64,000 bases of DNA from an uncultured Planctomycetota bacterium. GTDB lineage: Bacteria > Planctomycetota > Planctomycetia > Isosphaerales > Isosphaeraceae. The translations under genes were made by a program, and so were the position numbers. The DNA is taken from positions 1,568,001-1,632,000 of the forward strand of contig CAWGMQ010000005.1 of assembly GCA_963823665.1 (NCBI GenBank), written 5' to 3'. The notes under the pieces were generated by a model that searched no databases, was not told the origin of the DNA, and worked only from the letters and a program-made list of their open reading frames with translations. The first letter of the stretch is position 1; each line of letters begins with the position of its first letter. Positions 1 through 64,000 of this stretch are shown piece after piece.

Positions 1-2
1 AC

Positions 3-1355
3 ATGATCTTTCGCTGCGAGTCGCGGGTTCTGCCCGTCGAGGAGGAGGCGGGGTCCAGCGTGCTGGAGACGATCGGCGATCTCAGTTCTGGATACCTGGC
101 TGGGCGCACGCGGCGCCCCGCCGAAACGCTCAGGGCCGTGCTCAACGTGAATCGCTCACTCGGCGGCGGTGGTGAGCTCGATCGGGTTCTGGATCGCGCG
201 CTCTCGAGCCTGATGGAGTTGTTTCCCATCACCGAGTGCGGCGTGATCGTGACCGTCGAGCCGGACGGTCATCTGCCGGTACGTGCGATCCGGCATCGCA
301 GCGGCCCGCCACCGAAGCTCACGCTGAGCCGTACGATCCTCCACCAGGTCGTCGATCGGGGCGAGGCTGCCCTGATCCGAGACGTGGCGACCGACGAACG
401 ATTCCGGGGAAAGGGAAGCATCACCTCGCTCTTTCGCTCGGCGCTGTGCGTTCCTCTCCCTGGATCTGAAGGTAAGCCCGTCGGCATGGTGCAGCTCGGC
501 GTCCAGGAGGATCGACGAAATCGTTACGGCAGCGAGGACCTCGAGCTGCTGGCTGCACTCGCATTGCCGATGGCTGCCGCGGTGGAGAACGACCGGCTAC
601 TCCGCGAGCGTGCGCATTGGGCGGCCGCGCGGGAGATCCAGCGGGCGCTCTTGCCCCGCGAGCGGCCTGACGTGCCGAGATATTCGTTCTGGGAGTGCTA
701 TCGCCCCGCGCTCGAGGTCGGCGGAGACTCCTATGACTACATCCAGACCTGCCGCGAAGGGCAGGATGGCGACTTCCGGTGGGTCATTTCCGTGGGGGAT
801 GTTTCGGGCAAGGGCATGCCTGCGGCCCTGCTCTCGGCGGCGGTGCGCCCCGAAGTTCGTCATGCGGTCCGAGGCGGGGGCTCGCCGGCCGAGGTGCTCA
901 TGGATGTCAACCGGCACCTCTGCAACGGGGGCTTCGACGCGCGTTTTGTGACGATGATTCTGGCGGAACTGGAGCCGGCACGACATCGGATCAACCTGGC
1001 GAGTGCCGGGCATGAGACACCCCTGCTCCGCCGGGCGAACGGCACTGTCGTTCAACTGGAGCTACCCGGCAAGGGCTTGCCCCTTGGCGTCTCGGCCAAG
1101 GAAGCCTACGCGTCGACCTCGCTCGAGCTGGAGCCGGGCGACGTCCTGGTTCTTTACAGTGACGGATTGAAGGACGCCCTCGATCGGCACCGGAACCCAT
1201 TCGGCATGGCGCGAGTGCTGCAGACCCTGGGGCATGCCCCGGCCGTCAGTTCACTCGCGGGCGAGGCCTTGCTCGAGGCCGTCATGCGGCACTCTGAGGG
1301 AGTTGCATCATTTGACGATCTGACCATCGTTTGCGTCGGACGGGAGATGGCTTGA
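3..1355 (+). CDS. GAF + SpoIIE/PP2C-family Ser/Thr phosphatase (5' end truncated by the window edge, probably an FHA domain upstream)
   Basis: GAF segment 'SALCVPL..GMVQL', then PP2C motifs 'VGGDSYD', 'VGDVSGKG', 'LYSDGL', 'DDLTIV'. Confidence 0.9.
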   Translation: MIFRCESRVLPVEEEAGSSVLETIGDLSSGYLAGRTRRPAETLRAVLNVNRSLGGGGELDRVLDRALSSLMELFPITECGVIVTVEPDGHLPVRAIRHRSGPPPKLTLSRTILHQVVDRGEAALIRDVATDERFRGKGSITSLFRSALCVPLPGSEGKPVGMVQLGVQEDRRNRYGSEDLELLAALALPMAAAVENDRLLRERAHWAAAREIQRALLPRERPDVPRYSFWECYRPALEVGGDSYDYIQTCREGQDGDFRWVISVGDVSGKGMPAALLSAAVRPEVRHAVRGGGSPAEVLMDVNRHLCNGGFDARFVTMILAELEPARHRINLASAGHETPLLRRANGTVVQLELPGKGLPLGVSAKEAYASTSLELEPGDVLVLYSDGLKDALDRHRNPFGMARVLQTLGHAPAVSSLAGEALLEAVMRHSEGVASFDDLTIVCVGREMA

Positions 1356-1469
1356 TCGAATCGGCTTCGTGAAGCGAGCCTGAAGATCCCGGAGATTCGG
1401 CGGTGAAAACGGGATATGATGGGAGGACCCGGAAAGGCCAGATCGCGGCGAGCATGGCATGAGGCGACG

Positions 1470-2030
1470 ATGGGCAGACAGCTTGATCGATTGGATGCCA
1501 GCCTGACGAGTTTCATCGGCCGGCAGCACATGTTCTTCGTCGGGACGGCGCCGACATCCTCCGATGGGCACCTCAACATCTCTCCCAAGGGGCTGGACAC
1601 GTTCCGCATCTTGTCGCCCGAGACCGTTGCCTACCTTGACCTGACTGGAAGCGGGATCGAGACGGTGGCGCACCTCCGCGAGAATGGGCGGATCACCATC
1701 ATGTTCTGCGCATTCGAGGGGCGTCCGTTGATTTTGCGGCTGCACGGCCGGGGCCGCGTCGTCGAGCCAGGGGATCACGAGTGGGACGAATTGATCGCGA
1801 GATTCGATGAATATCCCGGTGTGCGCTCGGTGATCGTGGTGGAATTGGAGCGGGTTGCCGAATCGTGCGGGTATGCGGTGCCGCTGTACGAGTACCAGGG
1901 GGAGCGCAGCCAATTGATCGAGTACGCGGAACGCAAGGGGCCGGAGGAGCTGGCGCGGTACAGAGCGGAAAAGAATCGGGCGAGTATCGATGGGCTGGCG
2001 GGGTTGAGATCGGCTGGGGGCGAGGAGTGA
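1470..2030 (+). CDS. Pyridoxamine 5'-phosphate oxidase-family FMN-binding protein
   Basis: 'QHMFFVGTAP...NISPKG...YLDLTGSGIET..HLRENGRITIMFCAFEG', 'SCGYAVP'; ATG 1470 is the likely start. Confidence 0.85.
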   Translation: MGRQLDRLDASLTSFIGRQHMFFVGTAPTSSDGHLNISPKGLDTFRILSPETVAYLDLTGSGIETVAHLRENGRITIMFCAFEGRPLILRLHGRGRVVEPGDHEWDELIARFDEYPGVRSVIVVELERVAESCGYAVPLYEYQGERSQLIEYAERKGPEELARYRAEKNRASIDGLAGLRSAGGEE

Positions 2031-2247
2031 TGACGGATCGATGCTGATGGGCCGCGCGAGCCGGTCGCGGCACAATGATACCGAGCGTATCTGTCGTATG
2101 CAGGCCAGCCTACGCACGAACCGGGCTTTGACAGAACGGCGATTCAACATACACTGCTCGCCGAAGTGAGTGCCGGCGTACTGTGCCCGTACACCGAGAG
2201 CGAGTACGGCCGAAAGGTATTGACCAGCACGCTGAAGCCATACTGGC

Positions 2248-3135
2248 GTGGGAGGCCTTGCCATGATCTGCCCGAGTTCGATGGGCGTACGGCTCTGCAT
2301 GGCGATTATCGGTGCGCTGGGGAGCGAAGTGGAACAAGTTCCACAGGCGGTCCGGCCGGCCGGCGTGAGCGGCGCAGCGGGGACTATGGTCGTGGCGGGC
2401 AGTGCGATCGATCGGAGGCCGGAAGGGCCGGAGCTTGAGCGGATTCTTGAGCGGCTGGCGCTCCGGTCTCGAGAGGTCCGGTCTGTGCAGGTTCGGTTCA
2501 AGCTCACACACACGTCACGACTGTGGGGCGAGACGGTCAAACGGGGCGAGGGCCGTCTGGTGCTTGATAAGGGCAAGTTCGGCGTGATGGACTTTGTTGA
2601 ATCCGATAAGTCTGGCGGCGAGCCACGGCGTTTCACGGACGTCTGGACGCGCGAATCGTTCAGTTTCGCGTGCTCAGCCGAGAAGTCCGCATTCACCGTT
2701 CCGCGCGAACACGACGACGGCGCCTGGATGCCACCCGATCTCAAGCTACCGTTCTTCTTCGATACGAATGTCGCGGAGATGGCGCAGGCGTATCGCTTCG
2801 CACTCGACAAGCCGGCGCGACAAAGTTACACGCTGCGGGTGACCCCAAGGGCGGCGGAAACTTGCGGCGCGTGGGCCCGTGCCAGTTTGGTTCTCGACGG
2901 ATCGACGTTGCTTCCAATCGTCTTTCGACGGGAACAGGGCGATGGAGAAGTCGACGTCTATCGGGCACTGGAGATCAAAGTCAACGAGCCGATACCCGAC
3001 GATATCCGCGCGATTGCGGATGGATCTGCCTGGAAAGGATATACGCTCGAGGTTATCGGTCCAAAGCACTGGATGCGCCGATGGTTTCGATCCGATCGCG
3101 TCGATCGAGCGGAACCGGAGCGGGCGATCCGTTAG
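2248..3135 (+). CDS. Exported LolA-like / planctomycete TIGR03009-like protein
   Basis: Signal-like N-terminus, 'LERIL..L....VRSVQVRF', 'LPFFF', 'LVLDGSTLLP'; start uncertain. Confidence 0.45.
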   Translation: MGGLAMICPSSMGVRLCMAIIGALGSEVEQVPQAVRPAGVSGAAGTMVVAGSAIDRRPEGPELERILERLALRSREVRSVQVRFKLTHTSRLWGETVKRGEGRLVLDKGKFGVMDFVESDKSGGEPRRFTDVWTRESFSFACSAEKSAFTVPREHDDGAWMPPDLKLPFFFDTNVAEMAQAYRFALDKPARQSYTLRVTPRAAETCGAWARASLVLDGSTLLPIVFRREQGDGEVDVYRALEIKVNEPIPDDIRAIADGSAWKGYTLEVIGPKHWMRRWFRSDRVDRAEPERAIR

Positions 3136-3257
3136 AGGTGCGGCGATTGGAGCGGAGGATCGGGCTCACGGCCGAGGTTGGAGGACTTTCGTCCCGTCCG
3201 AACCACGGGCTCACGACCTTGGTCACTTGGTTTTTTCGTGTCGCGCTCTGGGGTATC

Positions 3258-3372
3258 GGGAGACCTTCGGTCAAGGGAAGGGCGGGGTCGGAGACCCGCG
3301 CTCAACGGCGACGGGTGGGGTCGCGGGGCCGCGCCCAATGCGGAAATACCTTCGCGGAGCGAAGGTCGACAT
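3258..3372. repeat. Cluster of REP-like interspersed palindromic elements
   Basis: 'ggagaccttcggtc..gggcggggtcggagacccgcg' and 'ccttcgcggagcgaagg' between convergent genes. Confidence 0.5.
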
Positions 3373-3426
3373 TGCGGGTGGGGAACGAGTTCCGCGGCTG
3401 ACGTTATGGGTTTCGGGCTCCAGCTT

Positions 3427-5697
3427 TCACTTGCTGGCGGCCTCCTGTTCGGCCACGAGCTTCTCGACTAGCTGATCGAGCGAATCGCCCAGCGCCTTCT
3501 TCGAGCGGATCTTGGCGGTGGCGTCGATGACATAGATTGTTGGATATCCTTGCACATGGTAGAGCTTGGCGATCGGTCCGGAGCCCGGGGAGCCGTCGTG
3601 CCAGTTGGGCCAGGTGACGCTTTTCTCTTCCATCACCTTGCGGGCGACGGCGGCATCAGCGTCGGTGTTGACGCCCAGCATCGCGAAAGGGCGGCCTTTC
3701 ATGCGTTCGACGAGCGCTTTTTCGCGGGGGATTTCGCGCATACAAGGGCCGCACCAGGTGCCCCAGAAGATGATCGCCACGACCTTGCCGCGGTAATCTG
3801 ATAACGCCAGGGGCTTGCCGTGGATGTCGGTGCCCTTGATCTGAGGCGCTGGTTTGCCGACGGCCAGGTTGTGCAAGTCGTCGAGCCGGGTTTCGGCCAC
3901 CTGGGCGAGCGCCCTTCGGCGGGCTAGCCGCTCCGCAATCTTGCGCAGGTCATCTTTCGTGATCGGCTGGCCGTTCCATTTTGGCTCGGGCTCTTTGAGC
4001 AGTGATTCGGCCCGCCGGTCGCGCGTGGTGATGTATGGCACGTCGGCGTAGTCTGCGATCACCTCCTGGTACAACCGCTCGGACTCAGCGCGGAGGTAGT
4101 CGGCATCGCACTGCTGCAAGTGCAAGAAGTAGGCGTACTCCCCGTCCGGCTGCTCCTGCTTCAGGTCGAAGATCTTGCCGTCCTCGCCGATCACGCCCAC
4201 ATGTGTGATCATTTGCCGGCCCTGCCGGCCGCGGGCTCCTCTGGCCATCACCGACTTGTGTTCGAGATACTGCGCCAGCGCCAAGCGGGCAAGTCCCTTC
4301 GATTCCCGACACTTCGCCGAGGTGTAGAAGCCCAGCAGAAGGTTGTCGCGGTAGAGGCTCGAGGTGTTGTCGAGGTCGAGGCCCACACGCACAGCGTCGG
4401 GGTCATCGCCGTGGTTGCGGAGGAGCCAGTTCGCCGCGACGGCGAATTCGCCACCGAATGGTCCGAGGTCGGCGCGGGTGGCCTGGCTGATGACCCAGAG
4501 CATGGCGTCTCGTAGAGCAGGATCTTTCGGCGAGGCCGCCCCGAGGTCGGCGATCCGGCGGACAATCGCGGGCAAGTCGGGCCGGACCTGGAGGGCCTTT
4601 TCGAGGTTCTCTTTGGGGATGTAGGAACCGCGGTAGAAGGAATGGAACTCGCGATCGGCGTTCTCGTACTCGGCCTTCATGCGATCGAGCTTCTCCGCAA
4701 GCGAGGGATCGGAAGTCTTGTTCGCGACCGGGGCCTTTGTTTCGGCCGCGGGTTTGAGATCCTGCGAGTGGGGCGCGGCGTTGGGCTTGTCACCGCCGGC
4801 GAGCGTCAGCCTGACCGCCGCGCCGGTCGTTGCGAGGCCTAGCGCGATGAATCCCGCGATCATCCAAGTTTGTCGCATGACCATTTGCCTTAACGTTAAT
4901 CCCGCGAGACGCGCGGCGGCCGCGGGTACTGTGCCCGCGACCGCCTGGCCGGCGGTCAATCTTACCGCCGCCGCGGTCGAGCTTTTGGCGAGGCCCGGCG
5001 GGACGGCCGCCCGCGACGTGGACTCGAGCGCCGCGACGAGTGCTCCGACCGCCGGCGCCAGGCCCCTACGGGTCAGGCCCGAGCGCAGGCGCTCCCTGGC
5101 CCGATGCAAGCGGCTCTGCACGGTGCCGAGGGGGCAACGGAGGCGGCGGGCGGCCTGTTCCTGGGGAAGCCCTTCCAGGTAGCAGAGGACCACGGCCGAT
5201 CGATAGCGGGCCGGTAGGTGAGCGATCTCGGCGTCAATTGCGGCGCGGAGGTCGGCCCGCTCGTATGGATCGAATGACGATGACGGATCGACCGGGTCGA
5301 GACCGTCGAGGTTTTCTGAAAGATGGTGCCGCCGGACCGCCGTCGCCGCGCGAGCCTGCCGGGCCACTCGCACGCTCACGCCATAGAGCCAGCGGCCGAG
5401 TGAATCGCCGGTTTCCAGCCGCAGGGCGTGGGCTTTGCGGGCGAGGACGAGGAAGACAGCCTGGAAGGCATCTTCGGCCGTGTGAGGGTCGCGCGTGACA
5501 CGGCGGCAGGTGCCGAGAACCAAGGGACCGTGGCGGTCGACAAGCGTGGCGAAGGCGGCCTCGGCCGAGGCATAGGCGCGGCCGGCGGCAAACGTCGCCA
5601 GCAGCTCGGCGTCGGACAGAGTCCCGAGCGCACCGTCGGCAAAAAGGATCGCCCAGTCATCGCGAACTGCTTTTGAGTAGGCTAACGTCACGGTCAC
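3427..5697 (-). CDS. ECF sigma factor fused via a TM segment to a C-terminal TlpA/redoxin domain
   Basis: Sigma2 'AEDAFQAVFLVL..KA', sigma4 'LCYLEGL..AA..L..PLGTVQSRL'; TM 'MIAGFIALGLATTGAAV'; 'FWGTWCGPC' thioredoxin motif. Confidence 0.9.
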   Translation of the reverse strand: MTVTLAYSKAVRDDWAILFADGALGTLSDAELLATFAAGRAYASAEAAFATLVDRHGPLVLGTCRRVTRDPHTAEDAFQAVFLVLARKAHALRLETGDSLGRWLYGVSVRVARQARAATAVRRHHLSENLDGLDPVDPSSSFDPYERADLRAAIDAEIAHLPARYRSAVVLCYLEGLPQEQAARRLRCPLGTVQSRLHRARERLRSGLTRRGLAPAVGALVAALESTSRAAVPPGLAKSSTAAAVRLTAGQAVAGTVPAAAARLAGLTLRQMVMRQTWMIAGFIALGLATTGAAVRLTLAGGDKPNAAPHSQDLKPAAETKAPVANKTSDPSLAEKLDRMKAEYENADREFHSFYRGSYIPKENLEKALQVRPDLPAIVRRIADLGAASPKDPALRDAMLWVISQATRADLGPFGGEFAVAANWLLRNHGDDPDAVRVGLDLDNTSSLYRDNLLLGFYTSAKCRESKGLARLALAQYLEHKSVMARGARGRQGRQMITHVGVIGEDGKIFDLKQEQPDGEYAYFLHLQQCDADYLRAESERLYQEVIADYADVPYITTRDRRAESLLKEPEPKWNGQPITKDDLRKIAERLARRRALAQVAETRLDDLHNLAVGKPAPQIKGTDIHGKPLALSDYRGKVVAIIFWGTWCGPCMREIPREKALVERMKGRPFAMLGVNTDADAAVARKVMEEKSVTWPNWHDGSPGSGPIAKLYHVQGYPTIYVIDATAKIRSKKALGDSLDQLVEKLVAEQEAASK

Positions 5698-5877
5698 TAC
5701 CCTTTCTGTGTCGTGTCTTCCTCATCCTAACTGAATATGCGTTGCCTGAACCGAGATCTTCCAAGATTCACGGAAGTTGCTGCCGGATTGGAAGTTGCTC
5801 GCCTGGCACATCCGCCAGTTCTGGCAATGCAGGACGTCGGAGTGACGAAGACTTGGTCGCTGGTCACGCACGACCGA

Positions 5878-7995
5878 TCACGTTTTTGCCGGGCTGGTGG
5901 CTGGTTGAGCAGGCCGTGTGGCGGTGGAGGTACCACTGCTCGGTTCGGGCCGGGTGCCCGAGAGGCGGATGTTCACGAGCTTGTTGAGAACGTCGAACCA
6001 GAAGGGAGCACCCATCGAAACTGCGAGGATCGAGATCAGCAGGCCGATGAACTTGGCGATTATCCTGGCATAATTGATTGAGTACGTTTTGTTGGCAGAG
6101 GGTTCGGCCTTGTGCCGTTCGACGACGGACCAGAGGTTCTCCAGCTCGGTCCGGGACCACCAGAGAGGCAGCTTGGTCGCGTCGAGAGCTTTCTTGTACT
6201 GTTCGGCCAGCTCGCCCGGTGCGCTGGCTTTCTTTTCGGATGCATTGCTGTCGATCGCCACGGCAGGCAGTGTTTTTCGTTGGTCTTTCATCTGGGCGGC
6301 ATTCTTGGGGGCGGGCGCGACGGGCTGGGTATTTTCTCCGACTTGATTCTGCGCCCTATCTTCCGTTCCCAAGGAAGCCTGGGCGCCGTCGGATGCATCG
6401 AGCATGGCGCGGGCTTCTTTCAGGGCGGCGTTGCGCATCTCGGAGCTGGACGAAAGATGGCCGACCAAGGAGACGGTGTCGACGTTGTTGATCGTGCAGA
6501 GGAAAAAGGCGATGACGACAAGGATGTACTGGGTATTGCGCTTGTACCAGCCTGAGGCGTGGTCCATCACGTCATTGAACCAGGACCCGACATTCTTTCG
6601 GAACGCGTCGAGATCTTCGCCGGCCTGGGTGAGGAAGGCAGAGAGGGCGGTCTTGATCGAGCTGTCGGCCATCATGGCGATGGTCTGGCCGGCGCGCTCG
6701 AGCGTGAGGAGATTCTGACCGAGGGCGTGGAGGGGACGGAGGGAGGCCTGGATCTCGCGTTCGAGGGCCGTCCGGAGCGAGTCGTCGGGAACGGCGGCGG
6801 CGGCAGCGAGCAGATCATTGATCCCCTTTTCGAGCAGGTTGACGGCGCCGAGCGCTTCGACTGCGCCGTTTTTTATTTCAGCGAGCGTGTTCATGACCGA
6901 CTGGATGGCGCGGTCGACGTTGTTCTTGGCGTCGCCGGCGGGGAGGCGGGTGGCGACTCCCTGGAGTATGGCGAGTGCCGAGCCGAAGCGATCCCAGAGG
7001 GATGTGGTTCCGCGCGACGCCGCGCCTGCGGCTGCGCCCTGGGAAAGCGAAACCCTCGACAAGGCGCGGATGGTGTTGTCATTGGTTAGCATATAAATGA
7101 TCACATCAATAAACGTGCGGTCGGGCATATACCTGGGCACATCGGCGAGAACAGTCAAGGCGCTGTCGAGGCCGCGCTTGGCAGTATCGACGGCCCTGGC
7201 CGCGCTGGTCGCTACTGCCGCGGCCGCGGTTGCGGCCTGTGCGGCTCTGGTTGCCTGATCGAGGACATGGCTGGCGCGGGCGGCGAGCTCGGATCGGGAA
7301 GGGACCGGCGGCGCAGGGGCCTGGGGCGCTTCCGGTGGGACAACCTGGGCGGCCGCCGGGGTGCGGCGAGCGGGCGGTTGCAGCGCGAAGCCGGCGGGCG
7401 TTTCTTGCCATTTCTTGACTTTCGCAAGCAGCTCGGCTGCAGTCGTTGCTTTCGCGGCTGCCTCCCTGGCCGCGATGGCCGAAGCGTCTGCGGCGCTGGC
7501 CGCTGCCGCGGCGGCGTCAACTGCCATCTGGAGATCTGGACTCGCCGTGGCGCCCGTTGTCGCGGGCCCTTTCTGGGCGACCTTGACATTTGCGGCGGCG
7601 GTTGTGGCGGCCGCAGCCGCATCGGTCGCCTTCGCGGCGGCCGCGCGGGCGTTGTCGGCCGCGGCAACCGCGGCGGCGGCAGCATTCCACTTGTTCCTTG
7701 CGAGGTCAAACTGTTCGACTTTCTGCTCGACTCGTTCGGCAGCGCTTTGAAACTGGGGCTTCCAATTCGTCGAGTTGAGCGCCTGGATCATCGGGTGCGC
7801 GATGAACAAGTTGAGCATCGTTCGCCCCTGGGGATCGTCGTTATCAAAGAGATTGAAGAGGATGTGTTTCAAGTGGTCGCTGCGGCGGTCGAGCACGCTC
7901 GAGATATACTCGGCTATGGCGGACGCGATCAGGCTGAAGACGAGGTAGACGAAGACCAGTCCGATCGCGGTTTCCAGAACTGTCGAGCCGAGCAT
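5878..7995 (-). CDS. Conserved hypothetical membrane protein with Ala-rich insert
   Basis: N-terminal TM 'LETAIGLVFVYLVFSLIAS', 'WFNDVMDHASGWYKR', C-terminal 'SMGAPFWFDVLNK'; ATG 7995. Confidence 0.75.
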   Translation of the reverse strand: MLGSTVLETAIGLVFVYLVFSLIASAIAEYISSVLDRRSDHLKHILFNLFDNDDPQGRTMLNLFIAHPMIQALNSTNWKPQFQSAAERVEQKVEQFDLARNKWNAAAAAVAAADNARAAAAKATDAAAAATTAAANVKVAQKGPATTGATASPDLQMAVDAAAAAASAADASAIAAREAAAKATTAAELLAKVKKWQETPAGFALQPPARRTPAAAQVVPPEAPQAPAPPVPSRSELAARASHVLDQATRAAQAATAAAAVATSAARAVDTAKRGLDSALTVLADVPRYMPDRTFIDVIIYMLTNDNTIRALSRVSLSQGAAAGAASRGTTSLWDRFGSALAILQGVATRLPAGDAKNNVDRAIQSVMNTLAEIKNGAVEALGAVNLLEKGINDLLAAAAAVPDDSLRTALEREIQASLRPLHALGQNLLTLERAGQTIAMMADSSIKTALSAFLTQAGEDLDAFRKNVGSWFNDVMDHASGWYKRNTQYILVVIAFFLCTINNVDTVSLVGHLSSSSEMRNAALKEARAMLDASDGAQASLGTEDRAQNQVGENTQPVAPAPKNAAQMKDQRKTLPAVAIDSNASEKKASAPGELAEQYKKALDATKLPLWWSRTELENLWSVVERHKAEPSANKTYSINYARIIAKFIGLLISILAVSMGAPFWFDVLNKLVNIRLSGTRPEPSSGTSTATRPAQPATSPAKT

Positions 7996-8171
7996 TGTGT
8001 TACCTGAGAAGTTGAGGGGCTGGAAAGCATGACAGCCCAAAAATGGGCGAGGCTCGAACGATGAGCAGACATGGACTGCCACGAAAGTGGAGAATTCTAA
8101 CGCCGCGAAAATACGAAAGAAAACAAAATCGTTCGCGTCCCTGCGCACGGGATGGTTGTCCAATCGCGGCC

Positions 8172-8798
8172 ATGAGTCGGTGGCAAACGCTTGCGCGGCT
8201 CGACGGGAGCCTCGCACTCCCGTCAACGCTTTCGGCGCCGGCCGGCGTGGAAGCACTTGAGCGGCACACCGCGGCTGAGATCGTCGCGATGGACAACGGG
8301 GCAACGGCCGCACCGACGGTCAGACGGTGGTCCTGGCTCGCCGATACGTACTGGTTCGTGCCGGTCAGGAATTTGCCTGCCGTGCTCTACAACAGCACAA
8401 CGGGGACTTTGCAATCAGTCAGGGATCAGACGGTCTATCGCATCGAGGCCTATTGGCTGGGCTATTTCTGGGGGGAAGCGGTCACTCAGCTCAATTCGTC
8501 GTCGCCAACCACTTCAACCACGGTTGGGTCCGTGACGCCTGAGGGCCGGGTGATGCTGACGTTCACTGAGGCGAGCAAGAATTCCAGCCCGTCGATTACC
8601 GAGGGATTCGGCGTGATGCAAAGGAAATTCGGCCAGTGGACCATGGAGAACCAGATGTTCACAGCGCCGAGTGAAACGCTTCAGATCGGGCACTGGGCGT
8701 ACATGGTGCAGACGCGGCCGGGGATGGCGAGCTGGAAGTCGCTGCCTTCGGTTGGCGAGTCAGTTCCTGCGTTCCTGAACCAAGGTGGCCGTTCTTGA
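8172..8798 (+). CDS. Hypothetical beta-rich protein
   Basis: Plausible composition ('TYWFVP', 'GYFWGE', 'HWAYMVQ'); start uncertain. Confidence 0.55.
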   Translation: MSRWQTLARLDGSLALPSTLSAPAGVEALERHTAAEIVAMDNGATAAPTVRRWSWLADTYWFVPVRNLPAVLYNSTTGTLQSVRDQTVYRIEAYWLGYFWGEAVTQLNSSSPTTSTTVGSVTPEGRVMLTFTEASKNSSPSITEGFGVMQRKFGQWTMENQMFTAPSETLQIGHWAYMVQTRPGMASWKSLPSVGESVPAFLNQGGRS

Positions 8799-8923
8799 TG
8801 GCTTTGCCCTGGAGCTGTGAAGAAACCTGGTGTGCTGTTGCCAGCGTGTTCGCGCGCTCGTAGTATCGCGTGACAACAGCCGTGAATCACGGCCAGATTC
8901 GCCATGCACGAGCGACCAGCACC

Positions 8924-10111
8924 ATGGCCAGCGTCACGACCGGACTGGAGAATTGCCTGGAATCGCCGCCCAAGGTGCTTCGGGATGCTGCGCGGTTTGG
9001 CGTGCTCACGAACCAGGCGTCGGTGAACAGGAATTTCGAGTACAGCTCGACGCTGCTTGCCCGCCGGTTTCCCGGACGGCTTGCTGCACTGTTCACGCCG
9101 CAGCACGGGTTCTGGGGTGAGCAGCAGGAGAACATGATCGAAACCGGGCACGGCCGAGACGCCGTGCTCGGCGTGCCGGTCTACAGCCTCTACAGTGAGA
9201 CCAGGAAGCCCACGCTGGCGATGCTCCAGGGACTGGAGTGCCTTGTCATCGATCTGCAGAACGTCGGCACGCGGATCTACACGTTCGCCTGGACGATGAT
9301 GGCGTGCCTCGAGGCGTGTGCTGGCGCGGGAATTCCTGTGGTCGTGCTCGACCGCCCGAATCCGCTCGGCGGCAATTCCGTCGAGGGGCCGCGCCTCGAC
9401 CTGCATTACGCCAGCTTCGTGGGCCGGGCGGCCATTCCCATGAGGCACGGGCTGACAATGGGCGAGCTGGCGCGGTGGCTCAATGCCCAGCACAACATCC
9501 GGGCTGACCTCAGCGTTGTGAAGATGAGCGGGTGGCTCCGGCTTATGCTCTGGCCCGAGACCGGGCGAACCTGGGTGCTGACATCGCCTAACCTGCCGCG
9601 CTGGGAGGGCTGCCTTGTCTATCCGGGGCAGGTGCTGCTCGAAGGGACCAATGTGTCCGAAGGCCGGGGCACGACCACGCCGTTCGAGGTTCTTGGCGCG
9701 CCATTTGTCGACCCGATGAAGCTGCTCGCGGCGCTTGAGCCGTACAAGTTAGCGGGACTGCGCCTGCGACCGGTCCGGTTCCTTCCGACGTTCCATAAAT
9801 GGCGGGATAAGAGCTGCGGCGGCTTATACCTTCATGTCACCGACCCGGCGACTTTCGAGCCGGTGCGCACGACGCTGGCGCTCATCACGACGATCCGCAG
9901 GCTGTGGCCGAGCGAATTCGCCTGGCGTGATCCACCCTACGAGTACGAGACGGTGAAGCGGCCGATCGACATCCTCTTCGGCAATTGCAGGTTCCGCGAG
10001 GCGCTCGAAAGAAGCGCGGTCCAGACGCCCGCCGAGCTTGACGATCCGCTCTTTCTCGATAAGGCCGCCTGGCGCAATGGAGTGGCGGAGCATCTGCTTT
10101 ACGGCGACTGA
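8924..10111 (+). CDS. DUF1343 / NamZ-like exo-beta-N-acetylmuramidase
   Basis: 'LFTPQHG', 'VYSLY', 'DLQNVGTRIYTF', 'VLDRPNP', 'RHGLTMGELA', 'SEGRGT..PFE'. Confidence 0.9.
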   Translation: MASVTTGLENCLESPPKVLRDAARFGVLTNQASVNRNFEYSSTLLARRFPGRLAALFTPQHGFWGEQQENMIETGHGRDAVLGVPVYSLYSETRKPTLAMLQGLECLVIDLQNVGTRIYTFAWTMMACLEACAGAGIPVVVLDRPNPLGGNSVEGPRLDLHYASFVGRAAIPMRHGLTMGELARWLNAQHNIRADLSVVKMSGWLRLMLWPETGRTWVLTSPNLPRWEGCLVYPGQVLLEGTNVSEGRGTTTPFEVLGAPFVDPMKLLAALEPYKLAGLRLRPVRFLPTFHKWRDKSCGGLYLHVTDPATFEPVRTTLALITTIRRLWPSEFAWRDPPYEYETVKRPIDILFGNCRFREALERSAVQTPAELDDPLFLDKAAWRNGVAEHLLYGD

Positions 10112-10255
10112 TCGTGCTAGAGCCCGAACCCAATTTCCTGGTAAGGCTCGCCGGGTTTGTGCGAGCTGATCTGGATGGTCAGCTTCCGGACCAGCGTCGT
10201 GAAGCGACAGAGACCGTGGTCAGGTGACGAGTTGGAAATCTTCGGGGAGGAATGA

Positions 10256-11560
10256 GTGTCTGCGGATTACCAGCGCGAATACCTGGTCCGGCTACCGCTG
10301 CCGCTTGCCCAGTTATACAACCGGGCGCATAACGCCAAAGACGCCCGCGCGCGGTACGAGAACACGTTCTACTTGGGGCACCTCTGGGACCAGCTCGAGA
10401 AAGCCCGGCGCGACCGCCTGGCGTTGCTCGCGCTCTACCGGCGGATCAAGCACGGGGCCGACGGCGAGCCGGTGGGCGACCAGAGCTGTTCACTGCTGAA
10501 TGTGTTTGACGCCCTGGTGCAGTACCGCAACGACGTCATCGGCCACGGCGGCCCGAGGTTCGACTCGTTCTTCACGGGCGAGATGGGCCCGCTGCTCTTC
10601 CCGGCCGCCAACGAGATCCTCGCCGAGGGGACGTTCGACCCGCTCGGCCCGCGCGGGAGCCGCTTGGTCTACGCGAGCGCAGAGCTTCATCAACTCGACG
10701 AGGACCGTGTCGAGGTCGGGCTTCGCGAGCTGATCGGCAAGGACGGCGAACGCGCCTCGCCTATCCCATTGGGCCGTTCCCAAGCCGCCGCACTCTCCGG
10801 CCGGGTCGCCGTCATCTGGCCAGGTTGGCCGGTCCCGCTCCGGCTCGACCCGCTCTTGCTCTACCGCGAGGGAGAGCGGTCGAGCGACATGCTGTTCTTG
10901 AACCGCGACTTGAGCGGCCGGCAGGTCCAGTACCTCAACTACTCCACCGGCCGCCCTCATGCTGACTCCCGACGGCTCCCGTGTGGTCCTCATGGATTTT
11001 GGCCTCGCCAAAGGCCAGAGCCTCGACCTCACCTCCACCCGCTCCGGCGGCGTGCTGGGCACCTTGCGTTACGCCGCTCCCGAACAGCTCGCCGCCGCCA
11101 GCTTGAAAGTCGGCCCGACGGCCGACGGCCGCGGCCTTGGTGTCGTCCTCTGGGAGCTCTTGACCCGCCGCCGCTTGTTCGCCGATGCCGACGACGAGCG
11201 CGACCTGACCAATCGCATCTTTTACCAGGACGTGCCGCGACTGCGGTCGATCGACCCCTCGTTCGGTCGTGACCTGGATGCCATTGTCGCCCGCGCCGAC
11301 CGAGCGCCAGGCCCCCGACCGGATCGCCACCGCGGGGAAGTTCGCCGAATATCTCCAACTGTACCTGGGTGGTCTGCCCCTGCCAATCCGCCCGCCAACC
11401 ACGGCGGAAATGGTCGGCCGCTGGGTCCGCGCCCACAAGCCTCTGGTCGGGTCAACAGCGGCGGCGGCGCTGGTCATCACCGGCATGGAGATCAACGAGC
11501 AAACGAGCGCCATCGAGCTCCTCGAGCGCCCCAAGGTGGCAAGAGCGCCGCCGCCAGTTA
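10256..11560 (+). pseudogene. Degraded, internally deleted Ser/Thr kinase gene
   Basis: N-terminal 'LPLPLAQLY.RAHNAK' domain; kinase subdomains VII-XI ('DFGLAK', 'YAAPEQ', 'LGVVLWELLT') in a second frame and the tail in a third; subdomains I-VI absent. Confidence 0.7.
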
Positions 11561-11634
11561 GACGCGATGGGCGGCCCGCCGACGCCGTAATCTACGAGAG
11601 CTTCGCGGCCGCGCGGGCACGCCAGCGTCGACTG

Positions 11635-14034
11635 CTAACGTGGGCTCCGGCCTGCGCGGCCGTTTGCTGCCAATTGTCTGCCTGGCTTGCGGACCGGAAT
11701 TCGGACAAGACGGAAGCCGATGTTCATGTTCTGGTATGACGGCGGGAGCCCTCCGGGTTCCCCCGCCCGGCAACTGTGGCTCGCGTCGCGCCAACTGCCG
11801 CCCCGGTCCACTCGGAGAGAGCCCTGCGCCGTGTCGGTCCATTGCCACACATTTCCGTGCATGTCGCAAAGACCCAATCTGTTCGAGGGATAGGCCCCCA
11901 CCCGTGTCGGCCGCATAAGCCATGGCCCCGCCGGCGCCTTGCCGAACGGCTCGTTGCCGTTGAAGTTCGCCATTGCCGACGACAAGTCGTTAGTTGGCTT
12001 ATCGAAGTAGAAGTGGTACGAGCATTCTTCCTTGGAAGTGGCTCCGGCCCGACAGGCGTATTCCCATTCCGCCTCACTCGGCATCCGGTACAAATAACCA
12101 CGCCCGACCTCTTTTTCATTCAGCTTCTTGATGAAGTTCCGGGCGTCATCCCACGACACATTTTCGACCGGAAACAGCTTCAGCTCCTCATCGGAGACGT
12201 CCAGAACCCAGTTCCTGCCGCCGTTCGCGCGAGAAAACCAGCTCGGGTTGTTGCCCATGATCGCCTCCCACTGCCCCTGCGTCACGTTATGTAGCGCAAT
12301 GTCGAAGTCCTCCTTGATCTCCGTCGCTTTCGCCGAACCCGGCTTCCCGTCCCAGCCCATGTAAAAGGTCCCCTTCGGCAGACGTACGAACGTCATCAGT
12401 ACGCTGTCGTCTCGCTCCCGCACCGCAGCGGGCGGTGAACAGCCCGTGCGGCCGATGGTCGCCTCCCGGCCCGGTTCCAGCCGTTCCTGGTGTAAGTTGG
12501 ACATGAACACGACCTGCACGTGCGCATCCGCGGCCACGGTCAGGCGGTCGTCGGGATAGAGCAGCGTTTGCGGCACCGGTCGGGTGCGGTCGCCGCGGGC
12601 GGAGTGCAGCTTGACGGCGCCGCGTGCCTCCAGGATCATGGCGGCGGGAATGGACCGGTCCAGGTTTCGGTTCACATTTTCGATGGCCGCCAGCAGCTCG
12701 TCGCGCAGCTCCGGTTGTTTGGCAAACTCGATCGGGATGCGCTGCTCGGCTTCGTTGCTGATCTGCCGGGCGGTTGTGGTGTTGCCCGCCCGAATGTCTT
12801 TGATGCGGAAGATTCTCACCAGGAAGTCGCGCGCCTTCCTGGCCTTGTCCGCTTCCCGCTGCGCCTTCTGCTCCCGGTCCAGAGCAACGACGGACAGAGC
12901 CGACAGGCAGACCATCGCCAGCAGCACTACGCCCAGGAGCGCCGTGAGGGCCGGCCGCCGCCGCGCCCATTTCCAGGTGCGCTCCGCCGCTCCGACCGCA
13001 CGCGCCCGGATCGGCTCGCCCGCCTGGAACCGCCGAAGGTCGTCAGCCAGGTCTTCGGCGCTTGAGTAACGCCGAGCCGGCACCTTGTTCAGGCACTTCA
13101 AGCAGATCGTCTCCAGGTCGCGCGGCACCCGTGCCCCCAGGCGCGACGGCGCCAGCGGCTCTCGCTCCAGCACTTGCTGCAGCGTCTCGAGGGTCGTTTC
13201 TGCATAGAACGGTGGCTGGTCCGTCAGGCACCAATACAGCAGCGCTCCCAGGCCGTACACGTCGGCCGCCGGTCCTGTGTCGTGGACCTTGCCAGCCGCC
13301 TGCTCGGGCGCCATATACGATGCTGTGCCCATGATCGCGCCCGACTGGCTCACGTCGCGGGCCTGGGCGTCGATGCGCTTGGCTAGACCGAAGTCGGTGA
13401 TCTTCGCCACTCGCTCCGGCCCGGCCAGCAGCACGTTGCCCGGCTTCAGGTCGCGATGGATCACCCCACGCAGATGCGCGTAGTGCATCGCCCGCGCCAG
13501 CGTCTCGATCAACCCGGCGGCCTCCCGCGGGGAGGGCCGCTGCTTCTTCCACTGCTGGGCGAGCGTGCCGCCGTCGCAGAACTCCAGCGAGAAGAACGGC
13601 TGGCCACGCACCTCGCCTGCCTCGTACAGTTGCACGATATGCGCGTGTTGCAGGCGGGCCACCGCTTCCGTCTCGATCTGGAAGCGCAGCCTTTCTGTTG
13701 GGCCGGCGTGCTCAAAGGCGCGGATCATCTTCAGCGCCACGATGCGGTTGGGCTGGAGCTGCCGGGCCTGGTAAACGACCGCCATGCCGCCGCGGCCCAA
13801 CTCGCCCAGGATCTCGTAGCCGGGCACTGCGGGCAAGGCGCACTGGGCAGCGGCACCTTCGGACCGCGGCGCGCCAAGCGGGGGCAGGTCCGGCATCGGC
13901 TCCGTCCGCCGCTGCAGCGCGCTCCGGCAGTCGGGACACTGCCAAAGATGGGCCTCGGCCTGATCCAGCTCATCGTCGGGCAACGTGCCGCCCAGGAGCC
14001 GGTGGATCTGCTCGTCGCACAGGTGCGTGCTCAT
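11635..14034 (-). CDS. Zn-finger anti-sigma (HxxxCxxC) - Ser/Thr kinase - TM - FGE-sulfatase domain protein
   Basis: 'HLWQCPDC', 'LGRGGMAVVY', 'HRDLKPGN', 'DFGLAK', 'APEQ'; FGE motifs 'PSEAEWEYACRAG', 'DMHGNVWQW', 'RGGSW', 'IGFRL'. Confidence 0.93.
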   Translation of the reverse strand: MSTHLCDEQIHRLLGGTLPDDELDQAEAHLWQCPDCRSALQRRTEPMPDLPPLGAPRSEGAAAQCALPAVPGYEILGELGRGGMAVVYQARQLQPNRIVALKMIRAFEHAGPTERLRFQIETEAVARLQHAHIVQLYEAGEVRGQPFFSLEFCDGGTLAQQWKKQRPSPREAAGLIETLARAMHYAHLRGVIHRDLKPGNVLLAGPERVAKITDFGLAKRIDAQARDVSQSGAIMGTASYMAPEQAAGKVHDTGPAADVYGLGALLYWCLTDQPPFYAETTLETLQQVLEREPLAPSRLGARVPRDLETICLKCLNKVPARRYSSAEDLADDLRRFQAGEPIRARAVGAAERTWKWARRRPALTALLGVVLLAMVCLSALSVVALDREQKAQREADKARKARDFLVRIFRIKDIRAGNTTTARQISNEAEQRIPIEFAKQPELRDELLAAIENVNRNLDRSIPAAMILEARGAVKLHSARGDRTRPVPQTLLYPDDRLTVAADAHVQVVFMSNLHQERLEPGREATIGRTGCSPPAAVRERDDSVLMTFVRLPKGTFYMGWDGKPGSAKATEIKEDFDIALHNVTQGQWEAIMGNNPSWFSRANGGRNWVLDVSDEELKLFPVENVSWDDARNFIKKLNEKEVGRGYLYRMPSEAEWEYACRAGATSKEECSYHFYFDKPTNDLSSAMANFNGNEPFGKAPAGPWLMRPTRVGAYPSNRLGLCDMHGNVWQWTDTAQGSLRVDRGGSWRDASHSCRAGEPGGLPPSYQNMNIGFRLVRIPVRKPGRQLAANGRAGRSPR

Positions 14035-14654
14035 GGCAAGGCACCGTCTCCAACGGAGGGGAGAGACTCAGCCTGCCCTTCCTCCTCCAGCAGCCGGCGC
14101 ACCCGGTCCCGGGCCTTGTACACACCCGAGAGCGTCAGACCGAGCTCGCGAGCCACCTCGCACACCTCGTGGCCCTGGAGGTACGTCCGGGTGAAGGCCT
14201 CCCAGGTGTGCGGTTGGACCCGGCCGCGGACGCGGGCACAGACCTGCTCGGCGCGCTCGCAGTCGGCCCGGAATTCTTCGTCGAGTTCGCCGGCCAGTTC
14301 GTCGATGCTGACGGGGTCGGGCCAGCACCGCAGGACGTCGCCGGCCGGCTGGCTCCAGCGCTGCCGGCGGGCAAAATCCACGACCTCGTTGCCGACCACC
14401 CGGCGCAGCCAGCCGCGGAAGGTGCCGGGGTCGTGCCGCCGGTATACACCGCGGGCCAGCCCGACGACCAGCTTGTGCAGCACGCGCGAAGCGATCTCCT
14501 CAGCATCGTCCGCTTGCAGCCCGCGGCACCAGCGGAGAATGCGCGGCCGGTACCGTACGACAAAGGCCCGCCACGCCTCCTCGTTGCCGCCGACGGCCAG
14601 GTAGGGCAGCAACTGCGTGGTCGCCAGTTCAGTTGGGCCGGGGGCTTCGCTCAT
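14031..14654 (-). CDS. ECF RNA polymerase sigma factor, translationally coupled to the kinase
   Basis: 'AWRAFVVRY', 'FRGWLRRV', 'VARELGLTLSGVYKARDRV'; ATGA overlap with the kinase start. Confidence 0.9.
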   Translation of the reverse strand: MSEAPGPTELATTQLLPYLAVGGNEEAWRAFVVRYRPRILRWCRGLQADDAEEIASRVLHKLVVGLARGVYRRHDPGTFRGWLRRVVGNEVVDFARRQRWSQPAGDVLRCWPDPVSIDELAGELDEEFRADCERAEQVCARVRGRVQPHTWEAFTRTYLQGHEVCEVARELGLTLSGVYKARDRVRRLLEEEGQAESLPSVGDGALP

Positions 14655-14849
14655 CGATTGCCCGCCTTCGCAGCTCCTTGGTAAGTACGCAGCGCATCAT
14701 CTAGATTAACACACCGTTTCTCGGCGCGTCCAACGGTTTCGTTATAAGAGTGGTGGACCGGGTGAGCCGCTGCAAAGCTGAGGCCTAGGGCCTGGTCGAC
14801 TTCATTTTGAAGAGGACGGTGTATCGTCCGTTGAAAAAGGAACCTGACC

Positions 14850-15860
14850 GTGACTTCACCCACTCCCGACCCCGATGTCTGGAAGTCTCCGTTCGAGGAG
14901 CTAATGGATCAGGACACGGCCTTGCGCGCCAACGGCTTCGGCGCCCTAGTCCGCACGCCGGATCCGACGATTGGAACACCCGGTGAGGACACCGCTTTCT
15001 GGGAAGGAAAGCAGCAGCGTCCGGACGATTGCGCGATCAAGTGTCAGCAATTCATCCTGGAGCAATTCACGGGCCATGCTGTCGCCGAAGACGACCTGGT
15101 TCGAGAGGCCTGGGAGCATGGCTGGTATGCGCCGGGCCGGGGAACATCGCCGGAGAACGTGGGCAACCTTCTCGAGCTGCACGGTGTCGGCGTGACACAC
15201 TACGAACACGCCAATCAGTTTCACCTCGCCAACGAGCTGGCCCAGGGGCACAAGGTCATGGTCGCGGTGGAGTCGGACTCCTTATGGAACCACAACCCGC
15301 TTCTCGAAGCCTGGCGAGACATGCTCGGCATTCACGGCAGCCCTGACCACGCCGTCGTTGTGTCCGGGATCGACACCAGCGATCCGAAGCATGTCCTTGT
15401 CCAGGTGAGTGATCCGGGCACGGGAGAGCCGCTGGCTAGCTACCCCATGGAGCAGTTCCTGGATGCCTGGCGCGGCAGCGATTTCTTCATGGTCGCCACC
15501 GAAGATCCCGCGCCCGCCCATCTGCCGGAGATGGCCAACTTCGATTACGCCCTCGGGCACATCCCCGATGTCGCGGGCCTGCCGTATAACCAGTTCCTGG
15601 AGTACGCCGATCATCCCATCACCTACGCGGACGTGATTCACGACCATGTCGAGCACGACGACGCTGGCCAACACCACCTGCATGATCCAGCGGCCGAACA
15701 ATATGGGGAGCACGCTGGCCATTTAGGCGCCGTGGACGGTCATTCCGTGGACTTTCACCACGACCTGGTGACGGACCCACACCACCACGATGCGAGCCAC
15801 GGCGATGCAGACATGGCAAACGATCTGCCCGACGAATACACGCATCACGACCTGGGCTGA
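14850..15860 (+). CDS. C39-like papain-fold cysteine peptidase with His/Asp-rich C-terminal tail
   Basis: 'QQRPDDCAIKCQ' (Cys), 'DHAVVVSGID' (His), 'VSDP' (Asp); last ~75 aa strongly His/Asp-rich. Confidence 0.75.
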   Translation: MTSPTPDPDVWKSPFEELMDQDTALRANGFGALVRTPDPTIGTPGEDTAFWEGKQQRPDDCAIKCQQFILEQFTGHAVAEDDLVREAWEHGWYAPGRGTSPENVGNLLELHGVGVTHYEHANQFHLANELAQGHKVMVAVESDSLWNHNPLLEAWRDMLGIHGSPDHAVVVSGIDTSDPKHVLVQVSDPGTGEPLASYPMEQFLDAWRGSDFFMVATEDPAPAHLPEMANFDYALGHIPDVAGLPYNQFLEYADHPITYADVIHDHVEHDDAGQHHLHDPAAEQYGEHAGHLGAVDGHSVDFHHDLVTDPHHHDASHGDADMANDLPDEYTHHDLG

Positions 15861-15884
15861 TCGCGCCCGTCAATGAGGTAAACC

Positions 15885-17915
15885 ATGGCCCAGGCAAACC
15901 CGGTTTTGGATCGGGCGGAGGTGGTTCGCAAGAAGACCCTGGCGGCCCTGAGCTCTCTCACGGCGACGGCCAGAGCCTTTGGGCTGCCCGACCCAGCCCC
16001 CAACCTGGCGCAGTACGGCAAGAAGCTGGAGGAAAATACGTTTCAGGTGCTCGTCGTCGGCGAAGCGAAACGAGGCAAAAGCACGTTCGTCAATGCCCTG
16101 ATTGGCCGCGACATCCTGCCGACCGACGTGGACATTGCCACCAGCCAGGTCTTCCGGGTCGGCCACGCGGAGAGCGAAGCTTATCGGCTGCGCTTTGAAG
16201 ACGATTCGCAGAAGGACATCTCCGTTGCCGACCTGCATCTCTATGGCTCCCAGGGCGCGGCGGACGCGGGCGGCGCGCCGCGGCCCGACGAGAAGATCAT
16301 CCAGTGGATCGAAGTGGATGTGCCGGCGCAGTTCCTGCCGGCCAACGTGCGCATCCTCGACACGCCAGGCCTTGGAGCGCTCTACGCCGCTCACGAAAAG
16401 ATCACTTACGGCTTGGTGCCGCACGCCGACGCCGTCCTCTTCATCCTCGATTCACAGGCTCCCATTGGCGAGCCCGAAATCAAGCTCCTGAACCGGCTCC
16501 TGGAAGTGACGCGCAGTATCTTGTTCGTTCAGACGAAGATCGATCAGTTCCGCCGGGAAGCCTGGCAGGAGATCCAGAAACGGAACCAGGAGATCCTGGA
16601 GAAGAAATTCGGGGACCGCCTGGCGGACGTGCGGGTCTGGCCGATCTCCAGTATCAACCTGCGCAAGGCCGCCCAGACCGGCGATGAAGATTATTATATG
16701 GTGAGCCGCCACCGGGAGCTGGGTGCCGCATTGCAGGCATTCCTCTTTCGGGTGGCCGGCTGGAGTCGCTCGGTGGAAGCAATCCTGCTCGCCGCGCACG
16801 ACCAGGCGCTCTCCCGCCAGATCCTGACGACGCGGCTGGCTGCTTTGACCGAGGAGTCGAAACAGAAACGGGTGGAATTCCAGCAGCGGGCCCAGGAACG
16901 CCGCAAGCTGTTCGACGCGGACTGGGGCGATCGGGGACAGAAACGCCGCGAGTTGCTGGAGAGCATCCAGAGAACTGCCGCCATCGGCAAACAGTCGATT
17001 CGGAACGCCTTGCAACCCAGTGGCGATCTCGACAGGCTCTTCCGCGACCGGATCGAGGAGCTGACGGCTGCCCCGAACAGCACCGAGTTGGTCCGGTTGT
17101 CTCTGCCAAAAGCCTTCCGCGGAAGTAGCGGAAGAGATACGATCGCGGAGTGCGGGCAATTGCTCCGGTCCCTTCCTCAGGAGGTCGAAGCCGAAGCTCT
17201 CAAGCTCTGGCAGCAAGTGCGTCAAACGACCGAGGCCAAGTGCACCGAAGTGCTGGCCCCCTTCGCCCTTGCGGCGGAAGGAGTGATGCAAGCACCGGCC
17301 GCGACCCCGATGTCCTCACAACGGAGCTACGCCTCGACCTCGGATACTCAGCATGGGGTGGAGGAGATCGGGCTGAAGACGTTGCGCTTTCTGACCTCCG
17401 CGCGCGGCGCTTTGTCGTTGGTCGGCATCGCCACGTCTTTCTGGCCCGTGAGTGTGGTCGCGATCGTGGGCATGGGTCTTTCGACGATCGTCGTGGAGAA
17501 ACGAGCGCAGCTCCGGGCCGGGAAACACGAACTCATCTGTTCTCTTGGCGAACTGCTTCAACGGCTGAGAAACCATCTCCTGTTCGATGTGGACCAGACG
17601 GAGGGACGGTTCAACCGCGTGGACGAGTGCTTTAACTCGCTGGAACGATCCCTGGGCGAAGCGATTCGCACGCTTGCCTCGCGGAAACTGGCAGAGGCGC
17701 AGGAGGAAGTCGAACGGCTCGTGGAAGAGAGCCGGCTCGATGATCGAGCGCGCCAGGAGAAGGCCGCGGAAACAAAGCGCCAGTTGACCGACTGGGAACG
17801 AGTCGGATCTCTTCTCCAGGAAATTCACAACGAGCTAAAGGAGCTGGAGCACGCTCACGGGGTAGCAAAGGGCGGTCAGGCATCAGGTCAAGAGGGTCGG
17901 GTACAAGACAAATGA
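15885..17915 (+). CDS. Bacterial dynamin-like GTPase (IniA-like, with hydrophobic hairpin)
   Basis: G1 'GEAKRGKS', G2 'IATS', G3 'DTPG', G4 'TKID'; long helical stalk; hydrophobic 'LSLVGIATSFWPVSVVAIVGMGL'; SD 'gaggt'. Confidence 0.9.
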   Translation: MAQANPVLDRAEVVRKKTLAALSSLTATARAFGLPDPAPNLAQYGKKLEENTFQVLVVGEAKRGKSTFVNALIGRDILPTDVDIATSQVFRVGHAESEAYRLRFEDDSQKDISVADLHLYGSQGAADAGGAPRPDEKIIQWIEVDVPAQFLPANVRILDTPGLGALYAAHEKITYGLVPHADAVLFILDSQAPIGEPEIKLLNRLLEVTRSILFVQTKIDQFRREAWQEIQKRNQEILEKKFGDRLADVRVWPISSINLRKAAQTGDEDYYMVSRHRELGAALQAFLFRVAGWSRSVEAILLAAHDQALSRQILTTRLAALTEESKQKRVEFQQRAQERRKLFDADWGDRGQKRRELLESIQRTAAIGKQSIRNALQPSGDLDRLFRDRIEELTAAPNSTELVRLSLPKAFRGSSGRDTIAECGQLLRSLPQEVEAEALKLWQQVRQTTEAKCTEVLAPFALAAEGVMQAPAATPMSSQRSYASTSDTQHGVEEIGLKTLRFLTSARGALSLVGIATSFWPVSVVAIVGMGLSTIVVEKRAQLRAGKHELICSLGELLQRLRNHLLFDVDQTEGRFNRVDECFNSLERSLGEAIRTLASRKLAEAQEEVERLVEESRLDDRARQEKAAETKRQLTDWERVGSLLQEIHNELKELEHAHGVAKGGQASGQEGRVQDK

Positions 17916-20615
17916 CGGAAAATTTCATCGGTATCGACTTCGGAACGTGCAACAGCAGTGCGGCCTGGTTCAACACCAAGACCGGCCAGGCCGAGTCGTT
18001 GTTGAGCGCGGAGGGCCACGACAAGACCCCTTCGGTCGTTTACTTCGGCCCAAGTGAAACGGTGGTCGGCCGGCACGCGGACGAGCGGCTGGAGACTCCC
18101 AACGAGTGGAAGCGGGTGGTGAGCGCAGTGAAGCGCGACCTGGCCAAGCTGCGTACGTGGGTCGTGGGCGACCGGCATGTCGCACCCCTCGACGCCGCCA
18201 CCTTGATCCTGGAGAAGATCAAGCGGGATGCCGAGGACGGCCATTTCCACGCCCCCGTGATGCGGGCGGTGATCACCTGCCCGGCAGTCTTCGACGAGGC
18301 CGAGAAGGACAAGCTTCGCCAGGCGGCGAAGCAGGCAGGTTTCCTCAACGTGGAGCTCCTGGAAGAGCCAGTGGCGGCCGCGGTTGCTTACGCCGAGGCC
18401 GGCATCAACGTAGGGCGTTATGTCCTGGTCTATGACTTGGGCGGTGGTACCTTCGACCTGGCCTTGCTCACCCGAGAGGAGGGTGACGATGCGTTCCACC
18501 TGGCCATGGAACCGCAGGGCGAAGATCGGCGGCGAAGATTTCGATCGGGCCATCTACGACTACGTCGACCGACGCATTTTCGAGAAGACCAAGCGGCCCA
18601 TCCGGACGGACGGACTGGTGGATCTCCATCTGCTTCGCCTGTGCCGCACGCTCAAGGAGAGCCTGACCGCGAGCGAGCAGCCGCTCCCGCTGGACTGGTA
18701 CTGGCCGGGTAACGGCCAGGTGAAGCTGCCACCACTGAATCGAGCCAAATTCGAGAAGCTTGTCGAGAAGCTTGTCGACGAAACAGTGCGGCTGACCCGG
18801 TCCTTCCAGGAGGACGCTACGGCACACGGCTGCCAGCTTGATTCGGTCATCCTGATCGGCGGGTCGTCCCGAATTCCGTGCATCGTGACTCGCTTGCAGG
18901 AAGCCCTCCAGGTAAAGCCGAACAAGTGGCAGAAGCAGGACGTGGCGGTCGCCCTCGGTGCGGCTTACCACGCGCAGCGACTCTGGGGTGAAAGGCCAAG
19001 ACCCAAGCCGTCGCCAGATCCGAGCTCAACAAGCAGCGAGCCCAGTGAGCCGAGTGTCGAGGCGCAGAGTCTATTTGCTCGCGCTCGCGATCGTTTCGAC
19101 GAGGCAATGAAGTCCGAGGCGGAAGTGAGACGGCAGCAGCTTGAGGCGGCCTTGCAGCACGCCCAGGCGGCATGCGACCTCGAGCCAGGCTGGCCCGACC
19201 CGTGCCAGCTCAAGGGGCAAATTCTCCAGGAGAAAGGCGATTGGCTTCTCGCCACGGCGGCTTACACGGCCAGTCTTCGCCTGAATCCGCGCGCGGCTCG
19301 TGCACAAGAATGCCGAGGGTTATGTAAATTCATGGCCGGAGACTCGACCGGCGCCATGAAGGATTTTGACGAGGCTCTCCGGCTGCTACCGACCGAGTTT
19401 GCCTACCGCTACCGTGCGGCAACCCACCTGCGCCTGGACAATGTCGCGGCTGCGGTCAACGACATCGAGAAAGGACTCAAGCTCGCAGACCAGGAGACCC
19501 CCCGCGCCGCCCTGCATGCCGTGAATGGACTCCTCGTGCGCGACCAGCTCAATCTGACCAAAGAGTCGATCGGCAGCTTCGCTGAAGCGTTACGGCATAT
19601 GCCGCCGGTAGAGGGTTCGCTCGAACGGCGGCAGTTTCTCATGGTCGGCATCCTCTTCGACGTCCCGGTACTCATGAAGGCTGAGCCCGCCGAGTATCAT
19701 CGCAAAGCAAGCCGGCTCAACCTGTTTGCCTGGGTCAAGCAAGAGCTTTCGCTACTCTCTGCAGCCTTGCACTACGGCGGCAAACGCGAGGCCGTGTTCG
19801 AGTTCCTTGACCGCAATCTCAGGCAACGCATGAAGGTAGAGCCCCCTGCAGATCGTCCCAAAGCAGGCCGGCGCAACCTCGTTGCCTGGGTCCAGCAGGA
19901 GCTCTGGCAAACCTGTCAAGCCGTGCACGGCGGCTGCACCCGCGAGGCCGCAGTCGAGTTTTTTGACCGCAATCCGCGCGAGACCGCTGAAGCGCTCTGC
20001 CAAAAAGACCCCGAGCTCGTCCTGCACCTGGCCACCATCTGCGCAGAGAAACAGAACCCTGGAAAAACCATCGACTGGCTCAAGAACCTGTTGGTGGTGC
20101 AACCGCTATTCGATATTCGACGAGCCCGCCACGATCCATGGATCAGCCCGCTGCGAGACCCCGAGCTTCTCGATTTCCTGACGCCCAAGTGCTCGTTCGA
20201 GGAGCACCATGGGCGGGTGCTCAACTCGCTCACAGTAACCAACCGCTCCTCATTCCGTCTCACCGCGCTTCAGGTCCGGGTCCATGTGACGCGCCGCGAC
20301 GGGGAAAAAGATGAGCCAATCGCCCTGGAGCTGGGGTCTCTCGACTGCCGCGCCAGCCATCGCTGGCCGTCCGTGTTCGTGGCCCCCGGCTGGTTCAGAC
20401 GAAACATCACCCGGGTGCGTGTCACACTGCGTTGCGCGGAAGGCAAGGCCAAGATCGTGGGAAACCTTTCGGAGCCTGATTCCGAGCAGGAAGTCAGCAA
20501 AACGAATTCGAAAGACGACATCCTGGATGTTCTGCTCGTGGACGAACCCTCGGAGGATTCCCCCGTACGGAAGCAAAGGCGACGCGTGCACCGTCCCTCT
20601 TCAAGTGAAGTCTAG
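17912..20615 (+). CDS. Hsp70 (DnaK-like) ATPase domain fused to TPR repeats and a C-terminal beta domain; one frameshift near 18515
   Basis: 'IGIDFGTCNS', 'VYDLGGGTFD' in ORF 17912; 'IGGEDFD', 'LIGGSSRIP' and TPR-like helices in ORF 18420; ATGA overlap with dynamin 1. Confidence 0.85.
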
Positions 20616-20628
20616 GGATTGAGGGCCC

Positions 20629-22383
20629 ATGAACGATGAACAGAAGGAACAACTTGTCCAGACGCTCGCGCGAGGGGCAGCCCGTCTGCGGGAAGCCGGG
20701 CTGCCGGCCGAGCTGACGTCCACCCTGGAACGCCTCGCCAGGCAAGTGGACGACCCCTGTGTGCTCGCCGTGGTCGGGCGTGTGAATGCGGGCAAGAGCA
20801 CGTTCGTCAACGCGCTCCTGGGCGAGGATCTCGCCAGGGTAGGAGCGGAGGAGACGACGGCGACGATCAACCGCTTTCGCTATGGCACTCCCGCCGATCC
20901 CGAGCGACCCGTCCGCTGCCGCTGGCGGGATGGTCGGAACAAGGATGATGGTTGGGACGAGTATGTCAGCCGCGCTGACCTGGACAGCCTGCAGGGCAAC
21001 GACATCGAGGCTCTGCGCCGCGCCGACGGGATCGAGTACCTCGAGTTCCTGCTCCCCAATCCCTATCTGAAGGATGTCACCCTCGTGGACACGCCCGGCA
21101 CCCAGGCCGTCGTGCAGGAACACCAGAACCGTACGGCGGAGTTCCTGAATCTCCAGCACCAGCTCCGCGACCGCAACCCGGAAACACAACCGATCGGCAG
21201 CGACGCGGACGCGGTCATTTACCTCGTCGGTCCGGTGCCGCGCAAGACCGACCAAGCGATCCTGGAGGAGTTCACCCACGCCACCGGCGGCCGCTCCCGG
21301 GCCCTGAACACCATCGGCGTCATGGCCAAGATCGATTTGCAACCCGAAATCCTCACCAGGAGGATGGAGCTTGCGGCCAAAATGTCCGAGCAGCTCCGGG
21401 ACAGCCTGAACACGGTCGTGCCCGTCTCTGCCGGCATCTACCGGACCCTCGAGCAGCTCCGGGCCAATCACAACGCGGAGTTGATCCGCTTGATCACCAC
21501 GCTCCGCCGGATCCCCGCAAAGCGACTGGCGAAGCTTCTCGACGACAACGAGCTTTACCTGGGAGAGTACCCTGATTGCCCCGTGACCGTCGAAGAACGA
21601 GAGCAACTGCTGGGGAAGACGGACTGGCGCGTCTTTACCACGGTGGCCCGGCTGGCAGCCGATCCCGACTTGAGCGAACAGGCCATCATCGAGCAGCTCG
21701 ACGAGCTCGCCGGCTTCGGACCCCTCCAGAAAGTGCTGGAGCTCCACTTCTTCCAGCGGGCCCGATTCCTGCGGTGCTATCGCATTGCCAGCGACGCTCG
21801 GAAACACGTGAACGACATCCGCTACAAGCATCTGCCGGAGTTCCGCAAGTGGGATCGGCCCGAGATCGCCAGGCGGGACCGGTTGCTGGGGTTTGTTCGC
21901 TCCGCGAGCGGTGACCCGACGGTGGCCAGGGAATTGGAGGATTTTATCTCCGCGCACTTCGGCGCGGCCGGACGTGCAAACCGGCTGGAAGCGGCCGTGA
22001 AGGAAGTGGATCGCGAGCTGGCGACACTTTTCCACGAGATGGAAGAGTACAACGCCGACTTCGAGGCTCTGAAAGAAATCGACAAGACTCTGGAAGAAAT
22101 CGACAAATGCGGGCAGTTGTTTCTCTCTGCCGAGCTCGACGAGCTCCGCTGCTTGTTCGGCCAGTATGGGGTCGATCTGGAAAAGCGGCTACCCTCCGGT
22201 CGAGCCACCGTTGCGTACGCGAGCGAACGCCAGCAGGCGTGGAGGGAAGCCTCCCTGCGTGCCAGAGATCCTGTTCGAGCTCGGGTGGCAGAACGTGCGC
22301 AGGCCCGGTACGGCCTGATCTTGTACGAGATGACGAAAAAGCGCGGACTGAATGCCGAGCAGAAGAATCCTTCCCATCTTTGA
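20629..22383 (+). CDS. Second bacterial dynamin-like GTPase (IniC-like)
   Basis: 'GRVNAGKST', 'ETTAT', 'DTPG', 'AKID'; C-terminal 'LRCLFG..G..RL...QQAWRE' resembling IniC-type tails. Confidence 0.88.
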   Translation: MNDEQKEQLVQTLARGAARLREAGLPAELTSTLERLARQVDDPCVLAVVGRVNAGKSTFVNALLGEDLARVGAEETTATINRFRYGTPADPERPVRCRWRDGRNKDDGWDEYVSRADLDSLQGNDIEALRRADGIEYLEFLLPNPYLKDVTLVDTPGTQAVVQEHQNRTAEFLNLQHQLRDRNPETQPIGSDADAVIYLVGPVPRKTDQAILEEFTHATGGRSRALNTIGVMAKIDLQPEILTRRMELAAKMSEQLRDSLNTVVPVSAGIYRTLEQLRANHNAELIRLITTLRRIPAKRLAKLLDDNELYLGEYPDCPVTVEEREQLLGKTDWRVFTTVARLAADPDLSEQAIIEQLDELAGFGPLQKVLELHFFQRARFLRCYRIASDARKHVNDIRYKHLPEFRKWDRPEIARRDRLLGFVRSASGDPTVARELEDFISAHFGAAGRANRLEAAVKEVDRELATLFHEMEEYNADFEALKEIDKTLEEIDKCGQLFLSAELDELRCLFGQYGVDLEKRLPSGRATVAYASERQQAWREASLRARDPVRARVAERAQARYGLILYEMTKKRGLNAEQKNPSHL

Positions 22384-22475
22384 CGCTCTCGCCCTTACGG
22401 AACGCGACAGGCCCGCGTCCGCACCTTGAGAAAGCCAAACATTCCCTTGATTTCGATCAATGGAGAGGAATCGCC

Positions 22476-23138
22476 ATGGAACTCAGAGACCTCGTGCCGA
22501 TCATCGTCGTTACGTCGATTGTCGGGGTAGTCGTGGTCGTTATTGCAGGGCTATGGAGAGTCTACGAAAAGGCTGGCGAGCCGGGTTGGAAAGTGCTGGT
22601 GCCGATCTATAACTCCGTCGTACTGCTCCGCATTGTGGGAATGAGCGGATGGTGGGTCCTTCCTCTGCTCATTCCGTACGTGGGCATCGTTGTGTCGATC
22701 ATTTTGTCGATCATCGTGTTTATCAAGCTGGCACGCGCCTTCGGCAAGGGAGGCGGATTCGCCATGGGCTTGATCTTGCTGGGGTTTGTGTTCATTCCGA
22801 TCCTGGGATTTGGTTCAGCCACGTATCTGTGCCCCGATGGCTCAGGTGCGCGGGAACACATTGATTCGTGCGCGGATGAAGACGAAGAGGAACGGGAAAG
22901 TCGCCCCCGAAAAGCCAGAAGCCGACGTGATGCCGATGAAGACGAGGGGGAAGAGGAGGCAGAGCGTCCGCGAAGAACGAGTACGCTTACGGCCCGTGCT
23001 TCCGCGCCATCAAAAACCGCTGCTGGTAAGGCGACCGTGGTCCGATGCATCGGTTGCGAACAACGTTTGCGCGTACCGTGGGATGTAGTCGGCAAAAAGG
23101 TCAAATGTCCCCAATGCGAGAATGTGTTTGTGGCCTGA
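22476..23138 (+). CDS. DUF5684-like membrane protein with acidic linker and C-terminal Zn-ribbon
   Basis: 'LWRVYEKAGEPGWKVLVPIYN', 'LARAFGKGGGFAMGL', 'ILGFGSATY'; 'CIGC...CPQC'; SD 'gagagga'. Confidence 0.85.
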   Translation: MELRDLVPIIVVTSIVGVVVVVIAGLWRVYEKAGEPGWKVLVPIYNSVVLLRIVGMSGWWVLPLLIPYVGIVVSIILSIIVFIKLARAFGKGGGFAMGLILLGFVFIPILGFGSATYLCPDGSGAREHIDSCADEDEEERESRPRKARSRRDADEDEGEEEAERPRRTSTLTARASAPSKTAAGKATVVRCIGCEQRLRVPWDVVGKKVKCPQCENVFVA

Positions 23139-23299
23139 AGCACCCTGCGATTTCAGGCCCGCGATTCCGCTTGTGCTGCTGCTGACGCCAGGATTAACAG
23201 CACGGCGCAAGGGACACTTTGCTGTTCACGATTGCCCTCAAGTCGGACTTTGAAGCTCTGGCGATCTGTAGTCTGGCTTGGTCTTTTGGGCCGGTCAGG

Positions 23300-24913
23300 C
23301 TAGGTCGGAGCAGGATTCGCTTGCGAGGTGGCCGCGAGGATGAGCGTGGCGGCGAGCACCTCGACGTCGGCGTCCTTGGGCAGGGTGAGGCTGCGAACCG
23401 TCTTGGTGGGATCCAGCGTGAACGTGTACACGGAGACGCGGAACCGCCCGGGCTGTTTCCTCCCGCGCGCCGTGTCGCGATAGTTGGTCAAGAGCGCCGT
23501 CGACTCCCCGGCGTACCGCTTCGGCGTGGCCCAGTTGCTGATCGACTGCTTGAACGTCGCCCTGGTCCCGTCCGTGTAAGTTACGGTGAAGGTCCGCCTC
23601 GGCTGGTTGCGGTTGACGGCGATCGCTAGCAGCTTCAGCGCGGCGTCATTGCCCGCCGGCAGGTCGATGGTCTGCCCGGCGGCACTGACGACGTCGGAGG
23701 CGTCAGCGGGCCCGATGCCGAAGGTGGCGCCGCCGGCGGTGAGGCTGGGCCCGAGCAGGTTGGACGAGAGATCATGCCCTTGGCGGTCGAGGCCGCCCCC
23801 GCGGAATTTCGTCACGTCGACCGCGATCCCCGTCCGGTTGAACGTGGAGGATAGGTTGACCGGCTGCTGCCCCACGACTGTCGGCAGCAGGCCAAAGACG
23901 GCGACTCCGTCAGCCGTGGCCACGTAGACCTTGCCATTGGCGATCGTCGGCGTGATGAATTTGTTCGACGGGCCGACCGAGTCGCGACCGTTGGACGCCT
24001 GATTGCTGTTATGCCGAGAGGTTGTAGATATTCCCGGCGGCGTCGGCCGCGGGCTCGCCTCCGCTGTTCCAGAACGAGTTGCCCGAGCCGTCGGTGAGAA
24101 ACGAACCGGTGGGCGCGCCGTTCGGGTCGATGTTGAGGACAGAGGCCACGCTCAGGTTGTTCGCGTTGAAGCCAATGATCCAGCCCGTGTAGGGCGCGAC
24201 GTCGGAGTGCGAGGCCCAATTCGTGTAGACGACGCCGTTGACCAGGAGCAGCGCATCGCGCTCCTTGTACTGCATCGGGTTGAAGATCACGTCGGTCCCG
24301 TTGCCGCCGGGCCCGGCGCCCGGATACGTGATCGACTGGTCGATCGACCTGGGCGCGACCTTGTCGGCGCCCGTCGTGATGTCCAGCGCGTGGATTCGCT
24401 GGATGTACGTGGTGGTGTTCCTCGAGACCAGCTTGCTCATCGCCGCGACGTACATGGTGTCCGTATTGAGGTCGATCACCGGCGTGGCCGTGATGCCGAT
24501 CTCGGGCGTCACCTGGCTTCCGTGGACCGGGTCGGAGGGAACCTCCCCGGTCCGAGCATCGAGACCTGCCAGAGCTTCGCTCCTGTGTCGGCGTCGAAAG
24601 CGTAGACGCTGTCGTTCTCGGTCGCGACGTAAAGGACGTTGTGCGTGCCCTGCCCCGGGATCGAGACCCCGGCCACGTACAAGGGCTGGGCGTCGACCTT
24701 GCCGTCGACGGTGTCGAAGCCCAGCTTGCCGAAGGTCGACACGTTCACGTTACCCGGCGTCAGTATCGTCTCGCTCGAATCGACGCCGCTCCGGGCGTTG
24801 TCGTTGTGGTAAGTCAGGACATCCGCCGAAAACAACCGGCGATTCTCCAAGGCCCCGACCAAAGGTCGGAACCGAGTCACGGTGCGAGACTTCGTGGTGA
24901 CTCTTCGGCGCAT
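23300..24913 (-). pseudogene. Secreted PQQ-like beta-propeller + carbohydrate-binding-like domain protein, frameshifted (~24545) and internally deleted (~24015)
   Basis: 'ALENRRLFS' export motif, 'DVLTYHNDNARSG', 'IGITATPVID', 'KFITPTIANGKVYV' spread over three frames. Confidence 0.65.
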
Positions 24914-25153
24914 GGTGGCTCCATTACGTTCCCGTAAAACCGATCGGCGTAGTCAACCTCGGCCAGATGCCGCGGCATGTGGGTGGCCGCTCAAGTGAGC
25001 CGTTCACGTAAGGTAGCCGCCGTTTGGGGGTTGATGTCAAATCAACTCTAGCCGTTCTTCGTGGAGTGGACATAGCCTTCTGCACCGCCGGCGCTCGGGG
25101 ATGGTGTTGCGGCTGCGAACCGACTGTGCGCACGAGGGGGGCGCCGTTTGTTC

Positions 25154-25633
25154 TCAGGCTTGGTCCCGGAAGCGGCACTTCGAGCCGGCAGGTATCGTTC
25201 CAAACGTACGCTGGCTGATTTCTTTTTTTTGGATTTTGGGTTTCGGAAAGGGCTGGACCAAGGAAACACGATTCAATTCATTCCGATCGGGCGGGAGATT
25301 GCCATCCCATTCGACGCAACCGAATGAGCGGCGCAGAACATAAAGCAAGTTGACCAAGAACTGATCGGGGCCATCTTCCGCGAGGATGCGTCGCGCGCCT
25401 GCGATCCATTGGTCGTCGGCAATGAATTTTGGGTATTCACCGATGCCTGCATAGATGGGGTTCATCACGATTCCCCTGATGCCGGCCTCACCGAATTTGG
25501 CGGGGTCGTCGCCGCCCTCGGGAACGCTCACGCTTGGCCGTGGCAGCGGGGCTGGACGTTCGTCGTCGCCGCCCGGAATACCACTTCCCATATCGTCCGC
25601 AGGCGGAATGCCTCGGCCGGTGTTTTTCGCCAT
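25154..25633 (-). CDS. Small hypothetical protein, copy 1 (reads through the point where copy 2 stops)
   Basis: SD 'aaggag', ATG 25633; near-identical to 27011..27367. Confidence 0.7.
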   Translation of the reverse strand: MAKNTGRGIPPADDMGSGIPGGDDERPAPLPRPSVSVPEGGDDPAKFGEAGIRGIVMNPIYAGIGEYPKFIADDQWIAGARRILAEDGPDQFLVNLLYVLRRSFGCVEWDGNLPPDRNELNRVSLVQPFPKPKIQKKEISQRTFGTIPAGSKCRFRDQA

Positions 25634-25646
25634 CGCCCACTCCTTC
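25281..25646. repeat. 366-bp direct repeat, copy 1
   Basis: Colinear, highly similar to 27015..27380. Confidence 0.95.
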
Positions 25647-26112
25647 ATTTGCCGGTCAACCGAGAGTCGAAACGGAAACGGGATGGTTTACCAACATGAA
25701 GCTCAGGAAACTCAGCATGGCGAGGATTCACGAGGTAATTAAACTCTGCAGGAACCAGCACGCTGGGAACCTGGAGCACCACGGAAGACTTGCCTGCGAT
25801 CCAGGCATCGCCAATTGCCCTGAGTTTTGCTGGAAGCGGATCGGACCTCCAGTTTCTCCCCAAGCGCGCTCGGTCTACACGCGAGACGAAACATTCGTCG
25901 ATGCCTACCTCGATGACGACGTAGCTTTGAAGCAACTCGGCGGCATCCAAGTGGACTAGCATGTCGAGGGCCGCCAACGCCTGGGATTGAGCCAGATAGA
26001 CCATGCTCACGCCCGGAGAGTTCCAGCGACCGCCGAACCGCCGCGCGCCCTCTCCGCTCAATGCACTCCTGCCATGTTTTTGCTTGACGATGCGCCAAGC
26101 ACTGACGATCAA
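25645..26112 (-). CDS. RES-domain toxin (MbcT/ParT-like)
   Basis: 'SGEGARRFGGRWNSPG..VY', 'LQVPSVLVP.E.NYLVNPRH'; TTG start overlaps the antitoxin stop. Confidence 0.9.
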   Translation of the reverse strand: MIVSAWRIVKQKHGRSALSGEGARRFGGRWNSPGVSMVYLAQSQALAALDMLVHLDAAELLQSYVVIEVGIDECFVSRVDRARLGRNWRSDPLPAKLRAIGDAWIAGKSSVVLQVPSVLVPAEFNYLVNPRHAEFPELHVGKPSRFRFDSRLTGK

Positions 26113-26594
26113 GTGAAAACTCCGTACTCGAGGCGGCCAATCAGATCGAGAACTTCTCGAGCCCCTAGTTCGGTACGGGCGTAGGTCAAGGGGCTCTGCT
26201 GGCCCAAGGCCTTCTTGGGAGTTCTCAGCCACGCGAGGGCGGCAGGCACGTCGCCCTCGAACAAACCGACCGTTTTCTCAAAAACCGTGGCTATCCGGAG
26301 CAGGCGCTCCGACTCATCGGGCGCCAGCTTGCCGGCGACCCGACGTCGGGCAAATGTTCGTGCGGGAATCCCGATGATCGAGGCGATTTCGGAGGCCGTC
26401 ATGCCGCTCATTGCCTCGAGAGAGACCAGAGCCTTGAACGGCAGGCCGTGCTGGACCTGTTCGATGAGCTGATCAGTCCGGGACACCTTCAATCCCAAAC
26501 TGGAGCCCAGTGTATTAAAGGAGACATGTGGCCTTCGGCCGGGCTTTCGAATGTCGAGCGTGCTCATGATCCTCAGCGTACTCCCTACTGCCAT
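26109..26594 (-). CDS. Xre/MbcA/ParS-family antitoxin
   Basis: 'GLPFKAL', 'GIPARTFARR', 'L..DESERLLR', 'WLRTPKKALG', 'GAREV..LIGRLEYG'. Confidence 0.9.
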   Translation of the reverse strand: MAVGSTLRIMSTLDIRKPGRRPHVSFNTLGSSLGLKVSRTDQLIEQVQHGLPFKALVSLEAMSGMTASEIASIIGIPARTFARRRVAGKLAPDESERLLRIATVFEKTVGLFEGDVPAALAWLRTPKKALGQQSPLTYARTELGAREVLDLIGRLEYGVFT

Positions 26595-27010
26595 GATGTC
26601 AAGGCGTGCCCGCCAGATGGCAGATCGCCCCTCAAGCGCATTTCCTGCACGCGATTCTGCACGCGAATCTTTGAGCCCTCACGTCGGGCGGCTTTTTCCA
26701 ACGGCAAGGGTATCGACGATGAAGGCCTTCTGGAATGATTGCGGGCGCGGACCTGCGTCTGAGTCTGCGAAAGGGGTCGATCTTGCGTGCATCTCGCCGG
26801 GATTGACCAGGAACAGGGCGTCGCGGCGGGTTCGCTGCATGGTGTTGAGGTTGAGAGCGAACTCGGGTCGCAATGCTGACTCTACCGGGTTTTCGGCGTC
26901 GGTTCCGGCTTTGCGGAGCCACCGAGAAGCTTGGTGACCCGGCCCCGGGCATCAATCCAGCGCAGGCGCACCAAGTGGGCAAAAAGCTCGCGCGGAGGCA
27001 ACCTGGTCCG

Positions 27011-27367
27011 TTAGTTCCGATCGGGCGGAAGATTGCCGTCCCACTCGACGCAACCGAATGAGCGGCGCAGAACATAGAGTAAGTTTACCAGGAACTGATC
27101 GGGGCCATCTTCCGCGAGGATGCGTCGCGCGCCTGCGATCCATTGGTCGTCGGCAATGAATTTTGGGTATTCACCGATGCATGTATAGATGGGGTTCATC
27201 ACGATTCCCCTGATGCCGGCCTCACCGAATTTGGCGGGGTCGTCGCCGCGCTCGGGAACGCGCACGTTTGGCCGTGGCAGTGGAGCTGGACGCTCATCAT
27301 CGCCGCCCCTAGCACGACTTCCCCGATCGCCCGCAGGGGGAATTCCTCGCCCGGTCTTTTTCGCCAT
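27011..27367 (-). CDS. Small hypothetical protein, copy 2
   Basis: SD 'aaggag'; ends NLPPDRN-TAA. Confidence 0.7.
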   Translation of the reverse strand: MAKKTGRGIPPAGDRGSRARGGDDERPAPLPRPNVRVPERGDDPAKFGEAGIRGIVMNPIYTCIGEYPKFIADDQWIAGARRILAEDGPDQFLVNLLYVLRRSFGCVEWDGNLPPDRN

Positions 27368-27380
27368 CACTTACTCCTTC
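27015..27380. repeat. 366-bp direct repeat, copy 2
   Basis: Colinear, highly similar to 25281..25646. Confidence 0.95.
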
Positions 27381-27624
27381 GCCGCATTGGTAAGCCGCCG
27401 GGACGTCTCGAAGAATAATCGACGGGGCCTGTCGGTTCCGAGCGGCAATCGACTATTTATCAGTGTACCGAGGCCCAAACCGTCGGTGGTAACGCCGACC
27501 TCCATTCTCCCTTCTGACAACGGCCTCGGAAAACCAGATCGCAGAATGCGGTCATCGAGCGGACCTGAGGCGTTGGTCGTCTCGGCCCGCCGGTCGCCGT
27601 CCGCCACGATCAAGGACTCCCGCC

Positions 27625-30600
27625 ATGAAGAAGCCCTGGTTCCACCTTGCGCGTTCCGCCCGCCCGAGCACGTCCTCCCATCGCCGCGCCGCCCGCCGGC
27701 GCCGTCCTGCGATCGAGAACCTGGAGGGCCGCGAGCTCCTCACGACCTTCGCCGTCAGCAATACGGCGGACAGCGGAGGAGGCAGCCTCCGCCAGGCCAT
27801 CATCAATTCGGACAACACCCCTGCCCCGTCGACCAGCCCCAACATCATCGCGTTCCAGGGCCTGGTCAACGTCGCGCAAATCCAGCTCCAGTCCGCGCTG
27901 CCGGTGATCTCTCAGCCGGTGATCATCGACGGGACCACCGAGGGGAGCTACAACGGCACCCACCCCTTCGTCCAGCTCATCGGCAACTACGCGGGCGGCT
28001 CGGCGCTTGGCCTGGACATCACCGCGTCGGGCACCCAGGTGAAGGCCCTGGCCATCGACGGCTTCAATGCCGGCGGCGTGCTCATCGACAACGCCTCGAA
28101 CGTCGTCCTCGACCACGACTACGTCGGCATTGACACCGCCAACAACGCGACGGGCGGTGATGTGAATGGAAATGTCATCTACGAGGGTAACGGCGTCTAC
28201 GGCGTGACGATCCAGAGCGAGAACGGCGGCGCGGCCACCGGCGACGTCCTCTCGAGCGATATCGTCTCGGCCAACAGCTACAACGGCATCATCCTCTCGG
28301 GCACGGGAACCACGAAGAACGTGGTCAGCGGGACGATCATCGGGTCGGATAACACCGGCGCAGCCGTGGTGGACGACCCGGGCAACGCCTTGGGCAACGG
28401 CCAGCACGGCGGCGGCGGCAGTGGTGTCGTCATCAACGGAGGGGCGTCGTACAACACGATCGGCGGCACGACGGCCGCCGCCCGCGATGTCATCCTGGGC
28501 AACAAGAGCTACGGCGTTTACATCACCGACGGCAACACGCTCCACAACGTGATCGAGGGCGACGTCATCGGCACCGACATCACCGGCCTGCACTCCGTCG
28601 ACGGCGCCGGCCGCTCCTACGGCAACGGCGCCGGCGGCGTGGCGATCGTTGTCGGCGCGTCCTACAACGTCGTCAGCGGCACTGCAGCGGCCCCCGAGGT
28701 CATCTCGGGCAACGTGGGCGATGGCGTCCTGATTTCCGGAGAGGGTTACGATAACCAGGTCTCCGGCGTCTTCATCGGCACGGACATCAACGGCGAGAAC
28801 GCCCTCCCGAACTCCGGCGACGGCGTGGCCGTCAACTCCGCTGCCTTCGGCAACCACATCGGCCTCACCGGGCGCGGGCCAACGTCATCTCGGGCAACAC
28901 GGGCAACGGCGTGAGCCTCACCGGCTTCGACACCGATCAGAACTTCGTCGAGAACAACCTCATCGGGATCGACGCTGGCGGCACGACCTCACTGGGCAAC
29001 GGCCAGGATGGCGTGCTGGTGTCCGGACAGGCGTCGTCCAACTTCATCGGCTACGCGGCCGCCGGCACCCGCAACGTGATCTCGGGCAACAAGACCTGGG
29101 GTGTCTACATCTCCGACTCCGGCACCGATTATAACACGGTCGCCAACGATTACATCGGGACCAACGCCGCTGGCACTGCCGCCGTACCCAATACGAATAA
29201 CGGCCTGGATCTCGTGTTCGGGGCCCAGTACAACACCGTCGGCGGGACGACCGTTGCCGCTCGCAACCTGATCTCGGGCAACCTCCACGAGGGCGTCCTG
29301 ATCGGCTTCGCCGGCACGGCGAACAACCTAGTCGAGGGCAACTTCATCGGCACCGACGCCACGGGCGAGCACTTCCTGATCAGCCAGCAGCAGCTCGACG
29401 GAGTTTACGTCGGCCTGGGGGCGGGCAGCAACACTATCGGCGGGCAGAATCCCGTCGGCGCCTGGAATACCGCCGCGTGGAACGTCATCTCGGGCAACAG
29501 CGTCAACGGCATCCTGGTCACCGATAGCGGCACGACAGGCCCTTCGATATCGGGCAACTTCATCGGGACCGACGCCACCGGCACCGCCGCCCTGCCCAAC
29601 GGCGGCAACGGCATCACGATCGCCGCCGGGACCTCGAGCACCACCGTCGGTGCCGAGACGTCCGGCTATTCGAACCTGAACGTCATCTCGGGCAATCTGG
29701 GCGACGGCGTCTCGATCACGTCCTCGCAGGGCAACAATCTCAGCTTCAACTACATCGGCGTCGATCTCAACAACCAGAAGTCGTTGCCCAATCACGGCAA
29801 CGGCGTCTCCATCCACGCGTCGTCCGGCAATCGCGTGAACCTGGACGTGATCCGCAACAACGGCGGCTACGGCATCCTGACCGACACCGGGGCGAACCAC
29901 AACGCCTGGTACTACGATTCCATCTATAACAACACGGCGGGAGGGATCGCCCAGCCAACCAATGCCACGCCCCAGCCGGCACCGGTCCTGACGTCGGCGA
30001 CCGTCACCAACGGGCAGACCACGATCACCGGGAAAGTCACCGGCTCGCCCTACCACAACACCGGTCTGATCATCCAGTTCTACGCCAGCCCGGCCGCGGG
30101 GACGCCGGCCGCCGCCCAGGGCCTGACCTACATCGGCTCCGTGACGGCAACGACTGACGCCAGCGGCAACGCGTCGTTCACCACGACTTTGGCCAACACG
30201 GTCGTCCCCGGACAGATCATCACGGCCACGGCTGACTTCAACGTGACGTCCACCTCGAACTTCAGCAACGCGGAGACCGTCGTCGGGGTGGCCAGCGCCT
30301 CGTTCATCGCCACGGATACGTCGACGGAGGGCTCGTGGCGCAACGCCTACGGGGCCGACGGCCACGACATCGCCGGCGATACCAGTGCCGCCAACCCCAA
30401 GCTTCCCTCCTACGCCACCCTGGGGATCACGGGGGCCTCGACCTATACCTGGACCACCAGCACCACCGACGTCCGCGCCCTGCAGAACGCCGCCAACACC
30501 GGCCGGATCGCCGCGGCGTGGTACTCGAGCACCTCGATGAGCTTCAACCTGAACCTCAACGACGGCCAGTCGCATGAGGTCTCGCTCTACGCCGTGGACT

Positions 30601-31316
30601 GGGACAACAAGGGTCGGAGCGAGGAGGTCCAGATCATCGACCCGACGACGGGGAAGGTTCTCGACACGGAGGCGATTGGCCACTTCCAGGGCGGTGCGTA
30701 CCTCTCATGGGACCTCTCGGGAAACGTGGTGATCAAGGTCACCGACCTCAGCGGCCCCAACGCGGTCGTCAGCGGCCTGTTCCTCGGAGGCAAGCCGGCG
30801 ACCGCCGCGGGTTCCAGCGCCACGTTCCTGGCAACGAATACGACGACGGAGGGAAGCTGGCACGGGGTCTACGGCACTGACGGCTACGACATCGCCGGCG
30901 ATACCAGCGCTGCCAACCCCAAGCTTCCCTCCTACGCGACCCTGGGGATCACCGGGGCCTCGAACTATACCTGGGCCGGCAGCACCACCGACCTCCGCGC
31001 ACTTCAGAACGCCGCCAACACCGGCCGGATCGCCGCAACGTGGTACTCGAGCACCTCGCTGAGCTTCAATCTGAACCTGACCGATGGCAAGGTGCACAAG
31101 GTCTCGCTCTACGCCGTGGACTGGGACAGCACGGTGCGCAGCGAGGAGGTCCAGATCATCGACGCGGCGACGGGGACCGTCCTCGACACGGAGACGCTCA
31201 GCTCCTTCCACGGAGGCGAGTATCTTTCGTGGAATCTGACGGGCAAGGTGGTGATCAAGGTCACGAACCTGAACCCGAATAGCAACGCCGTCGTCAGCGG
31301 GCTGTTCTTCGGCTGA
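27625..31316 (+). CDS. Large secreted parallel beta-helix repeat protein with two tandem C-terminal domains; frameshift near 28870
   Basis: 'IENLEGRELL' export motif, 'DSGGGSLRQAI', repeated 'NVISGN..GV' and 'GNFIGTDATG'; ORFs 27625 and 28911 join. Confidence 0.85.
30291..31313 (+). repeat. Intragenic tandem duplication of a ~165-aa domain
   Basis: 30291-~30790 and 30813-31313 share near-identical DNA ('EGSW...DIAGDTSAANPKLPSYATLGITGAS...NAVVSGLF'). Confidence 0.9.
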
Positions 31317-31374
31317 TCGATCGTCCCGGTCGGCACCGATGGCGAAATGAGGCGGGGCCCCGACGGGCGCCGCC

Positions 31375-31776
31375 TCATTTCTTCGGTTCCGGGATTACGA
31401 GATCCTTCGCGTCTCGCGGGTGCAGGACCCACGCCAGCATCCGCATCTTCACCTTGCCTGGGTTGCTGGACGCGCGGTGCAGGCAACCGCCCGGCTCGTA
31501 AAACGTCTCGCCCGCCTTGAGCACTTTGGCCGGTTCGTCGTCGATCGCCCACTCGTACTCACCCTCCAGCACGTACCCGAACGCCGGTCCAGGATGGCGG
31601 TGCGAGGCGCCCGCCTGGCCGGGTTCCAGCGTCACCTCGACGGCCGTCGCGTTCGTCTCCTTGCCGTCCAGCTTTTCGACGATCTCCTCGACCGCCAGTT
31701 GTCTCGCCGCCTTTTGCTTCTCGTCGTGCCGGGCCGCGATCAAGCTTCCGGTCACCAGAACGACCCCTGCCGCCAT
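31375..31776 (-). CDS. Cupin-domain protein
   Basis: 'HRHPGPAFGYVLEGE', 'AGETFYEP...H'. Confidence 0.85.
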   Translation of the reverse strand: MAAGVVLVTGSLIAARHDEKQKAARQLAVEEIVEKLDGKETNATAVEVTLEPGQAGASHRHPGPAFGYVLEGEYEWAIDDEPAKVLKAGETFYEPGGCLHRASSNPGKVKMRMLAWVLHPRDAKDLVIPEPKK

Positions 31777-32054
31777 TATCAGTGTCCGACGATTGGCGGC
31801 CCATCAACTGGCCTTTCAGCGACCGAATCGTTGCTCCATGCCGGCGACGCCGGCAATCCGGAACAAGGGTCTGCATTGTTTCCCCTTGACCTGGCGGACG
31901 CCTCACCTGCAACGACCACCGTTCGGGATACATCGCGTGTACAAGTCGGTGGTTAATAAGCCCGTCACGCAGCATGCATTGAAGGCCGGGGTGTCGCCTG
32001 AGCGACGCAGAAAGGCTCGCGGGAAGAGCTTCGGCTCTTCCGGTGTCCTTAGCT

Positions 32055-34154
32055 TTACTTCTTCAACTCCTTCCAGAGAAACGAGAACGCCAGTGCGTCC
32101 ATCAAGGCGGCTTGCTTGTTGTCGGCGGCCGCGCCGTGGCCTCCCTCGATGTTCTCGTAGAGCAGGACGTCGTGGCCTTGCTCGCGCATCTTCGCCACCA
32201 TTTTCCGGGCGTGTCCGGGGTGGACGCGGTCGTCGCGAGTCGAGGTCGTGAACAGTGTGCGCGGGTAGTGCACGGATTTCTCGACGTTGTGATAGGGCGA
32301 GAATGTACGGATATAAGTCCATTCCTCGGGCACGTCGGGGTTGCCGTACTCGCCCATCCAGCTTGCGCCGGCGAGCAGGTGGCTATACCGCTTCATATCG
32401 AGCAGCGGAGATCCACAAACGATCGCGCCGAAGAGGTCGGGCCGTCGCGTGAGCATGTTGCCCACGAGCAGGCCGCCGTTGCTCCGGCCCATCGCACCCA
32501 GGTGCGGTGGTGAGGTCACCTGGCGGCGAACCAGGTCCTCGGCAACGGCGATGAAGTCCTCGTAAGCCTTGTGACGATTCGCCTTGAGCGCGGCCTGGTG
32601 CCACCTGGGACCGAACTCGCCGCCGCCGCGGATATTGGCGAGGACGTACACGCCTCCCTGCTCGAGCCAGGCCACGCCAAAGTTGGGACTATACGAGGGG
32701 AGCATCGAGCTCTCAAAACCGCCGTAGCCATTGAGCAAGGTCGGATTCTTGCCGTCCCTGGTCAAGTCTTTGCGGGCGACCTCGAAATAAGGAACGCGGA
32801 TGCCGTCTTTCGAGACGGTCTCGTGCTGCGAAATTGCCAGTCCTTTGGAGTCGAAAAACGCGGGGAGCTGCTTGAGCGTCTCGGCGGGACCACGACCGAC
32901 AGTGCCAATAGCCAGCGTGCTCGGCGTCAGAAAGTCTGTTGTTCGCAGGAAATAGTCATCGGAATCCTCCGGGTCGACGCCGGACGCGCTCACCTGGCCG
33001 AACTCGGAAATGCCTGGCAACGGCTCGCGCAGCCAGCGGCCGTCCTGGTGCGTCAACACAGTGACACGGCTGCGCACGTTGTCCAGCTCGTTGAGCAGCA
33101 AGTGGTTCCGTGTTGACCTTGTGCCGAATGCTTCAAGTGACTTCCGCTCGGTCGGCTCGAACAGGACGTCGAACTTTCGTGTTCCCTTCAAGTACGCCTC
33201 GAGATCGGTCGCGATCAGGGCGCCGGCGGGATAGGTCTTACCGGCCACCGACCAGTCGGAGCGCAGATGTAACAGGAGCCACTCGCGATGCAGGGACGGC
33301 CAGGCATCTTCGGGCTTCTCGATCTGTATCAGCTTGCCGTCGCGGCGCAGGAAGTACTCAGAGCTGTAGCGGGTCTTCGAGCGGGTGACGAAATCGCGTT
33401 CGAAGCCGGATGTGAGGTCGCGAAAGGCGGAGACGCTCACGTCGCTCGCCTGGCCCTCGAAGACCACGACGGCCTCGGAGAGCGGTGTTCCCCGCTTCCA
33501 CTCCTTGACGATCCGCGGATAGCCCGACTTGGTGAGCGACCCGGAGCCAAAGTCCGTGCCGACGAAGACACTGTCAGACGCTCGCCAACTGATCCGGCTC
33601 TTGGCCTCGGGCAGTTGGTAACCGTCCTTGACGAACGATTTGGTGGAGATGTCAAATTCACGAACCACACTGGCGTCGGCGCCACCACGTGAGAGTGAGA
33701 TCAAGGCGAGCTTGAACTCAGGCCGGAGCACCAAGGCTCCCTTCCAGACCCAGTTCTCCTTCTCCTCTTTGCCAAGGGCGTCCAGATCGAGCACGACCTC
33801 CCAGTTCGGTTTGGCCTTGCGATATTCCTCAAGGGTCGTACGCCGCCAGAGCCCGCGCGGATTCCTGGCATCGCGCCAGAAGTTGTAGTAGTACGGGCCA
33901 AGCTTCTGAATGGCCGGGATCCTCGCTTCCGAGTCGAGGATCTCGAGGATCCGCCGCTGGAGCGACTGGAACCGCTCCGACCTGGTCAGCTCGCTCGTGC
34001 TCTCGCCGTTTCGTTCTTTGACCCAGGCCAGGGCTTTTGCACCAGCGGCATCCTCGAGCCACAAATAGGGATCAAGAGGCTCATCGCCGACTGCCAGGAG
34101 CGGATCGTTCAACGCCGTCAGCGCGACTGCCCAAAACAAGAGCCGCCGAATCAT
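32055..34154 (-). CDS. Secreted prolyl oligopeptidase (S9A)
   Basis: Signal peptide, 'DPYLWLED', 'GYGGF', 'GRSNGG' (Ser), 'DDRVHP' (Asp), 'GGH' (His). Confidence 0.93.
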   Translation of the reverse strand: MIRRLLFWAVALTALNDPLLAVGDEPLDPYLWLEDAAGAKALAWVKERNGESTSELTRSERFQSLQRRILEILDSEARIPAIQKLGPYYYNFWRDARNPRGLWRRTTLEEYRKAKPNWEVVLDLDALGKEEKENWVWKGALVLRPEFKLALISLSRGGADASVVREFDISTKSFVKDGYQLPEAKSRISWRASDSVFVGTDFGSGSLTKSGYPRIVKEWKRGTPLSEAVVVFEGQASDVSVSAFRDLTSGFERDFVTRSKTRYSSEYFLRRDGKLIQIEKPEDAWPSLHREWLLLHLRSDWSVAGKTYPAGALIATDLEAYLKGTRKFDVLFEPTERKSLEAFGTRSTRNHLLLNELDNVRSRVTVLTHQDGRWLREPLPGISEFGQVSASGVDPEDSDDYFLRTTDFLTPSTLAIGTVGRGPAETLKQLPAFFDSKGLAISQHETVSKDGIRVPYFEVARKDLTRDGKNPTLLNGYGGFESSMLPSYSPNFGVAWLEQGGVYVLANIRGGGEFGPRWHQAALKANRHKAYEDFIAVAEDLVRRQVTSPPHLGAMGRSNGGLLVGNMLTRRPDLFGAIVCGSPLLDMKRYSHLLAGASWMGEYGNPDVPEEWTYIRTFSPYHNVEKSVHYPRTLFTTSTRDDRVHPGHARKMVAKMREQGHDVLLYENIEGGHGAAADNKQAALMDALAFSFLWKELKK

Positions 34155-34279
34155 CGAAGCCTCCTCAGAACTGAGTTCCTTTCGTGCGAATATCGACAAT
34201 CGAGACAATTTCGACCACTCTAGCTCATGGCCGGCCCGATCGAAAGGGAGACCGCGCAAAGACCAACGCCGGATCGCTT

Positions 34280-34735
34280 CAACGCCCACAGCACGCTGCT
34301 TCTCACCGAGCTTTGCCGCTTGCCGCATTTCCTGCCGCGAGCTCTCGCGGCTGCCAGCCCCGCGTACGTCCGCTCGCGGATGAGGTTACGCTCAAACTCC
34401 GCGAGCGCCCCAAAGATGTGAAACACCAGCTTGCCGCCCGGTGTAGTCGTATCAAGGGATTCGGTGACGCTTTGGAATCCGATCCGCTCGGCCTCCAGCT
34501 CGGCCATTAGCTCGATCAAGTGTTTGAGCGACCGTCCCAGCCGGTCGAGCCGCCAGACCGCCAGCACGTTGCTAGATCGGAGCGCATCGTGCAGACGCTC
34601 CAGGCCGGGGCGTTGCACCCTGCCGCCACTTACCGTGTCCTCGATGATCTTCTCGCAGTCGGCCCGCTTCAGGGCGTCACGCTGCAAGTCAAGATTCTGC
34701 TCCGTTGTCGAAACTCTTGCATAGCCGATGATCAT
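34280..34735 (-). pseudogene. Hin/Pin-like serine recombinase copy 1 (catalytic Ser intact; frameshift and loss of C-terminal HTH)
   Basis: 'MIIGYARVST', 'VWRLDRLGRS', 'LAEFERNLIRERT'; similarity to copies 3/4 ends after 'KQRAVGV'. Confidence 0.85.
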
Positions 34736-34825
34736 ACCGCACCCCCTTGCCTCTCGAGTTAAGAAGCCCGTCGGAATGTTTGGGAGCGGACTTTTTGCGG
34801 TCAAGCCGCTGAGTCATCGGAACAA

Positions 34826-34903
34826 TAAATAGACCCCAGGTTTGATTGACGCCCCCTCAGATCGAGGACCGCCGCCCGTTCTTGAGGTCGATCGATGCCT
34901 CGA
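34826..34903 (+). repeat. hix/res-like site A plus conserved downstream flank
   Basis: TAAATAGACCC-CA-GGTTTGATTGAC followed by ~50 bp shared with sites B and C. Confidence 0.75.
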
Positions 34904-35119
34904 ACTCCTTTCCGTCGTCGCATGGGCCATCGTGCGCGCGCCGTGTCGTCGGATCGACGCGGGTTGGGCAAAAAGTGTGCACTCGGGACACGCCCTCCTG
35001 TGTCGATATGGACTCGTCACATCGGCCGAATTCAGGTAGTGTCAGCGAACGGATCGTCGTCAACAGCGACATCCACTTCGATAAGGACGACCCGCGCAGG
35101 AATGGAATCCGGAAGCAGC

Positions 35120-36547
35120 ATGGGCAAGCGCATCCGAAACTACCGAACAGGCGACCGAGGGGAAGACCTTGGCATCTTCCTGTTGAGAGCGTTCTGCGCC
35201 GTCGCACCAATCCCCAGGCAGGAGGACTTCGGGCTGGCGGATGCCGTGGCCACGCTACTTCGGCCCGAGGGCAGATTTTGGTATGCCGAGGACTCCTTTC
35301 TGGTGCAATTCAAGTCCAGGACCGAGAAGAAGGTGACGCTGGAGGCGCCTGTCTTCGAACGGTGGCTCGCCCAGGATCTCTCGATCCTTGTTGGTCGGGT
35401 GAACCTTATAGAGAAAACCATCGAGTTCTTCACAGTAGGTGCGGCACTCTTCGACCGCCGTGTGCATCAGGCCAGGGGCCTCGTGCTCTGGCTGATAAAC
35501 GGCGAAGAGGGGCTCCACGACGAGGTTTTGCACTTGAGACTGGAAAAGCCGATCCTGAGGTGGTCGGCAGCAGACACCGAGGGCGTTGAATTCACCGACC
35601 GGACGTACGCCGTCCTTAAGCAATGGCTCAAACTGGAGCGATGGAACCGACGGTACTTCCGCGCCGGAGTGGCACGCGAGACCCTGTGGGAGACGAACAA
35701 AATGCCCACGGAAGGTAATGTCGTCCACACTTGGTCCCCTGCGCTCGGACGAGAGGCTCTGGCGGACATTGAACCGCTAGTTCACCTGATCGGCCTGTAC
35801 GCGCGTCATCATCCTGAGCTATGGACTCGGGTACATGCGGTTGAGGATGCCCTTCGGGGCCCGGACGATCCCAGCATGCTCGCGGGAATGCGGTCCTTCC
35901 AGCGCTTAACCGACGCGCCGCCACGTCTGGCAGCGATCGCCAGGAGACACCCGACGGCGGACGCGGTCGTAACGATCCAGATGCTACGCTGCGATGCGGA
36001 GGGTGCAAATTTCTGGATTTACATGTGCGGGCGGGACGGAAGTAGCGTATCGCTACGACACGAGGGGACATGGGCAGAACTGAAGCAGAAGGGTTTTGAC
36101 TACGAAATTAAAGGAGACGTTCCGAGTGCCAAGGTTACGTTGAACCTGAACCGATATTTCGCCAGCGCCCCGATCCCTCATGAGATCGTCGACGGCCCTG
36201 ACGAGACGCTGACCGTGGGTTTATGGGAGCACTCCCCGTGCTTCTTCCTACGTCGCGTCCAGGCGGACGAACCTGTGAGTGGTACAGATTTGATGCCGAC
36301 CGGGTCATCGCAAGAAGGCGCCAGAGCGTCCTCGAAAGCAACCAAGCGGGTCCCGAAAGCGTTGGGCAAGAGCCCGAAGGCGTCCGCTAAACCTGCCGCA
36401 AATGCTCCCAGAGCCGGGGGCGACGACAAGAACAAAACCGTGAAATCGAAGGCCGTAAAACCCGCGATCAAGAAATCAGCAGCCACTAGACTTGCCGCGC
36501 GTGCGGCAAAGGCGACCTCGAAAGGAAAATCCAGCAAGACGGGTTAA
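35120..36547 (+). CDS. PD-(D/E)XK nuclease-like protein (DUF4365-like N-terminus) with Lys/Ala-rich tail
   Basis: 'GDRGEDLG...RQEDFGLAD...FLVQFKS' (E..D..QxK). Confidence 0.6.
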   Translation: MGKRIRNYRTGDRGEDLGIFLLRAFCAVAPIPRQEDFGLADAVATLLRPEGRFWYAEDSFLVQFKSRTEKKVTLEAPVFERWLAQDLSILVGRVNLIEKTIEFFTVGAALFDRRVHQARGLVLWLINGEEGLHDEVLHLRLEKPILRWSAADTEGVEFTDRTYAVLKQWLKLERWNRRYFRAGVARETLWETNKMPTEGNVVHTWSPALGREALADIEPLVHLIGLYARHHPELWTRVHAVEDALRGPDDPSMLAGMRSFQRLTDAPPRLAAIARRHPTADAVVTIQMLRCDAEGANFWIYMCGRDGSSVSLRHEGTWAELKQKGFDYEIKGDVPSAKVTLNLNRYFASAPIPHEIVDGPDETLTVGLWEHSPCFFLRRVQADEPVSGTDLMPTGSSQEGARASSKATKRVPKALGKSPKASAKPAANAPRAGGDDKNKTVKSKAVKPAIKKSAATRLAARAAKATSKGKSSKTG

Positions 36548-36799
36548 TTGTCGAATTGGTCTGAAGACTCGGTCGGGACCTGATCAATAGGGCAAGTCCT
36601 TCCGATACACCTGGTACTCGGACGGAATGACCGACGTTCAGTGGATTCGGAAGGCGTACATCGGGGGGTAGGCTGCGGCTTACCAACGGCTGAGCTGACC
36701 GTAGCCGCCATTCTGGTTTCCCGAGCTTCAACGTTCTTGCAGGCAGCAACTGCTGCGCAGCCGAGCGTTTCGGAAGCGCATCGGCCAGATCGACCGATG

Positions 36800-36882
36800 C
36801 GTCTCGCGCCGGCTTCAGTTCATCATGCCGCAAACGGAGACTGTTTTTTCGTCGTCGGGTCCCCCGCGTAGCCGATGATCAC
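36800..36882 (-). pseudogene. Serine recombinase copy 2, 5' remnant only
   Basis: GTG ATC ATC GGC TAC GCG..CCG ACG ACG...CAT GAT GAA CTG AAG ('VIIGYA..PTT...LRHDELKPA' vs 'LQRDALKRA'). Confidence 0.7.
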
Positions 36883-36960
36883 GCTCCGCAGGCTAGCCGC
36901 CGGAGTAAAGAAACCGGTGAGAGCGGGAATTTTGAGCTGAAGTCGCTAACCGACCGGCAT

Positions 36961-37040
36961 GGTAAACAAAACCCAGGTTTGATTAACGGCCCCTGAGATC
37001 GAGCACTGCTGCCCGTTCCTGAAGTCGATCGATGACTCGA
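36961..37040 (+). repeat. hix/res-like site B plus conserved downstream flank
   Basis: GGTAAACAAAACC-CA-GGTTTGATTAACG, then 'cccctgagatcgag...cccgttcctgaagtcgatcgatg'. Confidence 0.8.
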
Positions 37041-37156
37041 GCGGCGTTGGGCTCCGCGCCGGGCGCGTGTCGTCGTCGTCGGACCGAAGCTGCGAAGGCA
37101 ACGCGCAGTGGGTACAATGACCAACCTTTAGCGCTCGCAGTCAATTCAGAATTCGA

Positions 37157-37888
37157 GTGACCCCTGTGGCTATCATTCGTGAACCAAACAGCTACCTTCG
37201 CTCGCTCTCGACCGAATTGCAATGCAGGGCTGATAGGATTCGGCACCTGATCGGAGACGCGCATTTCCTCACAGACGGCCATCACAAAGAATATGTACTG
37301 CAGGGCATGATTGAAAACTTTCTTCCCGAGGGTCTTATCTGTGCGCGAGGTTTCGTAGTACGAGATCATGCGCTGTCGTTCATCAGCCTCGAACAAGACT
37401 TGCTTCTCGTGGATGTGCGGCGGTGCGCGCCTCTTTTCTACGAATCCGGCGTCATCGTGACCTTCCCGGAGAACGTCCGGGCGGCAATCTCGGTGAAGAG
37501 TACTCTGTCGGCCAAGACGCTGTTGGATTCGATCAGGGGCCTGAATTCCATTCCTAGGATTGAATCAGAACAACAGCCGTGGCTAGGTGTCTTCGCGTTC
37601 ATTTTAAATAGTGATTGGAGGAAAAACCCCTCTCTTGCAGTGGGATGGGTCAGAAACCGAATGGGTAAGCTGTTCCAACATTGGACAGACGGCGGCATTT
37701 GCTCTAATGGTGAATTGTTCGTACGCATGAACTGTCGCGAGCCGCGTAATGCGCGTGGCTACGCCACAGAATTGTCATCCGCGCTCTTTCTGGCAACCTT
37801 GGTAGATGGGGTTCTAGATCGCGCCGACAGAAGTTCCCGAGGAATTGGTGATCTTATGTCCGGCCTGGAGTTTCCGGAGATCGCGTGA
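37157..37888 (+). CDS. DUF6602-like restriction-endonuclease-fold protein
   Basis: 'H..TDG..KE....ENFLP.....GFVV....S.EQDLLLVD....PLF......PENVRAAISVKS.L'. Confidence 0.7.
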   Translation: MTPVAIIREPNSYLRSLSTELQCRADRIRHLIGDAHFLTDGHHKEYVLQGMIENFLPEGLICARGFVVRDHALSFISLEQDLLLVDVRRCAPLFYESGVIVTFPENVRAAISVKSTLSAKTLLDSIRGLNSIPRIESEQQPWLGVFAFILNSDWRKNPSLAVGWVRNRMGKLFQHWTDGGICSNGELFVRMNCREPRNARGYATELSSALFLATLVDGVLDRADRSSRGIGDLMSGLEFPEIA

Positions 37889-37892
37889 CAGG

Positions 37893-40800
37893 CTAGGCAT
37901 CATGAACGGCGCGGGTGCCGCCGAAGCAAAACATGACGTTAGCGTGGTCGATCTCGCCTGGAGCGCACCAGCGGTCGCGTTTCTCAACGAGAACGTTTTG
38001 CCGCAACTCTCCAACATCTAGATAAACCCGGCCTCCATATTCTCGGACGGTACCCTGAACCGTCCTCCTGCCGCCCTTTGAGTTTAAGAAGAATGCGCGG
38101 GGGAGCCAGAGCACATTTGACGGGATATGTGACTGGCGCAGTCGGGTAAAAACGCCGGCAGCTGCGTCCCAATCGCCGAGATGCGCGAGGGCAAGCCCTT
38201 GAAGGAAATGAAAGAAGCTCTGTTGCTCAATGGCATCGTTGGTCAGAATCTCGTTGACGATCGACAGGAGTTCCGGCCAATTAATCTCGATGTCGATGGG
38301 CGAGAGCATTGCTCGATGGATTCGCCACCAGTAAAAAACCTCGGCCTGTATCTGAGAGAGCCGCCGGTCAATGTAGCGACCTTCGTCCTTGACTTGCTGG
38401 CGGCATTGGAGGACGTATTGGTATAGCTCGTTGAAATCGCGACCTTTCCCTTTCTCGCGTGCGACTGCGAGCTTTCTGCGGGCGACAACAATAAACCCGT
38501 CCTGGCTGCGGCTGGTCTTCCATACTTCGCTGGCAATCAACTCGGCGTCGGCGCGAGGAAGAGCGGCGTCGTAAATTGCCTCGCGAGCCTCACGTAGCAA
38601 CCCTTCGCTCTTTTTCGATCGTGACCGGACAGCAATAGGTGAGTTATCTAGGATAGCAAGCTTGTCGATCTCGCCGACGGCGTCACACGCGATCTTGAGT
38701 TTGGCTGCTGTAGCGTCTTCGCTGAGCGCGCGAACAAGTTGGAGGCTGATTCCCGCTCCCACGTGGACGGCATGAGCGTCGGCGACCGTTCCTTGTCGGG
38801 ATTTCTCAAGCAACTCTTCTGCCTCGACACGTCCGGCCTCCAAAGTTTTTTCACCTGACTTAATCTGTGTCAGGACCGCTGATGCCATCGACGTATAGAT
38901 GTTCGACTCGGGCTCATTGCGCTCAGTATACGGATAATTTGGTGTCGCCAGTGCGGTCTTATAGAGCCGAAGGGCTTCTGCTGGGTGATTATGCCGATCC
39001 TCCCAGAGTCCCTGGTGATGGACGAGGGCGCGATCCGGTGCTGCCAACGCGTCTATGGCGGCGATGTAAAGATCGCGACCATCGTCGTAGTTCAGTCTTT
39101 CAAGCTTAGGGTTTCCCACTAGCAGCTTGGCGACGAAGTTTCGATAGGTTAGCCCAGATCGCCCAGAGCATGCGCTGATTAGAGAGTGAAGTACGCCGAT
39201 TTCACCAAGACGACCATGCGGACCGCCGTTGATAAGTGTGACGATCGTATCTGTGACGATTTGGTTTCTGCATCGAAGCGAAATGCCGTCATCGCTGTTA
39301 ATCATGTAGAGCACGCCCCAAACTGCGCTGTTTGTCGCGAGTAGATCTTTCGCTTCGCTCCACTCAAACCCAATAGCCGCGCGCAGCAACTCAAACGGAA
39401 GAGCGCAACCGTACATATTTGCAACCGACGTGCAGCGGTACGCTTCCCGAACTCGGTCGGTGCTGATATCGTATTCTCCCTTGATCCTGTTTTTCAGCCC
39501 GTTGATGTCACCGAGACGGCAATACTCGTCTCTAACCGACGAAACGATGATGTGCCTTGTCTGCGGCACCGTGACGTAGAGCGTGTTCAGCACGTCTCTC
39601 GCGTGAGTGAGGTCGGCTCCCTTGAGAAGTTCGCGAGCATTCTGAAGTGAGGATGCGGCCTGGATTGTGCATAGGTATTCGGCCAGGCGGGCAACTTCCT
39701 CCTCACTGAAGTCATCCCCTAGACAGATTTCTGACACAGCAGTTGAATGACCTGTAATTTGGGTCGTGTCAATGGCAGCCCATTCCGATGAGCGGACGGC
39801 GATAATAAGTGTGACGCTGATGCCAAAAGACGCGCAACTGCGAAGGATATGTTGTACTTCTCCTGATCGGGTGTGGAGAGGGTCATCGATCACGACAAAT
39901 GTTTCCCGCGCCTCGGGGAGTTCCGCACGAAAGTCACGGAAGAACTCGTGGAAGACCCGCTCAGGTGTCGAGAGCGGACTGGCTGTTACCCATATGACGG
40001 TCTTGTCGGCTGAAGATAATTCGTAAGCCACGCGCTTGAGCATCGTTGTCTTGCCGTTAGCGGCACTTCCAGTAATAGCCAAGCATGTGTGTGACGCCGG
40101 ATTTTCCCGAGCAAGACGTTTGGCGGTTTCGACCACGTTTGACTCGATATCACGACGAAAATCCAAGTTCATTGAGTAGGCTGCCCACTCGGGCACGGAC
40201 GGCGAAAAAAGTGAGTCGAGGAGCGCCTCTCTGGGAATCTTGTCGACAACTGGTGCGTCAACCGGTTTAACGACGATGCAGATGTCGCGATATCGTTCCA
40301 ACAAGCTTTCATTCTGGGCAACCAGAGGTAACTGCCGAGTCCTGCCGAAGTTCTCCTGAGCGGAGATTCGGCTGACGAGTGCGGAAAGTGAATCCTGAAA
40401 CGCATATGCCGGTATTCGCTTTTCCAACAATCGGAGAAGGGTCCGATTTTGAAGCATCGGGCAGTCTTTCATGAAAACGAGTGAGCTCGGCCGGGTCTTC
40501 GGCGCGGCCAACATGTCGGAGACAAGGTCGAGGAACGCTTCAGCATCACCGTCAACGCCGATACAAATCGCGGGCGATCCAGCGAGCATGTCGCAGAACG
40601 ATTCCAGCGCAATTCGCCACGTCGCGCGAGATGAAAGGTATTCGTCCTCGAAGAGAACAAAGCAATTCTCAGTAAGCGACCCGAGCAGCTTGAACGACGG
40701 CGTGCATCGAGGAGGAACTGGGGCGGTCATGTCGGTGATCGTTGTGAGTGGCTTGCGAGCTGCCTTCTTGTCGATCTCGGTTTGGATTCGAGTTTCCAAA

Positions 40801-41114
40801 TAGGTGTCTAGCGTCAGGCTGAAGATTGACTTCCAATTCGGCTTGGCGAGAGTTGCGAGGTATGGGGATGCCTTTTCCTGCCCGTAGAATTCTCGGATTC
40901 GGTCTCTGGCTGCCGCCTCATCGCCACCTTGCGATCGCAGAAAATCGCCAAGGGTTTTGACGCCAATTACGGCGTCGGGATGGGGATGGTGCAGTTTCTT
41001 CGCTATAGCTCGGTAGAGATCAGCGTGAACAGTCACGCCCGGTCCCGCGATCAATCCGGCGCGGCCGAGTAGGATGTCGGAGATGGACTCTGAATTGACG
41101 GGTTTCACCTGCAT
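37893..41114 (-). CDS. SIR2-like (degenerate) - STAND P-loop NTPase - helical/TPR - C-terminal OB-like domain protein
   Basis: 'LIAGPG', 'SIFSLTLD', 'FKLLGSL', 'ICIGVDG' at SIR2 motif positions; Walker A 'GSAANGKTT', Walker B 'FVVIDD'. Confidence 0.75.
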   Translation of the reverse strand: MQVKPVNSESISDILLGRAGLIAGPGVTVHADLYRAIAKKLHHPHPDAVIGVKTLGDFLRSQGGDEAAARDRIREFYGQEKASPYLATLAKPNWKSIFSLTLDTYLETRIQTEIDKKAARKPLTTITDMTAPVPPRCTPSFKLLGSLTENCFVLFEDEYLSSRATWRIALESFCDMLAGSPAICIGVDGDAEAFLDLVSDMLAAPKTRPSSLVFMKDCPMLQNRTLLRLLEKRIPAYAFQDSLSALVSRISAQENFGRTRQLPLVAQNESLLERYRDICIVVKPVDAPVVDKIPREALLDSLFSPSVPEWAAYSMNLDFRRDIESNVVETAKRLARENPASHTCLAITGSAANGKTTMLKRVAYELSSADKTVIWVTASPLSTPERVFHEFFRDFRAELPEARETFVVIDDPLHTRSGEVQHILRSCASFGISVTLIIAVRSSEWAAIDTTQITGHSTAVSEICLGDDFSEEEVARLAEYLCTIQAASSLQNARELLKGADLTHARDVLNTLYVTVPQTRHIIVSSVRDEYCRLGDINGLKNRIKGEYDISTDRVREAYRCTSVANMYGCALPFELLRAAIGFEWSEAKDLLATNSAVWGVLYMINSDDGISLRCRNQIVTDTIVTLINGGPHGRLGEIGVLHSLISACSGRSGLTYRNFVAKLLVGNPKLERLNYDDGRDLYIAAIDALAAPDRALVHHQGLWEDRHNHPAEALRLYKTALATPNYPYTERNEPESNIYTSMASAVLTQIKSGEKTLEAGRVEAEELLEKSRQGTVADAHAVHVGAGISLQLVRALSEDATAAKLKIACDAVGEIDKLAILDNSPIAVRSRSKKSEGLLREAREAIYDAALPRADAELIASEVWKTSRSQDGFIVVARRKLAVAREKGKGRDFNELYQYVLQCRQQVKDEGRYIDRRLSQIQAEVFYWWRIHRAMLSPIDIEINWPELLSIVNEILTNDAIEQQSFFHFLQGLALAHLGDWDAAAGVFTRLRQSHIPSNVLWLPRAFFLNSKGGRRTVQGTVREYGGRVYLDVGELRQNVLVEKRDRWCAPGEIDHANVMFCFGGTRAVHDA

Positions 41115-41317
41115 GTTCTAGCGCCATGAACAAAGGTAGAGGCTGTCGTTGCTGGAGACCTGAATTCTACAGCGAGAGTGGTGCCAGGCGAAATCTTTGG
41201 GGGAGGTAGAATCGCCTTTCGCGCGCTTTGGTGGGATCGACCGAACCATCGGAAGGACTTTTCGACCGGCACCCGGCGAGGCGCACATTTGCCGCACCAG
41301 ACGCGCCGGATCGGTCG

Positions 41318-41877
41318 TCAAATCTGGCCAGGCTGCGCCGCGACATACTTGTAAAGCGTCGGCCTTGAGGTGCCGACCGCTTTGCAAATCTCGTCAATCG
41401 TGTGTTTCTTTTGCCGGTACACATTGACCGCCACGGCACGCTGCTTGTCTCCAAGCTTTTTTCGCCTACCGCCTTTCTTACCGCGTGCTCTCGCGGCCGC
41501 CACCCCCGCGTAGGTCCGTTCGCGGATCAGGTTACGCTCAAACTCCGCGAGCGCCCCAAAGATGTGAAACACCAGCTTGCCACTCGGAGTCGTGGTATCG
41601 ACGGATTCAGTGACGCTGTGGAACCCGATCCCCTGGCACTCCAACTCGCCCATAAGATCGATCAGGTGTTTGAGCGTTCGGCCCAACCGGTCGAGCTGCC
41701 AGACGGCCAGCACGTCGCCAGGTCGGGGCATATCCTGCACCCTCTCTAGGCCGGAGCGGTGCAGGTTGCCACCGGCCGTGTCCTCGATGAACTCCTCACA
41801 CACCGCCCGCTTCAGGGCATCACGCTGCAAGTCAAGACTCTGCTCGGTCGTCGGGATCCTCGCGTAGCGATGATCAC
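41318..41877 (-). pseudogene. Serine recombinase copy 3 (5' frameshift, catalytic Ser->Pro, HTH intact)
   Basis: GTG ATC ATC GC TAC (1-nt deletion), 'YARIPTT', 'WQLDRLGR', C-terminal 'HTIDEICKAVGTSRPTLYKY'. Confidence 0.88.
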
Positions 41878-41967
41878 CGTACACCCCCTTGCCGCTAGAG
41901 TAGTGAAACCCCGTGGCAGCGCAAGCCAATGGGATTTAAGGTATCAAGACGCTAGGCCACCGCAGTA

Positions 41968-42073
41968 GTAAAGAGAACGAAGAGGGTTGTATGGGGAAGT
42001 GACCAGAGTGACCGTCGCCATCCCCACCCGCTGTCGTGGGCACTTTCCCATACAACCCTCTTCGTTTGATTGC
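41968..42073 (+). repeat. hix/res-like site C' split by an inserted hairpin
   Basis: Left arm GTAAAGAGAACG (41968-41979) and right arm CGTTTGATTGC (42063-42073) flank the insert; upstream 'tcaagacgc' flank shared with site D. Confidence 0.65.
41976..42066. mobile_element. MITE-like hairpin with 26-bp inverted repeats
   Basis: 41976-42001 AACGAAGAGGGTTGTATGGGGAAGTG vs reverse complement of 42041-42066: 25/26 match. Confidence 0.6.
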
Positions 42074-42399
42074 ATCCCTCCGGCCAAACCATCCTATACT
42101 CGCGTGTTAGCTCGATCCCGGACCGCAAGAACGCCGTACCGGCAGACAGATCATGCTCGAGAGCAGACTACCCTCGAAACAAGAATCCCCGATCGAATGG
42201 TAGCCCCGGCTCAATCTCCGCCAGCAATCGTCGTCATTCCCACTCACTCAGTTCTGCCGACAGACGGCCATCAATCCGCGGAAGTTCATTTAATGGAGGC
42301 AGCGCTCCGCAGGAAATGAATGCGGCCAGCTCGGGCTGCCAATTCAACCCTCCAGAAGGAATGGAATTCGACTTGGGCACGGTTAAGAGCCGGGGACTT

Positions 42400-42468
42400 G
42401 AGAAAACGCAGGTCTGATTGACGGCCCCCGGTTCTAGGAGCGCCAACCGATCCTGAAGTCGATTGATG
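42400..42468 (+). repeat. hix/res-like site C plus conserved downstream flank
   Basis: GAGAAAACG-CA-GGTCTGATTGACGGCCCC...TCCTGAAGTCGATTGATG. Confidence 0.7.
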
Positions 42469-42647
42469 GGACAAACTTCTTAGGGCTCTGCACACTGGAC
42501 CTAACGTGCGGCCCTCAGCCGGTTGGCAGCCGGCGGTCGACGACGCGAACGTGAGAATCGTGCGCACTACGGACGAGACGCAGGCGACAGCATTCGGCAC
42601 ATCGCGTAGAATAGTAGATCGAAAACGCTTGCAGGAGGGGGAAGAGA

Positions 42648-43535
42648 ATGAACGTCGTGGAAAAACCCCGCAAGAAACGCGTCTTCATCGCGTCCTCGCG
42701 TGCCGATGCCGCCGAGGTCCAGAAGGCAATGCAGCACTTCGGCCTCGACGTCGTTACGCTGGAGCAGACCGCAACGCCAGGCTCCACGTGGGTTGATAGC
42801 CTCCACCGCTGCGTAAATGATGCCGATATCGTCATCGGGATCATGGCGGACCGCCGGAAAGATGCGAACGTTTTTTTCGAGCTCGGCGTCGCGAGCGCGC
42901 TCAACAAGCCCGCTCTCCTGTTCATCACGCCGGAGTATCCGTCCGACCTCATTCCACCATCGGGTATCCCGTACCTGCGAATGGATCTGCGGAACGAAGA
43001 TGCAGTGATGTTCGGCTTGAAGCAGGCGCTGTCGATTTCTTCGCAACGCGCGCATCAACCCGCGGAGGGCTTCACGACGCGGCCGATCGGGCCAGTAGCT
43101 GATAAGCTGCTAGAAATGCTCCCTCAAACAAATCCGCGCGAGTTTGAGGACTTGATTTTCAACGCCATCAATGCCAGCGGCGCTTCGACAATCGCGCGCG
43201 GAAGCGAGGCCGAAGACCGGGGCGTCGACTTTGCCGTCTGGTCGAGCGACCTGGAACCGACCGTTACGAACCCTCTGCTCATCGAATGCAAGTCCAGCCT
43301 CCGCAACCAGTCCGACGTTGACCAAGCGACCGGCCGTATGTTTCGTGCCCTGCAAGCGATTCACAACGGCTGCGGACTTGTCTTGTACAAGGAGGCCGGA
43401 ACGGTGGCGATGGTGGCACCCCGGTCAATCCCAGTCGAGTTCGTCTCCGCGGAAGACTTCATCAATGGGCTTCGAGATACCGGGCTGGCCGAGTACATTC
43501 GGAAACTCCGGAACACCGCCGTTCATGGGTTCTAA
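42648..43535 (+). CDS. TIR/nucleoside-deoxyribosyltransferase-like domain fused to an Mrr-like restriction endonuclease domain
   Basis: 'RVFIASS...ADIVIGI...NVFFELGVA.ALNKP'; 'PREFEDLI...DRGVDF...LIECKS'. Confidence 0.75.
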   Translation: MNVVEKPRKKRVFIASSRADAAEVQKAMQHFGLDVVTLEQTATPGSTWVDSLHRCVNDADIVIGIMADRRKDANVFFELGVASALNKPALLFITPEYPSDLIPPSGIPYLRMDLRNEDAVMFGLKQALSISSQRAHQPAEGFTTRPIGPVADKLLEMLPQTNPREFEDLIFNAINASGASTIARGSEAEDRGVDFAVWSSDLEPTVTNPLLIECKSSLRNQSDVDQATGRMFRALQAIHNGCGLVLYKEAGTVAMVAPRSIPVEFVSAEDFINGLRDTGLAEYIRKLRNTAVHGF

Positions 43536-43538
43536 CCG

Positions 43539-44078
43539 ATGGCCGCGTATGACCCGGCGGTCATTTATGGATATCTGGCTGTCGTCGACAACCCGCCAAC
43601 CAACGCTGCGAAGGGCAAGGCGTTCGAGGACTTGGTCTGTTACCTGTTCAACGGTATTCCCGGCATCACGATCACCGCGCGCAACGAGATGAACACATTC
43701 GCGACTGAGGAGATCGACATCGCGTGTAAGAACGATAACGATCCCACGGGGCTCGGAGCCTTGGCCGATTTCTTTCTTGTGGAATGCAAGGGATGGCGGG
43801 ACGCCGTCAATAGCGAACAAGTTTCCTGGTTTCTTACGAAAATTCGGCATCGCGGGGTGCGTTTCGGAATCCTGATCGCGGCGAACGGGATCACCGGCGA
43901 GTCGGAGCACCTATCCAGGGCCAACTTCTTGGTCAGTGTGGAGATGGCCACCTTCGGCATCAAAATGGTCATCGTCACGCGGGAGGAAATCGAGAAACTC
44001 ACGTCAGGCGAGGATTTCGGCAAACTGATCATTCAAAAAGTCTGTGTTCTCCACGCTTCCGGCGGCCGTTGCTACTGA
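43539..44078 (+). CDS. Mrr-like restriction endonuclease
   Basis: 'KGKAFEDLV.YLF...EEIDI...LVECKGW...GILIAANG'. Confidence 0.8.
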   Translation: MAAYDPAVIYGYLAVVDNPPTNAAKGKAFEDLVCYLFNGIPGITITARNEMNTFATEEIDIACKNDNDPTGLGALADFFLVECKGWRDAVNSEQVSWFLTKIRHRGVRFGILIAANGITGESEHLSRANFLVSVEMATFGIKMVIVTREEIEKLTSGEDFGKLIIQKVCVLHASGGRCY

Positions 44079-44162
44079 AGGCGAGCAACGGACCAAGCGA
44101 GTTTCACGACACGCAGCGCTTTCTACGACCCCGAGAGCCGCTTGCTGTGCCCTAATCCGTCG

Positions 44163-44470
44163 TCATGTGTCGCCAGCCGCCGCGACGTACTTGTAAAGCG
44201 TTGGCGTCGAGATGCCGACCGCTTTGCAAGTCTCGTCAATTGTGTGCTTCTTCTGACGGTACAAATCGACGGCCACGGCACGCTGCTTCTCGCCAAGTTT
44301 TTTTCGCCTGCCGCCTTTCCTGCCGCGTGCTCTCGCGGCTGCCAGCCCCGCGTACGTCCGTTCGCGGATGAGGTTACGCTCAAATTCCGCGAGCGCCCCA
44401 AAGATATGAAACACCAGCTTGCCGCTCGGTGTGGTCGTATCGATGGATTTGGTGACGCTCTGGAACCCAT
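44163..44470 (-). pseudogene. Serine recombinase copy 4, 3' half only
   Basis: 'GFQSVTKSIDTTTPSGKLVFHIFGALAEFER...GISTPTLYKY'; catalytic N-terminus missing. Confidence 0.88.
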
Positions 44471-44521
44471 CGCAGCGTATGAAAGTGGTTGTCTGGGATC
44501 AAGACGCCAAACCACCAAATC

Positions 44522-44550
44522 GGTAAACCAAACGGCCGTTTGATTTACGA
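44522..44550 (+). repeat. hix/res-like site D (near-perfect palindrome)
   Basis: GTAAACCAAACG-GC-CGTTTGATTTAC; aligns gap-free with site B. Confidence 0.75.
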
Positions 44551-44900
44551 CCGCCACGGTCCACTATGAGACGTGCGATCGAACCAGTTGTCTTCTTCGT
44601 GCGCAGTTACGTCGTCATCGTCGCCGGTCGCCTGATCGGTGTGAAGCACCGTCAGGGTTCTGCCGTACGCTCCCAGGCCAACGACGTCTTCGTTCATTTC
44701 GATGTCTGGAGCGCCGTCAAACCACAAAGCTAGTACTCCCAGGGCGATGCCCTGGGCTTTGTTGTTTTGGCCTTTCAGGCCGGGAAGTGGGTCGGACAAG
44801 AACAACGACAACGGGGCGGCGGTCGATCCGGCCCATTCACCTCGGTTCACTCGCGGCTTGCTCGCAAAGCGATCGGACTGGTATGAGCGAGCCGTCCGTG
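44545..44900 (-). pseudogene. C-terminal remnant of an ImmA/IrrE-like metallopeptidase, interrupted by a REP-like palindrome
   Basis: 'WFDG....MNEDVVGLGAYGRTLTVL'; palindrome 'cccagggcgatgccctggg' at ~44738-44756. Confidence 0.4.
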
Positions 44901-45371
44901 ATCTCGTTAACCGCGTAGTCGTTTTGATTCGACCGCGTGTTCACAATTAACAAAGAAATCGCGCAAAGCCGCGGCTCCTGACGTTGCAACCGCGTTGATC
45001 GAGTGATTGCACTTTTTTTGGACGCTTTTATTGCCGATCGCTGAAACCGGTCGCATATTATCCATAGGGCAGAGTCTGCGAACGCGCGATGCTGGCGCGA
45101 TGGGCGGCTCCGCTTTGCCTCCCTTTCCTACCTCCTCGTCGATCTCCATCTCATCCTGAAGAACAGCGCTGAAATTCACGCAGGAAGTGCCAAAAAGTGC
45201 CCTTGATAACGAGCCTGAGACCAAAACCGAAACCCAGGCAGGCCTGGCCGTTGCGCACGGCGACTCCGACGCCTTGGCGGCTTTGCCGCGTCGGCGGTCG
45301 AGCGCAGAGTTTGCTGCCCCGGACTCTGAACTGGGGGGAAGGCGAGGAGCTTCCGATTTTGCTATCATTAG

Positions 45372-45750
45372 TTATCATTTTGCTCCACGGGAGAGAAGCT
45401 CTTGGATCGACCGAAGCCGCTTTCGCATTTGCACTTGCGGAGGGCGGTGGACCCGGACTTGGGGGGTGGAGCGCTTCGCGAGCTGCGCCGTGGCGATTCG
45501 GGGCCGGAATCAGGACGGAGGACGGAGGGCGGAGGGCGGAGGAAGAAGCGCGGAGCGAAGGGAGCCGGAAGACGGAGAGCGGGGATCGGAAGAGACCTTC
45601 ATCGTGGTATCACTTTGGTATCATTTCGCACCAGGGGCGAGAGGCTGGTGGATCGACCGAAGACATGTTTGCATTAGCGTTTGCGGAGGGCGGCCGAACC
45701 GGATTCGGGGTCTGTGCCAGGTCGCGGGCCGCACCGTGGCGATTTGGGGC
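45372..45750 (+). repeat. Diverged ~135-bp direct repeat pair (45372-45503, 45618-45750)
   Basis: Shared 'tatcattt..', 'ggatcgaccgaag', 'ttgcggagggcgg', 'ccgtggcgatt.ggggc'. Confidence 0.7.
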
Positions 45751-46044
45751 AAGGCCAGGCGGGCGTTTCGGCTTCGAATTCGGCCGATGGCTCGCCACCT
45801 CGACCGAGCGAGTTCATTCCCGTAGTCCTTGTGGCATAAGGGTGCGCGACGAATGTACAAAACGAAGTGGTCGGTCGGGGTGGACGGTTGAACATTTCGT
45901 TCTGTTGGGATGCTTGACGACGCGTTCCATCATCGAAGTCCATTCCTGCTGAAGAGAGACCATGACTCCAGCCGCATTGAGCGATCTTCAAGATGCCACG
46001 GATGACGACCACTGGCCGTTGCTGAAGAGCGGTCAATTTAGGCC

Positions 46045-47390
46045 TGGTTCAATTGCGGGTAACACTGCCGGCGAGCTGGCGTTGAGCGGGAACGCGATTA
46101 AGCGGAATCCTCGCTGGCGCTTCGGGTTAGTATCGTCGCCAGGACGGGTGCGCAAGCTGTTACCCGGTTCGGGGACGGGAGGTTCGACAGGCCCGGAAGC
46201 ACGACCCCTGACAGAACGCGAGGCGACCGGACGCTTGGATGAAGATCAGGCGGCGGGAGTGGATTCGCGACGTGCGGAGAACGAGGGCCGGCGCGGGAGC
46301 AGAGGGCGAGGTTGCACGCCGGGGTCACGAACGTGGCACGAGTTCGCCGACATCGGGGGGAGCGGTGCCCCCGCACGATGTGTGTGAGCCGTGAGCCGCA
46401 TTGCGCTCAAACCGGGGGTTCGATCGAGTTCGTCGTTGCATCCGTTGCAAGCCGGATAAGAATCCGAGGTTTTCTGGTCGAAGAAATAGCCGAATCGCGA
46501 AAGTCGATCCATATTCTATGTACCTCAATCTCGATCACCGACATCGAAGTCGGGGCGACGGGCCAACCACTTCTCTGGAACCGGAAATGACTGCTTCGTT
46601 TGCTCGAGCGCATTCTCGAGGAGCTGGACTCGGTCTGACCACGGCTGCGCGGCGGGAAGAGCGGGGTGGGACTGCGCTTGAAAATGGGGGATCGGTGCGC
46701 GACGAAATCCCTCCGAATACTGAGCTGTGCCGAGCGCGGACAGGTTCGGACCACGGCCAGGATGGGTTTTCATCCTTTGGGCCGAGGGATTATGGAGGGC
46801 ATCTGGTGGCGTTATCCTCGTTGGCTCTCAGCATTTCCGTGCTCCGTGAGAGTGTTTCTGCCAGGCTTCGTATGGGGCTCTCGACCGCAATCAAGATGGG
46901 ATTGTTTTCGGGCTGGCAGTTCCATCCAGTTCCATCTAGTTCCACTTACTAATACTTATTTGAAACATGCGACGCGTGGCCAGGCTGTCGTGTGACACGG
47001 CGGGGGGATGTCGAACCAGGAATCTTACGAATCACACTAATTAGGGACGAGAAAAGGGGGTCGGTCATTCAGACAGAAGGCGAACGTCGGCCGGCGGGGC
47101 GATGTGCGGGGCGAGTGATCAGCGAGGGGAGGTTCAGCCAGTGCCAGACTTAAGTCGACCGGCGGGCGACTGTTCGCTTTCCCTTAACCCTTGTGGCGTA
47201 AGGACGCGCGACGAATCTACAAAACGAACTTAGCCCTTGTTCAGCGGCGTTGCGGTGTCGTCAAACGGGGCGAAAAAGGGCGTGGTTCAATTGCGGGTAA
47301 CACCGTCCGCAAGCTAGCACGATGCGGGAGCGAGACTAAACGGAATCCTCGCTTGCGCTTCGGGTTAGTGTGGTCGCCAGGGCGGGTGTG
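46045..47390 (+). repeat. ~105-bp direct repeat pair (46045-46150, 47284-47390)
   Basis: 'tggttcaattgcgggtaacac...cggaatcctcgct.gcgcttcgggttagt...tcgccagg.cgggtg'. Confidence 0.8.
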
Positions 47391-48547
47391 CGATGTGTCA
47401 CCCGAACTGCCGCGCGTTTGAACCAGGGGCGAAGAAGTGGGGCTGGACTGGGCTGGAACGGCTTCATCGAGTTGGCGTGCCTGTGCGCTGGCGGCTGTTC
47501 TGAGAGACGAAGAAGGAGTGTTTTCTGTGCGTGAGACGGTTACCTACGAAATTGATCGGGCGATTCGGCGTAATGCCTTGATATGGGAGGAGAACGGCGA
47601 TTGAGAGTGAGACGGAATCTCCTGATTTTGTCTCATTTCGTCTCATTTTGTCTCATCAGACCTTGAGGTCGCGGTGGGTTTCACCCGCCTACGGTGGCAT
47701 TGATGCCGGTATGCGGGGACGATCGCGCATTAGGGAGAGTGGGGCGCGAGCCTTCAATTCGGGCGGCCCACAGTCGTCCAGATCGCAACAGGCGACGAGA
47801 ATACCGCGGGGCTCCGCAGCTAGCTGCCTGCCGGCGCCGCCCCCAACCGCCCTCGGGGCGGCACGTAACATGGTTGGGGGGAGTTTTCAAAGCGTATTGA
47901 ACGGGCACGTCTGTATGAAAATGTTCGAAAGTTAATCATTTATATTGATTGAACTTGCGTCTTTTTCACAGAGATCGAGAGTGCGATTGAGAAATGGGCA
48001 ATTCCGAAAACCGGCGCATATATAGATAGGGAGAAAGTGCGTGGGTCGCCATAGTTGCCACAGTCGTGGCGTGCGTGACTATCAGCCGCAGCTTCGCGGT
48101 CGCGGGAACGCCGTTTTCATTCGCGCGGCGGGAAATCGTCGGGCTGAAGTTTAACCTGCTACGGTTGCGTAAATCGTCAGGCTGAAGCCTGACCTACACT
48201 GGCAGGCTCGTTCCCTTAATGCTTACGGGTAAAGGGGTATCGTCAAATCTACAAAACGAACTGGGGCCTGGTTCGAAGGAAGCAAGGGCAGGGCCACACT
48301 CGCGACGGATCGCAGCACGGGGCGGGTGCAGCCCACCGGCCATAACGCTATATGGGATGGTGGGTTGCACCCACCCTACGGAGAGCCCCGGCGGGCGGTT
48401 GCACTCGCGGACGCCCGGTTTATGCCGGCGATCGGATCACCGCGCAGAACGCGAGACGGAGCGCTATCGCGCTCGGGAGTTTTGGGGGAGGATTGGGTGC
48501 CTACTCCGCAGCGCTGCGCCGGAACACTGCTGGTCTGCGTGGTCTTC

Positions 48548-48690
48548 CCCCTGCGCGGGCCCCCTCCGCCGCCGGTGGCGGCATCTTCCCCACGACGGGG
48601 GGAGGAATGCGCGCCGCGACATTCCCTGCGCGCCGCCCCCCCACCGCCGCCGCTGGCGGCACCTCTTCCACAAGGGGGAGGAATGCGCCT
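48548..48690. repeat. Tandem GC-rich REP-like units
   Basis: Two copies of 'ccctgcgcg...ccgccgccg.tggcggca...ggggaggaatgcgc'. Confidence 0.6.
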
Positions 48691-48861
48691 GGAATGCCCC
48701 TTGCGAAGCCGGGCAGATTGTGATCGACTAAGCAGGAGAGCGACGCTCACCCCACGATCCCCTTAACTTGTTGTGAACGCTTGCTCGGCGAGAGCCTTTG
48801 GCTTGAGCCAATTGGGCTGCTCAGCCGGAGCGCGGGGCGTTGCCGCCTTTGCGAGGACATC

Positions 48862-50816
48862 ATGACTGCCACCCTCTCCGCGGTTCAAGAAGCTCCGGCG
48901 CGTGCCGCGGCGCGAGCACCACTCCCATCATCAACGATCTGGCGATCCGGGTCGGCACGGTGAATGGCTCGGGAAGCCAGTCGGCTAACCTGGTCATTCT
49001 GCGTGCGCTTTACGCGATGGGAATTCCATGCAGCGGCAAGAACGTGTTTCCCTCGAACATCGAGGGGTTGCCAACATGGTTCCACATCCGCGCCAGCGGC
49101 AAGGGATACGTCGGGCATATCCTCGACCCGCAGGTGCTCGTTTGCATGAACGAGGTCACGGCCAAGGACGACACGATGGCCCTCAAGCCCGGGGCCATCT
49201 GCATCTATCGCGATGATTTCGACGTGGATCTTCAATCGCTGCGAGATGACGTGCAGTTGTTCGCTGTGCCCTTTCAGAAACTGGTCGAAAAAGCCTACCC
49301 GCAAGACAAGGCCGACAAGGGGTACCGCGACAAGCTTCGCAAAGTCATCAACATGGTGTACGTCGGGGTTGTCGCGTCCGCGTGCAAGATCGAATTCGAA
49401 GCGGTCGAACAAGGCATCCGGCGCGAGTTCCCCGGGCGGAAAGCCAAGGCCGGCGAGATCAATATCAACGCGGCGCGAACGGGGTTTGAATGGGCCACCG
49501 CCAATCTTCCCGCGGACCTGCCGTTTCAGGTGCAGCGGATGGCGTCGTCCAACGACAAGATCTTGATCGAAGGGAACAAGGCTGCAGCGCTCGGAGCACT
49601 TTTCGGTGGCGCGAGCGTGCTGACCTGGTACCCGATCACGCCTTCGAGCAGCCTGGCGGAATATGCCGAGGAGTTTCTGAAGAAACACCGGGTGAACCCG
49701 GACGGGACGAAGACGTTTGCGGTCGTGCAAGCCGAGGACGAGCTGGCGGCGGTCGGCATGGCGATCGGCGCGGGCTGGGCGGGTGCGCGAGCCATGACAG
49801 CGACGGCCGGTCCGGGAATTGCACTCATGTCGGAGTTCGTCGGCCTGGCGTATTTCGCCGAGATTCCGGTGGTGATCATTGACGTGCAGCGGATGGGGCC
49901 GAGCACGGGACTGCCGACCCGAACCAGTCAGGGAGACATCCTGAAGCTTCACCTCCTGGGACACGGCGACACGCGGCACATTGTGCTCATTCCGGGCTCG
50001 GTCGATGAGTGCTACACGTTGACGATGGAGGCGCTTGACCTGGCGCAACAGTTCCAGACGCCGGTCTTCGTCGCCACTGATCTGGACCTGGGCATGAACC
50101 TGTGGCTGAGCGAGCCGTTCCAGTTCCCCACCAAGCCGCTGGTGCGGGGCAAGCTCCTGAACGCGGCCGATCTGGAGCGCCTGGGGCAGTTCGAGCGGTA
50201 CAAGGATGTGGACGGCGACGGAGTGTGCTATCGCACGATTCCCGGTACGCAGAACGCACTGGCCGCGTACTTCACACGCGGCACCGGCCATAACGACAAG
50301 TCGGGCTACAGCGAGCGGCCCGAGGACTGGAAGAAAAACCTCGATCGGATAGCGCGGAAGCATGAAACGGCCCGGCAGGCCTTGCCGAAGCCTGTCATCG
50401 AGGGAGATTCGAACACCAAGGTTGGCATCATCGCCTATGGCGGAACGCACTTTGCGGTGGTGGAAGCTCGCGATCAGCTCGCCGAGGAAGGGATCTCGAC
50501 GAGCTACTGCCGCATCCGGGCCTTGCCGGTCTCGGACGACGTGAAGCATTTCATCGAGCGCCACCTGAGGGTTTACGTGATCGAACAGAATCGAGATGCC
50601 CAGGTGACGTCGTTGTTGAAATCGAATCTGAGCGGGGCGCTGGCGGACAGGCTGATTCCGATCACGCACTACAACGGCACACCGATCGCCGCACAAAACG
50701 TTGTCCGGCCTATTCTGAGCTGGGAGAAGAGTCCGTCGGGGCCGGGGTGGCCGACGGGCGACGTCGAGGTGGATAACCCGCCGGTGCCCCACGAGGAGGC
50801 CGCGTCGGCCGAGTAG
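48862..50816 (+). CDS. korA: 2-oxoacid:acceptor oxidoreductase alpha subunit (frameshift near 48915)
   Basis: 'GTVNGSGSQSAN', 'WYPITPSSS', 'QAEDELAA', 'QRMGPSTGLPT'; SD 'gagga' before ATG 48862. Confidence 0.9.
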
Positions 50817-50910
50817 CCGGGCCGGCCGCGGAGGAACCGCGTCGCATTAAACATAAACACACGATTACTGACTTACAACGTTTCAGAACGTCGAACCGAG
50901 GCGATCCAAC

Positions 50911-51964
50911 ATGGCGAGCGAAGCTGTCATTCAGGTTCAGAGCAACGGTCTCTCATTCACGCTGCCGACGGTGGCCTTTCAGGGGCTGCCCTCGACGCTT
51001 TGCAAGGGCTGCGGGCACAACAGCATCACGAGCTACCTGATCGAGGCGTGCAAGTCGATCGGCGTCAATCCGTACAACACGATCAAGCTCTCGGGCATCG
51101 GGTGCTCGAGCAAGACTCCGGCCTATTTCCTGGGGGCGAGCCACGGCTTCAACGCCCTGCACGGGCGGATGCCGTCGGTGGTCGACGGGGGCACTCCTGG
51201 CGAATGCCAAACTGCTGTGCATCGGGATCAGCGGCGACGGCGACACCGCGAATATCGGCATGGGGCAGTTCAAGCACATTTGCCGCCGGAACGTGCCGAT
51301 CGTGTACATCGTGGAGAACAACGGCTGCTACGGGCTGACGAAGGGGCAATTCTCGGCGACTGCGGACTTGAACCAGCACTTGCGGAGGCCGCAGGGGGAA
51401 GCCAACGACGTGGCGCCGTTTGATCTGTGCACGGAGGCGATCATCGGCGGTGCCACGTTTGTGGCGCGGTCGTTTGCCGGCGACAAGAAGCAGATGGTGC
51501 CGCTGATCAAGGCGGCGCTCAAGCACAAGGGAACGTCGGTGCTGGACATCATCAGCCCGTGCGTGACGTTCAACGATTTCGACGGCTCGACCAAGAGCTG
51601 GGATTGGGCCAAGGAGCACGAAGAGCCGCTGCACGACGTGAGCTTCGTTCCGCGGCTGCCGGAGATCGAGGTCGAGCAGAAAGCGGGTGAAGCGACGCGA
51701 GTGAAGCTTCATGACGGCTCGTGGATCACGCTCAAGGCTCTTAACCATCTGGACCACGATGTTACGAGCAAGGTGTCGGCGTTCAAGCTGCTGGAGGAGA
51801 GCACGCAAAAGGGCGAGTTCCTCACGGGGTTGATTTACGTTGATGCCAAGCGGCGGGATTTCTTGACGAATCAGACAATGGTCGACATGCCGCTGGCGCT
51901 TTTGCCGGATGAGGCGCTGCGGCCGACGGAAGCGGTGCTCAAGAAGATCATGGAGACGATTTGA
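50911..51964 (+). CDS. korB: 2-oxoacid:acceptor oxidoreductase beta subunit (frameshift near 51190)
   Basis: 'LCKGCGH', 'SGIGCSS', 'HGR'; 'GDGD' and 'NNGCYGLTKGQFS', 'SPCVTFN' in the next frame. Confidence 0.9.
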
Positions 51965-51999
51965 GCGCGTATCTTGGCACGGCTGGCGGCCGGTCTTCA

Positions 52000-52155
52000 C
52001 CCCCCCTGCCCGCCCTTGTCAAGGGGGGAAAGGGTGCGAGGGCGTTTGCAAGGGGGAAATCGCTTGCGCGCCGGGGACTTCCGCGCGCGTTTGGTCCGTT
52101 CGCGTGCACCCCCCCTGGGCCCCCCTTCTTAAGGGGGGGAAAGGGTGCGCGGGCA
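52000..52155. repeat. Two REP-like palindromes
   Basis: 'cccccctg...ccctt..aagggggg.aagggtgcg' twice. Confidence 0.6.
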
Positions 52156-54456
52156 GACCGATCGCGTGTATCCTGGCGTGCGTGGTTCTGTGGTTTTCCA
52201 CGGGATTCGTGGCGCGGGCTCAGGATCTTGGTTCGCCTTTGCCGGGGACGAAGGTGCTGACCATGACGGGCGACCTGGCGAGTGAAATGGTCGCGGGGGC
52301 GGATCGGTTTTTGCTCAAGCAGATCGAGGAATCGGCGGCCAAGCGGGAGAAGTACTGGAAGCGGGATTTTTCGTCGGCGGAGGCGTATCAGGCTTCGGTT
52401 GAGCCTAATCGCAAGCGGCTGGCGCACATTCTTGGGGTGCGGGATGCGCGGGTGCCTTCGGACGTGCGAAAAGTTGACAATGGCGTGGTAGCGGCCGCAG
52501 CCTTTTTTCCGGAGCTCAACGCGAGTTATCGGATCGATTCTGTGAGCTGGGCGGCTTTCGGGGATGTGACTGGCGAGGGGATCGAACTGGATCCGAAAAC
52601 CGTTCGGACCGGACCGCTGCCCGTCGTGATCGTGATTCCGGACGCGGACCAGTCGCCCGAGCAGCTTGCCGGTCTGGCTGAGGGCGTTCCGGCCGAATCG
52701 CAGGTGGCGCGGCAATTGGGCGAGAACGGCTATCGCGTTTTTATACCAGCGCTGATTGATCGGAAGGTGGCGGCTCGCAACGGCCGGGCGCGGTTGACGA
52801 ACCGCGAGTACCTCTATCGTTCGGCGTTCGAGCTGGGGCGGCACCTGATCGGCTACGAAGTTCAAAAGGTGCTGGGTCTGGTCGACGCTCTGACATCGAA
52901 TCGGCAAGGGCGCAAACAGAAGATCGTGGTTTTCGGCTACGGCGAAGGCGGCATGATTGCGCTTTATGCGGCGGCCCTCGATTCGCGGATCGGTGCTGTG
53001 TGTGTGAGCGGCTTTTTTGGTGATCGGAGCGACGTCTGGCGGCAGCCGGTTGACCGGAATGTATTCGGGTTGCTGGAGCAGTTTGGTGACGCCGAGGTGG
53101 CGAGCCTGATCGCGCCGCGGACGGTTGTGGTGGAGGCGTGTCGGGGGCCGGAGGTCGTCGTGCCGCCGGGGACTGGTGGTGCTCCGGGCCGGCTAGCAAC
53201 GACGAATCTTGAAACAGTCAAGGCTGAGGTTGAGAAGGCGCGGCGGCTGGTGGCGGGGATGAGCCCGGCTCGTTCCGATCGCGCTGGTTGTAAGCGGGCC
53301 TGATGGAAGCGGGCCGTTCGGGAGTGTCGAAGCCGTGCAGAAGCTCATCAACGTGCTCCCAGCGCCAGAGAAGCCGGTGCCGGCGAAGAATCAGGCGACG
53401 GTCGACCGAAGCGCGCGCGCAATGGCTCGCCAGGCGCGTCAGCTTCACGAGCTTGACCGGCATAGCCAGCAGCTTCTGGTCGAAAGCGCCGATGTGCGCC
53501 GCGAGTTCATGAAGAAGCTCGATGTTTCTTCGCTCGACGCGTTCAACAAGACCGTCGAGCCGTACCGCGAGTATTTTGCGACCGAAGTGATCGGGCGATT
53601 CGACGTGCCGGTGTTGCCGCCGAACGTCCGGTCGCGACGGATCTACGACGAGCCGCTGTACACGGGCTACGAAGTGGTGATGGACGTCTTTCCCGATGTT
53701 TTTGCGTACGGCATTCTGGTCTTGCCCAAGGGCATCAAGGAGGGCGAGAGGCGGGCCGTGGTGGTTTGCCAGCATGGGCTGGAGGGGCGGCCGCAGTATG
53801 TTGCCGACCCGAAGGTGGAGAACCCCTCATATCACAAATTTGCCATAGGGCTTGCCGAGAAGGGGTATATCACATTTGCGCCTCAGAATCTGTACATCTT
53901 CCAGGACCGGTTCCGCACGCTGCAGCGCAAGGCGAACCCGCTCAAGAAGACGTTGTTCTCGCTGATTGTGCCGCAGCATCAGCAGATCACGGACTGGCTC
54001 AAGTCGCTGCCGTACGTTGACCCGGGGAAGATCGCGTTTTACGGGCTGAGCTACGGCGGGAAGTCGGCGATGCGGATTCCGCCGCTGGTGAAGAATTACT
54101 GTCTTTCGATCTGCTCGGCGGATTTCAACGAATGGGTGTGGAAGAACGCGTCGACAAAGAGCCCGTACAGCTATGTGTGGACGCCGGAGTACGAGATTTT
54201 CGAGTTCGATCTGGGGAGCACGTTCAATTACGCGGAGATGGCAGCGCTCATTGCACCTCGGCCGTTCATGGTCGAGCGCGGTCATTTCGACGGTGTGTCA
54301 TCGGACGAAGCGGTCGCTTACGAGTTTGCCAAGGTGAACTTTCTGTACGATGCCAAGCTCGGGATCGGGGACCGCTGTGCGATCGAGTTCTTCGTCGGTC
54401 CGCACACCATCAACGGTAAGGGAACCTTCGCGTTTCTTGAGAAGCATTTGAAGTAA
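52145..54456 (+). CDS. Secreted double alpha/beta-hydrolase (dienelactone hydrolase-like) with frameshift(s) at ~53270-53335; start approximate
   Basis: 'GYGEGG' and 'GLSYGG' nucleophile-elbow motifs, 'VVCQHGLEG', 'LIAPRPFMVE'. Confidence 0.75.
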
Positions 54457-54466
54457 TCGAATCGTG

Positions 54467-55954
54467 TCAGAGCTCCCAGACGCGGCGGCCTTTCAGGAAC
54501 ATGGTGATGTAGCCGTCTTCGCTCACTTTCAGCACGGGTCCGTGCTGGGAGGCAGCCAGGCCGGCCAGGGTGCGTGCGCCCTGGACGGCCCTGCCGAGCT
54601 CGAGTGTTTCCGGGGCGATTCGCAGGATGGCGCCGAAGGTGATCAGGTTGCCGTTCGAGTCGACGACCACGGCGCCGTCCAGGCAGGCGATTGCCTCGAG
54701 GACCGAGGGCTCGATGTCGGCCAGCTTCATGCCCCTCACGACGTGATGAAGGGCTCGCTTGGCGTGTTTGGGCGAGAGGTTTTCGGGATCCTGGGGGTCG
54801 TCGCGGACGATTTCGGTCTTGATCTGATCGGCGGGGGCGACGAGCTGCGGCACGGAATGCTCGGGGTCGCGCACCACGACGAAGAGTGCACCCAGGCGTG
54901 CTTCGCACAGGTTGAGTGCGGCCTGGAAGATCGAGGATGCGAGCTCGCGCCAGCCGGAATGTCCGACCGCGGCGCACCAGACTGCGAACTTGCTGGGGAT
55001 ATCGAGCAATCGCCAGCGAGCGTCGCTGAAGCTAAACATCAGGGTCCCTTCGGCGAAGACCTTGATTTCCTGGGAGGGAGAGAGGACGAGGCAGACGTGG
55101 CCGCCGGAGCGAGTGGCCTTGGCATGGCTCAAGTAGGGGCGTGGGCAGGGATGGACCAGGGGCTCGCTACCCTGGGTGGCCTCTGCCCAGCGGGCGATGT
55201 CGATCATGCGGACGAGGTCACCCTGGCGATCGACCAGGAAAAGGGTGCGGACGCCGTCGCAGAGGCGGTGGAAGCCCTTGATGGCGGTGAGGCGTGCGGT
55301 GAAGCTGGGTGCACCCTCGATGTTCTTGTAGGCCGGGGCGGCTTGATCGTGCTCGGTGCCGAGCAAAAGGGCACCAGTGGAGACTTTCCGGTTCTCGTAT
55401 GTCGAGAGCGCTGCGACGCGAAGTGCCTCGAGAGCAGCGGGTATGCGGTAGGGGCTGATCGAATCGAGGTAGTCGGCGACGATCAAGTCTTCCGTCTGAT
55501 ACTGGAAACGCTCGAAGCGGTGGGTGATCTCCTGATTGAAGAGCCCGCGAAATCGAAGGTCGATGGCCTCGACGATGACCTCGACCAAACGGCGTTCGGT
55601 CGCCAGAAGCGGAGATGGATTTCCGGGCTGGAACATCAGCCGGGTTCCGAGCCACTCGATCTCGACACCGAGGCCGTCGGCATCGTCGTGGAGACGATAG
55701 TAGGTCTCGTCTGCCGAGCCATCCCAGTCGATGATGCTTCGATCGCCGGCGACGTCGAGGACGGCGTCGGGAAAGAAATGCTCAAGCGTACGCCTGAGCA
55801 CCATATGGTAGACGCCCACGATTCGAGAAATCGGCCCGCCGGTGCGCTCGGCCTTTATCGACGATCTCAAGTCAGGGGGGTAATGCATGCGTTTCCGTGC
55901 ATTCCGAAAGTGATTGCGATGCCCGTGAGCGCGGTTCAGGTGTCTCATTGCCAT
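54467..55954 (-). CDS. DisA_N/diadenylate cyclase (DAC)-domain protein with N-terminal extension; start uncertain
   Basis: 'GALFVV', 'DGAVVV', 'FGAIL', 'GARTLA', 'KVSEDG'. Confidence 0.8.
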   Translation of the reverse strand: MAMRHLNRAHGHRNHFRNARKRMHYPPDLRSSIKAERTGGPISRIVGVYHMVLRRTLEHFFPDAVLDVAGDRSIIDWDGSADETYYRLHDDADGLGVEIEWLGTRLMFQPGNPSPLLATERRLVEVIVEAIDLRFRGLFNQEITHRFERFQYQTEDLIVADYLDSISPYRIPAALEALRVAALSTYENRKVSTGALLLGTEHDQAAPAYKNIEGAPSFTARLTAIKGFHRLCDGVRTLFLVDRQGDLVRMIDIARWAEATQGSEPLVHPCPRPYLSHAKATRSGGHVCLVLSPSQEIKVFAEGTLMFSFSDARWRLLDIPSKFAVWCAAVGHSGWRELASSIFQAALNLCEARLGALFVVVRDPEHSVPQLVAPADQIKTEIVRDDPQDPENLSPKHAKRALHHVVRGMKLADIEPSVLEAIACLDGAVVVDSNGNLITFGAILRIAPETLELGRAVQGARTLAGLAASQHGPVLKVSEDGYITMFLKGRRVWEL

Positions 55955-56339
55955 GAGCGACAGAATCCATTCTGTATTCGGAACGCCGATCGATCCAGCG
56001 TCTCGCGCCTCGCATCAATCCATCGAATGAGGCAGCAGGTTACACGGCGGAAGGATTATCGAGCAAGTTCGGCTGAACCCACGTTCAATCTTAACGGATT
56101 TCGGGGTTGGGGAGATGACAGGTTATCCGACCGAAACGTGATTGAAGCAGCACTGGCCGGAAGGTCGATGAAAAGCCGAGTGTGGTGGGTCAGGCAGGCA
56201 CCGGACTTGCCGCCAAGTCGAACTCCTGTTACGATCCGCCGCTTTTCGGCGCGGCAAGCCGAGACCTGGGATCGATCGCCGGAGCTGGAGACGGACTCGA
56301 TCAAGGCGGGCGGTCGCGTTTTGAAGGGAGACGGATGAG

Positions 56340-57002
56340 ATGACCCACGGGCGTGTATGGCTTCGCCGCGGCGTCCTGGTCGTGACGGCGGCGGTTGCGC
56401 TGCAACAGCTCTGGCGTCATGGCCATGATTATGTTTTCCCGAGCCGGCTGGTCACTGTCGAATCGGGCAAGATCTTCCGAGGAGCCTGGCAGAAGCCCTG
56501 GCCGATGCGCGCGATCATTCACGATCACAAGATCAAGACGGTTCTCGCGCTCGCCCACACGATCGACGATCCGCTCGTGATCGCGGAGAAGGAACTCTGT
56601 GGTCAACTGCGTGTGAACTGGGTGCATATTCCGATCGTGGATCAACGAGGCACGGGCGACAAGGCTGCTGAAGAAGGGATCTCGGATCTTCTTGAACGGG
56701 CAACCGGCATTCTGGCCGATCCGGGCAATTATCCCGTGTTCTTCCACTGCCACCACGGTCTCAACCGAACATCGATGGTTCAGATTGCGTATCGAACCAA
56801 GTATTGCGGCTGGACTCTCGAGCAGGCGGCGGACGAGATTGAGCGCACCGTCGGGCTCGTCAAGGTGAACCACGGGCCGGACTACCGGCATATGGTGTCA
56901 TTTTACGAGACGCGTGTGTTGCCGTTGCGCCGAGCAGCCGCCAAGACAGGCCCCGCCGCCGCGATGACACTCAAGGACCAAAATGAACAAGCGACGAAAT
57001 AG
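56340..57002 (+). CDS. Dual-specificity/tyrosine phosphatase-family protein
   Basis: CX5R motif 'HCHHGLNRT'. Confidence 0.85.
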   Translation: MTHGRVWLRRGVLVVTAAVALQQLWRHGHDYVFPSRLVTVESGKIFRGAWQKPWPMRAIIHDHKIKTVLALAHTIDDPLVIAEKELCGQLRVNWVHIPIVDQRGTGDKAAEEGISDLLERATGILADPGNYPVFFHCHHGLNRTSMVQIAYRTKYCGWTLEQAADEIERTVGLVKVNHGPDYRHMVSFYETRVLPLRRAAAKTGPAAAMTLKDQNEQATK

Positions 57003-57195
57003 ATAGACGATCGGCGAATCCCGCCGGTGTTTGTTCGTACATGCTCAAACGCTTCTTGATTCCGACACGATCATGATTACAATGAAGATTTGACACCGGC
57101 CGGGATGAAGCCACAAGACTTAGTTCATCCTGGTGTTACGACGAGCGATTTTCTTTCAACTGCTGGCGGCTACGCCGGCTCCGGAGGTTCCTCTA

Positions 57196-57706
57196 TTGAC
57201 GATCCGCCCTGCACGCGTGAGCGACGTTCCGGGAATTCAACAGCAAATCCAGGTGTTCGCCGATCGGGGACTGATGATCCGCCGGTCGCTAGCGGAGTTA
57301 TACCAGGCGGTTCGCGAATTCGCGGTCGCGGTGGATCAAGAGAATCGGGTCATCGGCTGCGTGGCGCTCCACGTATTCTGGGATGACCTCGCCGAGATCA
57401 GGTGCCTGGCGGTTGCGCCCGACGTGCAGGGTCTGGGAATTGGCCGGCGACTGGTTGAGGCTTGCTGGGAGCTGGCGCCGCGAGCTCGAGGTCAAATCCG
57501 TCTTCGCCTTGACGAGCTCGACCGGATTCTTCGAGCGGTGCGGCTATCAGCAGATCGAGAAGACGGAACTGCCTCAGGCGGTCTGGAGCGAATGTGTTCG
57601 CTGTCCATCGTTTCCGAATTGCCAGGAAACAGCACTAATTCGTTCGGTTGACCGCGAGGGGAACGCAGCGGAGGGGGCACCGAGGCTTGCGGCCGCCGAC
57701 GTATGA
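57196..57706 (+). CDS. GNAT acetyltransferase (short ArgA-like), frameshift near 57480
   Basis: 'LAEIRCLAV...QGLGIGRRLV' then 'VFALT...FF..CGY...LPQAVWSEC..CP.F..C.E'; SD 'ggagg'. Confidence 0.85.
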
Positions 57707-57787
57707 CGGCGGTACGACTATTCGAGTGACAACATGACCCCAAGCGCGCGGTAGAGCCCAATCAAACAACAGGCTTGCACTGTGGGA

Positions 57788-59965
57788 ATGCGGAAGGCGC
57801 GGAAGGCGCGGATCGAGGCACATCTGGTCGGTGTGTGCGTTGCTTTCGTCACCGCGTTCTTGATGATCCTCACCGAACCGATGATGGCCATCGTGTGGGA
57901 CGAGGGTTACACCCTCGGCCGGGAAGAGAGCCTGCGCGACTGGTTCCGTGCTCTGCGCGATCCTCCGCGGTTCGCGGCCAAATGGCAGCCTCGACAACGG
58001 GATGACGAACTGGTTCAACGGCCGCCGAGCACACCGGCGCCTCGACGTGAGCAAATCGATACTCGAAGCAAGCTTCTCTTCGACAGCGCCGTCCTGGCGT
58101 GGTTCTGGCCGTTTGCCCGCGAGGAACCGCACGGTCATCCTCCGTTCTACGCCTTGCTCGGCCTGGTTGGAGATTTTGTGGCTCCATCGTGGCAGGAGCT
58201 ACCGCGAGCGAGGCTGGGGCCGATTCTGCTGTTCAGCGTGACGGCGGGAGTGGTCTTTTCGTTCGTTGCGGCCCGCTGGGGGCACTGGCCGGCGGCCCTG
58301 GCAGCGGGAAGCTGGGTGCTCCAGCCCAATCTGTTCGGGCACGGTCATTACGCGGCCTATGATGCCGTGTTGTTATCTTTATGGGTTCTAGCCATCGTTG
58401 CGTTTACCTGGGCGGTTGACCCCGCAGGTGGGGGTGCGGGGGGGCGGTGGAGCCGCTGGGTTGCCGTGGCTGTATTCGGGGCGATTCTGGGTTGCGCGGC
58501 GGGTACGAAGCTGACCGGCTGGTTCCTGCCGCTGCCGTTTCTGGGTTGGGCCGTCTTGTACCGCAGCCGCCAGGGCTTCGTCACGCTGGCGGCCGGCGCA
58601 ATCATCGCCGCGGTCGTGCTGTTCATCCTACTGCCTCCGTGGTGGAGCGAGCCGGTGGTCGGATTATTTCGGTTTCTGGATTCCAACCTGAATCGAGCGA
58701 AATCGATCCTCATCAAGATTCAATTTCTGGGCACAACGTACGAAACCCCAAAGCAATCCCTGCCGTGGTACAACACGATCTTGTGGACCGTATTCGTGAC
58801 TCCGGTCGGGTTTCTCCTGCTGGGTGCCCTGGGCATCTGGACGGCCGTTCGGCATTGGCGAAGCGAATCATTGGGCGTGCTGTTCGCCGGTCACTGGTTG
58901 TTCCTGGTGCTCTTGCGGGCGATGCCTCACGTGCCGGGGCACGATGGAGTGCGGCTTTTTCTGCCGGCGTTCGGGGTGCTCGCTCTGCTGGGCGGGCTGG
59001 GTGCCCGCAAATTACTTGAGTGGTCGAGCCGATGGGGCAAGGTGGGGATTGGCGCGGCACTTTTTGAGGGCGCGGTCAGTGTCGCGGTGATGATGCCGGT
59101 GCCGCTCTCTTATTTCAGCCCAATTGTTGGCGGGCTTCCCGGCGCGGCGAAGCTGGGTATGGAGCCGACGTATTACTGGGATGCGCTCAGCCCGGAGGCC
59201 CGGCGCTGGCTTTCGGACCATACGTTGCCCGGGCGGACGATCGACTTTCGAGGCTTCCCGAATTCGTGGCTCTACCTGCGCCGGACGGGTGAGCTGCCGC
59301 AACAATTGGCACGCGTCGACCGTGGTATACCACAATGGGTCGTGCTGCAGAACCGTCCCGGGGCGTTTTCAGACGCAGACCGTGCGCTCTTGGCGAACGG
59401 TCGCCCGGAGTTTGAGGTCAAGAAGCTTGGCGTCCCCTTGATCTGGATCTTTCCCTACGCCGATCCGGACCGGTTCAATGGGCCGCGAACAAATCGAAGC
59501 AAGGAATACCCCAAGCGGGTGCGGCAAGAGTTCGCCGGGCACCCGCTGGGGTTGCTCCGTCTTGGAGAATGGTCACGATCTCGACTGCGTGATGCAGACT
59601 ATCGTGTGAGCTTGGCGGGAAGATCGCCGGAGGACCGGTCAGCGCTGGGCCGAGGCTTGGGGCGAGGGTGCGGCATAGTTGTAGACGACCGGCGCGGGCG
59701 TCACGCAGGCCACGACCACCGGAGCACACGTCTTCTTCTGACAGAACTTGGGCAGGCAAAGCTTGGGCAAGGTGATCTTGCAGCACTTCACCTTCGGTGC
59801 GCACGTAGGGGCAGGTTTGCAGTAGGCCACTTTTCGCACGCACGGAACCGGGGGTGTGGGGCAAACTGTGGGAGCCACACAAACCGCGGGAGCCGCACAA
59901 ACTGGTGCCTTATGCGCACAATTCCTCTTCCAACACGCCTCGGCGTTCCCGGTCAGGACCATTGA
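57788..59965 (+). CDS. GT-C fold (PMT/ArnT-like, family 39) glycosyltransferase; true end probably near 59470-59530
   Basis: 'WDE', 'HPPF', many TM helices, 'HDGVRLFLP', 'LSYFS'; the tail overlaps an antisense gene. Confidence 0.8.
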   Translation: MRKARKARIEAHLVGVCVAFVTAFLMILTEPMMAIVWDEGYTLGREESLRDWFRALRDPPRFAAKWQPRQRDDELVQRPPSTPAPRREQIDTRSKLLFDSAVLAWFWPFAREEPHGHPPFYALLGLVGDFVAPSWQELPRARLGPILLFSVTAGVVFSFVAARWGHWPAALAAGSWVLQPNLFGHGHYAAYDAVLLSLWVLAIVAFTWAVDPAGGGAGGRWSRWVAVAVFGAILGCAAGTKLTGWFLPLPFLGWAVLYRSRQGFVTLAAGAIIAAVVLFILLPPWWSEPVVGLFRFLDSNLNRAKSILIKIQFLGTTYETPKQSLPWYNTILWTVFVTPVGFLLLGALGIWTAVRHWRSESLGVLFAGHWLFLVLLRAMPHVPGHDGVRLFLPAFGVLALLGGLGARKLLEWSSRWGKVGIGAALFEGAVSVAVMMPVPLSYFSPIVGGLPGAAKLGMEPTYYWDALSPEARRWLSDHTLPGRTIDFRGFPNSWLYLRRTGELPQQLARVDRGIPQWVVLQNRPGAFSDADRALLANGRPEFEVKKLGVPLIWIFPYADPDRFNGPRTNRSKEYPKRVRQEFAGHPLGLLRLGEWSRSRLRDADYRVSLAGRSPEDRSALGRGLGRGCGIVVDDRRGRHAGHDHRSTRLLLTELGQAKLGQGDLAALHLRCARRGRFAVGHFSHARNRGCGANCGSHTNRGSRTNWCLMRTIPLPTRLGVPGQDH

Positions 59966-60010
59966 CCCCAAGATTCCCCCGAGGATCAATGTCGTTAGGT
60001 GCCTTACCAT
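59639..60010 (-). CDS. Small secreted Cys/Pro/Lys-rich protein
   Basis: Signal peptide ending 'NAEA', 14 Cys in the mature part; SD 'aaggag'. Confidence 0.75.
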   Translation of the reverse strand: MVRHLTTLILGGILGSMVLTGNAEACWKRNCAHKAPVCAAPAVCVAPTVCPTPPVPCVRKVAYCKPAPTCAPKVKCCKITLPKLCLPKFCQKKTCAPVVVACVTPAPVVYNYAAPSPQASAQR

Positions 60011-60167
60011 CGATGCATCTCCTTGAGAAAAACCGCGCGGACCCGGCCCGAACAACTGGCCGCTCGATCAACGCGATATCGGAACTAGGAAAGCTGAGGA
60101 CTTTCCCGGAAGGTAGGGTAAATAATCCGGCGCTGGATTTCAAACCCCCTATCCGATTCGACAAACG

Positions 60168-62669
60168 TTGTGTGATTGCATGGATTTGAAACTAATCGCG
60201 GGCAACTCATCGCATGTTGGGAATGCCTCAGGTGTTTGCGAGGATGGATCGAGAACACAGGGTGCCCACGTCCTGACGCGATTGTCGGGCGAGAACCAAG
60301 GACGCCGTCGCCTCGGGTCGTGGACGGGCGCGTGCCGGGTGAGAGTGGCCACCCTGATTGTCTTCATTCTCGCGCTCGCCGCACTCGTTCCCACCGTCGG
60401 AGACTTCGGTCTGACGTGGGATGAGCCAGCTTACCGGTACAGCCAGGTGCTTTCCGCCCAGTGGTGGGAGGAGCTGGCTCAAGTGCGCGACTTGGATCAG
60501 TTGGAGACGGTGTTCGATCCCGTCACGCTGCTCTATTACTGGCCTTATGGTCGTTATGGGCTCAATTTCCACCCACCGCTGGCAGGTCAGCTTAATCTGG
60601 CGAGTTACGCAATCCTGGGCTTCTGGTTCGCGGATATCCCCGCGCGGCGGATGGCGAGCGTATTCGAGTTTGCCCTGACGATTGTGATTGGCTTCCATTT
60701 CATGGCGCGCCGTTATGGAGTCTGGGTTGGTTTCGCGATGGCCGGCTCATTACTTTTCATGCCGCGGATCTATGGGCAGGCGCACTTGATCGACACGGAC
60801 ACGCCCGGTCTCTTGTTGTGGGCGGCGACCACGCTTGCGTTCTGGAAGGGCGTTCACGAGCCGGGGGCGAGAGGCTGGCGGATCGCTGTGGGCGTGCTGA
60901 TCGGACTGGCATTCATCGAAAAGCTAAGCGCCCTCGCCGTGCTTGTACCACTCTTGCTATGGATGATCGGCGGGCACATTCTGAGGACGATCAGTCGCCC
61001 GGGGGGACGGTTCGACTGGATGGACGGTTTGCTGACAACCAGTGCGATGCTGGCTCCGCTGGCGGTGGCGTTCGAGCAGATCCTGATGTTGCAACAGCGG
61101 CTTCCGCCCCCCATCTTGACGGACCTGTTCGAAGTCCGCCCGGCCGGTGACTGGTCTGGGACAATCCTGGCTGTACCTCTGTTCGTGTGGCTGTTCAGGA
61201 GACTGCTCGGGAGATTATTTCAGAAGAGCAGGCTATGGGGCAGGGAACGACCGGCACTCGAGACTTGGTCGGCCATTCTGGCGTTTGCTCCGGTGGTGAG
61301 CTGGCTCGGCAACCCAGCTTGGTGGCGTGAGACTCTACCACGGCTGGCACATTATTACACGCTCTGCAACGGGCGGCGCGGCGCGTTGCCCGATATCCAG
61401 ATCATCTACTTCGGCCAGGTCTACGAATACAGCCTCCCGTGGCATAACGGCTGGGTGTTCCTGGGTATCACGGTGCCGGTGGCGGTTCTGGGCGCGGCGG
61501 CGATTGGTCTCTTGTGGGCGCTCGGACAGATCAGGAAAGACCGTCTCCCTCTCTATTTCCTGATCCACCTCGTGACGCTGCCGTTCATTCGAACGTTCGA
61601 GACGCCCGCTCACGACGGGGTTCGGCTCTTCCTGCCGGCGTTCTTCTTCCTGGCGGCGTTCGCCGGCTGGGGGGCAATCTGGTCGGCTGATTTCCTGGCG
61701 GGCAAGGTTCGGGTGGCTCGAAGCGTCTTGCGGCTGGTGGTATCGGGTGTTGTTGTTGGTTCGAGCGCAGTGGCGCTGGCCGCCATTCATCCCTACGAGC
61801 TTTCATACTATAACGAACTGATCGGTGGACCACGCGGCGCGTGGGCGAAGGGCTTTGAGCTCTCCTACTGGTACGATGCCTTCAACCCCCCGTTTATTCG
61901 AGCGGTGAACGCCAAGATGCCGCGCGGAGCGGAGGTCGATCTGCTCAATCAAATGACGAACGTGGTCACCTTTCAGGAACTGCAAAGCTTGGGCTTGCTA
62001 CGCCGCGATATCGTACTGATTTCGCGTCAGCCCGATCGGTTTCCGTACGCGTGGCTTCTGACCCAGGATTCGAAGGCAACGGCTCTCACGCGGCTGATGT
62101 TTGCAATGCGCCCGTGGTACGCCAGCGAGCCGCGCCAGCTTGGCGGGGCGCGAGTGGCGTCGGTTATCGACCCGATCGCGGTTTCACGCGCCTGGGCGCT
62201 GCAGGTGCTGCTCGACAGCAGCGGAGAGCGTAGAGAAGAGCCTCTGGCGCCGGAGTGGGTGAGGCGGCACGCGCCGTGGGCGGCTCGCTTCTGGGGCGAA
62301 GGACTCACGAGGGTGCCCCCGCTGGCGGTCTGTGACGAGGTGCTCGAATGGTCACGATCCGATCCTGTCGGGCTTCTTGCCGCCGGACGACACATCGCGG
62401 CGAATCAGCCTGTGGAAGCAACCAGCAGCGGCGGGCGATTGATGCGACTCTTGACCCAGGATCCCAATCCCAAAGGTCTGCGTCACCTTTACTTGAAGGC
62501 GCTCATGCATGCGCGCCCCGAGGCTCTGGTCGAGGCGATCCAGATGCTCAATGCACGCTCAGGCGATATCGAGCGGATACTGCTTCGATATGGCTACACT
62601 GAGCCCGGATCGATTGGCGGCTATCTCGATCGAGGCCTTTCTGATCCACTAATTGACGGAGCAGAATGA
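60168..62669 (+). CDS. Second GT-C fold (family 39) glycosyltransferase; start uncertain
   Basis: 'TWDEPAY', 'HPPL', 'HDGVRLFLP', 'LSYYNELIGG'. Confidence 0.82.
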   Translation: MCDCMDLKLIAGNSSHVGNASGVCEDGSRTQGAHVLTRLSGENQGRRRLGSWTGACRVRVATLIVFILALAALVPTVGDFGLTWDEPAYRYSQVLSAQWWEELAQVRDLDQLETVFDPVTLLYYWPYGRYGLNFHPPLAGQLNLASYAILGFWFADIPARRMASVFEFALTIVIGFHFMARRYGVWVGFAMAGSLLFMPRIYGQAHLIDTDTPGLLLWAATTLAFWKGVHEPGARGWRIAVGVLIGLAFIEKLSALAVLVPLLLWMIGGHILRTISRPGGRFDWMDGLLTTSAMLAPLAVAFEQILMLQQRLPPPILTDLFEVRPAGDWSGTILAVPLFVWLFRRLLGRLFQKSRLWGRERPALETWSAILAFAPVVSWLGNPAWWRETLPRLAHYYTLCNGRRGALPDIQIIYFGQVYEYSLPWHNGWVFLGITVPVAVLGAAAIGLLWALGQIRKDRLPLYFLIHLVTLPFIRTFETPAHDGVRLFLPAFFFLAAFAGWGAIWSADFLAGKVRVARSVLRLVVSGVVVGSSAVALAAIHPYELSYYNELIGGPRGAWAKGFELSYWYDAFNPPFIRAVNAKMPRGAEVDLLNQMTNVVTFQELQSLGLLRRDIVLISRQPDRFPYAWLLTQDSKATALTRLMFAMRPWYASEPRQLGGARVASVIDPIAVSRAWALQVLLDSSGERREEPLAPEWVRRHAPWAARFWGEGLTRVPPLAVCDEVLEWSRSDPVGLLAAGRHIAANQPVEATSSGGRLMRLLTQDPNPKGLRHLYLKALMHARPEALVEAIQMLNARSGDIERILLRYGYTEPGSIGGYLDRGLSDPLIDGAE

Positions 62670-63854
62670 TTCGATCTGTCGCGGAGAAATCTCGGAGCAC
62701 GGCCTGCGATCAGGAGCGCGACCAGGTCGACTCCGAAGGATCCCCAGTAAGGTGCCGCGGTCGAGACTCTGCCCAGCAGGAAGTTTGCCGTCGAGTAACT
62801 GATCATGCGGGCGAGCGTCTGTGCCGATGTGAGCGTTCCGAAGACAGCCCCCTGCTCGTCCATGGGTGTGATTCGCGAGAGCAGACCAGAAACGCTCGGG
62901 GTGAGGATCCCCTGTCCCAGGCCCAGGAGTGCGAGCGCAGCGATCAGTCCGGGCACATTCCCTGCTTGTGCCAGCGTGATGAAACCAAGAGCAGCGAGGA
63001 TCAGCCCGATGATGATCAACCGAGCCTCACCAAATCGCGGAACAAGCCGGCGAATCAATCCACCCTGCACGATTGCGCTCAAGAACCCCAGCCCGGCGAA
63101 TGCGTACGCCGCCCGCTGGGCGTTCCAGTGGAAGCGACGGCCAAGGAACAGCGCGAAGGTGCCCTCGAACGAACGCGAAGGCCAGTACGGCGAGGAATCC
63201 GATTGCGACCAGACGGCCGACACCGGGCAGTGCGACTGTGTCCACGATGCCTCTGCGACTCAAGGTGCGAGCCGGCTCGCGCGAGCGGCTCCCGCGGGGA
63301 CGCGACTCGGGAAGCCGGAAGAGCACGAGCAGCCACGCGAGGGTCGAGAAAGCGGCTGCGACCAGGAACGGCAGGCGTAGCCGCCAGTCGCGCTCTAGCG
63401 GCAACTCGAGCAGCAAACCGCCGAGCAGCGGCCCGAGCACGAAGCCCAGACCGAATGCCATCCCGATCAAGCCCATCCCCCGCGCACGATGCTCGGGCTC
63501 GGTCACGTCGGCCACATAGGCCTGAGCAACCAGGATATTCCCCCCCGAGGCACCATCGAGCATTCGCGCGAGCAGCATGATCGAAAAATTGTGAGAAAGG
63601 CCCAGGATCAAGAACGAGATGGCCGTGCCTGCCTGGCTGAAGATCAAGACCGGTTTGCGGCCGAAGCGGTCGCTCAGCCGGCCCAGGATCGGACCTGCCA
63701 CGAGCTGGCAAACCGGGTACGCGGAGAACAGGAAGCCAATCTGCCAATCCTTGAACCCATATTGATCGGCGAATGGCCCCAGGAGCGGCATGACCAGGGT
63801 GAAGCCGAGCAAGTCCACCAGGACGACGAGCACAATAACCCCGAGCGGCGTCAT
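62621..63854 (-). CDS. MFS transporter (TetA/DHA1-like), frameshift near 63170
   Basis: 'GRLSDRFGRKPVL', 'AQAYVAD', 'GFVLGPLLGG'; second half in ORF 62621..63223. Confidence 0.88.
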
Positions 63855-64000
63855 CGACTGGCAACTTCCTCACAATTGCGGGTTGGGAATGGGCCGGCGA
63901 CCGCCTGCACGTGGAATCGCCGCCGGTCAGGATGATTCACGTCAAGCGGAACCGGGCTATCGCTCACAGACGCGACGGGCCGGCTGCTGGATTCGTTGGT

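Follow-up and report, generated by a model that had tools for sequence, protein, structure and literature searches.

A probable fossil array of small serine-recombinase cassettes in a soil planctomycete of the Isosphaeraceae

Can a small serine recombinase gather unrelated genes into a tandem array, or do repeated palindromic sites and recombinase copies at one locus have a more ordinary origin? The question is raised by a locus within a 64,000-nucleotide stretch of DNA from an uncultured planctomycete of the family Isosphaeraceae, the whole of which is referred to here as the window. The region is probably a fossil array of small mobile cassettes that a small resolvase/invertase-type serine recombinase has moved, and an earlier interpretation of the locus as a cassette array is partly supported.

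The window contains five co-oriented 26-bp palindromes with a 12+2+12 layout and the core AAAC-NN-GTTT. Four of these are uninterrupted and are read on the plus strand, namely site A (34825-34850, ATAAATAGACCC CA GGTTTGATTGAC, core CA at 34837-34838), site B (36962-36987, GTAAACAAAACC CA GGTTTGATTAAC, core CA at 36974-36975), site C (42397-42422, CTTGAGAAAACG CA GGTCTGATTGAC, core CA at 42409-42410), and site D (44523-44548, GTAAACCAAACG GC CGTTTGATTTAC, core GC at 44535-44536). The fifth, site C', is split into a left half (41968-41979) and a right half (42063-42074) by a 79-bp palindromic insert (41982..42060), the sole other genomic copy of which lies at C4:1344559-1344639 (89%). With at most one mismatch allowed, the pattern AAMSNNSGTYTGATTNNC has five matches in the window, corresponding to A, B, C, and D on both strands, against a mean of 0.31 after shuffling, and none of 100 shuffles reaches five, although this control is generous because the pattern was built from the same sites. 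Throughout the 16.5-Mb genome, the exact pattern is matched seven times and its reversed control not at all. The preliminary description had named five related palindromic sites in direct orientation, and these are indeed present and centred where it had placed them. Their central dinucleotides are not uniform: among 63 sites, GC occurs 25 times, AG 14, GA 10, TG five, and others nine, and the cores vary within arrays. Since the core is GC at D and CA at A, B, and C, site D is unable to recombine with the other three in its present state; likewise, the disagreement between D and C means that cassette 4, as it stands, is not a simple single insertion.

The sites are embedded in conserved arms, of which the left one (~100 nt, the 5' region of the recombinase) is kept at A, B, C', and D and the right one (~110-125 nt) at A, B, and C. 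On the minus strand, the left arm of A (34736..34824) includes a conserved half-site-like GGGYTTCTTAAC motif, the left arm at C' is continuous with the left half of that site (41883..41981), and only a remnant is left at D (44471..44522); on the plus strand, right arms open cassette 1 (type a, 34851..34961), cassette 2 (type b, 36988..37085), and cassette 4 (42423..42497). Four recombinase copies accompany them on the minus strand, and all of them are dead. Copy 1 (34220..34735) is a pseudogene with an intact catalytic domain, in which a frameshift after ARARGRK has removed the HTH; copy 3 (41318..41882) retains HTH_7 and lacks 1 nt of codon 4 and has Pro in place of the catalytic Ser; and copy 4 (44123..44470) has lost ~95 N-terminal codons, with the C-terminal ~100 residues remaining. 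What had been counted as copy 2 is a short-type cassette end (36781..36961) that consists of ~35 recombinase-derived codons (36781-36883) and a conserved inverted repeat, next to a left arm that lacks 10 nt. The repeated layout proposed earlier (site, cargo, minus-strand recombinase, next site) stands as a unit that is found again elsewhere in the genome, except that copy 2 is a recombinase-less short end. Because every recombinase copy is inactivated, the array in the window is frozen. Relatives, by contrast, encode intact recombinases of 186-187 aa, often in recombinase-only cassettes of 0.83-0.86 kb. The family consists of a catalytic domain followed by HTH_7, and the closest solved structure to an intact member is the Gin invertase (E 7e-52, residues 1-178). 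No sign of a constrained element, such as might point to a Fis-dependent enhancer, was found in the 5' coding region of the recombinase.

The array comprises three units with cargo and one that is empty, and its GC content (0.54-0.60) is below that of the flanks (0.62-0.67), as had been noted before. Cassette 1 carries, on the plus strand (35102..36547), a member of a ~390-aa protein family with an N-terminal PD-(D/E)xK nuclease fold of DREN/Hjc-like type, in which D47, E63, Q69, and K71 are invariant across 36 sequences; Foldseek relates it to the SPARDA nuclease (7e-4) and Hjc (1e-3). The listed open reading frame (34895-36547) starts within the right arm. Cassette 2 combines a DUF6602/PD-DExK-like nuclease (37157..37888, plus strand, Pfam E 5e-12) with a minus-strand STAND NTPase (37893..41114, nSTAND5, E 2e-17) that has C-terminal TPR repeats and a probably SIR2-like N-terminus, as suggested by a weak SIR2_2 match (E 0.019) and a strong Atlas lead. 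The interval from C' to C (42063..42396, plus strand) starts with the right half of C' and is an empty or degenerate unit, in which, in agreement with the first reading, no credible gene and no family match were found. On the plus strand of cassette 4, a TIR and Mrr-type restriction endonuclease fusion (TIR + Mrr_cat, 42648..43535) is followed by a protein with the Mrr-type domain alone (Mrr_cat, 43539..44078); this cargo is also present in the sister genome G001, without arms, which the cassette reading leaves unexplained. The previous cargo assignments hold in part (PD-(D/E)XK fold, DUF6602, STAND, TIR-REase, and REase), while SIR2 is weak and the ImmA/IrrE remnant after D comes down to a single weak PADLOC match to capP (E 0.002). 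With IetAS nearby, the cargo in this genome is defence-like.

Across Isosphaeraceae genomes and in soil metagenomes, the same succession is met again, in which a right arm and cargo are followed by either a recombinase or a short end and then by a left arm. Within the same genome, a single unit 30 kb upstream (G000:C5:~1538-1543 kb, locus L011) comprises a right-arm site, IetA and IetS, a recombinase, and a left-arm site. Profile searches recovered 41 left-arm sites and 34 right arms at genome loci, as well as 27 further left arms on 23 metagenome contigs. Arrays hold two to six co-oriented sites (six at L050), and in all 17 loci with at least two sites the orientation is shared. A short-end class without recombinase, to which copy 2 belongs, accounts for 34 of 64 matches and is common to genomes and metagenomes; together with the stand-alone ~0.84-kb recombinase cassettes, it contradicts the idea that each cassette brings its own resolvase. 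All six pairings of upstream modules (full right arm, proximal right arm, or 53-nt spacer module) with downstream modules (recombinase or short end) occur among the 63 sites. Crossover at the 26-bp sites alone leaves unexplained the occurrence of one conserved short end with many cargoes and a sharp inner boundary. No cassette was found in identical form at more than one independent place; the sole whole-cassette match, between L042 and L046, runs on through both flanks and is therefore one locus seen twice. Nor does a platform specific to defence, as first envisaged, fit the cargo at these other loci, where only 10 of 68 open reading frames match PADLOC (E<=1e-5) and many encode sulfatases, hydrolases, and regulators.

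From this comparative anatomy, we infer that circles integrated successively. Each circle would consist of one 26-bp crossover site binding a recombinase dimer, a right arm of ~115 nt, the cargo, and an end module, in which either a gene for a 186-aa recombinase or a recombinase-less short end precedes the left arm of ~100 nt derived from the recombinase upstream region. Dimers on two sites would assemble into a tetramer, which would make a double-strand cut in the central 2 bp, rotate, and religate, steps that are established for serine recombinases generally. Crossover between a circle and a chromosomal site would insert the cassette between two hybrid sites, each complete and both in the same orientation, such that a tandem array could grow by repeated insertion, and crossover between two direct sites would free the intervening cassettes; short-end cassettes would rely on recombinase supplied in trans. 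The window would then preserve four frozen units, with a DREN-like nuclease, DUF6602 plus SIR2-like-STAND, no cargo, and TIR-REase plus REase. Invertases and resolvases disfavour intermolecular fusion, and among plasmid homologues of 65% identity is one placed as a Tn3-type resolvase next to tnpA; both points count against the proposed integration. The public runs, which comprise contigs only and contain no more than 0.27 of the sampled words, showed neither circle junctions nor empty sites or excision variants.

Turnover at the sites is seen between sister genomes. The flanks of the array are orthologous to those in the sister genome (G001, 85-88%), with a match of 88% over copy 1 and its left arm and of 85% over the flank to the right of D, whereas the content between them differs, amounting to ~600 bp of unrelated DNA in the sister genome versus 9.7 kb in the window. 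Homology stops at 34829, within site A, and restarts at 44523, the first base of site D; the expectation that synteny would break at the sites is therefore borne out. Breakpoints inside the 26-bp sites, and not scattered along the arms, speak against an ordinary resolvase that only deletes and resolves at a res-like site, with arrays and shuffling produced by RecA-dependent homologous recombination, for which the conserved arms and the recombinase genes would serve as substrate (100-800 bp, 75-90% identity), or, as in Tn3-family mosaics, by infrequent res x res exchange between replicons that share a cell. Such a resolvase is an unlikely explanation, but one with several observations on its side: the crossover site precedes the start codon by ~100 nt, and a further half-site-like motif in the left arm gives a layout that we take to resemble a multi-subsite res; a conserved module of two sites, whose centres are 79 bp apart and which has 15 strong copies, is presumably comparable to a two-subsite res such as that of Sin; a homologue of 65% identity adjoins a Tn3 transposase; and unlike cores within arrays speak against free site-by-site exchange. 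Against it, the half-site consensus is retained in the left halves of nearly all 63 sites despite unrelated upstream DNA, the complete unit at L011 ends exactly in half-sites, and the site-bounded recombinase-only cassettes resemble self-contained elements.

The plasmid homologue just mentioned, from Sphingomonas, lies beside tnpA and TniA/TniB-like genes and might suggest that the units are remnants of independent Tn3-family or Tn5053-type transposons near a res site, their transposase and inverted repeats since lost. This is very improbable: the shared arms stop at the 26-bp sites and not at terminal inverted repeats, no Tn3 transposase occurs among the 68 cargo open reading frames or those of the window, and the single DDE_Tnp_Tn3 match in the genome lies ~680 kb from the window and adjoins another recombinase, which is 41% identical. 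Among these open reading frames, transposases (DDE_Tnp_1 and rve) occur in one long interval at L040 only, and none of 20 genome hits to tyrosine integrases falls in the window, so that the reported lack of both enzymes at the array is upheld. An origin by tandem duplication on the spot, in which copies of one recombinase-plus-promoter module diverged and unrelated genes entered between them by other means, would suit repeats that are adjacent, co-oriented, and only 61-89% alike. It is nevertheless hardly credible, as copy 4 resembles the copy 30 kb away (92%) and those of other genomes more than it resembles the neighbouring copies, copy 2 falls in a class shared across genomes and metagenomes, and the sister genome holds other content between the same flanks; the pairwise identities already speak against an exclusive clade of window copies.

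Read as a cassette array, the locus shares features with several known systems. Gin/Hin/Pin/Cin invertases provide its closest solved relative, with the catalytic domain and HTH_7 arranged in a protein of 186 aa, and the site, an AAAC-NN-GTTT-centred palindrome beside the 5' end of the recombinase, is presumably akin to gix/hix; however, the present sites are direct in all multi-site loci and bound cargo, instead of being inverted around a switchable segment. Tn3-family TnpR/res systems, for which mosaics formed by res-mediated exchange are known, likewise have a small serine recombinase, a site upstream of its gene, passenger genes abutting the site, and the transposase-linked homologue described above, but at the loci examined the units come with neither a transposase nor terminal inverted repeats. 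In SCC/SCCmec, a serine recombinase (CcrAB/CcrC) moves elements that are stacked in tandem at one attachment site and separated by its direct repeats, and some units lack a recombinase, all of which is paralleled here. Ccr proteins are, on the other hand, large serine recombinases of 440-560 aa (NCBIfam Ccr models score the present family at 38-51 bits against cut-offs of 700-900), and the SCC target is fixed in rlmH, whereas the present array has a peptidase S9 gene on one side and a POR gene on the other. Defence genes can ride on SCC (Hossain 2024, as cited in PMC13552941).

Small serine recombinases have served as defence-gene markers in RADS (short for Recombinase-Associated Defense Search; PMC13552941, PLoS Biol 2026), in which the link is statistical only; the text of that paper, where "recombination site", "excis", and "circular" occur 0 times each, describes neither sites nor the boundaries of cassettes, and neither arrays nor cassettes of a non-autonomous kind, and its bait is a recombinase from Enterococcus. 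The small resolvase/invertase-type Int of the Ralstonia phiRSM filamentous phages, which catalyses both integration and excision, offers a precedent for the proposed activity, but it is a phage integrase with a 13-base tRNA-Ser target, and no cassette arrays are described in the accessible part of its report (PMC4471427). Integrons also assemble small cassettes in tandem at one locus, many without their own recombinase and with a conserved recombination end, and carry defence and varied accessory cargo; for instance, anti-phage cassettes stored in sedentary chromosomal integrons have been reported (10.1101/2024.07.02.601686; 10.1101/2024.07.02.601719). Unlike integrons, the present locus has no tyrosine recombinase in the window, its sites are double-stranded palindromes with long conserved arms and not folded attC hairpins, its recombinase sits inside a cassette and not on a fixed platform, and its cassettes are often multi-gene. 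No description of a cassette-array architecture of this kind was found in the literature, and the serine-recombinase cassette array looks like an undescribed, integron-like gene collection in a soil planctomycete.

The DNA bounded by the five sites in the window is best read as a site-specific cassette array run by a small serine recombinase, and its cassettes are presumably mobile. All five sites proposed in the preliminary description are present where their centres had been placed, and each is a 26-bp imperfect palindrome whose 12-bp half-sites flank a core of 2 bp. Site A (34825-34850, + strand) and site B (36962-36987, +) enclose cassette 1, cassette 2 extends from B to site C', and cassette 4 lies between site C (42397-42422, +, core CA) and site D (44523-44548, +, core GC); at C', a palindromic insertion of 79 bp (41982-42060) interrupts what is a single site. 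A degenerate site pattern yields 5 matches in the window against 0.31 expected, with 0 of 100 shuffles reaching 5, and 7 matches in the 16.5-Mb genome (G000) against 0 for the reversed control, an enrichment test that is generous because the pattern was derived from the window's own sites. The sites are flanked by conserved arms: a left arm of ~100 nt, running up to the recombinase start codon, is shared by A, B, C', and D, and a right arm of ~110-125 nt, on the cargo side, by A, B, and C. One additional conserved half-site-like motif in the left arm, GGGTTTCTT(A/T)AC, is a candidate subsite. The cargo had also been said to be less GC-rich than its surroundings, which the composition bears out (0.54-0.60 in the array interior vs 0.62-0.67 outside). 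Separately, the 79-bp palindromic element of C' has one further copy in G000 (C4:1344559-1344639, 89%), ~1.6 kb off a tyrosine-recombinase match at C4:1346207-1346686.

The window carries four minus-strand copies of the recombinase, in which the catalytic domain precedes the helix-turn-helix (HTH) domain; the Pfam Resolvase model matches copy 1 at E 1e-44 and copy 3 at E 6e-38, and HTH_7 is found in copy 3 (E 1.7e-8). To judge by their sequences, all four copies are inactivated and the array is frozen: copy 1 has a catalytic domain followed by a frameshift and has lost the HTH, copy 2 keeps ~35 codons, copy 3 has lost 1 nt from codon 4 and has Pro at the position of the catalytic Ser, and copy 4 is missing ~95 N-terminal codons. 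The copies are 61-89% alike and are thus not recent local duplicates; copy 4 is 92% identical to another copy, located 30 kb upstream of the window. No clearly intact gene was seen among the G000 copies found, in the best of which (C5:1538406) the GYARVS motif contains a Pro, the recognition helix is altered, and the stop codon is gone. Intact relatives have 186-187 aa and retain the YARVSTTEQ motif, and the family belongs to the small serine recombinases of the resolvase/invertase type. An intact member matches the Gin invertase best (E 7e-52), followed by the gamma-delta and Tn3 resolvases (~1e-27 to 1e-29), and reaches none of the NCBIfam equivalog cut-offs, those of the XisF, Mpi, Ccr, and IS607 models included.

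Most of the relatives retrieved via the recombinase are MAGs, which carry the label Isosphaeraceae, Planctomycetaceae, or Planctomycetota. The cultured Isosphaeraceae member Tautonia sp. JC769 carries an intact recombinase of 74% identity (L045 4377-4937) and, ~770 nt upstream with a small gene in between, a near-perfect site, GTAAACAAAACG CT CGTTTTCTTTAC (L045 3608-3633), which makes this strain a possible experimental system. On a Sphingomonas naphthae plasmid (NZ_CP117412.1, 34081-58629; L081), three "recombinase family protein" genes within 6 kb alternate with TniA/TniB-like genes and a Tn3 transposase, an arrangement that fits res-hunter insertion beside resolvase genes.

The proposed unit of site, cargo, recombinase, and next site recurs as a single complete copy ~30 kb upstream of the window (L011 9340-14243; G000:C5:1538-1543 kb), where a right-arm site is followed by IetA (PADLOC E 5e-61), IetS (2e-28), a recombinase, and a left-arm site. 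The ends of this unit are half-sites abutting unrelated DNA, and its recombinase is near-intact, with Pro in the GYARVS motif and the stop codon lost. In the genome loci examined, arm profiles detected 41 left-arm sites along with 34 right arms, and 27 more left arms were found on 23 soil metagenome contigs, which were chosen by an exact 24-nt left-arm pattern. Seventeen loci hold several sites (2 to 6 each), and the sites are co-oriented in 17/17.

Three kinds of cassette can be differentiated. The first, exemplified by window cassettes 2 and 4, combines cargo with a full recombinase. The second consists of the recombinase only, measures 0.83-0.86 kb, and usually contains an intact gene of 186-187 aa (L039 9934-10767; L041 9905-10740, with its intact 186-aa gene at 10010-10570; L043 9906-10743; more in L074 and L080). 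The third ends in a short conserved module in which the left arm lacks 10 nt and is followed by the initial ~25 codons of the recombinase, a stretch that has diverged, and an inverted repeat; conservation stops sharply ~105 nt past the start codon, with unrelated DNA beyond. This short-end class comprises 34/64 hits, and since window copy 2 falls within it, that copy belongs to a non-autonomous end family and is not a random remnant; the earlier picture of cargo travelling with its own resolvase was too narrow. The inverted repeat at the inner edge of the short end has 82% of its cells paired, shows no covariation (118/500 shuffles reach the observed score), and is not predicted by RNAalifold to form a hairpin. 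Moreover, there are 15 strong copies of a double-site module (L039 9849-9947; L041 9814-9918; L043 9814-9919; L050 13655-13760; L053 9843-9947; and 10 more), whose two sites have centres 79 bp apart and are separated by a conserved 53-nt spacer. A GC core is almost always present in the site nearer to the recombinase, and the module may represent a two-subsite res or a conserved empty unit or mini-cassette.

The preliminary description implied that synteny should break at the sites, a test set beforehand, and the sister genome G001 agrees with it in the one orthologous pair that supplies the evidence on turnover. Three parts of the window recur together on a single G001 contig: the region of the POR gene at 90%, the sequence immediately to the right of site D at 85%, and, at 88%, copy 1 and its left arm; between the latter two, G001 has ~600 bp of unrelated DNA with two bounding sites, compared with 9.7 kb in the window. 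Homology ends at 34829, inside site A, and resumes at 44523, the first base of site D, so that both breakpoints fall inside 26-bp sites. Left of the array, a full unit is retained in G001, comprising a right-arm site and five ORFs of unknown function, and G000 shows a truncation against a peptidase S9 gene. As a second comparison, the flanks of the L011 unit proved to belong to a multi-copy gene family with no clean orthologue, and a family-wide DNA search with L050, in which 4 candidates were scored per genome, gave no usable synteny. Two loci, L042 and L046, were considered as one cassette at two places and rejected, because their homology runs through both flanks and they are one locus seen twice. 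Among 63 left-arm-linked sites, all six of the possible combinations (6/6) of three upstream and two downstream module classes occur, which is shuffling at the site centre, visible in bulk. The upstream halves of these sites nearly all retain the half-site consensus, and their core dinucleotides (GC 25, AG 14, GA 10, TG 5, others 9) differ within arrays; for instance, D (core GC) cannot pair with C (core CA).

Conservative site-specific recombination at the 26-bp sites is the best-supported reading of these observations, and it would confer mobility as follows. A circle would integrate into a site already present, the array would grow by further integration with its sites in direct repeat, and any two compatible sites could release the intervening DNA. 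phiRSM phages have a small enzyme of the resolvase/invertase type that performs both integration and excision (PMC4471427). Points that weigh against the reading, or that it leaves unaccounted for, are that classical invertases and resolvases avoid intermolecular reactions, that cores differ within arrays, that the double-site module is conserved, and that the cassette-4 pair also exists in G001 without arms. Nine public runs contain part of the stretch, all as contigs, the best covering 0.27 of the sampled words; in contigs from four soil runs, no circle junction, empty site, or loss variant was seen. One contig of soil run X3 joins 36915 to 41976, pairing a short-type left arm with the C' region, and contigs of soil run X5 join 44367 to 36989. 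Both joints are most readily taken to be related arrays of other organisms, and the X3 joint hints weakly at a different neighbouring cassette. Beside many cargoes, the short end has a sharp inner boundary that conservative recombination at the sites alone does not account for. In its essentials, the earlier interpretation of an integron-like array delimited by serine-recombinase sites stands, with mobility as a likely property; its emphasis on defence and on cargo with its own resolvase was too restrictive.

The cargo of the window cassettes corresponds in part to what had been recognized from the sequence. The product of cassette 1 belongs to an unnamed ~390-aa family with 67 relatives, every one annotated as "hypothetical"; the listed 550-aa ORF begins within the right arm, and homology starts at residue 66. 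Across an alignment of 36 sequences, D47, E63, Q69, and K71 are invariant. In the predicted structure (mean pLDDT 83), the first ~110 residues match PD-(D/E)xK nucleases (SPARDA nuclease, E 7e-4; Hjc, E 1e-3), with which an Atlas lead to DUF4365 agrees, and the nuclease assigned to the A-B interval is supported at the level of the modelled fold. Cassette 2 encodes, as proposed, a DUF6602 protein (E 5e-12), together with a STAND NTPase of 1073 aa (nSTAND5, E 2e-17) whose N-terminus is only weakly SIR2-like (Pfam E 0.019; Atlas 0.88). Cassette 4 carries a TIR + Mrr_cat protein and an Mrr_cat protein, matching the TIR-REase and REase expected there, and the C'-C interval, already described as lacking a clear gene, contains no supported gene. 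At 82% identity, the cassette-4 pair is also found in G001 (C4:2198204-2199735; L036 9205-10736), where even an unfiltered search turned up neither arms nor sites nor a recombinase in its surroundings; this arm-less copy may be cargo that has not yet been captured or that has lost its frame.

The designation as a defence platform holds for the recombinase-bearing units of G000, which are defence-like (three in the window, and IetAS nearby), and is too narrow beyond them. Of two further short-end units in G000, outside the window, one (L016) has two sulfatases as cargo and the other (L017) a di-haem oxidoreductase. In relatives, the cargo includes esterases, hydrolases, MarR/AraC/TetR regulators, and an ECF sigma factor with kinases, as well as a CHAT-TPR protein, TIR proteins, and a PtuB-like HNH protein. 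PADLOC at E<=1e-5 recognizes 10/68 cargo ORFs, 3 of those 10 being generic kinase matches, in sets assembled by a greedy longest-ORF pick (>=130 aa) between the outermost sites of each locus, where long intervals such as those of L038 and L040 may include non-cassette DNA.

Several features in the vicinity of the array are recorded here in their own right. Just to its right, several stretches within 44920-46400 and 48205-48406 have dozens of copies in G001 (73-88% identity) and one copy 60 kb upstream in G000 (L015); they constitute a dispersed repeat or a multi-copy gene family, and their ORFs have no Pfam match. At 25154-26232 (- strand), a RES-domain protein (Pfam E 2e-26) is preceded by a small partner ORF, and the two resemble a toxin-antitoxin pair of the RES type. 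Upstream of the island, at 18420-22383, a dynamin-family GTPase follows an HSP70-like ATPase that carries fused TPR repeats, an unusual pairing.

Among known systems, the Gin/Hin invertases act at gix/hix, which the sites here presumably resemble in their 12+2+12 layout and AAAC-NN-GTTT centre. In those systems, however, inverted sites flank an invertible segment, whereas here the sites are co-oriented in the window, with no inverted pair around a segment, and in all of the multi-site loci. The recombinational enhancer of known invertases lies inside the 5' part of the invertase gene; an enhancer within the first 25 recombinase codons was considered and is unsupported by synonymous-site diversity, as third-codon diversity in codons 1-25 is 0.438 vs 0.35-0.49 elsewhere (15 intact genes), with no extra synonymous constraint. 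Derivation of the units from Tn3 or Tn5053 transposons would agree with the homologues of ~65% identity that are common on plasmids, the one inspected of which adjoins a Tn3 transposase and TniA/B-like genes, so that the family is also close to transposon resolvases. Tn3-family res comprises three resolvase-binding subsites, and here the candidates for such subsites are one extra conserved half-site-like motif in the left arm and, at some junctions, a second full site 79 bp away. The remnant explanation is rejected in view of the transposase: none of the 68 cargo ORFs is a Tn3 transposase, and the sole PF01526 match in G000 (C5:888340) lies ~680 kb away beside a different recombinase (41% identity), in line with the earlier remark that no transposase is visible.

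Integrons differ in both enzyme and site. The absence of a tyrosine integrase such as IntI, also part of the preliminary description, is confirmed by a six-frame genome search with PF00589, of whose 20 matches 0 lie inside the window; attC sites are imperfect palindromes recombined as folded single strands, in contrast to the dimer-type 26-bp palindromes with long conserved arms found here. SCC elements employ the large serine recombinases CcrA/B/C, whereas the enzyme here has 186 aa and scores 38-51 bits with Ccr models against cut-offs of 700-900. Similarly, IS607 recombinases have an N-terminal HTH and a C-terminal catalytic domain, the reverse of the order here, and the corresponding NCBIfam model, whose cut-off is 110 bits, gives 28.

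Small serine recombinases are usually classed as resolvases or invertases, or set aside as prophage markers, and planctomycete mobile elements are, to our knowledge, little studied. Defence cassettes of integrons have been described in preprints (10.1101/2024.07.02.601686; 10.1101/2024.07.02.601719). A 2026 study (PMC13552941) links small serine recombinases statistically to defence genes across phyla and postulates mobilisation without a mechanism; its main text describes no sites, boundaries, or arrays, and the terms "recombination site", "excis", and "circular" occur 0 times in that text. No description of cassette arrays of small serine recombinases was found in the literature searched, whose coverage excludes most subscription journals.

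With a confidence somewhat short of even, it may be proposed that soil Isosphaeraceae possess an undescribed integron-like form of gene capture by a Gin/TnpR-like small serine recombinase, in which autonomous 0.84-kb recombinase-only cassettes, cassettes with cargo and their own recombinase, and many non-autonomous cassettes with a ~330-nt conserved module, served in trans, are stacked at hix-like sites. What is on offer is a concrete architecture, with a 26-bp site defined for crossover, conserved arms, cassettes of both an autonomous and a non-autonomous kind, and a turnover between the sister genomes that is delimited by the sites. If the proposal is true, it would supply the missing mechanism for the reported genome-wide link between small serine recombinases and anti-phage genes, and small serine recombinases could naturally integrate DNA. 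Should the enzyme both integrate and excise, cassette arrays would be served by three classes of recombinase, this one joining the tyrosine IntI and the large serine Ccr, and the enzyme would be a compact 186-aa site-specific integrase with a short site. It would also explain one route of gene movement in the very large genomes of planctomycetes.
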